From assembly GCA_965240325.2 (NCBI GenBank), contig OZ251240.1, forward strand, positions 868,001 to 932,000: a DNA stretch of 64,000 nt. Direction: 5' to 3'. The stretch comes from Rebecca billardiae RCC1528. Taxonomy: Eukaryota > Protista > Haptophyta. Shown here in pieces: positions 1 through 64,000 of the stretch. The translations under genes and the position numbers were made by a program. The notes under the pieces are model-generated. The model ran no database searches. It was not told the origin of the DNA and was given only the letters and a program-made list of their open reading frames with translations. The stretch's first letter is position 1; every line of letters starts with the position of its first letter.

Positions 1-3000
1 TCGGCGGGCATGCCCGTGAGCGCGTGCGGCGTCGGCGCGTCGGTCTCGTGCTGCATCATGAACGTGTCGGCCGGCATGCCCGTGAGCGCGTGCGGCGGCG
101 GCGCGTCGGTCTTATGCTCCGTCACCAGCGTGTCGGCCGGCATGCCCGTGAGCGCGTGCGGCGGCGGCGCGTTGGTGTCGCGCTGCATCATGAACGTGTC
201 GGCCGGCATGCCCGTGAGCGCGTGCGGCGGCGGCGCGTTGGTCTCGTGCTGCATCATGAACGTGTCGGCCGGCATGCCCGTGAGCGCGTGCGGCGGCGGC
301 GCGTTGGTCTCGTGCTGCATCATGAACGTGTCGGCCGGCGTGCCCGTGAGCGCGTGCGGCGGCGGCGCGTCGGTCTTACGCTCCGTCACCAGCGTGTCGG
401 CGGGCATGCCCGTGAGCGCGTGCGGCAGCGGCGCGTCGGTGTTGCGCTGCATCATGAACGTGTCGGCGGGCATGCCCGTGAGCGCGTGCGGCGGCGGCGC
501 GTTGGTCTCGTGCTGCATCATGAGCATGTCGGCCGGCATGCCCGTGAGCGCGTGCGGCGGCGGCGCGTTGGTGTCGCGCTGCATCATGAACGTGTCGGCC
601 GGCATGCCCGTGAGCGCGTGCGGCGGCGGCGCGTCGGTCTCGTGCTGCATCATGAACGTGTCGGCCGGCATGCCCGTGAGCGCGTGCGGCGGCGGCGCGT
701 TGGTCTCGTGCTGCATCATGAACGTGTCGGCCGGCGTGCCCGTGAGCGCGTGCGGCGGCGGCGCGTTGGTGTCGCGCTGCATCATGAACGTGTCGGCCGG
801 CATGCCCGTGAGCGCGTGCGGTGGCGGCGCGTCGGTCTCGTGCTGCATCATGAACGTGTCGGCCGGCATGCCCGTGAGCGCGTGCGGCGGCGGCGCGTTG
901 GTCTCGTGCTGCATCATGAACGTGTCGGCCGGCGTGCCCGTGAGCGCGTGCGGCGGCGGCGCGTCGGTCTTACGCTCCGTCACCAGCGTGTCGGCCGGCA
1001 TGCCCGTGAGCGCGTGCGGCGGCGGCGCGTTGGTCTCGCGCTGCATCATGAACGTGTCGGCCGGCATGCCCGTGAGCGCGTGCGGCGGCGGCGCGTTGGT
1101 CTCGTGCTGCATCATGAACGTGTCGGCCGGCATGCCCGTGAGCGCGTGCGGCGGCGGCGCGTCGGTCTTATGCTCAGTCACCAGCATGTCGGCCGGCATG
1201 CCCGTGAGCGCGTGCGGCGGCGGCGCGTTGGTCTCGTGCTGCATCATGAACGAGTCGGCCGGCGTGCCCGTGAGCGCGTGCGGCGGCGGCGCGTTGGTCT
1301 CGTGCTGCATCATGAGCATGTCGGCCGGCGTGCCCGTGAGCGCGTGCGGCGGCGGCGCGTCGGTCTCGTGCTGCATCATGAACGTGTCGGCCGGCATGCC
1401 CGTGAGCGCGTGCGGTGGGGTCGCGTCGGTCTTGTGCTGCATCATGAACGTGTCGGCCGGCATGCCCGTGAGCGCGTGCGGCGGCGGCGCGTTGGTCTTG
1501 TGCTCCGTCACCAGCGTGTCGGCGGGCATGCCCGTGAGCGCGTGCGGCAGCGGCGCGTCGGTGTTGCGCTGCATCATGAACGTGTCGGCGGGCATGCCCG
1601 TGAGCGCGTGCGGCGTCGGCGCGTCGGTCTCGTGCTGCATCATGAACGTGTCGGCCGGCATGCCCGTGAGCGCGTGCGGCAGCGGCGCGTCGGTCTTATG
1701 CTCCGTCACCAGCGTGTCGGCCGGCATGCCCGTGAGCGCGTGCGGCGGCGGCGCGTCGGTCTTACGCTCCGTCACCAGCGTGTCGGCGGGCATGCCCGTG
1801 AGCGCGTGCGGCAGCGGCGCGTCGGTGTTGCGCTGCATCATGAACGTGTCGGCGGGCATGCCCGTGAGCGCGTGCGGCGGCGGCGCGTTGGTCTCGTGCT
1901 GCATCATGAGCATGTCGGCCGGCATGCCCGTGAGCGCGTGCGGCGGCGGCGCGTCGGTCTTACGCTCCGTCACCAGCGTGTCGGCGGGCATGCCCGTGAG
2001 CGCGTGCGGCAGCGGCGCGTCGGTGTTGCGCTGCATCATGAACGTGTCGGCCGGCATGCCCGTGAGCGCGTGCGGCGGCGGCGCGTTGGTCTCGTGCTGC
2101 ATCATGAACGTGTCGGCCGGCATGCCCGTGAGCGCGTGCGGCGGCGGCGCGTTGGTCTCGTGCTGCATCATGAACGTGTCGGCCGGCGTGCCCGTGAGCG
2201 CGTGCGGCGGCGGCGCTTTGGTGTCGCGCTGCATCATGAACGTGTCGGCCGGCATGCCCGTGAGCGCGTGCGGCGGCGGCGCGTTGGTCTCGTGCTGCAT
2301 CATGAACGTGTCGGCCGGCGTGCCCGTGAGCGCGTGCGGCGGCGGCGCTTTGGTGTCGCGCTGCATCATGAACGTGTCGGCCGGCATGCCCGTGAGCGCG
2401 TGCGGCGGCGGCGCGTTGGTCTCGTGCTGCATCATGAACGTGTCGGCCGGCATGCCCGTGAGCGCGTGCGGCGGCGGCGCGTTGGTCTCGTGCTGCATCA
2501 TGAACGTGTCGGCCGGCATGCCCGTGAGCGCGTGCGGCGGCGGCGCGTTGGTCTCGTGCTGCATCATGAACGTGTCGGCCGGCGTGCCCGTGAGCGCGTG
2601 CGGCGGCGGCGCTTTGGTGTCGCGCTGCATCATGAACGTGTCGGCCGGCATGCCCGTGAGCGCGTGCGGCGGCGGCGCGTTGGTCTCGTGCTGCATCATG
2701 AACGTGTCGGCCGGCGTGCCCGTGAGCGCGTGCGGCGGCGGCGCTTTGGTGTCGCGCTGCATCATGAACGTGTCGGCCGGCATGTCCGTGAGCGCGTGCG
2801 GCGGCGGCGCGTTGGTCTCGTGCTGCATCATGAACGTGTCGGCCGGCATGCCCGTGAGCGCGTGCGGCGGCGGCGCGTTGGTCTCGTGCTGCATCATGAA
2901 CGTGTCGGCCGGCGTGCCCGTGAGCGCGTGCGGCGGCGGCGCGTTGGTGTCGCGCTGCATCATGAACATGCCGGCCGGCATGCCCGTGAGCGCGTGCGAT

Positions 3001-4510
3001 GGCGGCGCGTTGGTCTCGTGCTGCATCATGAACGTGTCGGCCGGCATGCCCGTGAGCGCGTGCGGCGGGGTCGCGTTGGTCTCGTGCTGCATCATGAACG
3101 TGTCGGCCGGCGTGCCCGTGTGCGCGTGCGGCGGCGGCGCGTTGGTGTCGCGCTGCATCATGAACGTGCCGGCCGGCATGCCCGTGAGCGCGTGCGATGG
3201 CGGCGCGTTGGTCTCGTGCTGCATCATGAACGTGTCGGCCGGCATGCCCGTGAGCGCGTGCGGCGGCGGCGCGTTGGTCTCGTGCTGCATCATGAACGTG
3301 TCGGCCGGCATGCCCGTGAGCGCGTGCGGCGGCGGCGCGTTGGTCTCGTGCTGCATCATGAACGTGTCGGCCGGCGTGCCCGTGAGCGCGTGCGGCGGCG
3401 GCGCGTTGGTCTCGTGCTGCATCATGAACGTGTCGGCCGGCGTGCCCGTGAGCGCGTGCGGCGGCGGCGCGTTGGTGTCGTGCTGCATCATGAGCATGTC
3501 GGCCGGCGTGCCCGTGAGCGCGTGCGGCGGCGGCGCGTTGGTGTCGTGCTGCATCATGAGCATGTCGGCCGGCGTGCCCGTGAGCGCGTGCGGCGGCGGC
3601 ATGTTGGTCTCGTGCTGCATCATGAACGTGTCGGCCGGCATGCCCGTGAGCGCGTGCGGCGGCGGCGCGTTGGTCTCGTGCTGCATCATGAGCATGTCGG
3701 CCGGCGTGCCCGTGAGCGCGTGCGGCGGCGGGGCGTTGGTCTCGTGCTGCATCATGAGCATGTCGGCCGGCGTGCCCGTGAGCGCGTGCGGCGGCGGCGC
3801 GTTGGTGTCGTGCTGCATCATGAACGTGTCGGCCGGCGTGCCCGTGAGCGCGTGCGGCGGCGGCGCGTTGGTCTCGTGCTGCATCATGAACGTGTCGGCC
3901 GGCGTGCCCGTGAGCGCGTGCGGCGGCGGCGCGTTGGTGTCGTGCTGCATCATGAACGTGTCGGCCGGCGTGCCCGTGAGCGCGTGCGGCGGCGGCGCGT
4001 TGGTCTCGTGCTGCATCATGAACGTGTCGGCCGGCGTGCCCGTGAGCGCGTGCGGCGGCGGCGCGTTGGTGTCGTGCTGCATCATGAGCATGTCGGCCGG
4101 CGTGCCCGTGAGCGCGTGCGGCGGCGGCGCGTTGGTGTCGTGCTGCATCATGAGCATGTCGGCCGGCGTGCCCGTGAGCGCGTGCGGCGGCGGCGCGTTG
4201 GTGTCGTGCTGCATCATGAGCATGTCGGCCGGCGTGCCCGTGAGCGCGTGCGGCGGCGGCATGTTGGTCTCGTGCTGCATCATGAACGTGTCGGCCGGCA
4301 TGCCCGTGAGCGCGTGCGGCGGCGGCGCGTTGGTCTCGTGCTGCATCATGAGCATGTCGGCCGGCGTGCCCGTGAGCGCGTGCGGCGGCGGCGCGTTGGT
4401 CTCGTGCTGCATCATGAGCATGTCGGCCGGCGTGCCCGTGAGCGCGTGCGGCGGCGGGGCGTGGGTGTTCTGCTGCTTGGTCGCCGCGCCGGCCGGCATG
4501 CCAGTGAGCG
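1..4510. repeat. 66-bp coding minisatellite, about 68 units in window
   Basis: Unit ggcatgcccgtgagcgcgtgcggcggcggcgcgttggtctcgtgctgcatcatgaacgtgtcggcc repeats head-to-tail with a few recurring variants and no spacers. Confidence 0.97.
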
Positions 4511-5410
4511 AACGCTGCGGCGTTGGCGCATCGATCTCCTGCTCGTTGGTCATCGCGTTGGCTACCATGCCCGCGAGCGCGCGCCGCGTCTCCTCGTCAA
4601 TCTCCGTGGGCGTGGGGACTGCGAGCATTCGCGCCGCCGCACCCTCGGCGGCTGAGCAGCCCGCGATTTCAAGTGAGATGGCGCCCCCTGCCGGCTCGGC
4701 GTCGGCAACCATGCTCACCAGCGGACGCGGTCCCTCATCGATCTTCGCAAGCGCGGTGAGCGCGAGCGTGCCCGCCGCCGCGGCGTCGGCGGCTGACACG
4801 TGCGCGCCATCGAGGATGGCCCTGTCGTGCAGCGCCGTTGGCTTCTGAGCCGATCCGGCGCCGTCGTCGCCTGGTCCGACCGTGGCTCCAATTTCCTGGC
4901 CTGCGAATCAAATGGCGGGCGAAGAAGTCAGGAGGGGAAATGCAAAATAATAAAGGCGGGAATCAACAAAAATCGGGCGCGCGCAAATACAGCCCGTGCG
5001 CCGCGCGCGCGGGCGGCGCCCGTGAGCGCAAGCGTGAGGCGCGCCCTCGGCGTACGCGCTTTGCGCCACGCACACGTACCTGTGCCAGGCGTGATCGTCA
5101 GGCCCTGGGTCTTGATGAGTTTGGTGTCGCTCGGCGCACCCGAGAGTGCGGGCGCGGGCGCGCCGCTGCCAATGCGCCGCTCGGCCGCCACCACTCGGCC
5201 GGCGGCGCCGACAGCGCGAGGGGACAGCGAGCGCTGCGCCGGGAGGCGATCGGCGAGGTGCATGGCACGGTCCGTCGAGCCCGAGACCGCGTGCGTCAGG
5301 TCGGGTGGGTCGATGCGCGCGCAAATGCCGCCGCCGTGCGCGGCGGCATGCGCGAGCATGGCGATGAGAACGACGCTCGCGGCGACGACGATCGAGCTGA
5401 GCTTCGCCGC
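1..5410 (-). CDS. Tandem-repeat protein (22-aa unit ADTFMMQHETNAPPPHALTGMP), 3' end outside window; start codon uncertain
   Basis: The minus-strand reading gives ordinary protein sequence before the repeat (QEIGATVGPGDDGAGSAQKPTALHDRAILDG...). A GT-AG intron at 5079..4901 joins it in frame to an upstream exon that includes a hydrophobic stretch (SIVVAASVVLIAMLAHAAA). Confidence 0.7.
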
Positions 5411-6244
5411 GCGAGCGCCGCTGTCCTGCTTGGCATGCGTGGCGCACGCACGGGAGCAAAGGGTCTGCGCGCACGCGCCGCCGCAGCGCCCACACCCCAC
5501 GCGCGCGCGGGGGCATCGCTGAGGCCAGTCGGCGCCCGCGCGATCGCGCGTCCGCCCGCGGCCGCGTCGCCGACGCAGCGCAGCCTGCGCATGACGACTG
5601 CCCGGCCGCCCGGAAAGCGTCCGACGATGGTTGAAGCGGCCGCGGGATCGGTGTGACGATGCGTACGTAGCACGCACCTTGCCAGTTGTCATCGAGGAGG
5701 CACACAGGATTTGCGAGGATCCGTCGGTCGCGCGAGCGGTGCCAAATGAAGGGTGCGGGCCGGGCAAACCCTTCAGCCCCGCAATTTAGGGTGGTGGACA
5801 CTTCGTCAATGTTTTGTAGTTAGGGATATTTTGATTCAGGCGGGATCTGGGCATCTGGCCCGTATATCAACGCTACCCGCCGAGTGGAACCTTGCTACGG
5901 GCAATCGGGTCCGTAACTCCGTATTACCGTGCAGGGTACCGTGCAGGGTATCTCCTCTGAGCGGGAGATTGAAGATCCAGGGGAGAGGGAGATCGCGAGC
6001 GTCGTCGCAATGGCAACGACGAGTTGTTCAGACCCATTGTCAGGTGCATCTAATCCCCGCGGAACGGTGGACGGGTGGAGCACCAGTCCTTCGCTAAGGG
6101 GTGCGACGGAAAGGACGGTGGGACCCCGGTCAATCTGGCCCAGCGGCCCTCTCGCGGGCTCTGGCGCGCGAACGCTAATCCACTAGGAGCCGCCGAGCCG
6201 TAGTTTGGCGCTCAGTGCACCAACAAAGACATCCCCAGCCGCAT

Positions 6245-6525
6245 GTCTCGCTTCGCGCGGAGCCAACTTGCTGTGTGCGGGAGCCGCACCCGAAGCACAG
6301 GCTGTGCAGCGCGCGACGCGTCGCGAGTCGGGAGTGCATCGGAACACACGGCGGTGCATGACGCGCCATGGGGCAGATATGGGTCTGTACTCAACGGATT
6401 GCGCATGCGACGGCTTCGCGATGCACTGTCGACCCACCCGACGCCGCCACGCCGCGTCGCTACACGGCCCAGTGTGCTTCGGGTGGCTCCCGCACACCAC
6501 AAGTTGGCTCCGCGCGAAGCGAGAC
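6245..6525. repeat. Fold-back inverted repeat (about 55-bp near-perfect arms, imperfect pairing further in)
   Basis: 6245-6299 gtctcgcttcgcgcggagccaacttg...cccgaagcaca is the near reverse complement of 6473-6525. Confidence 0.85.
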
Positions 6526-8649
6526 GGGTCCCACTGTCCTTTCTGTTGACGACCGGTGTCGCAGCGCGACCCGCCGGCCGTTACAGGGCCATTCGAAGGC
6601 GGTGAGTCAGAGTGTCAGACCCCTTCAGGGATGGTCACGGCAGCCATGCTGATGTCGGTTCGCAGCGTCGCGTCTCGGAGAGTCGGAGTCGGGGTACCGC
6701 TCGGGCTGGGCGTCTTGGGCCATGGGGTGAGCATGCGCGGCGCCCGAGCTCGCCGAGCCAGAAGCCACGAGGGGGCGACCTGCCCTGTGGGACATGTCGA
6801 GGCGTGTGCGACTGTGGCGCTACCGCCGGCCCGCTGATCACGCTCGAGAGTGCTGGTCTCGACCACCACGCGCACCCACGACCAGCTGCATTCAGTAGTT
6901 GCAGCTAGGCTGTTTGGTTTGGCCGTGACGGCGCGTACTGGAGTCAGGTCGGACGAGGGCTGAGAAGGGGTGCGAGGGCGGGGGCAGTCAGGCTGGTGCG
7001 TGGCGTCGGGTACGTCGCAACGCTCTCGAGCCACGCGCCGTCGAGCAGCATGCACTGGGGCCACTGTACCGCCGCACGCTCTGCCTTTGCGAGCGTGCGG
7101 CCGAGCGGACAGCTCGAATCTGAGCCGTGGCCAGCTCGTGCGCACTCGTGCGGGTATGCTACGGGGCCTCGCGCTTCGTGATCTCAGCCGCGACACCGCG
7201 TAGTGCGCCATGCTTCCAGCCCAGCTGAGCCATGCTCCAGCGCGCGGAGCCGGGTGGCAGCGGCAAGGCAAGCGGTCGCGGCGCCGCACCAACTCAGCTT
7301 CATCAGTGCATCCGCGAAAGCGCGGCTCTGAATGTGTTTTTAACTCATCGTCGCGTGCGCGCCCGTCAGTGCCGTCACTTCAGGGGTCGTGCGCGTCACG
7401 CATCAGTCTTGACAGACGGTGTGACACACTCGGCTTCAGCTAGAGTCGTGCACTACCGCTGCTCATGCTGCTGTGCAGGCTGTTTTTGTGCTATGCTTAT
7501 GCAGAATCGTGCGGGTATACCGCCGGGCTCCGCGCCTCTCATCACTCGGTTGCGCGGTGGCGCAACATCAGCGCGCTGCCTACTTCTACCATTGTGCGAA
7601 CTCTCAGCCACGCCGCGCCACGCCACGGCCCCACCATGCGTGAGGCGTGAGCGGAGCCGGGGCACGGCGGGCGTGCACGCGCACGTCGGGGGAACTTGGG
7701 GCGGGCATTCGGGGTGCACGCGTGCTGCTTACGCCGTGCGTGCGCGCGGTGCTGCCACGCGTCACTCTGCTCAGTTTATTTCACACCTGTCGTGCTGCAT
7801 CCAGTGATCCAGTCTCCGGGCTGTCCGCGGCGCTCCGCGGCGGCGGCCGTGCATGATCCAGTGCGGATAAGTATTCTGAGAGACATGCAGTGCGGCGATA
7901 CGCTGTCGTGATTCTCGACCGATAGCGAGGTGCCGAGCGCGGCCCCGCTCGGCAAACTGTCGTCCATCTCTAAAAGCCACCAGCCTGCCAGGCGCGATTC
8001 ATATTAGCGTGGGGGCAAACCCTGGCGTGCACTGTCCAGCAGCATGCCGCTCAGCCACTCGCCAGGCGCGCGTCGTGCGATGCACCGCCAACCTGCTGCA
8101 GGCGGGCACCGCCAGTCGCCAGCGCGGGGGCTGCTGGTGGCAGCGGACGAGGCGCGTCGGCCGCTGGGAGGCCTGACGGTCCACGCGCCCGAGCGAGCAC
8201 CCACGAGCACCCGCGATCAGCGCACAGCAACTTGATTGAGCGGCGCGGGCGCAGCCCTCGGCACCCGCAACACTGCGCCCGTCTGCTGCGCAGCGCCAGC
8301 GGGCGCGTGTGCGGCGCCCCCGCTAGCCGGCACCCAGAGGCTCTCGCGCGGGCAGATCGAGCGGCCCGGCCGTAACGCGTCGTAGCTGTTCACGAGTCCG
8401 CGCATGCGCTGCCATGCGCCCTTAGGCCCCGTGTCGCGGCTCGACCAGCTGTGTCGCAGCGACAGCTGCTGCCGTGCGCTGACAGTGCAGCCCGCGCGTC
8501 GCTGGCAGTGCAGTAGCGCCAGCCACGTGGCACGCGCCGAACAGCTGGCTGGTCGCTAGGCTACAAATGCCACGGGTGGGCGTGGTCTTGCCCTTGCGCC
8601 ATCGTTCCCACGCAGAAACCTATCGCGCAGGCAACCGTGTGCAATCAGC

Positions 8650-8847
8650 CCCATGCGATGGGGCCGTCGCGCACGTGACAAGAAGAGGCCGCGTTGTATA
8701 ATCACCCGCCTCGAGCACATCAGCACGGACAGCGGCGAGCTGGTGGATCCAGATGCTCGCGTCGACGGCGAACACCTAACCAGAGCTCATCAACGCCGAT
8801 CACCTCCGAAACGGCGCCAAGTCCTTCAACAAGTCCTTAACGCCCAT
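8650..8847 (-). pseudogene. Degraded XPG/Exo1/FEN1-family nuclease N-terminal fragment
   Basis: Reads MGVKDLLKDLAPF...VFAVDASIWIHQL...RPLLVTCDG, matching the XPG-N motifs MG(I/V)xxL, AVDASxW and PxxVFDG, with in-frame stops and frameshifts. Confidence 0.7.
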
Positions 8848-8963
8848 CGGCTAGTCTGACGCCGCAGCGAGGTGCTCGCCCTGACTCCCTTGCCCGGGGC
8901 ATGTTTGACTCTGGCATGGTGCTGCTGAGTACAGGCAATCGCGGGCAATAAGGAGCTGTCACG

Positions 8964-9401
8964 TTAAGAAACTGGGGCTTGCTATCTGCGGATCTGGCCT
9001 AGAAACTAGGACTAGCGATTGGCTGGTTCGCTATACGCATAGTCACACTAAGAAACAGGGACTACGTCGTCCCGGCTGACGAGTGAGTGGTCCGCCGAGG
9101 GCGAGGCGCAGTCGGCCCGCGTCGGGGACGCGGCGCGCGGCCCGACTACGAGTACAGGCCAAGTCGTCCCGACTTCTCCTGATGACTGACTCCTGGCCAG
9201 TGCACCGCAGCATCCATGCAACATCATGCCAGATTTGCTCCAAAAAGGCCCAAAATTTTCTTCGGCCTCGCCGGCCGGGCCTAAAGACAGCGGGGGGCTC
9301 TGCCCCCCTGCGCCCCCCGCGCCTGCGCGGTGGGCGGACTTAGCTAAGAAACTGAGACTCCGTAGGCGCTCGGGCTACCGAACGGCTAAGAAACCGAGGC
9401 T
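8964..9401 (+). repeat. Five dispersed copies of a CTAAGAAACNGRGRCT-like motif
   Basis: Copies at about 8964, 8999, 9048, 9344 and 9386, all in the same orientation. Confidence 0.6.
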
Positions 9402-9668
9402 AGCCGTGAGATCTCTGACTTCTTAATTATAGTGGGAAGGCCCTCAAACAAGCGATAATAGAATTGCGTGATTTCGTCGCGGGATTCCTGCAGTTTCATT
9501 GGACGAACTGGTTTCCCAGCTGCTTGAATAACTAATCATTAGTCTTATCGTATGAGTAGAAGTAGCGCTCGCGAAGTCGCGAGCTCGCGGCTTGTCGGCT
9601 ACTCGGCTCTATTTCGCTTGGCGGCCACTCGAGCCGACACCCCAACACGCGTCGAGTGCGCAACCAGA

Positions 9669-12100
9669 ATGCTCGTGACCAAGCGCGCCTTCGTCGGCGC
9701 GGCGTGTCTCGCGCTCATAGGCGTGGCGGCCATCGCGCTCGTCGCCCCCGTCGCCCTGCGCTCGCTCGGCGGCGCCGAGTCCGCCCGCCTCGAGAAGCAG
9801 CAGCCGAGCGGTGCGCCGAATGTGTTTGGCGACCTCGCCAACGGCAACTGCCACGTCAACGCGAACAGCAAGATCCAGTGCCCCGCGGTGGGGCAGTTCC
9901 CCAAGTGTGAGCAGCAGTACGCCTTCCCGTACTACTACTACGACAAGATGATCTGGATGAGCGACGTCTCCCTCCTCACCGACGACCCGGTGCTGATGGA
10001 GAGCACCGCGTTCGGCATCGCGCAGCGTGCGTGCGACAGCCCAGAGGCGTACGACGGGGGCGAGACGATCAGCGTGGCGCAGATCGCGAGCGTCTTCCTC
10101 CAGGTCAACCCGACGCACGCCGGCTCGTGCGCCGGCGCCGTGATCATCGCCGCGGGCGAGTGCCAGTGGTCGAGCGGTGGCTCGTGGGGCGGAAGCTGTC
10201 CGCCTGGGCCGTACGCTGGATGCGCGACGGCGCCGGCGTGCATCGCGACCGTGCTGAACGGGATCTGGCAGAACGGCGACAACACGCAGATGAGTCCAGC
10301 GCAGTCCGCCGCCAACCTGTACAATGACAGCCCGTACTCGATCCCGTACCTGTGTGGTGGCGCCCCCTCTGTGGTGCCGTCTGACTACATCTCCGCGGCC
10401 AACACCAACACCATCGGCGACTTCTGCCATGTAAATAAGTTCGTCGGGAGCAGGGCGGGGGCGTTCGCGTGGGGCGGCGGGCAGTGCTCGGGTGGCCTCG
10501 GGCTGGACCCGCCCACGTCGAGCTGCGCGTGCCCGTCCTCCGACGAGGCCGCCCCTGCGCTCTCAGTCGTGGATGTGCTGGATGCGGCCGCACCGGCTGC
10601 TGACGACAGTGTTGCCGGCGCAGGTGCCGATGGCGGTGCCAAGGTGCACGTAGCGCTTGAGTCGCCGCCGCCCGTGCCGGTCACGCGCACGCCTTGGCCG
10701 GCCCAGTCGCAGCCCGGCCCACAACCAAGCCTACCGCCGAGCTCACTGCCACCAAGCCCGCCGCCGAGCCCGCCACCGCCGCCGCCACCGAGCCTGCCGC
10801 CCAAGCCACCACGAAGCCCGCCGCCCTGCCCACCGCCCCGCCTGCCGCCCAGCCCGCCGCCCAGCCCGCCGCCTCCGAGCCCGCCCCCTCCGAGCCCGCC
10901 GCCGTCGCCACCGCCGTCGCCACCGCCGAGCCCACCGCCCTCGCCGGCGCCAAGCCCGCCGCCTAGCTCGCCGCCTCCGAGCCCGCCGCCGTCGCTGCCG
11001 CCGTTGCCGCTGCCGTCGCCACCGCCGAGGCCGCCGCTCTCGCCGCCGCCACGCCCGCCCCCGAGCCGGCCGCCACCGAGACCACCTCCGAGCCCGGCCC
11101 CAAGCCCGCCGCCCTCGCCGCGACTGCCCGCTCTGATCCAGGGTGCGTGCCGGATGCCGCCGCCGTGCCGCAGCGCGCGCGCTCATGTACTCATGTAGAC
11201 GCCTCAGCCGCGCTCACACACTGAACACACACGCGCACACGCCCACTGCCCACGGCCTACCGTCCACGCGCCCGCCCGTGGCAGGGTTTTTCTACGGAGC
11301 GGCGGCGTCGTGCCAGCCTGGCGCGCCCCCCGCCTCCGCCTCGTTCCCGTACATGTTCTCCTTCCCGGGTGGCGTCGACCCTGTGGACGACATCCTGCCC
11401 AAGGCGCCGCCGCAGGTGCCCAGCAGCGGCGGCTATGGGCCGTATGTGCTCACGCTGGGCGGCGGGGGCACGCAGTGGTCGGACGCGATGTACGAGGCGC
11501 TGGCGCGGCAGATGCGCGTCGTCAAGGCGCTGGGCTGGGACGGCGTCTGCTTCGACTGGGAGTACCTCGACATGTCGGGCCCCGGAACGACCATCGAGGG
11601 GCTGCACGCGCTGCTGATTGCAGCCTCTGCGGCGGGGCTGCAGGTGTACCTCACCTCACTCGCAGAGGGGCCTGCGCAGTCAGAGGCGGGCAGGTTCACG
11701 CTCGACTACACGTCCTTCGACTGGGACCTGGTCGACTTTTTCGTGCCGCAGCTCTGTGCGCGCGCGCACACACAGCCCGCGCGGTCGGTCGCTCCCACCC
11801 TCCCCGCTCTCTCTCCCTCCCCGGGCCCCCTCTCTGATGCGCGGCGGCGCCTGGCCAACACGCGCGCGCGCACGCGCAGACGGCGCGGACGGCAGCATGC
11901 CGTCGGAGTGGCAGCAGTACGTGGACTTCTGGCTGCACGGCGGCGGCACGTCGGTGCAGGCGATCGAGTGGAGCGCGCCGCCCCTCTCCAAGATCCTTTG
12001 GGGCGTCACCGCGACCGCCGACACCTACTCGAGCGTGATGGCGGCCGCGCCCGGCTCGGCTGGGTACGTGGGCTGGTGCTTTGACCCGTACAGCAGCTAG
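9669..12100 (+). CDS. Secreted or anchored hydrolase: lysozyme/SLT-like domain + Pro-rich linker + GH18 (chitinase-like) domain; 3 exons
   Basis: Hydrophobic N-terminus (AFVGAACLALIGVAAIALVA). Introns 11143..11284 and 11756..11879 restore frame. C-terminal WDGVCFDWEY and VDFFVPQLY are GH18-like. N-terminal AQIA...AVIIAAGEC...GIWQ...SPAQSA resembles lysozyme-like motifs. Confidence 0.75.
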
Positions 12101-12560
12101 TGCACACTACAGCGACGCGTAATGCTGATGCCTCGTCGGTCACACTCACAGCCATAGCCCCGAGTAGCCCGCACAGGCGCCCAGCCAGCTCAGCGAAGGG
12201 CATCATCGTCATCATCATTACTCGTCATCATCGTAGTCTCATATGACGAGCGTAGTGGCGGCGCGACCGCTGCGCCAGAGCCCAGACAGCAGCCGAGACG
12301 TGTCACAATATATGCATCATATCAGCACGCATATAGTGCGTGTGCTGATAATATATATATATTCGTCATCATCATCATCATCACTGGCGCGCGCTACTAG
12401 CTACGACTGCTACTATCTATGCTATAGCAGTTACCGCGCTCGGCCACCAATAAACGACGACAGCTGCTGCTGCGCTGGCGCGCATGATCGACGACGATGA
12501 CAGCATATGGTCATGCGATGCACCACCGGCCTGACGTCTCACGTCTGACGGACTGCGCGA

Positions 12561-14518
12561 TCAGATGCGCCCGCGCGCCGCAAACTGGTCGGGCTCGATC
12601 GGCATCGCCAGGCGCGAGTAGCAGTCCCACGTCCAGAAGTCCACCCCCTGCTCCTCGCACCACTGCTCCACCCAGTAGAACGCGTCGGGCGCGGGGATCG
12701 TGCGCGGGCGCGGGCCCTCCGCTTGCCTCACGATGTTGCCCTCGCGCAGGTGCCAGATCTCGATCAGGCACTTGTGCTCGGGCTGGGACTCGCCGGGGCG
12801 CGTGTACGTGAGCGACCAGAACGAGCTCACGCGCTGCCGCGCGCGCTGCACGTACTTGACCTGCGACGAGATCTTGTCCTCGAGGCAGTTGCCCAGCTGC
12901 TCGCCCTGCGCCGACCAGGTGCGGGCGCGGCGCGGGCGGCGGCGCGAGGCGCGGCGCGCAGGGCGCACGGCGCTGGGCGGCTCAGCGCGCGGCGTGGGGC
13001 GGCGGCGCGGGCGAGATTCGGCGAGATCCGTCGGGGAGGGAGGCGTGGGCACGGCCGCGTCGGCGCCGCGCGCGCCACTCCCGCCGCCGGCGCCGAACGC
13101 ACCTCGTACACCAGCCGCTTGAGGCTGAGGATCTCAGCGATCCGGATGGTGACGGGTTCAGAGCCGCGCTCGCCCGCGCCGCCGAGCGAGTACCGGCCGT
13201 GCCCGCCGTACGCGGGCTCGTCGTAGGGCACGGCGAGGCGGGTGCCGGCGGGGATGGTCGCGTTCTCCTTGAAGAAGCCGCTCAGCCCGCGCGGGTTCGG
13301 CTGGAACGCCTCGTCGTTGCTGAAGGTGATCGTCGAGAGCTCGTACTGCTCGCGCGCCTCGGCGACGCGCTTGGGCGTGCGCCCGGCGACCTCAAAGGTG
13401 CCGTCGATGCGGCGCATGTCGCAGAAGAAGTCGAGGGTGGAGGTGACGGTGGCGGGCTCCGCGAGCTCGTCGGCGTGGTTGCACACCCACTGCAGCGCCG
13501 TCAGCACGAACGCCTCGAAGCCGTCGTCCGCGAGCTCGGCGCCGATCCGCGCCGCGCACACCGCCTTGGCCACCCAGGCCTCGGCGCCGAGCGCTCGGAC
13601 CTGCGCCTCGCGCAGCGCGTGCAGGGGCGACTCGAGGAGGCCGTCGGCGCTCGTCGTCGCCGCCTGCGCGAGCACGCCGGCTGCGTCGGCCGACCCCGCC
13701 GCCCCGCCCGCCGCGCCGCCCTCGGCCACCGCCGCCTTGCCGCCGCTCCCGAACTCGCGCGCCGCCGCGGCCGGCCGGAGCGAGACAAACTCCTTGGCGG
13801 TGCGCTTCGTCGTGCCGGAGCAGACCTCCGCCTGGAGCCCGGCGCGCACGGAGGCGCGGCCGCCGCCCGACGCGGCGAGGATCCGCGTGAACGCCCGCGC
13901 CACGCGGTGCGCCGCCTCGGTGCACGGCACGCCGCCCGGCGTGGCGAAGGCGAGCGCGCCGTGCAGAGCGGGCGCGGTGTCGTACTGCTCGAGCAGGTGC
14001 GCCTGGAGGGAGCGGAGCGCGGCGGCGGCGCCCGCGCCCTGCGGCGGGCGCCACTCGCTCGGCTCGCGCACCCACTGCTCGCGCGGCACCCACGCGGCGA
14101 GCCGCGCCAGCGGGCGCACGTGCGCAAACCCGCTGCCGTCAGAGCGGCTCGCCTCGCGGACGAGCGCCGGCGCATGCGCGGTGCACGCGTCGACGAGCTC
14201 GTCGACGACGGGCTTGAGCTGCTCCACGCGCTCGCGCATGCGCTTCGCGAGCTTCTGGTCCGTAGAGTACGCGCCGAGCGAGTCGCTCAGGTCGATCGCG
14301 CACGCGAAGACGAGCGCCTCGTGCGCGGCCTCCCGCACATCCTCGCTCACGCCGAGCTGCGGGCCCGGCTGGGCGGAGCTGGCGCGCACGACGGCGGTGC
14401 GGCTGAAGGCGGCACGCCGCACACGCGGGCTGGACGTACGCAGCGACGCCGCGCTGCCCGGAAGCGCGCCGAACGCCGCGACGGCGACGGCGACGAGCGC
14501 GCCGGTCCGGGCGCGCAT
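12561..14518 (-). CDS. PcfJ-like domain protein with signal peptide plus transit-peptide-like presequence; 2 exons
   Basis: An intron at about 13103..12906 joins IAEILSLKRLVYE to GEQLGNCLE...YVQRARQRVSSFWSL...LIEIW...IVRQAEG, a PcfJ-like pattern. N-terminal WVREPSEWRP...LRSLQAHLLEQY resembles the long bacterial PcfJ proteins. Confidence 0.7.
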
Positions 14519-14703
14519 GGCTCCCGCAAGATGCACCTCGTGAGCACCGCCCTCGTGAGCAAACTTCTCGAGCGCGCAGGGACCTGAGACGCCGGTTGGT
14601 CGTGAGCAACTGAGCATCGGACCTCCCGGAGAACCGGCAAGATTTCGTCGCGTCCGATTTCTATTTTCTTCGCGGACCGGAAGGATCCACCGCCTCCAAG
14701 GCG

Positions 14704-15216
14704 ATGGCGACTGCTGTGATGCGCAGCCTGTCATCGACCGTGTGGCGGCGAGCGCGCGCGCGCACGCCCAGCTGGAGCTCGACACGCCTCGCGAGTTCGA
14801 CGAGCGATCAAAGTGCGGGTGCTGCAGGTGGCGACGACGGCGACAGCGCCGACTGCGTGGATGCGGCCCTGCGCGCCACTCTGGCGCGCGTCGAGGCGGG
14901 CGTGCGCGCGCGCGAGGTGGAGGGCGTGGAGGGCGTGCGCACAGAAGGGCCCAAGTTCCTTTTACGCTTCACGTGCTCGCACGCCGCGTGCTCTCTCACC
15001 GACGAGAGCCAGCGCGTCGTGACCAAGGTCGTCTCGCAGAAGGCGTACAAGGACGGCATCGTGCTGGTGCACTGCACGTGCGACAAGCTCCACCTGATCG
15101 CGGACCGGCTCGGATGGTTTGGCGACGGGCCGACCGACATCGAAACGATCATGGCCGAGCGTGGAGAGGCAGTGGTGCGCCAGCTGCAGCGCGATGGGAC
15201 CCTAGAGATCGACTAA
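14704..15216 (+). CDS. DNL-type zinc-finger protein (Zim17/Tim15/HEP mitochondrial Hsp70 escort)
   Basis: FTC...KVVSQKAYKDGIVLVHCTCDKLHLIADRLGWF is the zf-DNL signature; Arg/Ser-rich N-terminal presequence. Confidence 0.9.
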   Translation: MATAVMRSLSSTVWRRARARTPSWSSTRLASSTSDQSAGAAGGDDGDSADCVDAALRATLARVEAGVRAREVEGVEGVRTEGPKFLLRFTCSHAACSLTDESQRVVTKVVSQKAYKDGIVLVHCTCDKLHLIADRLGWFGDGPTDIETIMAERGEAVVRQLQRDGTLEID

Positions 15217-15458
15217 GAACCCGTGATCCCTGCCCCTTGGGAGAGAAGGGCGTCGCATCAGCAGAGAAAGCACACGCGGTGAACGCGCGATTGCGACTCA
15301 TGACTCATATCGATTATTTTCGTCGAATATCGAGATTTCGTGATGGCGGATAAACTCATTTCCACAGCGACTTCGCGCTCGCGTGATCAGACACACCCGC
15401 TTCGCGATTGGCAACGCGCGCCGTCGCCCGTCACCCTTAATTGCACCGTCTTCGCGTC

Positions 15459-17328
15459 ATGGCTTCAAAGGCGATGCGCCGCACGGCGCTGTACGACTTG
15501 CACGTCCGCCTGGGCGCGAAGATGGTGCCGTTTGCCGGGTGGGAGATGCCCGTGCAGTACAAGGAGGGCATCATGCAGTCGCACCTGCACACGCGCGAAA
15601 AGGCGGGCCTCTTTGACGTCAGCCACATGCTCGGCGTGCGGTGCGCGCAGGCGCGAGGAGGCGGCGAAGGGGGCGGGGGCGACACGGGGCGATCAGGGTG
15701 GACTGAACAGCGCGTGCTCGAGCCCATCCGACCGCGCGCTGGGTGCAAGCCCCGCTCGTGCCAGCGCCGTGCTCACGCTCGGCGCGGCGCGCGTGCGCAC
15801 ACCCGCTGCTGCGCCCTGCGTGCATGCACAGCTTCACGGGCAAGGACCGCGTGGAGTTCATGGAGAAGATGGTGCCGTCCGACCTGCAAAACCTGCCCCC
15901 GTCGATGGGCGCGCTCTCGATCATCACCAACGAGAACGGCGGCATCATCGACGACTGCATCGTCACGAACCGCGGCGACGATCTCTACACCGTGATCAAC
16001 GCCGGCCACGAGGACAAGGACCTGCCGCACTTCGAGAAGCACCTCAAGGCGTTCACCGCGGGCGGGAAGGACGTGCAGATGGAGCCGCTCACGGGCAACG
16101 GGCTGCTCGCGCTCCAGGGCCCGAAGGCGGTTTCGGTCATGTGCGCGCTCGCGCGCGCGCGCGCGCTCTGGCGCATGTGCGAGGTGCCGCGTGTGAGCGT
16201 GGCAATCGTCACGGCGGCTGTGTGTGTCGCTGTTGATGCGAGCGGAGGGGCGGGATCTCAGCATGGCTCCCACTGCGCGGGATCAAGGCCGGGCGCATGG
16301 CGTGGAGCCACGCGCCCCCGCATCCGCCCGTGCGCGCGCACCGCCGCTCATCCGCGCACGCGCGCGCGCGCACCTCCCTGCTGCGCGCCGCTGCTCTGCA
16401 CGCGGGCGGCAGGGCGACGCTGTGCGACCACAAGTTCGAGGCGATGAAGTTCATGTCGGGCGTGCACATGAAGGTGGCGGGCGTGGACTGCTTCGTCACG
16501 CGCAGCGGGTACACGGGCGAGGACGGCTTCGAGATCGCGTTCCCCAAGGAGCACTCGGAGACGGTGGCGCAGGTGTGGCGCGGCGCGCGCGACACAGGGG
16601 CCCACGCGCCACCGTCACGTGCCCACGGCTCGGCACGCCCTCGGCACACGCAGCGTGGTCGGCGACCTCCGAACGGCGCACGGGCCTGACGGCCCGTCCC
16701 CCTTTCCCCGCCGCCCCCCGCCACCCCTTGCGCAGGGCATCCTCAACCACTCCGACGTGATGGCGATCGGGCTCGGCGCGCGCGACTCGCTCAGGCTTGA
16801 GGCTGGCCTCTGCCTCTACGGCAACGACATCGACGACACCACCACGCCGGCTGAGGCGGGGCTGCTCTTCGTCGTGGCGAAGGCGCGGCGCGAGCACGGC
16901 GGCTTCACGGGCGACAACGTCATCCTGCCGCAGGTGCGCGCCTCGCAGCCCAGCCCTCCCTCGCGCACACGCGCCCGTCGCTCAGCCGTGCCCGCCCGCG
17001 CGCCCGCCCACTCGCCGGCGACGCGCCTCCTCCCACGCCAACGCAGATCAAGGACAAGTCGGCGACGCGCAAGCGCGTCGGTCTGATTGTCGAGGGCGCG
17101 CCGGCGCGCAACGGCGCGGACGTCGTCGACTCGAGCGGCAACACGATCGGCAAGGTGACCAGCGGCGTGCACAGCCCGTGCCTCGGCAAGCCGGTCTCGA
17201 TGGCGTATGTGCCCAAGGAGCTCGCCAAGGCGGGCACGGAAGTGTCCGTGAAGGTTCGCAAGAAGACGACCAAGGCGGTGGTCACCAAGATGCCCTTCGT
17301 GCCGTCCAACTACTACCGCGGCGCTTAA
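15459..17328 (+). CDS. gcvT: Glycine cleavage system T protein (aminomethyltransferase); 5 exons
   Basis: Motifs [65 protein letters not shown] and MPFVP. GT-AG introns at 15641..15831, 16141..16412, 16573..16735 and 16934..17046. Confidence 0.97.
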
Positions 17329-17707
17329 GCAGAGTTATTAAGCTGGAAGCGGCGTGCCGCGGTGGGCGCGTTCCTCTCACATCGCTCTTGGACCTCCTTT
17401 CTCCTTTATTGGCCTCATCTGAATCGTCAACAAATAATATCGGCGGTCAAATCACAAATGCGCGCGGCGGTGGTCCGGTAGCACTCCTCCTCGGGATCAG
17501 GGCTGCGTCGTCCAACTCACTATTGCGGCGGCAGCTATCACTATGCCTCCGGTCTGTGCCGCGCGCTCACGACAGGCGACAGCACACTCGTCATTCAGAG
17601 TCGTAGTAATAAGCACGCTGCTAGATAGTAGTGCTGCGTAGTATAAGCTATACGGAGCACATGCCAGTGGGCAGGCGCTTGCTCACTTGACAATGACACT
17701 TTACTCT

Positions 17708-18949
17708 TTAGTCACTTGGGCCGTGGGCGCGCGTTGTGGGAAAGCGCGTCACAAACGAGCCCAGGTCGCCTCCAGGCACTCGCGCGCGCCAGTACGGCTT
17801 CCCGTAGGAGACGAGCAGCTCCTCGCCTGGCGCGACGCCACCCGGCGCGCAGACGTACACGCCCATGCGCAGCTCACCGCTCCGCCCGCGCCGCAGCCCG
17901 AACTCCACGTTGGCGTGCGCGCCCGTGTTGCGGTAGTCGTTGACGAACCGCGCCTCCGAGCCGACCGCCTGCGCGTCCACTGCCAGCTCCGACGCGTCGC
18001 CAAAGTCGAGCTCGTAGTCGGACCTGCAGCCAGCGCCGGCGTCGGCGGGATGGGCTGCGCCGGCTGTGACCACGCCCACGTAGTCGATCACGCGCTCGCC
18101 CGCGCGCAAGCGGCGCGCGGCGAACAGCCCGCACTGCCCGGCAGCCGGGTGCGGCGCGCCACCGCCGGCGGGCACAGGGCGCACACCGCCCGGGCCGAGA
18201 GCGCCTGCAGGCGGTGGGATCACGGCGACGAAGACGCGGTTGCAAGGCCGCGCGCGTCGCGGCCGAGCCCGAGCAGAGCCCGGTGCAGACCCGGCGTACC
18301 GCGCGCGCAGCTCCGGCGGCACGTCCGGCGACCACTCACACTCGGTGGCGAAGCGCACGTGGACGGGCCAGTGACCGCCGACCATGGCCGGCGGGCACGC
18401 GTGCGCGTCGGCGGCGCCCTCGTCGTCACTGGACTCAGCGGGGTCGTACGGGCGCACGCCACCCCGTGGAGCAGCGTCTGCGCCGCCGCCCCCGACAGCG
18501 CGCACCAACGAGCGCGTCAGTGAGCGCCGCTCGCGCAGGCGGAGGCCGAGCGTCGCGGCATGCGACTCGATGGCGGCGCTGATGCCGTGCGCGCGCGCGG
18601 CGGGGTCCTTCAGCCCATCGGCGGCGGCGAGGGCGGCCTGGAGCGCAGGTGCGAGCGAGGCGCTCGCGCCTCGGCGCGCGAGCCACGACGCGGCTGCAGC
18701 GCATGCAGAAGTTGGCGCCGCTGCCGTCTGACGCGCCGCGCGCGCGCTTGACGGCGGCAGCGCTGGCGGCGGCGAAGCGGGCGGCGAGGAGGGTGGCGCC
18801 GAGGGCGTCGTGGAGCCCGGCACGCGCGCGCTTGCCGATGAGATCGACATCGGAGCAGCTCGTGCGCGCGCCATGCGCTCGCGCCACGACAGAAGTGGGC
18901 GCAACGCCAACGACTTGTGTGAGCGAGGCTTGCGCCCGGCCGCCTCCAT
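17708..18949 (-). CDS. SET-domain protein-lysine methyltransferase (ARFVNDYR type)
   Basis: GLFAARRL, VIDYVG, VDAQAVGSEARFVNDYR and GEELLVSYGKPYW. Start taken at the first plausible ATG. Confidence 0.85.
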   Translation of the reverse strand: MEAAGRKPRSHKSLALRPLLSWRERMARARAAPMSISSASARVPGSTTPSAPPSSPPASPPPALPPSSARAARQTAAAPTSACAAAASWLARRGASASLAPALQAALAAADGLKDPAARAHGISAAIESHAATLGLRLRERRSLTRSLVRAVGGGGADAAPRGGVRPYDPAESSDDEGAADAHACPPAMVGGHWPVHVRFATECEWSPDVPPELRARYAGSAPGSARARPRRARPCNRVFVAVIPPPAGALGPGGVRPVPAGGGAPHPAAGQCGLFAARRLRAGERVIDYVGVVTAGAAHPADAGAGCRSDYELDFGDASELAVDAQAVGSEARFVNDYRNTGAHANVEFGLRRGRSGELRMGVYVCAPGGVAPGEELLVSYGKPYWRARVPGGDLGSFVTRFPTTRAHGPSD

Positions 18950-19320
18950 CGTGCGTGGAAAACTTGCCGCTTCACTCGCACGAGCACGATGGGCACGATG
19001 GCGACGGTCGCGAGATAGCGTCGTGACTAACGACTGAGCTAAGGCTAAGCCTAGAACGAGTGCTGATGGTCCAAGCCGTTGCCTGGTATTGGATGTCAGG
19101 GCTTTGCGCCCTGCGCAAGCACTGCGTCTTGGTCTAACCACCGCCGGCATGATTGTGCTGGGAGAACACGGCATGCATGGTCTGTCACCTCACGACATCG
19201 CTGCAGCATCGCTGAGGCGGCCCGAGCCGCCAGCGCCCGAGCTCGGCCCCGAACGATCTGCCACCCGATCTGGACGCAGAAGCGGTGGGCATGATCCCGG
19301 CTCACTTCCCCAGTCTCGCC

Positions 19321-22300
19321 CTACGTCACGCTCACCGGCTTGCCGCGCAGCGCCAGCGTGTCCATGTCGACGCGCGAGAAGCGCACGACGCCGACGACTC
19401 TCTCGGGCAGCTCGTCCTCCGTGTTGCCCTGGATGATGAAGGCGAGGTCGATCACGAGGGTCTTGCAGTAGCCCTTCACCATGTTCACGACGGACGCGGC
19501 CGCGCGCGAGGTCGTGCAGTCCACGTCCACCTCGAAGTAGTCCGGGCCGCGGTAGTAGCTGCGCGCGGCGGGCGAGCGCGGCGGCGCGAGCGAGCGCGCA
19601 CGCGGCTCGACCCCCAGGCAGGCTCCGCTGCGGCCCGCGCGCGGGCGTCGCGCGCACCTCTGCTTGAGCTTGTTCCCCAGGATCGCCGGGCGGTTCCCCG
19701 ACGAGTTCTTGAGCAGCATCGGCCCCTGCACGATCGCGGGCAGCAGCTTGAAGCGCTCGTCTCGGAAGTGGTTGGCCGCTGCCGAGAAGTCGTCCTTAGT
19801 AAACTCGGCGAAGAGGCGGTGGAACGCCTCGGAGGCGTCCGCCGGCCGGCCCGTGCTGCCCTTCGCGCGCACGGCCTGCGCGATGCCCCACTCCTCCTCG
19901 TTCATCCCGTAGTAGAACACGCCCTGGAACCCCGGCGAGCCCACCACCATCATGTTCACCACCAGGCAGAAGGGAGGCATTGTGCCGGCCGCGCGCCACG
20001 CGTGCAGCGGCGAGTCGGGCTCGGCGGCGACGTGCCGCACGGCCGAGTGCGACTGGAAGGCGTGGATCGCGGCGATGTCGAGGGCGGAGGGCGCGGATGG
20101 CAGCTTGATCCGGTCCGTGAGGTACCCCTTCGAGCGCACGCGGAACATCTCGCCCTGCGCGCGCGCGCCCGGCACACGCGGGCGCGGCACGGGCGGCAAC
20201 GGCGGCGCAGGCGGGGCGGCGCGGGCGCGCGAGCCGCGGCTGAGACAGCGTGGCGCGCGCCGTGGACGCGCGAGCCGCCGGCGCGCTCGGGCGCGCCGCT
20301 CGCGCAAGGCGCGCCCGCGGTGCGTGCGCGCGCGCGCGCCTTCGGCTGGCTGAAGCCGTTCACCCCGCCCACGTTGGGCACGGGCTGCAGCCGCAGCTCC
20401 TGCTCCGGCTGCGGCTGGAACACGTCGTCCGCCAGACCGGTCGCCGGCTGGAAAGTCCGGACGGCCGCGCCGGACTCGAGGCCGGCGGGGGACGGCCCGT
20501 CGTCGTCGCCCGCGTCGCCGACGCCGTCGCGCGGCAGCGGCACGGCGAGGCAGCCGTGCTTCGCCGTCGCGTACAGCGCGAGTGCGCTCAGCCGCTCGAA
20601 GAAGGGGCAGTGCACGGCGTCGTGCGCGGCGCGCAGCCGGCGCGCCGCCGAGCCGAGCGCGCCGCCGACGCGCAGCGAGACGAAGTGGGTCACCTCGGAG
20701 CGCACGGAGAAGGCGACGGGCATGATGTGCCACGCCTCGAGCTCGACGTGCGCGCGGCGCAGCCCGTGCACCGGCCTGCACGCCGTGTGCAGCGTCGAGA
20801 CGCTCACGACGAGGTACCCGTTGCCCGCAGCGCCCGTCTCCGCGTCCGCCGCCGTCGTGTCAGGAGGGATCTCCACCCAGTGGCGCCAGACGAGCACGTC
20901 GCGCTCGGCGGCGAAGGAGGAGGCCGGGAGGGCGGCCGCGTTGAGGATGATGTGCGCCACGTCCGAGTTCGGCGAGAGCGTGTCCACCGCGTCGCCGTGC
21001 TCGAACGTCAGGTCCCACTGCCGCCGAACCTCCTGCACGGGCCGAGTGCGCGCGCCGCACGCCGCGGCGGGTGGCGCGCGGCGGGGCGGCCCGGCACCGG
21101 ACGGCGCGGGTGAGCGGAGTGGGCGCGCGCGTCGCGCTGCACGCCGCGCTGCACGTCGCGCACCCCGCGCCGCGCCGCGCCGCGCGTGCGCCTCACCCGC
21201 AGCTCGAGCACGATGTTGCGCACAGAGCGCGGCGGCGCGTCCACCTGCACCACAGCCTTGTGCGCGCACAGCGGCGCGAGGCCGCCGCCGTGGGTGTGCT
21301 CGAGCACGCGCGCCGAGCCGAGGACGGCGCGGAGGCGCCACGCGGAGCTCTCCGTGTGCACCGCGTGCCGCACCTGCCGAAACGCCTCGGCGAGCGGCGG
21401 CGGCACAGGAGCCAGCCGCGACGCGGGTCCGGCCGCCGACGGCCCTGCGCCGGGGCCCGCCCCGCCCGCCGCGGCGGCGGTGGCACCGCTGCCGCTGCCC
21501 ACGCTGTCCTCGCGGCGCGAGACGGAGGGCCCGCCCGCCCCGGGCGAGCCGAGGAGCGGCGGCGGCTCCGCGCCGAACGCGAGCGGCGGCGTCTGCCCCG
21601 CCTGCGCCACCTGCGCCGCCAGCTGCTCCGAGCGGATCACCTTGTCGCTCAGCATGTGCACGTGCTCGCGCCAGCGCTGCACGTCCTCGGAGGTGACCGC
21701 GGCGGCGCCCGCGGCGGTCTGCGATGGGGCGGGGAGAGGGCCTCGGGGGCGCGCACGCCATCACGCGCGCCCGCGCCCACGCCCGCGCGCGTCGCGCCAA
21801 GGCGCGCGGCGGCCGAGCGACGGCGCGTGGCGCCGCGCCCGCGCGCGCACCCGTCTGTGCTTACGCCATGTGCTCGCCGTGGCCGCGCCCGCGCCGCCGC
21901 CGACGAGGGCGAGGCCGACGCCGATCGCGAGCACAGGGATCCCAAAGTTGAGGATGAGCAGCGCCGTGCCACCCGCCGCCGCGGCCAGCCCGACCTTTGT
22001 GCCCTCCCACTTGGCTCCTGACATGTCCAGCGGCTTGTGCGGCGCGCGCGCAGCGGAGGCGCTCGGCGCGACGGCCGGGTCCGCGGCCTTGCCGGGCGCC
22101 GACCTGGTCTGCCGGCTGATCTCCGCCGCCTTCTCCACCGCCGACGCCGCCTGCGCGCCGAAGCGGCGCTTGACCTGCGCGATGATGAGCTTCGAGTCGT
22201 TGTCATGCAGCTGCTGCTCGAGGACGCGCGATTGGACCTGGAGGTCGTGCAGCTGGGCGGCGTGCTCGGCGACGGGGTCCGAACGAAACGGGAACGCCTT

Positions 22301-22360
22301 GCGCCGCTCCGCGAGGAAGGAGCGGAAGCGCTGCTCCACGTCTTTCCCCGTGGTCGTCAT
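19321..22360 (-). CDS. EDR2-like protein: START-like domain + EDR2_C (DUF1336); 5 exons
   Basis: RRQWDLTFEHGD..DTLSPNSDV (START); FRVRSKGYLTDRIK, RFKLLPAIVQGP, YFEVDVD and LVIDLAFIIQGNTEDELPERVVG (EDR2_C). Introns at 21850..21719, 21196..~21033, 20339..20155 (GC-AG) and 19657..19559. Confidence 0.88.
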
Positions 22361-22635
22361 CGCGCGCGATGACGCGCGCTGGGCGGCCGCAGACGCGCGC
22401 CGCCTCCCGGAGCCGGGGATGCAACACCGGAGCTTCCGACGACGAGCGGCTCCGAGCGCCGGAGAATTCTGAGCGCGGCAGATGTTTTTTTAAAAGGCCG
22501 CTCGCATTTCTGCCGGCGGCGCACCCGCACGGGCGCGGCGACGACAACGACGTCGACTCGGAATAGGCGGTTGGTCCGTCCACGCCGTCGGCAGCGGACT
22601 TAGCAGACGACGTACATGCGACCGCTCGCGCCGAG

Positions 22636-25454
22636 CTAGTACAGCTTGGTCCGGCAATTCCGCGCGCCGCAATGGCACGGCAGCGTCTTGCCCGGCACCT
22701 GCGAGGGGCGCGTCGCGTCGCGGCAGCGGCGCGCGCGTCATCTCGGGCGCGCGGCGGGGCGCTGGGCGGCGCAGCTCGCGCCGGGTGCTGCGCGCGCGGC
22801 AGCCGTGCGGCGCGCGCACGTTGAGGTAGCCGTAGTCGTACGAGATCTCCTCGAGTGCGGCGATGTCTCGCAGCGCAAACAGCGCCACGCGCGGCAGCCG
22901 CGTGGTGTGGTCTGCGCCCGTGTGCGCGGCGACCGCGGCGACCGCGGCGCGCGCGCGCGCGCGCGCGCGCGGCGCACCGCGGTCAGAAGCAAGCGTGACG
23001 TGCGCCGCGGTGCGATGCGCCCGCGCGGTTGCATCGAGCGGGCGCGCACCGGCGAACACGCGCTGCTTGAAGCAGTTGGGCGCGCACGAGTGGTTGATGA
23101 ACCGCGCCACGTTCGAGAAGAGCGTCGCGTCCACGCACATCCGCAGCGCGTCCGCGCCGTCCCCCTGCACGTCCATCAGCCGAGACATGCCGTCGCGGTC
23201 GTACCGGATGCCGCGCTCCTCCGCCTCGTCGTCCGGCACGTGCTCGCCCGCGTACTCGCAGACGAACGAGCCCTTGCGGATCTGGTCGACCGTGCGCACC
23301 GACCAGCCCGCCTTGGGCGTGCGGAACACCTCGAGCCGAACCTGCCGCACGCAACCGCCGCCGCCCCCGCCAACGCGCGGGCGCGCGTGTCGGCGGGCCG
23401 GGAGGCGGCAGCGCGCGGCCAGCGCGCGCACGCGCCCGGCGCCGCGCGCGCCGCGCGCGCACCTGCATGCCTCGCTGCACGATCCGGTTGGGGCACGCCT
23501 GCGAGCACGCGCACAGCTCGTTGCACTCGTAGATGGACTCGTACGGCCGCTTGAGCCGGCGGCCCTGCGCGTACGCGGACATCGGCCGAGCGAGCCGATC
23601 GCTCACGCCGTCACGGTGCACGCACACGCAGCCGCCGTCGAGCGCGCACCCCGACTTGCAGCCGCAGCCGGACGGGTGCCCCGAGTGCAGGTCGTACGTG
23701 GAGAGCACGCGCACGCCCTCCGCGCCGACGCAGACGGGCACGTACGTGAAGTCGAGCGGCGCGGGCTCGTCGTCCGCGCCGTTGTACACCGCGATCGGCG
23801 AGCGCTCCACGCCCGCAGACAGGTCAGCGCACAGCAGCCGCTCCGTCGGTCGGTGACGGAGCACCACCTCGGCAATGGTGGCACACGTGAGGTCCGGCGG
23901 CGGCCTCGGCCGCGCGACGAGCACGTCGCGCCGGTCCGGGAAGAAGGGGTACGCGAGCTTGTGGTCCTGCTGCGCCTCGATCGGCACGAGGGCCGGGTGG
24001 GTCGGGTGGTCCACGGCCAAGCAGTACCCTAGCCCACAGCCGTCAGCGTCGCCGGCCGGCGGTGGCCGCGGCGGCGCGCCGTGCGCCCGCGCCGCGCTCG
24101 CGGCAACGTGGCCTGCCGCCGCGCTGCCCGTGCCGCCAGCAGCGGCGGTGGCCGCCGGCGCTGGCTCCGCGCCCGACACGGAGCCGCCCGCGACAGACGC
24201 GGCGGCGCTCGTCCCGGGCGTCTCGTCGCGCTCCCTCGCGCCCGCGTCCTCCGCAGCGCCAGGCCCGTCCTCCGGCGCCGCGCCGGCCGCGCGCCTCTCC
24301 TCCGCCGCACCCGGCGGCGCGACTCGGCGCGCCCTGAAAAGGGACTGGGTCTCCGGCAGCAGCAGCTGCTCGGCGAGCATCAGCCGCACGTCCGCGAGCG
24401 TGTGCTGCGGCGTGAGCGCGAGCACCCCGGCGACCGACTCGTCCTGCGCGTCATGCGCGAAGACCAGCAGCTCGCGCACCGCCGACGGCCCGCGCGTGCC
24501 GCCCAGCGCCATCTGAGCCGTGGTAAGACCCCAGGCTGAGGCGAGCCGGCGGCGGCGCGCCTGCTCGGCGGCCGCCTGGCGCACGCGCGCGTCCGCCGCG
24601 GCGGTGCGCGGGGGCCGTAGGCTGACGGGGTCGCCGACGCCATGGGCGACGTCCCCCGCCCGCCGCCCGCCCTGCAGCCACGCCAGCTTGCGCAGGTGCA
24701 GCGGCAGCTGCAGGTCGAGCTTCGAGGCCGCATCGGCCGAATCCGCATGGTCGAGCGAGCGCGCGCCCGACTTGTCCAGCAGCTGCCACGCGAGCTCGAG
24801 GATGGCGTCGCGCCCCGTGTGGTCGGCGAGGGCGGCCTCGATCGCGCCGACGATCTCGTCCGCGCACGCAAACTCGTACGCCTCCACCCGGCGCAGCACC
24901 GCCGCCAGCGCCCGCTGGAAGCCTGCCAGGATGGCGGTCGGGCTTTTGGTGTTCTTCCTGGGCGGCTTGTGCCTGCGCAGCTCGGCCGAGTCCATCAGCG
25001 TGCGCAGGAGCTCCGTGTACGCCTCGTGGGAGCAGAAGGCGAGCCAACGTAGCCTAGACTCGAAGATGAGGAGCAGGTCGCGCAGCCGCGCGAGCGACAT
25101 GCCCGCGGCCGTGGTCGCCTCGCGCCAGCGCGGCCGCAACGCCGCCCATTCGGTGGAGAACGCGCACGGCAGCACGACGGCCTCGAGGTTGAGCATCGAC
25201 GTCGCGAGCGCCTCGGGCGTGCTCGATTCGCACACGTTGTTGAACCACGGCTCGCGCGCCGACTCCCACAGCACGTGGTCTACCGCGTTCCACGGGATCG
25301 CGTCCTCGAGATCGAGCAGGTGCGAGCGCACCTGGTCCAACCCGTCATGCAGCGGGCGGGTGAGGTGCACCTTCCACGTGTCGTCGCTCGCGATTGCGTC
25401 CGCGTCGTACCCGATCAGCAGGTGCACGCGCTTATTCTTCGCCGCGGCGGCCAT
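22636..25454 (-). CDS. SUV39/SUVH-like histone methyltransferase (Pre-SET, SET, Post-SET); 4 exons
   Basis: DLSAGVE, GCGCKSGC..CVC, IYECNELCACSQACPNRIVQRG, GWSVRT, FVCEYAGE, NVARFINHSCAPN, EISYDYG and CHCGARNCR, with three GTGCGC-donor introns. Confidence 0.92.
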
Positions 25455-25560
25455 CCCCTCCGCAGCCGCGCGCCGCCCGCGCCCGCGCCGACGCCCGCAG
25501 CTTGCGCCAGCGATGTCGTACTGCTTCCCGCGCCTCGCGCGCCTTCCGCGTGGCCACACG

Positions 25561-26649
25561 ATGGCGGGCGACTCGCCGCGCGAGTGGCGGCTTCATAACC
25601 AGCGGCCTGGCGAGGTGGACCCGGCGGTCAGAAGCGGCGACTGCGTGGCCGTGAAGAAGCTCGGCGCCACTGGCACTGTCGCTGCGCTTCACGGTGAGAC
25701 CGCGGCCGTGACGGTCCCCGATCCGCGCTGCCCGGCGGTGCCCAAAGCGCTTGAGGTGCATGCGAGCCAGCTCACGCGCGTGTACGCTGACGGGGTGGTG
25801 GCGTGCCCGGAGACCGACGTCTTCCGCCTCCTCGCCGCCACGCAGCTCCGACAGGATGACGTCTGCGTCGAGCTCGGCTCGTGCTACGGCCACACGACGG
25901 CGGTGCTTGCCAAGCACTGCGCGCTTGTCGTCGGCGTCGACACATCTCAGTCCGCGGTCGCTGCAGCGCGCGAGGCGTACCCTCAGCTCGAGTTCCGGCA
26001 GTTCGACGTGATCGAGGAGCCGTACCTCCTCGCGGACGTCGCCGACGCGTGCACCGTGTGCTTCGTCGACATCGGCGGCAACCGCGAGCTCGAGGCGCTC
26101 TGCCGGCTGCTGCCACTCGTCGAGGCTCTGCTGAGGCCGCGGCTCGTGTGCGTCAAGAGCCGCGCGCTGTATGCCGCGGCGGAGGCGCATGCGCAGCGGC
26201 ACGGCGGCGCCGCGCGCGGCCGCGTGCCGCAGGCGCACGCGTGGTGGTCAGCCATGCTGGCCGACGAGCGGCTGCAGGCGCCGGCCAAGCCGGCGAAGCA
26301 GTACCACAATGACGGCCAGGTTGACGGCGCCTCGCGCTTCACGCAGTTCCCGCTCGCCTACCTGCCGGTCGACGCGCCCGACGGCAGCGGGCGGCAGATC
26401 TGCCGCTTCCACAACTACGGCGTGTGCAAGCGAAGCGAGGGCGAGTGTCACTACGACCATGCGCACTGCCACCACTGCCTTGGCCGCGGGCACCGCGCGA
26501 AAAACTGCAGCGCGCGCAGTCCGCTGGAAGTGCGCCCCGCGACGCGCGACTGGGCCGACTGCCGTCCCAGCGCGCCGGCATCGGCGGCTGACGATGCTCG
26601 GATGCCCGAAGCGGGCGGCCCGGCGCAATCTCGAGCAGCCGTCTCGTGA
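25561..26649 (+). CDS. SAM-dependent methyltransferase-like protein with C-terminal CCCH finger and CCHC knuckle
   Basis: VELGSCYGHTT..LA..VVGVDTS (motifs I and II), CFVDIGGNR, then CRFHNYGVCKRSEGECHYDH and CHHCLGRGHRAKNC. Confidence 0.8.
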   Translation: MAGDSPREWRLHNQRPGEVDPAVRSGDCVAVKKLGATGTVAALHGETAAVTVPDPRCPAVPKALEVHASQLTRVYADGVVACPETDVFRLLAATQLRQDDVCVELGSCYGHTTAVLAKHCALVVGVDTSQSAVAAAREAYPQLEFRQFDVIEEPYLLADVADACTVCFVDIGGNRELEALCRLLPLVEALLRPRLVCVKSRALYAAAEAHAQRHGGAARGRVPQAHAWWSAMLADERLQAPAKPAKQYHNDGQVDGASRFTQFPLAYLPVDAPDGSGRQICRFHNYGVCKRSEGECHYDHAHCHHCLGRGHRAKNCSARSPLEVRPATRDWADCRPSAPASAADDARMPEAGGPAQSRAAVS

Positions 26650-26972
26650 TGCGGCGTGGTGGTGCTCGCTGCCGTGCTGTACTGTACGCTTACAAAATAT
26701 ACCGCCACATTTTGTAAGCCCCTTGATTGGACTTGGTCGCTCCCAAAAGTGGCTGGCGTGCGGCTAGATCTCCCCCTTTCTACGAGTTCGCCCCCTTTCT
26801 ATTTTCGCGGTGGTACACTTGTTGCACCCCCATGACTTTACACACTCATGTTTAGTCATCATTCATCCGCACGTGCCCACCGCGTCACTGGTTCCGCGGT
26901 CGGAAGAACATCCCGAAGCGGGAGGCGGTTGCCCACGGCCGTCCGCCACTCCGCCGCGGATTTGAGGCGACA

Positions 26973-27587
26973 ATGTCGTCCCGCGCGAGCCGCGAGCAGC
27001 TGGTCGGGCAGCTCAGCCCGAATGTTCGCGCATCGCTCGGTTCAAGCCCGCTCGTGCGCAGACTTCTGCTGTCGCACGGGCTGAAATTTGGCACGCATTC
27101 GGAAGCACGTGGCACGACAGCGCAGCCGTCGCCCTCGGACGAGCCCAACTTCGAGCCACACCACAAAAAGCCGCGCACAGGAGAGCTCGTACAGCGCGCC
27201 AGTCTCAGATCGGACTTGCTCTCAGCCGCCATCACCGACGGCGACCCTCCTACACGCCAACATCTCAGCTTGCCGGACATGTTGCCAGCTGCACGCCGTC
27301 ATGCAGCATCGGATGTTGTGCTCCGGCACTTCCGAGACAACCTCGTCTCCTCGGCGGTCAGCAGGGTGGAGCGCTGCGGCCGGCAACCTGTCATTCGGCA
27401 AGTGCACTCCCTGGTCAAGCGGTGGCACGAGCACGGCCTCCGCCAGGTCAGCTCGCGCGCGGCCGAACTCGGCGTGCTGCGAGCGGTGCTCGTCGCGGTG
27501 CTGGACGCGCCTGAGCCGCCGCAGCCGGCGCGCACGGTTGACCTGGACGCTGCCTCGGCACTTCTCTGCCTGTGCTCGGGGGGGTGA
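26973..27587 (+). CDS. Hypothetical 204-aa protein (possible nuclear protein or TE remnant)
   Basis: ATG-started ORF with non-shadow composition and an HKKPR basic patch; no family recognised. Confidence 0.35.
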   Translation: MSSRASREQLVGQLSPNVRASLGSSPLVRRLLLSHGLKFGTHSEARGTTAQPSPSDEPNFEPHHKKPRTGELVQRASLRSDLLSAAITDGDPPTRQHLSLPDMLPAARRHAASDVVLRHFRDNLVSSAVSRVERCGRQPVIRQVHSLVKRWHEHGLRQVSSRAAELGVLRAVLVAVLDAPEPPQPARTVDLDAASALLCLCSGG

Positions 27588-28153
27588 GCCGGGCGTGCGC
27601 AACCATTCCCTATCTCGCGCCCAAGTCCTGCGGCATGTGGCAGTCGGAGGAAGTGGCGTCAAGCAGACTTAGTAGCAGTCCGCGCAGGCTTCGAATCAGT
27701 CTTCGATGCCTGGACAGCCGCATGTTTTCTACCGAGATTCTCGGCCCCTGCCACGAGTTCAGACGAATTGACCAGCATCGTCGGTAGACGGTAGAAAGCC
27801 GCCTGTCTGAGGCGGCCTGTGCCGAGTCACCGACGACTTATTGCACTATTAATAGATAGGTCTGTGAGTAGTATCAGATTGAGATAGGTCGTAGTTCGTT
27901 ATTATTTTTTTAAAATTATAAACTAATACGACTACTAATAGTAGCATCAGCGCAGCTAGCTTCTTATTATAAATAGTATTATAAAGTAGTATCGTCGTTG
28001 TATTATACTAATAATAAATAATAATAATATCATATATATATATGATTAATGCATGCTGTCCATACTAAACACTAGTGACCTACAAGTACATATAATGCCG
28101 ATATATCATGCACTAGTGCGGCGGCGCCGACGGAGTTCGGTACAGTACTGTTA

Positions 28154-28201
28154 CAGTTTACTAAGAATAAGAGACGCACACAGCTCAGGCAGGCGAGATT
28201 G
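28154..28201 (+). repeat. 48-bp dispersed micro-element, TA-flanked copy
   Basis: TA-CAGTTTACTAAGAATAAGAGACGCACACAGCTCAGGCAGGCGAGATTG-TA; identical to 30819..30866. Confidence 0.85.
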
Positions 28202-28788
28202 TAGAATACTCCGATGAAGCCAGTATTACTATTAGGCCACCGCGCGCCGTGCCCCGCGTGCCCGTCAGTCGGCAGTAGTCTGCCGCGCGGATTAATTAAT
28301 AAAATTATTACGCGGTGTCCGCCGTGGGCGGTGGGTCCGACTACTCACTGGGCGCCAGTGGCCCGGCGGGGCGTGGCCCGTCCGACTCCGAGGACGCCGA
28401 GGACGGTAGCACTACCGGCAGAGCCTGCTGTGAGCCCTGCTGAGCCGGGCTGCACCGCCGCCCGCAGCACTGCGTCCGACTCACTCACAGTCTCACTCCG
28501 CGCTGTCGAGTGTCGTTGACTACTTACTCGCGCCGCCGTCACTCACTCACTACACATACTAGTACACGGGAGAGTGAGCCAACGTGCGAGAGCGAACGAG
28601 GCGCTGAGCACGTCCGATGCTGGCGAGAGACATCCCGAGCGTCGCGTTCTCGACCACGCCAGCCGGCGCGCTTCACGCCGGCCGCCGCAGCGCCCGCACT
28701 CTAGTTATTCGCCTGTTGTCGCCCTCGCCGCGGGGGCGCCAAGCCAGGATGAAACTCGACCGAGCGTTCCATACAAGTAAGAGGTTCG

Positions 28789-30678
28789 TCACACGAGCTC
28801 CACCCCCGCACGCCGCCCAGGCCTCTGCGTGCGCCCGGAGCCGCACAGCGGCCAGCCGCAGCCGCGCATGTGTGCGGGGTACTCGCCAAACTCCTCCTCG
28901 GCATCAGCCTCGGCGTGCGCCGCACCTGCAGCGCCGTCAGACTTGGCCAGGGCACCGGACTCGGCGGAGGCCTCGAAGAGCTCCGGCTCGAGGCGCACGA
29001 GCAGGAGTGGCGCCAAGCACGCGAGCAGCTCCGGCCGCGCGCGCGCCGTGCGCCGGAATCCGCTGAAGTCGAGTGCGTCATCGCGGGTGGTGTGCGCGGC
29101 CGCCCACAGCGCGAGCGCGGCCTGATCGCTCAGCCCAAGCCCCGGTGGGGGCGCAGTCACTAGTCGCAGCAGCCGCTCGCGCGGCACCAGCCCGCCCGGC
29201 TCGGCCGCCTCCGCCGGACCCGGCGGTGGCGGCGTGCCGGTGAGCGCCGCCCACCACAGCACCTCCGCTGCGCGCCGGTGCGCCTCGCTCGCGCCGGCCG
29301 TGCGCATCAGCAGCGCCGCATGCAGCCAGTCGGCAAACGTGACGACGCCGTCCCCGTCCACGTCGAGCGCGCGGAAGGCCAGCTCGAGCTCGGCTCGAAG
29401 GAAGCGCGCGGCCACGTCCTCGCCCACGCGGGGCGTCGGGCTCGGGCCCGCGCCGGCCGCGTCGGGCGTGCGCGGCGGGGCACGCGAGCCGCCGCGCGCC
29501 GCCGGCCCCGGCCCGTCGCCTGCGGGCGCGCCCTCTGAGCCGAGCCACTCGGCGAGGGTGAGCTCGCCGCGCCGCCGGGCGTCCAGCCGCGCGAACTCGG
29601 CGAGCGCGGCCTTGAGCCCGTCGCGGTCGACGCCGAACGCGGCCTGGAGCGCGGCCGCGCCCACCACCGCGCTCGCCGTCGGCATGCCCAGCCTCGCCGC
29701 GCGCGTCTGCAGCACCACGTCGTCTTGCGAGTGGCCAGTCGTTGGCACGCCGAGCGCTGACGCCATCCGCTCGCGCACGTTGGCCGCAAACAGCTGCGGG
29801 TCGGCGCGCTCGGCGGCGTTCGGCACGTACGGCGGGAGGTACTCGACCTGCATGTGGTTGACGAACTGCGTGAGCAGCCGCAGCACGATCTTCAGCGACG
29901 AGCCGTTGCCGTACACCCAGCTCGGGTCCGCGTGGCTGTGCGGCAGCTTGACAATCACCGGCTGCACGGCCGCGCCCGGCGCAAAGGCGCCGTGCTTGAA
30001 CGAGATCAGGGTGGTGCCGTTGGTGACGGTGCCCTCGGGGAAGACGGCGACCTGCGGGAAAGGCTGCTCGGACAGCGCGCGCCGGCTGATCTCCGCGAGC
30101 ACGTCCGCGCGCGACGTCGGCGACGCGCGGTCGACGAGGATCGTCTGCATCGCGCGCGCCATCGCCGAGAAGAGCGGCACGTCCACGTTCTCCGCCGCGG
30201 CGACGAAGCACGAGCCGTGGCGCGCGGCGAGGTAGATGGGCTCGACGAAGCCGCGGTGGTTGCACACGAGGATCGGCGCCTCGTGCCGCGCCGCGGGCCG
30301 CCCCTTCTCCTCGATCCAGTAGTAGCCTGCGATGAAGAGCTGCAGTCTGAAGAGCAGCCTCATCACGCCCACGAGCAGCTGGCGTGGGCGCGAGAGCGAG
30401 CGCGGCGGGTGCGCCGACAGCGCCTCGTCGGGGAGGAATGCAATGGCGAGGCGCGCGAACACCCACTCGAGCAGCATGCACAGCGCCACGCCCACCAGCC
30501 GCACGGGCAACAGCGTGACGGCGGTGATGCACGTCTTGACGACGTCAAACACGCTCACCGGTCGGCTGCCGACAGCGGTCGGCACGAATGGGTTGATGGG
30601 CTCGGGTATGCGCCTGGGTGTTGGTTTCGCACCACTCAGCCCGTTCGCTGACGTCGACGGGGTCGGCGCGACCGACAT
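28789..30678 (-). CDS. Lysophospholipid acyltransferase (LPCAT/LPEAT-like) with EF-hands; single exon
   Basis: ILVCNHRGFVEP, ILVDR, VFPEGTVTNG..LISFKHGAFAPG..VQPV; EF-hand DVDGDGVVTFADW. Confidence 0.93.
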   Translation of the reverse strand: MSVAPTPSTSANGLSGAKPTPRRIPEPINPFVPTAVGSRPVSVFDVVKTCITAVTLLPVRLVGVALCMLLEWVFARLAIAFLPDEALSAHPPRSLSRPRQLLVGVMRLLFRLQLFIAGYYWIEEKGRPAARHEAPILVCNHRGFVEPIYLAARHGSCFVAAAENVDVPLFSAMARAMQTILVDRASPTSRADVLAEISRRALSEQPFPQVAVFPEGTVTNGTTLISFKHGAFAPGAAVQPVIVKLPHSHADPSWVYGNGSSLKIVLRLLTQFVNHMQVEYLPPYVPNAAERADPQLFAANVRERMASALGVPTTGHSQDDVVLQTRAARLGMPTASAVVGAAALQAAFGVDRDGLKAALAEFARLDARRRGELTLAEWLGSEGAPAGDGPGPAARGGSRAPPRTPDAAGAGPSPTPRVGEDVAARFLRAELELAFRALDVDGDGVVTFADWLHAALLMRTAGASEAHRRAAEVLWWAALTGTPPPPGPAEAAEPGGLVPRERLLRLVTAPPPGLGLSDQAALALWAAAHTTRDDALDFSGFRRTARARPELLACLAPLLLVRLEPELFEASAESGALAKSDGAAGAAHAEADAEEEFGEYPAHMRGCGWPLCGSGRTQRPGRRAGVELV

Positions 30679-30802
30679 GATGACTGAGCTGCGGTCGCGG
30701 GGTCACGCCGGGACCACGGCCACGCCCCACGCGACAAGTCGCAGCAGCTGTCGGAGGCGGGCGCTCAATTTTTCCAATTCGGGTCGGGCCTACGGGCGCC
30801 TA

Positions 30803-30866
30803 CAGTTTACTAAGAATACAGTTTACTAAGAATAAGAGACGCACACAGCTCAGGCAGGCGAGATTG
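30803..30866 (+). repeat. 48-bp micro-element with tandem duplication of its first 16 bp, inside a divergent promoter
   Basis: tacagtttactaagaa-tacagtttactaagaataagagacgcacacagctcaggcaggcgagattg. Confidence 0.85.
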
Positions 30867-30910
30867 ACGCAGTACAAGCTCGCGAGCTCAGCTTTTCGTC
30901 CTGCGCCACG

Positions 30911-31504
30911 ATGGCTGGTGGGGGTGTGCTGGCAGTGCTGGGTGCACTTGCCTGGGCACCACCAGCCTCGCTTGCACGTAACCCGCCCGCGAGCACCTTC
31001 CGCGTCGCGCAGCCCGTGCACACGCATTGCCAGCACCCGACCCCGCCTGGTCGGGCGCGTGTCGCGGCCATCGGCCTGCAGCCAGAGGACGTGCCGCTCG
31101 TCGCGGCCGGCGCTCTTATCGCGGTGGGCGCTGGCGCTCTGCAGCTCTCGCTGGCTTCGGGGAAGCGCGGACTAGGGGCGTTTCTCGCGCAGGAGAAATC
31201 CAAAAATCCCTTCTATTCGCGCACATTCAAGGCCGATGAGCCCCAGCCGCCTGCCTGGTGGCCGGAGTGGCTGCGATTGCCCGAGTTGGACTACGTCGAG
31301 GTGTACGGGCAGGAGCCGAGGCGGCCGACGGGGGTGCGCAGGGAGATGGACCCGGCGGAGCTCGAGAGCTCGCGGCGGGAGCTCGAGCGGCTGATGCAAG
31401 TCGATGTGGACGCAGAGCTGGGGCGGGGCGAGGGCGGCGGTTCTGGCGGTGCCTCGTCGGCAGGCGATTCGGACGGCGACATGTCGGACTCGGAATCCGA
31501 CTAG
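30911..31504 (+). CDS. Small hypothetical membrane protein, probably plastid-targeted
   Basis: Signal-like start, Arg/Pro-rich transit-like segment, one TM helix, then GLGAFLAQEKSKNPFY...LRLPELDYVEVYG and an acidic tail. Confidence 0.7.
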   Translation: MAGGGVLAVLGALAWAPPASLARNPPASTFRVAQPVHTHCQHPTPPGRARVAAIGLQPEDVPLVAAGALIAVGAGALQLSLASGKRGLGAFLAQEKSKNPFYSRTFKADEPQPPAWWPEWLRLPELDYVEVYGQEPRRPTGVRREMDPAELESSRRELERLMQVDVDAELGRGEGGGSGGASSAGDSDGDMSDSESD

Positions 31505-32046
31505 GGCTGAGCCTGACGGGCGGCCTGCGGGGTGGCTCCGGGGCCCGGGGCCGTCCTGCGCTGTCGCGCGGAAGAGTGAGGTCAATCGTGCCGACAGTTT
31601 CATCTGCTCGTTCAGCGTGTCAACCCTGCTGCTTGCAGCCGAGCGGCCGCCGCTGGGCGGGGCCGCGCCGCCCCGGGCCTGACTCGGCCGGGCCGGCGGC
31701 CGCCCGCCGCTCCGGCTGACCCCGCGGCGCGACTGCTAAGACCTGATGAGTCTTCACTCATGAGCTGCAAACCGCGACTCACGACTCTGCTACTCAGTCA
31801 GATGCCGTGCTCGTAGCAGTGGCATCGATCCGTGCATTTTTGATTGCAGCGCAGCATGATGGCGTTTTAATAATATTCCGCCGCCTGTCCGGCCAAAATA
31901 CGAACGACGTTACGGAGAAATACATAGCCGAGCGAACGATGGCCGACTGCTCGGGGCAGTAGCGAACCCGCCCGCTACTAATCTTTGCCATCAATCACCC
32001 CCTGTCTGAGGGCGGGCGGCGCGGGCAAGGGCCGCGGTAGCCACCC

Positions 32047-33315
32047 ATGTCGCAGGATCGCAACGTACCATGGGATCCGATGAAGGCGTTCGGTGGCTCG
32101 TCCTTCGGCGCGCAGCCTGCGAGCACTCGCGCGACGGCTCCTGCTCACGGGTTTGGCACCGGTGTGCGCGAGCAGATCGAGAAGATCTACCTGAGCAAGG
32201 AGCACGCAAAGTACATCGTCCCCGATGTGCCTGCGCCCATGCATGTCACAGAGCACGCTCTCGGGCGGCAGCATCTCTCGTACAAGCGGACGGCGCCCGC
32301 GTACGCATTTGCGCGCGCGGACCGCTTTGCCGTGTCGAGCAGCTGGTCGGGTGCCAACATCCCGGGCCCGGGCGCGTACACGGTGGGCTCGTCCATCGGG
32401 CCGCAGGTTGACGCAACGAGGGCATCCCGCCCGCGCTATGGCTTCGGTAAGAACTCGCGCTCCATCGACCACAGGCTGTGGGTGAGCGCCGAGTACAACG
32501 CGACGTTCATTGGCCGGCAGTCGCCCGCGGCCGACTACAACATTCGGACCGCGCTGGGCACGCAGCCCGAGGCACGCAGGCGCTCGGCGCCCTCGTGGTG
32601 CGCGCGTGGGCGCGCGGATGCGCGCCGCGCGCGCTCGCGTGCCCCCGCGCGCGTGCGCCGGGCCGCTCATGCCGCCATCGCTGCCGCCGCCGGTGCCGCA
32701 GGCAATTCCCGCGCTCGGAGCGGTTCAGGTACCCCCACATGAAACGCGCCGTGCAGCTGCCGGGCCCGGGCGAGTACGAGGCGTCTTCGATGATCGGGCA
32801 GCAGCGCGAGTCGCGCCGCGCGTCGGAGCCGATGCACAACTTCACCAGGGCCACGCGCGAGCAGGAGAGCAAGGTGATCCTGACGAACCCGGGTAAGGAG
32901 TCGCCAGGGCCGCAGGCTTATGCGCACAGCACGACGTCGCTCGGCACGCAGCGCGAGTCCGTGAAGCGGAGCAACCCGATGTGGTGCGTGCGCCGCGCTG
33001 CACTGCGGGGCACGGGCGGTGATCCCCCGCCGAGGGCGTGTGCGCGTAGCTGCTGGCGGCCGTGTTGCGCGAGTCGCTGGCGCATGTGGTCGTTCTCCTG
33101 CGCCTGGTCGATGAGGCGTGCGGCCCTCACGCACTCGCCGGTCCACACCTCTGCTCTGACTCGGGCCGGATTAACCCCGGCGCCTGCCCCGTGGCCGCCT
33201 CCCGCCGAACCGCCACTGCAGGCGCTTTGGCACGGGAGACCGCTTCAATGCCCCCGGCTCGCTATTGCGAGCTGACAACGGTGTACCGGGACCCGGCGCG
33301 TACTCTGGTATCTAG
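32047..33315 (+). CDS. ODF3/SHIPPO-repeat (PGPGxY) axonemal protein; 3 exons
   Basis: Repeats IPGPGAY, LPGPGEY, SPGPQAY and VPGPGAY, with PxYxFG linkers. Introns at 32598..32701 and 32984..33221. Confidence 0.88.
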
Positions 33316-33481
33316 GCCGCCGACATGGTCGTTGCGTCGTCGGAGTCGTCGTGTGACGGAGCAGCGTCGCCTAAAAGGTAGTGAGGTCGCCTTGACGCAG
33401 GGCACGTCTTAAAAATAATAATGGCGAAAGGTCCGACGACGATCTTTTTCGTTCGTCAATTACAATGCACTACCCCCATAT

Positions 33482-33964
33482 TAACGACGTGGCAGCATCC
33501 GACAAGCGTCAGGCTCAGAGTGCAACAGACACATAGAATGCGTCCGCGCCTAGTCCGTCCAGGTCAGACAGTGCGCCACCCGCAGCCCTGCCCCCCTACG
33601 GGAGCGGGGCCGGGATGGAGCACCGCCTCGGCCTGGGGCACGCGGCGGCGACGGCAGATGCCGCCGCGGCCGAGCGCCTTCCGGAGCACTTGGATGAGGG
33701 TGAGGTCGTAGTCGATGTCGCCGCCCGCCGACCTAGCGGCGAGCAGCTCCGGCAAGCGGCAGCCGCGGCTGTCGCCCCCGTGCGCCCGTGTGGGCGCCTG
33801 GATGAGGATGAGGTCGTAGTACGCGTCGCCGCGCGCCGGCCAAGCGGCGCGCAGCTGCAGAAGAGGGGCTCGGAGAGTGAGCGCGCCGCCTAGCGCGCTC
33901 TGGGCGATGAAGCAGATGAGGTGGTAGTCGATGTCGCAGCCCGGCCCGCCGGCGGGCTGCTGCA
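33482..33964. mobile_element. 0.48-kb interspersed element flanked by a 12-16 bp direct repeat (TSD)
   Basis: tgcactacccccatat at 33466-33481 and 33961-33976; a second copy with the same endpoints lies at 59464..59839. Confidence 0.8.
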
Positions 33965-34183
33965 CTACCCCCATATGGGGAGAATTCGTCAGTGAATCAC
34001 AGTCTGAATGATGATAGATCGCAATTGGGTCCACTAACTATGTTTCCGCCGGTTGAGGATTGGCTGTTCGCCCGCTTGACCGAGGATGTCATTGATCATC
34101 TTCTAGCATCTTCAAGAATCAGTCCTCAGATTCCCCGTCTTTCATGATTAGGGGTGCGGGTAGAGACATAATCGCAATACCCG

Positions 34184-36245
34184 ATGGTCGCGCGACCGTT
34201 CAATTTGCAGAACGCTGGTGCGTCGGCCCCCCCGCATCTCGATTGTGCACGCACCTGCGCACGGCGGACGCCGATGCCGCCAGGTGCTCCGCCGGGCACG
34301 TCGACCCCTGAGGCCTGCCATCTGCGCTCGGTCACGTCCTTCGGCCGTCTCGCCCGCCGCTCGTTCAAGTCGTTTCCCTCGGCCGGAGCGGACGTGCCGA
34401 GCCAATCGGAGGCCGCGCCCTTCGCAGTGCGTGGCGTGCCACTCAGCGACATCCTGCGCAACGCTTCCGTGCTCCTCTCGGCGGAGGGAACCCTCGCGTT
34501 CAATGCTGCGCAAGCCAGCGACGCGCCGCACGCGCTCGCCGCTAGACACGACGACGACGACGCGAGCATGCGTGTGTGCGCCGCGGTCGCACATGCGCTG
34601 GGCGTCTCTCGCAAGCCGTCGGGTGATCAGCGGCGGTTAGATCCGTTCGAGCTGTCGGAGCCGTGCGTGCAGCTTGATATCTTCTTGAGCCACTCATGGG
34701 GCGCGTCGCCCGCGCTCAAGGTGCTCGCGCTGCGATTGCATGCCAACGCGCTGCCTGCCTTTGCCGCCGCCAACGCGGCCGCTGGATGCTGCGCGGCGCT
34801 CACGTGGGCACGCCTGCTGCCGCGGGCGCACCTCGCGTACTCCGCCACGGGCACTTTCGGCTTTGGCTTCTCGCACGCCGCGTACACCGCCGTCTTCGTC
34901 GGCGGCGTGCTCTGGGGCAACGGCTGGACGCGCGGCGCGCGCACACGCTGCTTTCTGGACAAGGCGTGCATCGTTCAGAACGACGAGGCTCGGAAGGCGG
35001 AGGGCATCGCGCACGTGGACGAGGCGATCGCGCGTTCGAGCCGGTTCCTGCTGCTCTGGTCGCCCGCGTACTTTGAGCGGCTCTGTGCGCGCGCCGCGCC
35101 CGCCGCCGCCCCTGACACCGCGTGCCCGCGTGCCCACACACCCTGCGGCACTGGGCCTGAGCAGGCCGCGCCACGCGCTGCGCACGTGCGGCGCACCGCA
35201 CCGCGCGCGCGGCGCAGGGTGCGTCTTCGAGCTGGCGGCGTTCCTCACCACCCACCCGCCGTCGGACGTGGAGCTCCTCCCGCTCGTGCTGCCCGCGGTC
35301 GGGCTGGCCATCACCCTCGCGTACGGCATCGGCCTGAGTGCCTACTGGTACGTAGCGCACCTGTCTCTCGTGGATGCGAGCGCTGGCGGACCACTCGCGC
35401 TGATGCGGAGCATGATGCCGCCGTTCCTGCTGCCGACGCTCGTTGTCGGCTGGCTGCACTCGGTCACGCTGCACAACCAGTGGCAGCTCGAGGAGCAGCT
35501 GGCCAAGTTCCGCGTCGAGCGCACGCGCTGCTTCTGCTGCGATGTCGGCCACCGCGGGCCGGACGGATCGGCCGTCCATTGCGACAGGGCCACAATCCTG
35601 TCCAAGCTGCAGCGCTGGTTTGGCGATGCCGCGCCGCTCTCCGGTGGCGCCACGCCGGCGGCCTCGCCTCGAGCGGCGCATCGACTTTCGCCCCGAGACC
35701 TGCGCTCTGGCCGAGTCGAGCCGCGCCCGACCGGCGTGCGCGTCTTCGAGTCGATCGTGCGCGCTGAGCTACCGGCGTGCTTGCGGCACATGGCGGGTGC
35801 GTCCAACACACCCACGCCGATGCACTTGGCGCTCACGATGTACGGCGGGATCTTCTGGTTCGGCGTGGACATGGCGCTGGTGCCGCCGGGCGCGCTCGTG
35901 GTCGACGGCACGTGCGCGAACGGCTCCGCCGCCGCGGGGCTCAGGGGCGCGTACGACATTGCGGTGAGCGCGTGCGGCGGCATCGCCGTGCAATTCGCCG
36001 TGACGGCAGTCTCATGGTATCTCGCGCGGAGCCTGTGCGTGCGCGCGCAGCGGTGGGGCGTACACTCGAGCGCCGTGCACGGCGCGCTGGCTGGCACGGC
36101 GCACGCGCTCGTGTTTCTGCTCGCGTGGGCGCTGTGGGACACTCTCGTGCACGAGATGAGGCTCGACACGGTTGGAGGCGTGGGTGCGGTCGTCGGTACT
36201 GCGATGATTTGCGCCGGGCTGCGCGAGCTGTGGCGATTGTCGTGA
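34184..36245 (+). CDS. Multi-pass membrane protein with TIR-like domain; 2 exons
   Basis: DIFLSHSW ... CFLDKACI ... EAIARSSRFLLLWSPAYFERL|WCVFELAAFL across intron 35085..35217; several hydrophobic helices. Start codon uncertain. Confidence 0.8.
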
Positions 36246-36392
36246 TGTAGTGCGAGTCGTCACCATTTCACGGTCGTATGGGGGTACTGCTGGTATACGA
36301 CTCGATAGATATCCGCCGATCACGGAGTCGTCGTTACTCACTTACTGCTAGACTGTACGACTACTAGATATATTATTATTATATTATTGTAA

Positions 36393-37682
36393 TGACCGCG
36401 TTCCGCGGTCCTTTTCTGCATAGAATCAACGCAGTTGGGGGCCCGCGGTGGCCGTGCAATCGCGGCTCTCCGCCGTAGTGGCAGTTCGCCAGTTGAAGTC
36501 GGTTCTGAGATGACTGAAGCTATATTAGTCCGACCGTCGCCCTGCCTGCGCGACCGCGAGACTCATTCACACTTCACACAATCACAGCAGCGGACCTGAG
36601 ACCGCACCCGGCACCGGTCGTCAAATCGGACGTCCGTCTGACAACTAGCTGCCAAATGTCCAACTGGCTGATCAGCTCGGATCCGACCCGTCCGCGATCG
36701 TGCCATCGGCATCGGAATTACTACTAGTAGCTGCCAAACTGTGTCCAACTCTGGCTGATCAGCTCGGATCCGACCCGTCCGCGATCGTGCCGAGTGAGTC
36801 GTGCCGCGGAGCTCGGAGTACTGAAGGAGTCGGGTGTGACAGCAGGGTGCTTTAGCGCTGCGGCCCGTGCCAGCCAACGACCAGACGTACTCTGGCCACT
36901 TGACCCGTTGCACGGGTGAGTGACCGTACGCCCTGCCTAGTGCCTACCGCGCGCGCCGCGCGACCGGCGACTCGGGGTGATGGAGAGCGGATGGCGACAG
37001 CAGCAGCAGTCCTCATGAAGACGATGAAACTGGCGGCACGGGTGCACGAGGTGGCAGGCGAAAGCGCGCCGACGAGACCGCATTTGACACACCTGAGCCG
37101 CACGCGCGTGCCGTCGCCGAGGGCGAGTGGCGAGCGCTGCAAACGCGCAACCGTACCGCGCGCGCCACGACGGCGCGGCACTAGCTGATGCAGGCCGTAC
37201 TGCCGGCACTGCTTCTGCGATCATGCGCCACGGTCGCAGCTGACTGCGTGAGCAGCAAGCGGGAGGCGGGTCCGGAGGCACGTGCAGGCGCCGTCCCGCA
37301 TATCCGCCATCGCCCATCGTGCCGGGGCACGTCACCTCCGACGATCCGGATGTGGCCCAGTCCGGACGTCACGCGATCCGGGAAGACGAGTACGATTCGC
37401 TCGTAACGAACCGTTACACTAATGTCACGTCCAGCTGACGTCCAGATCGCACTTTACTTAAGGGAATCAGCTGGGCGCGCTTTTTTTTGGCCTGATAGAC
37501 CTCTCAATGCGATCTCAAAAACTCGAAACTCGGTCTCCGCCAGCCCTAAAAATCGCCCCCCGTCCCTTTTTTTCCGCCGCCCCCCGTCCCTTTTTTCTTG
37601 ATCATAAAGATCTTTTTGAAACGTGGTTCGGGCCCGCTGGTGCGGGCTCCACGCTGCGCGCTCCGCCCTGCACCGCGGGCCA
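36393..37682 (-). mobile_element. Non-autonomous DNA element, copy A (Helentron/HINE-like ends, TAA-flanked)
   Basis: Both ends match the ends of 57059..58830 in inverted orientation. Stem-loop GACCGCG-TTC-CGCGGTC at 36394-36410; 11-bp asymmetric IR at 36440-36450 and 37671-37681. Confidence 0.8.
36654..36791 (+). repeat. Internal direct repeat of about 45 bp
   Basis: ccaact(ct)ggctgatcagctcggatccgacccgtccgcgatcgtgcc occurs twice. Confidence 0.85.
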
Positions 37683-38267
37683 TAAGTTAACGTGCATGCA
37701 CTGATGCAGTACGCCGCCCTGTACGGGTGTCTCGGTCAGTGGTTTGAGGTTGGGTGCCAGGTGGTGGTTGGTTGGGGGCTGGCCAGGGTAGGGCTGGAGG
37801 CTAAGAGTAAGAAGGCAGTAAGGCTTCGGCCGCCAGCCTGATCACCCGGAGCCCGTTATATATAAATAAGGGGAATTTTAAAAAAAGTATATATATAATG
37901 ACGATCAGTAAATCAGTTATATATATATATTAGAAAATTATTATTATAGATCATACCGTCATACGCACCGTTTGAACGCCCACGCCATGCAAGGGCCCTT
38001 GCACGCGCGTCGTCGCTCTTTCCATGGCGGCGAGGCGGAGCACAATCGTCGTGCTGTGCAAGCTTGAACCCCTGCTGGGTTCGGCTTGGTCCGTACTGGT
38101 ATCGGACCCCGGCCCGCTTGGTGGCATAGACGGGCTTCTCGTTGATGGGCCCACGGCCACGCGTCTTGAGCTCACCGCTCGTCCGTCGGGTCCCCGCATG
38201 AGTATTATAAAATTCTACGCTGTCGTCGTTCGGTCGTAGCTACGCAGCGTCGTCTACTAGTAATGCC

Positions 38268-41200
38268 TTAGATGATCCCATCGAGGATGGCCGGGATCGC
38301 CGCGAGTGCACAGATGACCAGCGGCTCGATGACGACAAACGTCTGCGAGAGCGCGATGGCCCACGACTGCGCGAGCGCGCTGAAGCGAGCCTCGCCGAAC
38401 GAAAGTCCGAGGCTGATCGACAGCGCCGCGCACACCGCGAGGACGGTGGCGCACAGGAGCCACGAGATGCCGATCTTGACGCGGCCTGGCAGCGACGTGC
38501 GCTGGTGCGATCGGCGCTTCGCCTCTGCCTCCTCGAAAGCCTGCAGACCGCCGGGGGTGCGCCATGCGCGCACGCACGTGAGTGGTGCTGCTCCTTTGGG
38601 CGCGCGCGCACACGCTTGGACCGGGCGCGGAGGCGGCGGTCGCGGGCGCGTACCGCCATGCGCTCGTCGTACCACTCGAGCAGCGCGCCGAACTGGATGC
38701 TGCCAGTGCTGCCTGCATCGAGCTGGGCGCCCACCCTGCGCAACGCGCGCGCGCGGGCGCACGCGGTGTGCGCAGTGAGTAAGCCGCTCGTGAACGCGCG
38801 CGCTTGAAGCGGAGCGGACGAGGTGTGGCGCGAGGCGGCGGAGGCAGGGCGCGCGCGCGCCGCACCGCGCACCTCTCGACCTGCTCCGCCGTCATCGGCA
38901 TGCCCAGCCGCGTCATCAGCGCGCGCAGCTCGGTGCGAGCCACCTCGCCCGAGCGCGCCGCCGCGTCGTGAGCACTGAACACTCTCCACATGCCCCTCAC
39001 CTCGCGCTCGCTGAGCACGAACGAGGACGCGCCGAGCGCGTCGGCCGCGTCGGCGCGTCGGCGCGACTGTGCGGTGAGCGCTCGGACGAGCTCGAGCTGC
39101 GCCGGCGGCAGCTCGTCGAGCGCCGGGCTGGCGCGGCCGCCGGGTGTGCCCCGCCCGCCGTCGGTGGGTGACGGCGTGGTCGGCGTGCTCGCGCGCGTGC
39201 GCTGCCGCTGCCAGCTGGTGCCACTGCCACCGGCGTCGCTCTGCTGCTCCGACAAAGGGCCGCGTGCGCCCGCCTCCCGCGACTCCCCGCGGCCCTCCCG
39301 CGGCGGCGGCGGCGCGGACTCGGCGGCTTCGCCGTCGCCGGGCGTGCTCGGTCGGCCGGGCGACGCTGGGATCGGCGCCGGCGGGCTTGGCAGCTCAGGG
39401 GCGGCCTCGCCCCAGCCCGTCCGAGGCCGCACGAGTCGCAGCTGCCGGGCGTCAGGCGTAATGAGAGCCGGCGCGGAGCCAGAGCCGCGCGAGCTGCGCG
39501 CCGACCGATCCGCGGCCCCGGCGTGCAGCAGGCGCAGCGGTGACGTCGCGACGGGCGAGCCCTCGCGTGGCGGCGCGAGCGCGCGCACGCGCGGTGGCGA
39601 GAGCTCAACCTGCTCGATGCCCTCGTCGTCGCGCGCGCGAGGCGGCGCGGCGCGCGGCGGCGACGGCGGCGGCGATTGGGAGGGCTGTGCTTGGCGCTCA
39701 GACGGCGGCCTCGGCCGCGGCACAGCCGGCCTGGCCTCTGACGCCGGCGCGGCCGACTGCGCCGCGCGCGGAGCCGCGCGCGGAGACGGCTCGACTCGGT
39801 CGGCGCCGGCGGGCGCGCGCGGGCGCGCGCCGACCGAGCTCACGCCCGCCTCCGAGGCGAGCATGCGCGCGCGCCGCGGCTTGTACCCCGTCGCGGCGTG
39901 CAACAGCCGTCGAAGAAGTGGCGCGCGCCCCCCGTACCCCCACCGCCACAGTGCGCGGAGGGCGACGATGGCGGGTGCGGCGCAGCCGGCGCAGATGAAG
40001 CTGTTGACGACGAGCACGGCCGCGGGCACGGCCGTCTCGCTCGCCGGGCTGAGCAGCACGGCGCAGAGCAGCACCTCAAGCAGCAGCACCGCACACAGTG
40101 TGGCCGCGCGCTGCGGGCGGCGCACGCGCGCGTCGAGCCCAGAGTAGAGCCCGAGGAGGGAGTGCTCGGCGAGCAGCGCGGCGCGCGCGGATCGGATGCC
40201 GCGCGCGAGCAGCGCGGGCTGAGGCTCCGCGCCGCTGCCCGCGGCAGTCGCCGCGTCCTGCTCGGCGCGCACCTTCGCCGCCTGCAGCCGGTCGTCGCGC
40301 CAGTCCGCCCACGCGCCGAGCGCGCCGAGCGCCGCGCACGCGCCGAGCACGCTCAGGACGAGCGCGAGGATCGCGGCGCGCGAGCCGGATGGCCTCGGCG
40401 GGCGCTGCACGGAGGCGGCGGCGGGGTCGTCCGCGCCCCCGCCCGCGCCGCCGGCCGCCGCCGCCACGCCGCCGCCGTCCGCCTCGTCGGGCGGCGTCGT
40501 GACGGAGACGCCGCCAAAGTCGGTGAGGTGTGTGCACGCGCAGTACAGCGTGCCGTTGTCGCCGCCCGGCGGCGTGGGCACGGTCTCGCAGCCGTCGGTC
40601 GACCACGCGCCCTCCGCCACGTCCCAGAAGTGGCACAGCGCGCGCTGCAGGCAGCTCGGCCCGTACCACGGCGCGTCGCACGCGCACGCGCCGCCGGGCG
40701 CGCTCGCGTTCGGGTCGACGCCGAGCGCGCTCGCGTTGTGCGGCTCGAGCACGCACGCGCCGCGGCCGTTGCAGCCGCCAAACTCGGCGCACACGCCCGA
40801 CGCGCCGTACTGCAGCTCGTGCGACGCGCTGAGCGGGATCGCGATCACGATGGGCTCGTCGAGGCCGGCGACGGAGAGCTCGGCGCCCGTGGACGCGGAG
40901 GAGAAGGTGATCGCGTACACCCCCGTCTGCAGCTCGCCCAGCCCGGGCTGCGCCGTCGGGTCGCCATTCGTGTTGCGCGCAAACAGGTACTGCACCACGT
41001 CCACCACCGACGCGTTTGGCAGCGCGTCGAGCGCGCTCAGCGGCACGGCGAGCCCGCCGATGCCGCCGGGGGCGGCGATGGTGGAGTTGGGCACCGTGGA
41101 CGAGCGGCCCGCCGAGAGGCTCAGCCCGTTGCCCGAGAGCTCCTCCAGCTCCTCGTCGGCGACCTTGCCGGCGAGGAAGGCCAGGGCGAGCGCGGCCGCG

Positions 41201-44200
41201 GAGTCGGTCGCGAGCGTGTTGATCGCGCCGAGCACGGTCGGGTCGAGCGCGCTCGCGTTGGCGCCGAGCACGGAGAGCACCGACGAGAAGAGCGCGCTCG
41301 CGGCGGCCTCGTCCATCCCCGACGCCGTCGAGCCGAGCGTGAGCGCGAGCGTGAGCGAGAGCGCGTCGAGCTGCGCGCACGCGCTCAGCTCGGACGCGTT
41401 GGCGCTGAGCAGGACGTCTGCCACCGCGCCCGCCAGCTGCTTGCGCCGCGTCGCGGTGGAGACGGTGGCGTTGCCCGCGCTGCCCACGATCGTCAGCATC
41501 TCCTCGACGGCCGAGCCCGAGCCATCGCACGCCGGCAGCTCGGCGGCGGTGCCGTTCGCGCTCGTGTTCGTCGCCTGCAGCGCGCGGCGCGCGGTCGGGC
41601 GCGGCGCGGCCGCGCCCAGCCGGCGCGCGCGGCCGGCGCGCGCGGCGCCTCCGGCGCAGCTGCCGTCCTTTGCGAGCGCTGCGAGCAGCTGCATCGAGCG
41701 CGCCACGTTGCCCGTGGCCAGCTCGTCCTCCGCGCGCGCGATGATCCCGGCGCAGTCGATGTCGGAGGGCGCGAGCACGGTCGTGCTCGCCGCCGCGTCG
41801 ACCGCCGAGCCGTAGAAATCGAGCACGCGCACGGCGAGGGACAGCGCACCCTGCGGCAGAAAGACGCTGACGAGCGTGGGCGAGCGCACGCGCTCGGAGA
41901 GCGCGCGCGGCACGGCGTCCGCGCCGTCGGCGGTGGGCGTGTACGAGAAGGCGTACTCGAGGGGCAGGTCCGACGCGTCGTCCGTCCAGCCCAGCGCCTG
42001 CAGGCTGAACGCCGTCTCGAGGGCGCGCCCGCCCGCCGCGGGCTCGACCGTCAGCCCGCCGCCATACGGCGGCCGGTTGATGAGGACGTCCACGCTGCCG
42101 ACCGCGTCGGCCGCGCCGCCCGAGACCGTGAGCTCGAACGAGTACCGCGCGCCGGGCGTGAGCACGCCGCTGCGGAACGCGAGCGTGCGCTTGTCGTCGC
42201 CCGTCGTCGTGACCGCGCCGTCGGCGAGGTCGAGGGCCGAGGCCGAGCGCACGCCGCCCAGGTCGACGAACGCGCGCCACGCGTACGAGTAACGCGCGCG
42301 GCCGCCGCCCACCACGCCGGCGGAGATGGCGAGCCGCTCGGTCGGCAGCTCCCACGTGGGGTTGTACTTGAGCGCGGTGAGCGGCTCGAAGCCGATCACC
42401 GGCACGTCCGGCCTGTCGACCACCTCGAGCGAGAGCGAGGACGTCGCCGCCTCCAGCCCGGCCTTGGCGAGGCGGAGGCTGACGGAGTAAAGGCCGGCGC
42501 CGAGCGCGCCCGGCGGCAGCGCGAGCACGCTCGCGCCGAGGTCGACGCCGAGCGCGGCGTCGAAGGCGACGGGCTCCCCCGCCGTGCCGTTCGCGTCGGG
42601 CGCCACGCTCCAAGCGAAGCTCAGCTCGCTCTTGCCCTGCAGCGCGGGCACGTTGGGGTCGTAGGAGTTGGACGCGTCGATCGAGACGGCCGCGTCCGCC
42701 GAGGTCTGCCGGTCGCCGCCTGCGACGATGATCTGCAGCTCCTGCGCCTCGACCTGGAGCGTGACGGTCGCGCTCGTCGCCGCGCTCGGCTCCGCCTCCA
42801 TGTACGCGTCCAGCCGCAGATCGTACGAGTACCCCGCGAGGAGCGTGAATGGCGGGATGAGCAGCCCGGGCTTGTCCGGCGCGTCGACGGGCAGCGCGAG
42901 GCCGGCGTCCGCGCCGCTCGCCGTCTCGGTCGAGCCGAGGTACGACCAGCGGAAGACGACGGTCGCGCCCGAGCCGCTCGGCCAGCACTCGGCGAGCGTG
43001 GCGACGCCCTGCAGCAGCCGCGACTCCGACGGCCGCGCCGTCTGCACGCGCGGGCCGTCGATCGCGAGCGCGGGCGAGGCGCCGCCCGCGCGCGACACCG
43101 ACCACTCGACCAGCGAGGACTGCCGCCCGAGGAAGGAGGCGACGCGGAGCAGGAAGACGTAGCTGTCGCCCTGCAGCCCGCTCAGCTCGACCACCGGGCC
43201 GGTCTGCGTCGCGAGCTGCGCGTTGAGCGCGTCCGCAAAGTCCGAGCGGCTCGGGTCGACGCGCCACGTGTACGTGAGCGGCACGGCGCCGCCGCCGGAC
43301 GACGCGGTGCCGTCGAGCCTCAGCACCTCGTTCGGGCACTGCGAGATCTGGCTCGGGCCGGAGATGTCCGCGACGGGCACGGGGCACGAGCCTGCGCACG
43401 GGAAGTCCGCGTCGATCGTCGCCGAGCCCGACGCGCACAGCCCGCGCGTGCCCGGGCACTCGCCCGTGTACAGCAGCGGCGTGATCACGTCCGGCCGCAG
43501 CGCGAGCGCGTCGCCCGGCCGCAGCTGCGTGCGCGCGTTCAGCCGCGCGACGATTGTGAACGCGTTCTCCCACAGGCAGCGCGGCTCCTCGTCCGACGAG
43601 CCCTTGAGCAGGCTGACCGTTGCGTCGTCCAGCACGATCGAGCACCGCTCGAGGCCGTAGACCCCGCCGCGGTTGGTCTCCTGCCCGTCGAGCACGAGCC
43701 GGACTGCGGTGGCGTCGTCGCTGAAGACCGCCGCGCTGATCTCGGGGGCGTGCAGCCCGCGGAACGTGTACTGTGGCGCGTCCGCCGCGTCGGCGGGGGC
43801 GAACTGACGCCCGTTGAGCGCGACGGTGACCGCGGCGCCGCCCTCCTCGCCCCAGCTCGACAGCTGCACGATGTGCGTGTCGTTGAACGAGAGCGGCGCG
43901 GCCGCGGTCGTCGGGCCAAAGCGCACCCGCAGAAATGACGACGGCGCGTCGCCGTACTCGACGCCCGACTGCGCGAGCGCGGCGAAGCCCGAGCCGGTGA
44001 GCGTGACGGTCGTGCCGCCGATCGCGTCGCCGAGGTCCGGGCTCACGCTCTCGACGACCGGCTCGTCGTAGTACACGAAGCGCACGGCCGAGTCCGTGGT
44101 GGAGGCGAGCGTGCCGTTGTTGAGCGAGATGTCGAGCGTCACGTTGCCCGCGCGCCGCGCCGGCGGCACCGTGCACAGCGCGCGCGACGAGCCGTCCGCC

Positions 44201-47200
44201 GCGTCGGAGAGCAGCGTGGCGCGCGCGGCGCACTCGCCCGCGCCGTCGAGCACGCAGCAAAGCCGCTGCCCGCCGGCCGCCGCCGCGTCGCCGTACTCGT
44301 CGAAGCCGGCGCCGAACACGGTGACGCGCGTGCCGCCCGCGACCGGCCCGCCGGGCGGCACGAGCCTGCTCACCGCCACGTCCGCCATGTCGTACAGCTC
44401 GAAGCCGATCTCGTCGAAGAGCACGGGCACCGCGTGCACGCCGCCGTCGAGCGAGAGCGAGACGGTGTACTCGCCCGCGCCCGCGCCGGACGGCGAGTCG
44501 CACGTCGCCGTGCCCGCGTCGCGCACCGCGCCGGGCGCCTCGACGGCGGCGCCGCCGGCGCTCGGCGCAAACGCGCAGCGCGTCGCGCCGAGCTCGACAA
44601 AGCCCGAGCCGAAGAGAGTGAGCGCCGGGTCTGCGCCGCCGACGGGCGCGCCGCTCGGCTCGGCCGCGGAGACGAGCGCGGTGTACAGCGTGAACTGCGC
44701 GCCGTCGTCGGTGAACGCCTGGCCGTTGAGCGACACCTCCACGGCGATGTCGCCCGGCGTGACGAGCGGCGAGATGTACGGCGCGGCGCAGAGCACCTCG
44801 TCCACGCCCGCATCCGGCAGCGTCCCCGCCACCTCCACGCGCCCGCCGCCAAAGTTGGGCCCGACGAAGGCGCACGCGAGGCCGGCATAGTCGGTGAAGT
44901 TGGTGCCGCGCACCGCCAGCGTCGCGTCCTGCGTGCCCTGCGGCGCGCCCGGCGGCCACAGCGCGGTCACGCTGACCGCACCCATCTCGAAGTAGGCGAA
45001 CGCATTCGTGATCGCCACGGGCTCGCGCGGCTCGCCGCTCGCCGGGTTGCTCTCGTCGACGACGAGCGAGAGCGCGCGCAGCGCGGGCGCGTCGAGCGCG
45101 GGCGCGGTGCAGTTGATCTGCGTGGGCGTGATCGCGTCCACGCGCACGCGCACCTCCGACGCGCCGTCGCCAAACACGCAGTAGATGATGCCCGCCTTGC
45201 TCTGCGCGCCCAGCTCAAAGCCCGAGCCAAACACGGTGACGCTGGTGGACCCAAAGTCGACGCCGACCGGCGCGCCCGTGGGCGCGAGGCTGCTGAAGGC
45301 GGCGAGCGCAAACGGATCGTCCGGCAGCGTGACCGAGAGGGTGGTCGAGGCGAACTGGCGCCACGGCAGGCCCTCCGACGCCGCGCCGAAGCGATAGCAC
45401 AGCCGGTGGCCGGTTGCGACCGCGCCGAACGTGAACCTGCCCACGCCGCCACTCACCACCGCGTTCGCGTCGCCCGAGATCCGGTCCGCCTCGGCGCAGC
45501 CGCTACTCGCCGACATCGGCACGAAGTACGCCTCGTCGCCCTCGCCGATGCCCACGCCCTCGAAGGCGACCGGCTCCTCCACGGTGACCACCGCGAGCAC
45601 GACAAACGGCCCCGAGATCTGCAGCACGTCCAGCGTGAGGTTGGCGTAGAGCGCAAACGGCTCCGTCCCAAACCGGTAGCAGAGTGCGTACCCGAGGCCG
45701 CCCGTGCCGGGCAGGAAGGTGAAGGACGAGCGCCAGTCGGCGCTCACCGGCTTGGCGCCGCCCCACTGCACGCGCGGCGGCTGCGACGCGCACGACGCCG
45801 TGCCGCCGGGCACCCAGTACGCGCGGTCCGTGCTGCTCAGCCCAAACCCGTCGAACAAGACGCCCTTGGCGCTGCCCACGACCGCGCGGCCGCCGCCCGA
45901 GTAGCCGAACAGTGCGTTCACGGCGAGCGTCACGTCGGGGTAGTGCGCCCACGGCTCCGCGCCGAAGCGGTAGCACAGGCTGAACCCCGTGCCCGCGGCG
46001 GTGGGCGCGAAGCTGCCGCCGCCGGACGCGTCGACGACGAACGCGCCGCCGAGCTCCGCGCGAGCGCCGCCGCCCGCCGCGGGGCAGTCCGCCGCATCGC
46101 TCACCCAGTAGGCCGCATCGCCCTCCGCGACGCCCACGCCCGTCACGCGGAAGGGCTCGGCGACGCCCGCGACCGCGACCGTGGACGCCGGGCCCTGCAC
46201 CTCGGCCGCGACGAGGCGCAGCCCGGCGAGGTACACGTACGGCTCGTCCGCGTGCTTGAAGCACAGCCGCAGGTCCGCGTGCGCGGCGCCAAACGCGAAC
46301 GCCGCGCGGAGCGAGCCGTCGAGCGTCTGCACGCCGCCGTACGCGGCCGACAGCGTGTCGGCCGCGCTGAGCTCGGCCGCGCAGTCGATCGCCGTGCCGT
46401 TGTACGCGGCCCAGAACGCCTGGTCGCCCGCGCTCAGCCCGACCCCGCCGAACGTCACCGGCTCGGCCACGCCCACCACGCCGAGCGTGGACGCGGGCGT
46501 CTGCACCTGCACCGCGTCGAGCGTGAGGGCCGGGTACAGCTTGTACGGCTCGCCCGCAAACGCGTAGCACAGCGCGAGGCCGAGGGCGGGCGCGCTGAAG
46601 CTCACGGCGAGCTGCGAGGACGCGTCGACGGCGCGCACGCCGCCGTACGCGCGCGTGCTGCTTGAGCAGTCCGCCGCGCTCGGCTCGACCCACTTGGCCG
46701 CGTCGCCCGCGGCCACGCCGTGGCCGCTGAGCGCGACCGTCTCAGCGACGCCGACGACGACGCGCGTGAACGCCGGGCCGTCCACGTCGTACGCGTGGAG
46801 CGCGACGGCGGCGAAGAGCGCGTACGGCTCGCCCGCGAACGCGTAGCACAGCACCAGCCCGCCCGGCTCGGCCGCGGTCGTCTGCGCGAGCGTGAAGCTC
46901 GCGCCGCCGGCCGCGCTCACGTTCTGCGCGCCGCCGTACGCGGACGAGGGCGGCGCGTCGGCGCACGACGCCGTGCCGGCGGGCGCCCAGTACGCGGCGT
47001 CACCCTCGCCGATGCCCACGCCGGTGAAGAGGACGGCCTCGGGCACGCCGACCACGGCGACTGTGGCCGCGGGGCCCCGCACCGCGTGCGCGTCGAGCAG
47101 CCGCGCCGCGCCCGAGCCCGCGCCGTACAGTCGCGGCGGCGCGCCCGCAAACGTGTAACAAAGCTCGAGGCCGAGGCCGGCGGCGCTGAAGTCAAAGGTG

Positions 47201-49812
47201 GCGGTGCCGGCCGCCGAGACGGCCTGCTCGCCGCCGAAGCCGGCGGGCGTGGCCGAGCAGTCGCTCGCGCCCGGGCTGAGCCACTTGGCCGTGTCGCCCT
47301 CGCCCAGCCCGTACCCCTCGAAGCTCAGCGTCTCCGGCACGCCCACCACGACCGCGGAGCGCGCGGGCGCGCTCACGTGCAGCGGCTCGAGCGAGACGGC
47401 GGGGAAGTGCGCCCACGGCTCGGACGGGCCGAAGCGGTAGCACAGCCCGAGCGGCGCGGAGGTGGGCGGCGGCGCGAGCAGCTCGAACGCGCCCACGCCG
47501 CCGCTCACGTTGCGCTCGCCGCCGTACGCCGCGACGGCCGCGCCCGCGAGGCAGGCGGCCGCGCCCTCCGCCCAGAAGAAGGCGGAGCCTTCGAGCGAGG
47601 CGCCGACGCCGCCAAAGGCGACCGCGGCGGGCAGCCCGACGACGGCGCGCGAGGCCGCGGGCGACGAGACCTCGAGCACGTCCAGCGCGATGCTGCCGTA
47701 CAGCGCGAACGGCTCGGCGCCGTGCGCGTAACAGACCGCGTGCCCGAGACCCGCGGCGGGCACGCTGAAGTTGGCCGCCAGCTGCGCGTCCACGGTGGAC
47801 ACCGCCGAGGCGCGCGCGCTGCTGGGGCCGTCCTCGGCGCACGCGGCGGCGGTGGCCGCGCCGGGCAGCAGCCAGAAGGCGCGGTCGCCCGGCGCGAGCC
47901 CGACGCCGCTGAACGTCACGCGCTCGGCCACGCCCACCACGCCGAGCGTTGCGACCGGCCCGGTGAGCTGCAGCACGTCCAGCGTGTGCGTCGGGTAGAG
48001 TTTGAACGGCCGGCCGCCAAACTTGAAGCACAGCTGCAGCCCGAGCGCGCCCGAGCCGATGGCGAAGGCGGGGCTCTGTCCGGCGGTGGGCAGCGTGATG
48101 AGCCCGCCCAGGGCAGCATCCTCCGTGAGCGCGCAGCTGCTCGCGCCCGCCGGCACCCACTTGATCACGTCGCCCGCGGCCAGCCCCTCGCCGCTGAGCG
48201 ACACGGCCTCGGCCACGCCTGCGACGAACGTGAACGCGGTGGGCGCGCCGCCGAGGCCGTACACGTCGAGCGTGATCGCGGCGTACAGCTTGTACGCGTG
48301 CGTGCGGAAGCGGTAGCACAAAACCAGCCCACTCGTGCGCTCGGGGAACGTCGGCTGTACGCGCGAGCCGACGAGCGGGAGCGCGGCGCCGCCGTCGTGC
48401 GCGGCGGGCGCGTCCGCGCAGCCGAGCGCCGCCGCGTCCGCCGCGGCCACGAACTTGGCGGCGTCGCCCGTCTTGACGCCGATGCCCGAGAAGGTGACGC
48501 GCGAGAGCACGCCCTCGACCACGAACGCGCGCGAGCTGCCGAGCACCTCCTGCGCATCCAGGTAGTACGTGGGCTCCTCCGTCCACGCGCCCGCGCCGGG
48601 GCTGCCGCTGCCGACGGGCGCGAAGTAGCAGAAGCGCAGCGCCCACGCGGGCTGGGCGAAGGTGAACGTGGCGTTGCCGCCGACGAGCGTCTGCTCGGCG
48701 CCGTACGCGTCGAGCGCGGGCGCGGAGCAGTTCGCGCCGCCGCCGCCCTCCGCGGCGGGCAGCCACTTGAGCCGCGAGCCGTCCGGCAGCCACCACTCTG
48801 GGCCGAGCGCGAGCTGCTGCGGCACGGCGACGACCGCGGTGAAGGTGGTGGCGTTCTCGCGCAGCGGCGGCGGCGGGCTGGGCGGCGGAGGGGAGGGCGG
48901 CGGCGGCGAGGGCGGCGGCGGTGGCGGCGGGCTGGGCGGCGGCGGCGAGGGCGGCGGGCTGGGCGGCGGGGTCGGCGGCGGGCTCGGTGGCGGCGAGGGC
49001 GGCGGCGGGCTGGGCGGCGGTGAGGGCGGCGGCGGCGGCGGCGGGCTCGGCGGCGGCGAGGGCGGCGGCGGCGAGGGCGGCGGCGAGGGCGGCGGCAAGG
49101 GCGGCGGCGAAGGCGGCGGCGGGCTGGGCGGCGGCGGGCTGGGAGGTGGCGAGGGCGGCGGCGAGGGCGGCGGCGAGGGCGGCGGCGAGGGCGGCGGCGA
49201 GGGCGGCGGCGAGCTCGGCGGCGGCGGGCTCGGCGGCGGCGAGGGCGGCGGCGAGGGCGGCGGCGGCGGCGGCGAGGGCGGCGGCGAGGGCGGAGGGCTC
49301 GGTGGTGGGCTCGGAGGGCTCGGCGGCGGGTACGGCTCAGTGCGCGGTGGCGGCGGCGGGCTCGGCGGCGGGGCAGGCGGCGGCGGTGGCGGGGGCGGCG
49401 AGGGCGGCGGGCGTGGGGGCGGTGGCGGCGGCGGCGAGGGCGGCGGCGAGGGCGGCGGTGGCGGCGGTGGCGACGGCGGTGGGCGCGGCGGCGGCGGTGG
49501 TGGCGGCGATGGCGGCGGGCTCGGCGGCGGGCTCGGCGGTGGCGGCGGCGGGCTCGGCGGCGGATTCGGTGGCGGACTCGGTGGTGGCGGCGGCGGAGTC
49601 GGCAAGGGCGGCGGGGGCGGGTCCGTTGGCGGTGAGGGCGGCGAGCTTGGCGGCGGCGATGGGCGTGGCGGCGGGCTCGGCGGCGGACTGGGTGGCAGCG
49701 AGGGCGGCGGTGGCGGCGGCGGCGAGGGCGGCGGGCTTGGCGGCGGCGGTGGTGGCGGCGAGGGCGGCGGCAAGGGCGGCGGCGGCGGCGGCGGGGGCGA
49801 AGGCGGTGGGCT

Positions 49813-49843
<31 letters not shown>

Positions 49844-49932
49844 TGGCTCGGCGGTGGCGGCGGTGGTGGCGAGGGCGGCGGGCTCGGCGGTGGCGGGGGT
49901 GGCGACGATGGCGGCGGGCTCGGCGGCGGGCT

Positions 49933-49965
<33 letters not shown>

Positions 49966-50325
49966 GCTCGGCGGCGGCGGTGGTGGCCGCGCGGGCGGAG
50001 GCGAGGGCGGCGGCAAGGGCAGTGAGGCAGGCGGCGGGCTTGGCGGCGGGCTCGGCGGTGGGCTCGGCGGCGGAGGCGGTGGCGGCGAGGGTGGCGGGCT
50101 TGGGAGCGGCGGCGGCGGCGGCGAGGGTGGCGGGCTCGGCGGCGGCGGTGGCGGCGGTGAGGGCGGCGGACTGGGCGGCGGCGGTGGCGGCGGTGACGGC
50201 GGTGGGCTCGGCGGCGGCGGCGATGGCGGCGGCGGCGATGGCGGCGGGCTCGGCGGCGGCGGCGGCGGCGAGGGTGGCGGGCTCGGCGGTGGCGGGCTCG
50301 GCGGCGGCGGCGAGGGCGGCGGGCT

Positions 50326-50358
<33 letters not shown>

Positions 50359-51813
50359 GCTGGGCGGCGGCGGTGGCGGCGACGAAGGCGGCGGCGGGCT
50401 CGGCGGCGGCAGCGGAGGCGGCGCCGGCGGCGGTGGCGGCGGCGGGCTTGGCGGGGGAGGCGAGGGTGGTGGGCTCGGCGGCGGGCTCGGTGGCGGCGGC
50501 GGCGGGCTCGGCGGCGGTTCAGGCGGCGGCGTTGGCGGCGGTGGAGGCGGCGGGCTTGGCGGTGGCGGCGAGGGCGGAGGGCTCGGAGGCGGCAGAGCCG
50601 GCGGCGGTGGCGATGGCGGCGGCGAGGGCGGCGGTGCCGGCGGCGGTGGCGGCGGCGGGCTCGGCGGCGGCGGCGAGGGCGGCGGCGAGGGCGGCGGCAC
50701 GGGCGGCGGCGGCGGCGGTGGGTAGGGAGGCGGCGGGCTCGGCGGCGGCGACGGCGGCGGCGCCGGCGGCGGAGGCGGCGGCGGGCTCGGCGGCGGAGAC
50801 GGCGGCGGCGCCGGCGGCGGTGGCGGCGGCGGGCTCGGCGGCGGCGGCGAGGGCGGCGGCGAGGGCGGCGGCACGGGCGGCGGCGGCGGCGGTGGGAAGG
50901 GAGGCGGCGGGCTCGGCGGCGGCGACGGCGGCGGCGCCGGCGGCGGAGGCGGCGGCGGGCTCGGCGGCGGCGGCGAGGGCGGCGGCGAGGGCGGCGGCAC
51001 GGGCGGTGGCGGCGGCGGTGGGAAGGGAGGCGGCGGGCTCGGCGGCGGCGACGGCGGCGGCGCCGGCGGCGGAGGCGGCGGCGGGCTCGGCGGCGGCGGC
51101 GAGGGCGGCGGCGAGGGCGGCGGCACGGGCGGTGGCGGCGGCGGTGGGAAGGGAGGCGGCGGGCTCGGCGGCGGCGACGGCGGCGGCGCCGGCGGCGGTG
51201 GCGGCGGCGGGCTCGGCGGCGGCGGAGAGGGCGGCGGCGAGGGCGGCGGCGCCGGCGGAGGTGGCGGCGGCGGGTTCGGCGGCGGCGGCGAGGGCGGGGG
51301 ATGAGGTGGCGGCACGGGCGGTGGCGGCGGTGGCGGCGAGGGCGGTGGCGGACTGGGCGGTGGGCTGGGTGCGCCAGCAAGGCCACGCCCGTGCAGCGCC
51401 TCGGCCGGCGTCTGCGCAACCGCCGCGAGGCCAGACCTGTCACGCGGCCACGCGGGCAAAGGCAAGCGCCGTTCGCGGGCGGCAGGCGAGAGTGGCGCGG
51501 GACCGCGCAGATGTGCGTGAGCGGAGCGTCGCGCGTGGGTGGAGGGCGCGTATGCCTACGCCACCACCTGCCGCACGTGTGACCTCTGCGCACGGATCCA
51601 GACGGCTCTGTGTCGCGCGAGCGCGAGCGGCCCGCACCTGAACCGTGCTTCCGACGCCGAGGCGCGGGCTGTGCTCGGGTGGGTCGGCGTGCCTGAAGCG
51701 GGGGTGACGGCGGCCTGTGCCGTCGATGAAAAGACGCAGCTCGGGGCGCTCAGCGCGGCGAGCAGCAGACAGCACCTGCGCGCGTTGCGCGCGGCCCGCC
51801 CCCGAGACACCAT
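38268..51813 (-). CDS. Giant polycystin-1-like receptor (~4,400 aa): signal peptide, SPPP stalk, 12 novel ~97-aa repeats, IPT/TIG domains, REJ, EGF-like, GPS, TMs, EF-hand
   Basis: Exon 1 (MVSRGRAARNARRCCLLLAALSAPSCVFSS) splices in frame via intron 51637..51437. GPS: CHFWD...WSTDGC...CACTHLTDFG. REJ-like INRPPYGGGLTVEP...WTDD...PLEYAF. Two short 3' introns lead to an EF-hand-like and a two-TM terminal exon. Confidence 0.88.
48860..51372 (-). repeat. Low-complexity coding repeat encoding about 830 aa of Ser-Pro(n)
   Basis: (GGC)n-rich on the + strand, with a higher-order 120-bp unit at about 50640-51240. Confidence 0.95.
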
Positions 51814-54545
51814 GGGTGGGGGGTGCCCTGCGCAACCGACCGTCGTGACTCTCGGCTGAGCCCTTGTCTCGGAGCCGCGGCTGGACAAGGGCCGTGGGCT
51901 GGAGGCGGTTGCCAGGGGGGTCTTCGGAGCCAGCGCCAAGGTTCCTCGTTACGTTCCCGACAGCTACAACGGTCCGGGGCCCTGGGCATATTGATGTTGT
52001 ACAGCTCATACTGGTATTACGGTTAGGATTCTACTCAGGTGCCCATACGGTGCAGTTTACTAAGAATAAGAGACGCACATACACAGGAGCCGCGCGCGAC
52101 ACGCAGAATGGCGCTCAGCCAGCGTGGCTCGACGACGCTGCCGGCACTCGCGCTCGCACACACGTGCGCGATGAGGATCAGCTCCGCGGGCCTCCGCCGA
52201 ACCCAGCGCCAGATGCCATCGTCGGCGTCGCAAGGTACTGCGCCGATCTGGCGGAGATCCAGCGGCACGTGGCGGCGATCAAGCAGCCGCAACTGCATCA
52301 GATGACGTGCACGAACGGCCTGATGGAGAAGCTTGTACCACACGCCTACCATAAGCCACCCGCTCGCCGACTTGCCCGACTACTTCTGGCGCTGGCTCGT
52401 CATCAACGGGCCGCGGCCTTCGAGCCGTCACCCGCGCCGCCCGCGGCGCGCGGCGTCGTGCGTGCCCGCCGGCGCGAGCTGCACGACAACACAACATGCG
52501 CACCGACGCGAGCCGATCGTACCACGTCGTGCCCGACGGGCCGTGCTCAGCGACGGCTGCAAGTCTACGCCGTGCAGGTTGTGCCCTGCGCCGCTCGCCC
52601 CCCGCGGCGCCTGAGACCGGCGGGGGCCCGTGGGCCGTGGGCCTCGTGCCCGAGCGGCCGTGCGCAGCGACGACTGCATCGACGCGCGCCTCTCCGTGCG
52701 CCTCGATGGGCCTTGTAGAACCGCGGTGGCGGTGCGGTGTCGCGCTGCCACGCCGGCGCGCCCCGGATGATATAGTTGATATTCGTTAGTCAGTCGCTCA
52801 ACGGCCAACTCTGTCCCATCGTCGTCGGGTCTGCCGGGCCCGCTGGGCCTGGCAAGCTTCTCCGTCGCATCCTAGATGCGCTGTGTTCGACCAGCCCCGC
52901 CGGGACAAGGCCGCCAGCAGTTTTTCATACCAGCCAGCGCCCAGCGCTCTGCGCGTGGTGAACTGTCCGCTCGCGCTGGGGGGCGACACGCGCGGTGCTC
53001 GGTTGGTGTGGCGCTGCGTCGGACCGGTCGCGTGCTTGGCAGATGGGCGCACCTTCACGTTTTTCAAGCACCGCGTCCCGCCCCAGGTCTGTGCACGCGC
53101 GTCTCTCTCGCCGCTCGCGCGGGGCTCGCTTTCACCAGCCGCTCGTGCATACGGCTTGAAAGCGAGCAGCTGGATCTCCAATCCGGCGGGCTTCGGCGAG
53201 CCCACCAGGCGCATGATGATGCGCGGCGGTCCAGTAGTATCTGAGAGAAGGTTGCATGCGGCAGTTTTCTTGTACAGGCTTGTACACACTCATACGCGTC
53301 CGCTCGGCTACCAGTGCGCACTACCTGTCACTGCTGTGCGCTCGCGCTCCAACATCTCGGCTGGTGAGGAAGCGGCATGCCGGTGTCGCGACGAGCCGCG
53401 CGCACGGATGACGGAAGTACGGAACAGCGGAACTACTCGTCTGCTCCTAGAAGCCGCGCGCGCCTGGCTGGAAGTGGCTAGTGAGCAACATGGAGCCGAA
53501 TGCAATCATGAGGGCACTCTACGCTCTCGGCTGGCGCTACGGTGGCGCCGCCTTGTCAGTGCGAGCCCGACATGAACGCCGCCACGCTAGGCGAGACGCC
53601 CGCTGAGACTCGGCACAACAATGAAGCGCGCCCCGATGGCCGATGCAGGCGGAGCGCTCACCAGCACGATCAAAGCCAGCCCCGCCCGCATGCTCAGGCA
53701 TGGCCACCGGGCACGCGTTCTGGACCGCCTCGGGCCCCTGGGATTCGCCACGGCCGCTCTGCGAGCATGGGGCGTCCCCCATGCGCAGCTGCGGTCGTCG
53801 GGCAGGCGGGGTGGCTACTAGCGGGCCAGGTACGATACCAGCCGAAACTGATATGACGAGATCCCTTCCGTTCGGGACCTTTTACCGAACCGATACCGGA
53901 CGACCGTTCGGTATCTTATGGAGCGCTCGTTGGAAGTTGGAACTTGAGCCCGGTTTGGCGCCCACGCGGCGAGGGCGACGACGGACGTACACGGGGCCCA
54001 CCGCGGCGGGAAGCGCGCGGGCGCGCCCGAGAACGGCACGGTCCGGACGCCTCTCGCCAGCCGCGGACGCGCACCGCGCCTCCTCCTCGCACGCTGCTAA
54101 CTTGATCCGGTGCCGAGCGGTGGTTTTGCGGTTTGCTGCCGACCTAAGCTCAAGTTCCACGGCTGGTCCAGGTTCGGCTTGCGACCTCCCCACTAGTGCT
54201 TGCAAGAAGGTACACGAGTTGGTCGAACTCCCGCGCGCCCGCTCTGCGCTTGTCGACGCCCTCTGAAGGTGACTCGGGTGGCATGCGGGGCGGAGTGGAA
54301 TGCAGGGCGTCCGGGCCGACTTGATTCGCTCAGTCGTCCAGCGCGCAGGCCACGTAGCGCGGATGTGGTGCGCGCATGGCCCGGTGATGCGGTCGCGACA
54401 TGTCTGCCTGGTCTGCCCAAGCAAGGCCCGTCGCACCGCGAAGCGAGCGCTCAGGAGCGTGTGCCGAGCGTGCCAGCCCCGCCGATCGAGATGGGGCACT
54501 TCGCTGGGTAAAATGCGGGCTCAAGTTCCAACGAGCGCTATTGTA

Positions 54546-55694
54546 CAGGCTGGTCTCACCAAGAACTTCCCGAGCGCTGCCGACGTGTCCGCGCTCGCGG
54601 CGGGCGAGCACGGGGAATCGGCTGAGTACGATCGCTCGCATCGTGGGTCTAGTCCCCGACAAAATTGTCCGCGGAGCCGCGCGCGTCGCTCACCTCGTGC
54701 CCGGCGCTCCGCCGCGGAGGCGCCGTCACAGTGGTTTTCACAGTGGGCCGAGCAGTCTGAAGTGGCGCTGAACTGAGGTTTCGTCGGGGTTTCCGCAGTC
54801 CGGCGGGCTTCTGCCGCTTCGGACGCCCAGGCGGCATCCATCACCACGAGGTCGGCCACGCGCGGACCTGGCCCGCGCGGAGGCGGAGCATGGCGCACTG
54901 CTTGATGACTGCGCCCGCGCGAGCCGTTCCATGATCGCTGTGGTTACTGCCAAAGCCCCTGCCTCTGTTGGTGGGACCTCGCCAGATGCACTTGTCACTT
55001 GCGCGCCGCTCGAACGGCTCCGAACGAACACGACGAGCACATTGCACTTCGTCGCAGTTGGCTCACTCGCAGCAGGTATTCGAATCTGTCGCAGTGGAAG
55101 CGGGGGGTGCGAGAGCCTACGTACGTCTGTCAAGGGCAGCCGCACGCTTCAACATTGCGAAGGAGTTCCGCCCTGAACAGTGCGGCGGCAAGGCGGGTTG
55201 AGTGTGCTCCAAGCAACATCGTCAGGCACTGATACAGGTGGGGAGGCGCAGGAAGGACGTTGCAACGAGCGCGATGAGGCCCACATACATCGACAGCATG
55301 GGAGAGACGCGCTGTGGGACATGAAGACACCTGTCACTCATGCCAGGTCCCACGTTGACCCGCAACGCTCGGCGGCTTCTGCGGGCGAGAACAACGACGC
55401 AATGTTTCAGTGCTACAGCGAGGGTGGGGATGAGGAGAGGGGCTTGGGGTACGGGCAACCGTGTGAACAACACCACTAGGGGTCGCACGGACCGAGATCG
55501 CGCGCCGTTCATTTTTTGCAGGGGGGTGGGGGTTTGAATCTCGACAACGGCGGGGCGGACAGAGGCGTGCGACCCCTCGTCGGAGAGCTCTCGATGCGGC
55601 CGATTTAATGGCGCCATCGAGAATTTTCCGCAGACGCAGTGGGACTGAAAAAAAAAATCCAAAGCCTCGGGAAGTTCTTGGTGAGACCAGCCTG
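54546..55694. mobile_element. Tc1/mariner-type non-autonomous element (1,149 bp)
   Basis: Perfect 29-bp TIRs CAGGCTGGTCTCACCAAGAACTTCCCGAG (54546-54574 and 55666-55694), each flanked by TA; no intact transposase ORF. Confidence 0.92.
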
Positions 55695-55834
55695 TACCCC
55701 CATAGATACGCCCTTGATCATAGCTTACCGAACGGTCCTCACTATGATACCAGAGGGCGCCAACTCCGCCAAGCTGCAATCAAGCGCCATGCGCTGCATC
55801 GCACACACACTGCCGTGCGGGGGCGATCCTCTGC

Positions 55835-56650
55835 GTGGTCTTCTCGCCACCCGCGCGAGGAGCCCAGCGCTCCGAGCTGGACGTCAGGCTGGCCGGTCAC
55901 CCTAGCGCCGGCGGCACGCGCGGTACCGGCCACCCGGGGCTGGCCTCGACGACGGCGCGCACGTTGTGCACGCGTGCTTGGGACACATGCAGCGTCGTGT
56001 CCACGTCTGGACTGCTGCTGCTCGCGCATGCGGGGGAGCTGATCGACTCAGCAGACGCTGTGGTTCGGCTTGGGATCGGACCCACGCGCGGGTACGAGCA
56101 GCACGTGGGCGCACGCACTGATTTGCGCTACCTCGCAAACACGTTTGCGCAAGTCGGCCGAAACGTCTCACTCGAGCTGGTGCACGCAGCCCTCGGCGAA
56201 GCGCCCGGCGCGACGATCTTGTGGCACACGAACAGCGGAAATTACTACCCGGCCACGATGCGTGCGCTGCGCGAGTGCCATCCGCGCACGACCATCTGCC
56301 CTGTCCGGGCGGACGTGCGACGCGGCGCGAGCTCGTGCCTGCAGAACTCGACCAGCCCGAGCTCTGGCTTCAGGCTTCAGCGCGCTGTATGCGCTCATGG
56401 CCACGGGCATATGCAGGCGCGCGCGTCTCTTCGGGTTCATCGACCCCCCTGACACCGACGGCGTGAAGTACCACCACTTCCGCTCGGGCCTGGGCGAGGT
56501 GGATGGCTCGCTGCGCAGGCGGTACGCTGCGCACGACAAAACCCGAGCGGCTGGCCGGAACGCGCACTCGATGTCGGCCGAGCACCGATGGCTTCACACA
56601 GTGGGCACGGCTGTCGCTGATGGCGCCTTGGCTGTGCCTAGAGGCCCGCG
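55835..56650 (+). pseudogene. Frameshifted GT29 sialyltransferase-like gene
   Basis: Sialylmotif L (CSVVSTSG..GELIDSADAVVRL..PTRGYEQHVGART), S (PSSGF/SALYALMATGICRRARLFGF), III (YHHF) and VS (HSMSAE). A GGCTTCA duplication at 56366-56379 shifts the frame; no in-frame ATG. Confidence 0.85.
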
Positions 56651-57058
56651 CGCTGGGCGCACCCGCCGCGCGCTGGTGATCGGTGCCGGTCGCGCGCGCA
56701 CGCCGCCAGCGCGTGCTATGCCGACCTACCTCGAGTTGACCGCAGACACCATGCGTGCACACAGTGACACTGCTGGCACTGGCGGCGTGCGAAGGTGGTG
56801 CAAAAGCTGCTCCAGTACGGCAACGCGAGCGTGCCCCTCGACGGCTCGGCATGCCAGCGCGCGTACCCCTTGTGCTGAGAGCATCGGGACGGAGCAAATC
56901 TATATATATATAGTTGCTTTTAAAAAGTTTAGCTAAATGTGAGTAAATGTCGGCGCGTCGTCTCTTAGTCTTATTTAAATTATAAATAATATATAATGAT
57001 AATAAGCAGTGTGCTTATTACTTATTATTATTGCGCCTTATAAATGAGTTATTAATTA

Positions 57059-58830
57059 TGGCCCGCGGTGCAGGGCGGAGCGCGCAGCGTGGAGCCCGCA
57101 CCAGCGGGCCCGAACCACGTTTCAAAAAGATCTTTGATCAAGAAAAAGGGACGCGGGGGCCGATTTTTAGGGCTGGCGGAGACCGAGTTTCGAATTTTGA
57201 GACCCTCTCTACAGATGCATCACGGAGAAAAAAACCGCGCCCACGTCATTCCCCTAATCAATCGTGGACGGCCGGGCGTGAGAGTTCACTTGAGTGTGAA
57301 GTAGGACGGTTACAAGTCCAATACAAGCGTCAGCTTCTTTGAGGCTATTTTTGCACGTCCTTACGGGATCAGCGAAGTAACCAACCGATATATATTGGCT
57401 TCGTCGGGGTCGTATTCACTACTGATTCATATATGCTGTATGGTTCACGCAGGCATAAAATCGCTTCGTCGGGGTCGTATATTCCACTACTGGAGAACAT
57501 CATTTGCACCGCTTCGTTTTCATACATTATTATAATATATATGGTTCATGGACTGCTACGTGGTCGAGCAGAATATCATCGATATTCATCAGGCGCACAT
57601 GTGCGTATTCATCATCAGCCTTCGGGAATTGGGAGTAGCTATTGGCCTTTTGCCCTCTGGCGAGCCAGTTGTGCGCACTTGAAGTTGAGCAGGCCTTGAG
57701 CAGGCTCGAGGCCACTTTTCTGCGCTCACGTGGACATGATGCCGAGCACGTCAGCTGGCGACGCCGACGAGGACCGCGCTCGCCGCGTATTGAACGTGCT
57801 GCTCGAATCCGGGGCAGTGAAGAAGGTGGCTAAGAGCACGCTCCAGAGCATCGCTGCTGCCATCTCAGTCGTGAGGCACGAGCAGGACGTGCCCTCTGCG
57901 GCGGTGAAGTACAACGTGCCCAAATGGTCGATCTACAACTTCGTTCGCAAGGTCCGCACCGTGCTGGAGGACGAGGGCGCAATCGGCAGGGGGAGCGCGA
58001 CGCGACTGATCACCGACTTCACCACGCGCCCCGCAGGCCAGCGGCTCCCTCCCTCCTCCTCACCCGGCCCAACAGCTGGCAGCCGCTTTGCGGCACTCAC
58101 TCTCGGCCCGCGCCGGCGAGTCTGTCTGCAGCGCTGGACGGGCGGACCTAGGAGGACGAGCTGCGGCGCGGGCGACGGTGGTGCGCGACGTCCCCAGAGC
58201 TGGCCGTGCCTCTGCGACGCGTGCCGAGCCCGACCGAGGTGCCGTCACCCCGTGACCCCGTGCAGTGCACGCGCGGCGCGCGAAATAACGATCACCGGCA
58301 GCCCTCGCACCTCGGCACACACAGTGCTCCCTCTGGCTGTCAGCTCCGCGTAGATAGAGTTGCGCTCATGCGTCGATCACGCCTCGCGCCCGCCTGTCGG
58401 CCGTCGCGCAGGCGCTGGTCGAACCCTACTCGGACCAGTGCAAATCATCTACTGACTACTCCTGGCGCTGCTGCGCGGCGCGCGGTGACGACAGACAGCG
58501 CGGTCAGCAGCAGCGGCCCGAACGAATCCGCGGCCCCGCACAGTGTTCCCTGGCTGTCAGCTCCACGTGGCCTGGCGTGCACGTGGAGTCGCGCTCATTC
58601 GTCGATCACGCCTCGTCGCATCCGCCTGTACACAATCCGGGTGCCGCGCCGGCGGCTGCGATGGGCCTGCGCCCGCGGCGCCGGCGCCGGGGCGCAGCGG
58701 CGCGCCGCTGGAGTCTAGTTGTACGGGCATGCAACTGGTCTGTCAATAGACGACTGCGACGGAGGGTGCACCGCCACCGCGGGCCCCGAACTACGTTCGT
58801 TCTACGGAAAAGGACCGCGGAACGCGGTCA
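57059..58830 (+). mobile_element. Non-autonomous DNA element, copy B (Helentron/HINE-like ends, TTA-flanked)
   Basis: GGCCCGCGGTG at 57060-57070, its inverse at 58775-58785, and terminal stem-loop GACCGCG-GAA-CGCGGTC at 58813-58829; about 200 bp and 65 bp of end homology to copy A. Confidence 0.8.
57736..58353 (+). CDS. Psq/CENP-B-type helix-turn-helix ORF inside element B (probably truncated)
   Basis: IAAAISVVRHEQDVPSAAVKYNVPKWSIYNFVRK fits the HTH_psq pattern; only the first ~100 aa look protein-like. Confidence 0.55.
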   Translation: MMPSTSAGDADEDRARRVLNVLLESGAVKKVAKSTLQSIAAAISVVRHEQDVPSAAVKYNVPKWSIYNFVRKVRTVLEDEGAIGRGSATRLITDFTTRPAGQRLPPSSSPGPTAGSRFAALTLGPRRRVCLQRWTGGPRRTSCGAGDGGARRPQSWPCLCDACRARPRCRHPVTPCSARAAREITITGSPRTSAHTVLPLAVSSA

Positions 58831-59463
58831 TTAGTAACCGTCTTTGAAGCAGCAAACGCACTAGACTCTACTCCTACTACAGTTTACTAAGAATACTATT
58901 TTATACAATTATAAGCTGACCGGCACGTACAGCTCAGGCAGGCGACAGTTACCCGTACATCGTACTAAATTCTAGGTACTCATTCTATGATTTAACGACA
59001 CAGGTAGGACGGCGCAGGTCTCCCGATTCGTCGTCGGCAGTGCCCGATCGTCGACACGTCGGAAGTCGGCGCCATGCCCGCATGCCGCATGCGGTGGCAG
59101 TACTGGCAGTCGGCAGAGCATACGGCCTGAACCACGATCCGACTGAATGCAGAATGGCTTGAGCGCGGCCTTCAGCTGCTGGAGCGCGCTCCACCTGCGC
59201 TGCGCGGCTCGCATGGACCTGCTGTGCCCCGAGCGAGGGCGAGGGTGCAGGTCCGGATGTCAGACGGCTCTCAGCCGCTGGGCCCTGGCGGGCGGTGTGA
59301 CTCACTGTGACGGTAGTCCCGGCAGTTAGATCCGGCGGTGACGATGTCGGTCGTCCCCGACTCATCTTAATAGCAGCAGTCTGTTTTGAAAAGACAGTTT
59401 TGGCGCGGCGCATTTTGGGCATTTTAGTAGTATGCTGGCGGCGCTACGCATTATTCATTAATA

Positions 59464-59839
59464 TAACGACGTGGCAGCATCGGACAAGCGTCAGGCTCAG
59501 AGTGCAACAGACACATAGAATGCGTCCGCGCCTAGTCACTACGGGCTAGTCCGTCCAGGTCAGACAGTGCGCCACCCGCAGCCCTGCCCCCCTACGGGAG
59601 CGGGGCCGGGATGGAGCACCGCCTCGGCCTGGGGCTGGGGCACGCGGCGGCGACGGCAGATGCCGCCGCGGCCGAGCGCCTTCCGGAGCACTTGGATGAG
59701 GGTGAGGTCGCCGGCCAAGCGGCGCGCAGCTGCAGAAGAGGGGCTCGGAGAGTGAGCGCGCCGCCTAGCGCGCTCAGGGCGATGAAGCAGATGAGGTTGT
59801 AGTCGATGTCGCAGCCCGGCCCGCCGGCGGGCTGCTGCA
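59464..59839. mobile_element. Second, internally deleted copy of the 0.48-kb element
   Basis: Near identity to 33482..33964 with a deletion of about 125 bp and two small insertions. Confidence 0.85.
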
Positions 59840-59959
59840 GATGCAGTGCAAATACTGTATTAAACTGTGCCCTGGCGGGCGGGGGGGTCGGCGGGCCGTG
59901 CCAGTGCTGTCGCAATGTATCCTCTGCGGGTTCGCGTCTTTCCACATTCACTCGTGGCC

Positions 59960-60600
59960 GCGGGTGACGGACAGTCGAGTGCAAGGACCAGTGACACGTG
60001 AAGTTGGCTCCCCGACGTGATGTACACACGTCTAACGGTCTGTACTCTTCGAGTATTGTATGCGCATCAGCGAGGCCCACACCCACGAGGGAATGTGCAG
60101 CACGCGGGGCGGGGCGGGTAGCCCGTTGCTCCGCGCGAGCGCGGGTACGCGCTGTATGTGCCGCATCTCGACCGCGATGGCGAAATCGAGCGCCTCGCCG
60201 CCGACGAAGCCGCCAGAGTAGATCATGTGCATACTGCATGTCCTCCTGCCGCCAGCCGAGAGCGGTCGTCGCGAGGATGCTTGTCGATGTCGGCTCCAGG
60301 CATGATGGGCTCGGCGCAGGTCGCGTTGACGTCGTACACGGCCACCACGCTGAGCACGAGCGCGTTGACGTCACGCGGTCGTCGCTCTTCGCATCTTCGA
60401 CAGGTCTGGCGCTCGCGTGCTCGGCGGCACGAGGAGCTGTTGGTTGTGCGCGCGCGCGCGCACAGCGACAGCGTGTGCACTCGCGATCGAGAGTGGGCAA
60501 GCGCTGCTCACGCGAGCACACGAATCGCAGCGCATCCGTCACCGGCGTGACGACTTCCGCCTCGTCCCGCAGCGCCTGCGCCATGGACGAGGCCATGGCG
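59960..60600 (-). pseudogene. Degraded coding remnant, family not recognised
   Basis: Protein-like pieces in shifting frames (MAQALRDEAEVVTPVTDALRFVC; DVNALVLSVVAVYDVN; YSGGFVGGEALDFAIAVEMRHIQ). Confidence 0.35.
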
Positions 60601-61447
60601 CGGCGATGTTGCATGCTCGACGATTCATCTCTCTGCGGATGGCATCACGGGCTTGTCTGTGTCGCGCTGCGGCGAGGGTCGCCAACTCGCTATGACGCGG
60701 TTGCTGCCACGGCGACAGACCCGGGAGGTGCGTCCGCTGCGCGTCGTACGCCGTTGGCGCAGCGCTTCCGTCGCATTGGTCACCGTCGACGCCATGCAGG
60801 CCGGACGTGGGCTTCGGCTGAGGGACCGGACCGCCAGCAATGACTGAGTCCGGTGCGCGGATTCCGGCGATCGAGTTCAGAAGGCCGCGCCAAATCTTGC
60901 GTCGCGTGCGATGGCGCTTCCCGCCCGCGAGACGCCTCGTGATGAGGGCTTTCTCGCACCGAGCCCGACGCGCGACGGTGGATCGCGCGAGGCGGTCATC
61001 GTGCGCAGCGCTTGATACTATGGCCGGTGCGAGCTTTCAACGTGCACGTCGGGCGAGGATCGCCCCAGGTCTCACGATCGTGTCGACGCGCCGAGCGTAC
61101 CGCTCCAAACGCGTCGATTTAGCCCCCGTTCGACCTGCACGCGAGACGACGAGGGCAGCAATCGCGAATCGGGCGAAAACCCGTCTAGGGAATCCTCGCG
61201 CGATGTCCGCGCCGGCGTTGGATTTGGCGCGCGCGGCCCACGCGCTCCGCGCCATGCGGAAGATGGTTTTCGGCCGAGCGTCCCCAGTGGGAGCTGCGAG
61301 GGCGCCCGGTAGTGAGCGAAGCGATTTTCTTTTCTCTTCGAGGCGATTTTCTTTTTTCTTTTTCTTTTTCTTATCTTTTTCCCGGGCACTACAAGGGGCG
61401 GACCTACGGCCCGCCATAGCACGCGGTGTGCTTCAAATTTTGGGGCG

Positions 61448-62014
61448 ATGGCGGGCGCGAGCTCTCCAGGGCCGCGCCGACCTGGGAGTGCCGGGCGGCA
61501 TCGGCCGGGCGTTCGCCCTGCGGCGGCGGCTGACGCCTCCGGCGAGGCAGCTGCAGCCACGCGCGCACCCCCTGGCACGCGCGCCTCCGTCGCCATCCGC
61601 GTGCTGCCCGTGCCGGACGGCGCGGCCAGCAGCTCAGCCGATCTGCAGTTTGACACGGCGACACGGCGCGTGTGGATCGACCGCAACGGGGGCGGCGATG
61701 GCGGCGGCGAGAGTGCCAAGGCCGTGCTGTTCTCCAGCACCTTTGACTGCGTCGACGCCGGGCCGACCATCGACCACGCCTACTCGGCATCCGTCCTGCC
61801 CACCGTTGAGCACGCGATGCGAGGCGGCGCTGGCGCCAACGGGATCGTCTTCGCGTTCGGCGTGGCGGAGGGTGCGCGCCGCGCCGTGCGCGCACGCGCC
61901 GCCGTGCGCTCGCCTCACCCCCACGAGCGCCCATGCCCGCGCCCGCCCCGCGGCGCGCTCGGACCGACGACTCGCAGCGGCGTGCGCAGAGACGCTATTT
62001 GGTGCGGTCGCGGA

Positions 62015-62056
<42 letters not shown>

Positions 62057-64000
62057 GGGCGAGTCGATGCTGCTGCGCGCGCTGGCGGACGTCTTCGAGG
62101 CGCTGCGTGCGCTGCCCGAGCCCGAGCGCCCCCTCGTCGAGCTGCGCTGCGCACAGCTGCACTGCGAGACGAGCCACGACCTGCTAGCGCCGGGCGCCGG
62201 CGGTACGGGCGACGCAGCCGCCGGGGGCGCGGCGGATGCGGGCGGCAAGGGCGACACGGGCGTGGGCAGCCCGCAGGTGGCGACGCGCGCGGGCGCGGGT
62301 GGCGCCACGCTCGGCTCCATGCGCGTGATCTTCGCGGGCTGTACCACGCGCACGCTCGGTGCGCGCCGCGCCGCGCGCGCGCGCGCGCCACCCTTGGCCT
62401 CGGCCGAACCGTTGGGCGTGTGGGCTGGCAGCTGGGGCGGTGTCTGTGCCACGCGCGGTGTCGCGCCGCGCCTCGCGCGCGCTCTCGGCGCGTGCGGCGC
62501 GCGACCGCGCGCGCTGCGCGTGCGTGCCGAGCGTGAGGCCGACAGTGCGCGTCCCACGCGCGCGCGCGCGCCCCCGTCGCACGGCCGCGCGCGCAGGCGG
62601 CGAGGAGGAGGCGCGAGCGGTGCTGGCGCAGGCGGCGCGCGCGCGGCGTGCGCTCGGCCACTCGCCGCTGCTGGCGAGCGCGGCGGCGTGTGTGCAGCTG
62701 CGCACGCGGCACGCGGGCGCGGTGTCCGCGAAGCTGGTCCCGCCGGACGACGCCGCGGCCGAGGCCGGCGCGGATGGCCGCGCGCTGCTGCAGCGCGCAC
62801 CCGTCTCCACCGCGCGCGCGCCCGCGCTCGGCGGAGGCCAGCTGTGCTTCGTCGTTCTGCCCGAGGGGCCTCCGGCGCCGGCCGGCGGCGCGGCGGCGGC
62901 GTCGGCAGCCGAGGGCTCGCCTCCCGCCGGCGGGGCCGCCGAGTCGTGGACCGCCGCGCTGCGACACGCCGACTCGGGACGCGCCGAGCTCTGGCGGCGC
63001 GTGGGTGCGCTCTCGCGGTGGGCGCGCGCCGGCACGGCCGCGGCCGCGCGCACCGGCGGCGGCGGCGGCGGCGGCGCGCGGCCGGGCGTGCGGCGCGGCG
63101 GCGCGGGCTCGGCGCCGCCGGTCGCGAGCAGCGGCACCTCCCTCGCCGACGGCGCGCCGCTCCCGCCGCCGCTGCTCGCGCGACTACTCGACGACGCGCT
63201 CGACCTCCGCACGCGCTCGCGTGTGGCAGTGGTGTGCTTTGCGCGAGCGCGCGGCGGCGGCGAGCGGCATGCACTCTCGAGCCTGCAGCAGGCGCAGCTG
63301 TGGCTGCGCGCGGCGCTGCGGCCGCAGCAGCTGGACGACGGCGCGCTGGCGCACGCGCTGCAGGCGCGGCTCGACGCGGCGCCCCTCGAGGCGCAGACGG
63401 CCGACGCGCGGCGCGCCGAGCTCGCCGCTCTGCCCGAGCGCGCCGCCGCGGCCGCGGCCGAGCTGCGTCGCGCGCTGAGCGCGACCAGAGAGGAGGGGGC
63501 GCGGCTGCGCAGCAGCGGGCCGGGCGCGGCGCAGGGCGCGGCGCAGGGCAGCGCCCCGGAGGCCGAGGACGTGCGCCGCGCGGTGCACGCCGCGCGCGCA
63601 CGCCTCGAGGCCCTGGGCGTCTCGGCCGCCGCACCTCGGTCCTCAGTGGCAGCGGTCGCGGCCGCGGCGGTCGCGGCGGCAAAGGCGGCGGCGCCGCCGC
63701 AGCCGCCGGTGCCGGTGCCGGCCGCCGTGCAGTCGAAGATCAACCAGTTCAAGAAGGAGGTGGACGCGGCGTGGCAGGAGCTCGCATCGGCGCGGAAGGA
63801 GCGCGAGCTGCTCGAGCGCTCGGTCGACGAGTCGCTGGCCTATCAGGTGCTTGCGCCTTGCTTGCGCAGCCCGCCGCGCCGCGCCGCGCCGCGCCGCGCC
63901 GCCGCCGCCCGCGGGCCAAGCCGCGGGTCGTGCTGCGCACTCGTGCCGCGGCCGTGCCGCGCGCTCGGCCGGCCGGGCGCGCGGGCGATCGCGCGCCGCC
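61448..64000 (+). CDS. Highly divergent kinesin-like protein, continues beyond window
   Basis: SVAIRVLP, TFDCV, VLPTVEHAMRG..NGIVFAFG, TLFG, MLLRALADVF, LRCAQLHCETSHDLL and LLARLLDDAL follow kinesin motor order. Introns at 61872..61977, ~62359..62596 and from ~63847. Confidence 0.75.

Follow-up and report, generated by a model that had tools for sequence, protein, structure and literature searches.

An intact haptophyte gene from a protist family with eight predicted membrane helices and a TIR-like fold that appears to be interrupted twice

By sequence comparison, we show that a two-exon gene in a 64,000-nucleotide stretch of DNA from the haptophyte Rebecca billardiae RCC1528 (hereafter the window) is an intact member of a protist family, in which eight predicted membrane helices are combined with a domain supported as TIR-like by sequence profiles and structural models. 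In the models, the TIR fold appears to be interrupted twice by a membrane hairpin, once after beta-A and once after beta-D. TIR domains have key roles in the immunity and programmed cell death of bacteria, plants, and animals, and how their enzyme activity is held off and switched on is an active question. To our knowledge, every described TIR domain is a compact soluble module with at most a membrane anchor outside the fold. In the present family, the helix pairs would be inserted into the TIR fold itself, adjoining the strands that carry the active-site loops, and more than 900 sequence clusters, drawn from haptophytes, dinoflagellates, and Perkinsus, retain the design. We found no paper describing such a "split TIR, eight-helix" protist family.

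Gene structure and genomic surroundings

Reading and translating the forward strand gave a gene consisting of positions 34184-35084 and 35218-36245 and encoding a protein of 642 amino acids. Exon 1 (34184-35084, +), defined by its open reading frame and translation and collinear with relatives, comprises 300 codons and the first base of a Trp codon; it encodes a variable N-terminus, a conserved VRG motif, beta-A, the first membrane hairpin, beta-B, alpha-B, and beta-C. The intron (35085-35217, +) is 133 nt long, is bounded by GT and AG, and lies in phase 1, splitting the Trp codon as T|GG. Exon 2 (35218-36245, +) supplies the remaining GG and 341 codons, ends with TGA at 36243-36245, and encodes alpha-C with the putative catalytic Glu, beta-D, the second membrane hairpin, a predicted cytosolic region with a Cys cluster and helices, and four membrane helices. 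Both exons are open, and apart from the canonical GT-AG intron no stop or frameshift occurs over the 642 residues. A preliminary description of this DNA had claimed the splice, and unbroken relatives bear it out: they carry a continuous RLWCxYE where the window gene has its intron, and the two exon pieces abut in the relatives P0017 (214/216) and P0004 (217/219). Exactly one residue, the W of the split codon, separates the exon matches in these proteins. Removal of the intron is confirmed at the level of homology. The intron itself is not conserved, since the relative from Pavlovales sp. CCMP2436 is intronless.

The gene had also been placed between two mobile elements, which holds only in part. 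Dispersed repeats do lie on both sides, one at 33482-33964 with a copy at 59464-59839 and the other at 37458-37690 with an inverted copy at 57052-57257, but the flanking ORFs scanned contained no transposon protein domain, and a transposon reading of the flanks was rejected on that ground. The neighbours are ordinary genes, namely a SHIPPO-repeat gene, an acyltransferase/EF-hand gene, and a giant REJ/GPS/TIG receptor gene.

Conserved motifs and family distribution

All of the motifs named in the preliminary description were present in the translation in the claimed order: DIFLSHSW, CFLDKACIVQND, EAIARS/RFLLLWSPAYFERL, and W|CVFE. Upstream of them lies the conserved N-terminal motif FAVRGVPLSDILRN (34421-34462, +; family consensus LLRG...L, with the Arg 97% conserved), and the matching segment in the AF2 model of P0004 is a strand and a helix with a pLDDT of about 97. 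DIFLSHSW (34676-34699, +) corresponds to the beta-A strand and the next loop of the TIR-like fold (strand E77-82 in the P0004 model); within the family its F, S, and H are invariant and its W is found in 126 of 127 sequences. CFLDKACIVQND (34949-34984, +), assigned to the beta-B strand and the region equivalent to the BB loop, resembles a HET motif and has an invariant D, with C and Q each kept in 126/127. The next motif, EAIARS/RFLLLWSPAYFERL, is contained in EAIARSSRFLLLWSPAYFERL (35024-35083, +), which spans the end of alpha-B, beta-C, and the loop to alpha-C and is the sole part of the window copy touched by Pfam TIR_2. The catalytic-type Glu said to be intact is indeed present, with W|CVFE reading across the junction at the start of alpha-C ((W)CVFELAAFL, 35218-35246, +). 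This residue, Glu305 (codon 35229-35231), aligns on the catalytic Glu of TIR enzymes and is invariant in the family (126/126), as is the W (125/125). Downstream, VELLPLVL (35268-35291, +) represents the beta-D strand (E235-239 in the model) with a Pro conserved in 93%, and VRVFESIVR (35736-35762, +) contains a conserved F...VR motif in a predicted cytosolic helix that, in the model, falls within the range to which TIR structures align. Taken over the family alignment, F, S, H, W, D, C, Q, W, and E vary little or not at all, and the membrane helices show hardly any conservation. The window copy retains every one of these residues. At aligned positions with 80% or higher conservation it nearly always has the consensus residue; it departs at a single Pro, which falls in a poorly aligned C-terminal helix.

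An exhaustive phmmer search with a 148-aa exon-1 query returned 923 cluster representatives at E<=1e-3 (best E 5.9e-22), and the matches cover the whole query with the same motif spacing, a sequence similarity far beyond chance. The members come from haptophytes, dinoflagellates (including coral symbionts), and Perkinsus, an oyster parasite. Exon 2 picks up these proteins again immediately after the exon-1 match (E 1.65e-27 to P0017 over exon-2 residues 1-312), and the alignment with P0002-P0151 is collinear through LLRG, beta-A, hairpin 1, beta-B to beta-D, hairpin 2, C...DR, F...VR, and four helices. The relatives have in common their motif spacing, the two hydrophobic segments, and the helices at the C-terminus. 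Word-index protein searches with each exon returned the window's own ORF alone, an ESM-feature search with exon 1 gave unnamed eukaryotic clusters only, and tblastn detected no paralogues inside the 64-kb window. Neither a signature-motif scan for viral relatives nor a scan of bacteria and archaea for two signature motifs gave a match, and a pattern scan and a BFVD fold search found no sign of giant-virus origin or copies.

Evidence for a TIR-like fold

The TIR-like identity proposed earlier is supported by profile searches and by models of a relative. Queried as separate exon pieces, with the exon border cutting the domain, exon 1 of the window scored 15.2 bits (E 0.031) and 17.9 bits (E 0.0046) against Pfam TIR_2, for which the cutoff is 28. 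Among 40 relatives, 27 matched TIR_2 (PF13676), 14 matched TIR (PF01582), and six matched HET at E<=0.01; one relative, the P0004 slice, exceeded the gathering score, with 30.7 bits against the TIR_2 cutoff of 28. HET (PF06985) gave no match to the window exon pieces, and its best value in relatives was 5.4e-4. All 21 PDB profile matches were TIR proteins in which WCxxE aligned on the catalytic Glu, with W|CVFE falling on WCVRE of RPS4 and WCWDE of Cat1.

Structure comparison was run on confident AF2 models of P0004 (pLDDT 84.9 and pTM 0.86; domain model pLDDT 91), and the structural scores describe this relative rather than the window protein; the two share about 40% identity over the TIR segment and about 26% over exon 2. 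TIR structures were the best non-helical VIA matches of these models, at middling scores of Z 7-8, all below 8. The RPP1 TIR gave Z 7.9 with 136 residues aligned, the SARM1 TIR Z 7.0-7.3, and the MyD88 TIR, which was the top match of the domain model, Z 7.6. Thirty-one of the 32 top rows for the domain model were TIR-containing proteins, ThsB, deoxyribosyltransferases, or relatives of these, row 28 being the exception. Most TIR matches had Foldseek probabilities of 0.85-0.99 at E >= 0.04. Because Foldseek against the PDB gave nothing at E<=1e-3 with either P0004 model, the case for the fold rests on the VIA Z-scores, the Foldseek probabilities, and the consistency of the matches. The TIR alignments span model residues 75-424 rather than one contiguous domain of about 120-170 residues, and no beta-E strand was evident in the P0004 model. 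An H-NOX cluster was a weak structural neighbour (TM 0.39).

Membrane helices and predicted topology

Two hydrophobic segments had been noted between the first and second motifs; they were found again and are common to the family. They form membrane hairpin 1 (34715-34927, +), which is indicated by hydropathy, the model, and charge bias and which replaces TIR helix alpha-A in the model. The spacing between the two motifs is 84 aa in the window copy and has a family median of 86. In the Ala-rich window copy, the two segments are weakly hydrophobic, with Kyte-Doolittle 19-residue maxima of 1.43 and 1.34; the family medians reach 1.96 and 1.83, with values above 1.6 in about 80% of members. In the P0004 model, helices H89-121 and H144-165 flank a small beta-hairpin. 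Hairpin 2 (35289-35471, +; maximum hydropathy 2.08) follows directly after beta-D and corresponds to helices H241-265 and H270-307 of the model. This second interruption of the fold, like the membership of a large family, had been missed in the preliminary description. Four C-terminal hydrophobic helices (35820-35882, 35949-36026, 36072-36149, and 36171-36233; overall 35820-36233, +) bring the helices of exon 2 to six, in agreement with the further helices described earlier. The sequence of the four is poorly conserved except for one Asp (83%); in the family, helix 1 carries a conserved Asn, and an Asp follows helix 5.

The Cys cluster that had been reported among these later helices, CFCCDVGHRGPDGSAVHCDR (35529-35588, +), is of the Cys3-His type, lies between the second and third helices of exon 2, and is likely a zinc knuckle. 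Of 124 relatives, 48 have the long form and the others a 7-aa C-x4-DR; a zinc knuckle was rejected as a core feature of the family because most relatives lack it. The final D and R of this region are kept in 98% and 95% of sequences.

Membrane embedding, as proposed at the outset, is supported with the two halves of the TIR domain on one side: each insertion has an even number of helices, the pieces are assembled into one alpha/beta domain in the model, and the charges follow the positive-inside rule. The net charge is +1.5/+1.7 on the TIR-side flanks, compared with -0.4/-0.8 in the hairpin loops.

Discussion

The reading that we favour, at somewhat better than even confidence, is a family of split, membrane-threaded TIR-type enzymes that act as membrane-controlled switches for the cleavage of NAD+ or a nucleotide. 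One TIR/HET-type alpha/beta domain on the cytosolic face would be built from separate chain segments: beta-A, a membrane hairpin in place of alpha-A, and then beta-B, alpha-B, beta-C, alpha-C, and beta-D. A second membrane hairpin would follow, after which cytosolic helices, optionally bearing a zinc knuckle, would complete the domain, with four membrane helices at the end. At the membrane, the invariant glutamate of WxxxE would serve to cleave NAD+ or a closely related nucleotide, and because the strands carrying the active-site loops run directly into membrane helices, the state of the membrane part might switch the enzyme on and off. Such a design would yield a one-protein transmembrane signalling or cell-death switch. 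NADase activity and an immune or receptor role, as put forward in the preliminary description, would be hypotheses for the protein. An active domain would make the family a simple, readily tested example of a TIR enzyme under direct membrane control and a candidate part of the signalling of stress, infection, or death among ecologically important plankton; an inactive one would show to what extent the TIR fold can be rebuilt. A bolder version, which we hold only tentatively, would establish these proteins as a novel type of transmembrane, one-component signalling enzyme, in which the TIR active site is mechanically coupled to the in-fold helices and a membrane or extracellular cue is converted into NAD+ consumption or an NAD-derived messenger. 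Were this true, a cue-driven NAD+ signal could trigger cell death or defence in infected bloom-forming algae.

Nucleotide-binding alpha/beta domains control some ion channels and transporters, and the TIR-like domain might likewise bind a nucleotide or NAD-derived ligand without turnover and gate a channel or transporter formed by the eight helices. The direct wiring of the alpha/beta domain into the helices in the models, the conserved Asn of helix 1, the Asp that follows helix 5, and weak matches of the membrane part to ABCA/ABCG/LptFG-type membrane domains (Z 6.2-8.0) are compatible with gating. We nevertheless consider it rather unlikely, because poor conservation of the membrane helices alongside invariant catalytic-type residues suits an enzyme better than a pore, and because helical matches below Z 13 are unreliable according to the tool's own note.

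Another chemistry or substrate within the TIR/deoxyribosyltransferase superfamily would change the reaction and leave an enzyme in place: N-glycosidic cleavage of another nucleotide, synthesis of 2',3'-cyclic nucleotides from nucleic acid, or a HET-type reaction using the conserved Cys/His. Classical TIR enzymes lack the HET-like FLDKxCIxQxD with its near-invariant C and Q, HET matches occur in the 6/40 relatives given above, and nucleoside 2-deoxyribosyltransferases score nearly as high as TIRs. However, the W-x3-E and the FxSHS of beta-A are those of NAD+-cleaving TIRs, and TIR_2 matches outnumber HET matches 27 to 6, so that we regard this alternative as improbable.

Many animal TIRs work as adaptors, and the best single structural match of the domain model is the TIR of MyD88 (Z 7.6). 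A non-catalytic adaptor or scaffold that gathers partners at the membrane, in the manner of animal TLR/IL-1R signalling, is still decidedly improbable, because the Glu and at least six other polar residues are invariant over 126 diverged sequences, which is unusual for a pure scaffold. A silent or decaying locus, or a retained intron leading to a truncated or frame-shifted product (a 527-aa read-through ORF), could be read from the dispersed repeats on both flanks and the missing intron of the Pavlovales relative, but it is very hard to believe of open exons that keep nearly every conserved family position across 642 aa.

Comparison with known systems

Known TIR enzymes need self-association. 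With the enzymatic TIRs (SARM1, RPP1/RPS4/RUN1, AbTir, ThsB, and Cat1), the protist domain shares the alpha/beta fold class, the hydrophobic-x-F-[LI]-S-H-S of beta-A, the W-x3-E at the start of alpha-C, and the Pro of beta-D. Unlike them, it appears to be non-contiguous, with one helix pair in place of alpha-A and a second after beta-D, it adds an invariant CIxQxD after beta-B, and it has no NB-ARC, LRR, SAM/ARM, or STING partner.

The HET domain triggers cell death in heterokaryon incompatibility. Fungal HET (PF06985) and the protist family share the trio of SxxW, [FW][LI]DxxCIxQ, and a downstream W...E, whereas HET proteins are soluble and fungal and TIR_2 is the stronger match in the protist family. 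HET is a remote TIR homologue whose chemistry is not known (PMC10197012), and the conserved Cys/Gln/Asp after beta-B in the protist family is HET-like.

A cytosolic TIR domain at the membrane is also common to animal TLR/IL-1R, Dictyostelium TirC, and the TIRs of Gephyrocapsa huxleyi. For TirC, the transmembrane tether was proposed to be essential to tame NADase activity (preprint, PMC13142454), and the TIR genes of G. huxleyi encode N-terminal membrane helices and respond to virus infection (PMC12489294). In all of these proteins the helices stand outside an intact TIR domain, whereas in the protist split-TIR family, which carries no extra sensor domain, they are predicted to sit within the fold and account for most of the protein.

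Gene structure and genomic context

The gene lies at 34184-36245 (+) in eukaryotic DNA that is rich in GC (about 60-80% near the locus). An ATG at 34184 opens frame 1, a second open frame ends at the TGA at 36243-36245, and a 133-nt GT..AG intron (35085-35217) links both frames, dividing a TGG (Trp) codon after its first nucleotide. Translation of the spliced product gave 642 residues, in which all motifs listed in the preliminary description were found in the claimed order, namely DIFLSHSW (34676-34699, +), CFLDKACIVQND (34949-34984, +), EAIARSSRFLLLWSPAYFERL (ending at 35083, +), WCVFE spanning the exon junction, and CFCCDVGHRGPDGSAVHCDR (35529-35588, +). In alignments to two relatives, P0017 and P0004, the pre-intron segment extended as far as residues 214 and 217, respectively, and exon 2 began at residue 216 of P0017 (E = 1.65e-27) and residue 219 of P0004 (1.0e-22). 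Exactly one residue, the invariant Trp, thus lies between the exon pieces in both proteins, and transcriptome-derived relatives carry RLWCxYE unbroken. Homology therefore supports splicing of 35085-35217. A conserved intron position was ruled out, because a Pavlovales relative is encoded by an intronless gene.

The gene had been placed between two mobile elements. Dispersed repeats do occur on both flanks, but the neighbours are ordinary genes and the scanned flanking ORFs contain no transposon protein domains. Sequence 33482-33964 recurs at 59464-59839 (91-98% identity), 37458-37690 has an inverted copy at 57052-57257 (79%), and the pair 36646-36704 and 36728-36791 (92%) is tandem and local; no recognisable transposon ORF was found in these repeats or their copies, and the upstream flanking repeat has an internal 108-nt periodicity. 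Directly upstream lie gene fragments with SHIPPO (sperm-tail PG-rich) repeats (about 32047-33275, +), suggesting a flagellar protein. Farther upstream, a lysophospholipid acyltransferase-like gene (PF01553) fused to EF-hands (28792-30678, -) has a perfect 50-nt direct repeat on either side (28152-28201 and 30817-30866). Downstream, a polycystin-1-like REJ/GPS/TIG receptor is encoded by one uninterrupted 4402-codon ORF (38260-51465, -), part of which (about 48750-51200) is a long stretch of low complexity with 9-15-nt periodic repeats. The stretch 1-4848 (+) holds a tandem array of a 66-nt (22-codon) unit, with about 67 copies that are 88-98% identical, inside an open 1612-codon ORF.

Family and TIR identity

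Word-index searches returned the window's own ORF alone. An exhaustive phmmer search with residues 153-300 against 1.84 billion cluster representatives matched 923 proteins at E <= 1e-3, of which 49 reached E <= 1e-10 (top 5.9e-22), most matches covering the entire query with identical motif spacing. Judged by sequence, the protein is a family member, not an oddity. Named members come from dinoflagellates (Zooxanthella nutricula, Biecheleria cincta, Symbiodinium, Durusdinium), haptophytes (Pavlovales sp. CCMP2436, Chrysochromulina rotalis) and Perkinsus olseni, and are labelled "hypothetical", "unnamed" or "Transmembrane protein" in databases; one ESM Atlas cluster is labelled "TIR domain-containing protein (Fragment)". 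Pattern scans with the signature motifs only, run on IMG/VR viral contigs and on 185,579 genomes of bacteria and archaea, gave no relatives. The P. olseni members include products of nearby genes on a single contig, which suggests local duplication in this parasite; these are P0161 (KAF4696487.1, FOZ60_000177) and P0027 (KAF4696489.1, FOZ60_000179), with neighbouring locus tags on a 364-kb contig.

The exon-1 piece matched Pfam TIR_2 weakly (15-18 bits; cutoff 28). Among domain slices of 40 relatives, 27 matched TIR_2 (top 7.8e-8), 14 TIR and 6 HET, and the slice of P0004 surpassed the TIR_2 gathering score (30.7 vs 28). At E <= 1, a profile built from these 40 slices retrieved 21 different PDB sequences (top E 0.0056), all of them TIR proteins (Cat1, RPS4, RPP1, Roq1, RUN1, SNC1, TLR2 and IL-1R-type chains), and aligned the family WCxYE with their WCxxE catalytic motif.

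Structure was predicted for P0004, the closest full-length relative (41% identity over the exon-1 segment, 26% over exon 2), and statements on the fold of the window protein rest on these models together with alignments of the separate exons. For the full model, built with 128 aligned sequences, pLDDT was 84.9 and pTM 0.86; the domain-slice model had pLDDT 91. Foldseek gave nothing at E <= 1e-3 for either; hits above 0.5 probability were exclusively TIR structures for the whole protein, and TIR structures led for the slice, mostly at 0.85-0.99. With an independent aligner, the full model matched the TIR domains of RPP1 (Z 7.9, 136 residues aligned, rmsd 4.1) and SARM1 (7.3), as well as SpbK (7.2) and MyD88 (7.1). 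Of the best 32 rows for the domain model, 31 (all except row 28) were TIR-containing proteins, ThsB, nucleoside deoxyribosyltransferases or their kin (Z 5.4-7.6). The comparison with TIR structures proposed in the preliminary description thus placed TIR among the best matches of this relative, at Z values that are middling on the aligner's own calibration. The weight for the TIR-like domain claimed there lies in the agreement of Pfam family models, PDB sequence matches and predicted structure.

Structural neighbours of the full model in the ESM Atlas include, as a weak match (TM 0.39, 256 residues aligned), a haptophyte cluster of H-NOX (PF07700) proteins, which hints that the H-NOX-linked TIR/HET proteins of this genome and the present family have a common core.

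A predicted interrupted fold

Full-length members, as read from two multiple alignments (A1 and A3), share a single architecture. It opens with an LLRG motif near the N-terminus and beta-A (FxSHSW). An insert with a median length of 86 residues and two peaks of hydrophobicity comes next, followed by FLDKxCIHQxD, then alpha-B, beta-C (LVLWSP) and YFxRLWCxYE in that order, and beta-D carrying Pro. Two further hydrophobic helices, a C...DR element, an F...VR motif and four more hydrophobic helices make up the rest. Median Kyte-Doolittle maxima of the insert peaks are 1.96 and 1.83, with about 80% of members above 1.6; the Ala-rich window copy reaches only 1.43 and 1.34. The long Cys cluster (CxCC..H..CDR) occurs in 48 of the 124 members, the window copy among them, and a short form (C-x4-DR) in 70; the cluster is optional in the family.

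In the P0004 models, beta-A (77-82) continues as a 33-residue helix followed by a short beta-hairpin, and a 22-residue helix leads back to beta-B (172-174), with no separate alpha-A. Beyond beta-D (235-239), residues 241-265 and 270-307 form two more long helices; the Cys element comes next, and then helices at 335-356 and 388-408. No beta-E strand was seen. TIR structures aligned from residue 75 to about 420, covering 36 more residues of the full model than of the slice ending after beta-D. We infer from these models two interruptions of the TIR-like fold and its completion by cytosolic helices past the second hairpin. Because each insertion has two helices, all TIR segments would lie on the same membrane side, and the model assembles them into one alpha/beta domain. 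The TIR-side flanks of the first hairpin carry net charges of +1.5 and +1.7 family-wide and the hairpin loops -0.4 and -0.8, which by the positive-inside rule would place the TIR part in the cytosol. Helix number, single-domain model and charge bias all point to membrane embedding with the TIR halves on one side.

Residues 225-549 of P0004, corresponding to window exon 2, gave weak top matches to membrane domains of ABCA3, ABCA4, ABCG2, ABCG1 and LptFG (Z 6.2-8.0). ABC folds of this kind handle lipids, and their cytosolic partner is a nucleotide-binding alpha/beta domain.

Conservation and proposed activity

In A3 (P0004 numbering), F80, H83 and D176 are conserved in 127/127 members, S82, W85, C179 and Q182 in 126/127, K92 in 124/127 and W218 in 125/125. 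The glutamate described as catalytic is intact in the window copy, and its equivalent, E222, is present in 126/126. Nearly all positions with at least 80% conservation fall within the cytosolic domain, the membrane helices contributing only one Asn, Ala, Asp and Pro; the window copy has the consensus residue at nearly all of them. Polar residues under such constraint are consistent with an active site. NAD+-cleaving TIRs, including SARM1, AbTir and plant TIRs, have a Trp-x3-Glu arrangement, and the PDB profile alignment showed the same one in the family. Because of this match and the active-site-like constraint, we favour a glutamate-dependent enzyme that would act on NAD+ or a related nucleotide. 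Its CIxQxD motif is HET-like, and the chemistry of HET is unknown (PMC10197012). The domain may instead use another substrate, sense a ligand or serve as a scaffold. If the domain is the glutamate-dependent enzyme favoured here, its activity could plausibly be controlled by the membrane part, because in the P0004 model the strand before the BB-loop equivalent directly continues a membrane helix.

In a literature search that covered part of the journals, we came across no account of membrane helices interrupting a TIR fold. An EukProt-based catalogue of eukaryotic TIRs contains several uncharacterised eukaryote-only clades (PMC13142454); the present family may fall within these, although its architecture is not described there. 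The same study proposed that a transmembrane tether is necessary to tame the NADase of Dictyostelium TirC (PMC13142454). TIR genes of Gephyrocapsa huxleyi that react to virus infection encode N-terminal membrane helices, with the TIR domain after them (PMC12489294); in the present family the helices are predicted to lie inside the TIR-like fold.
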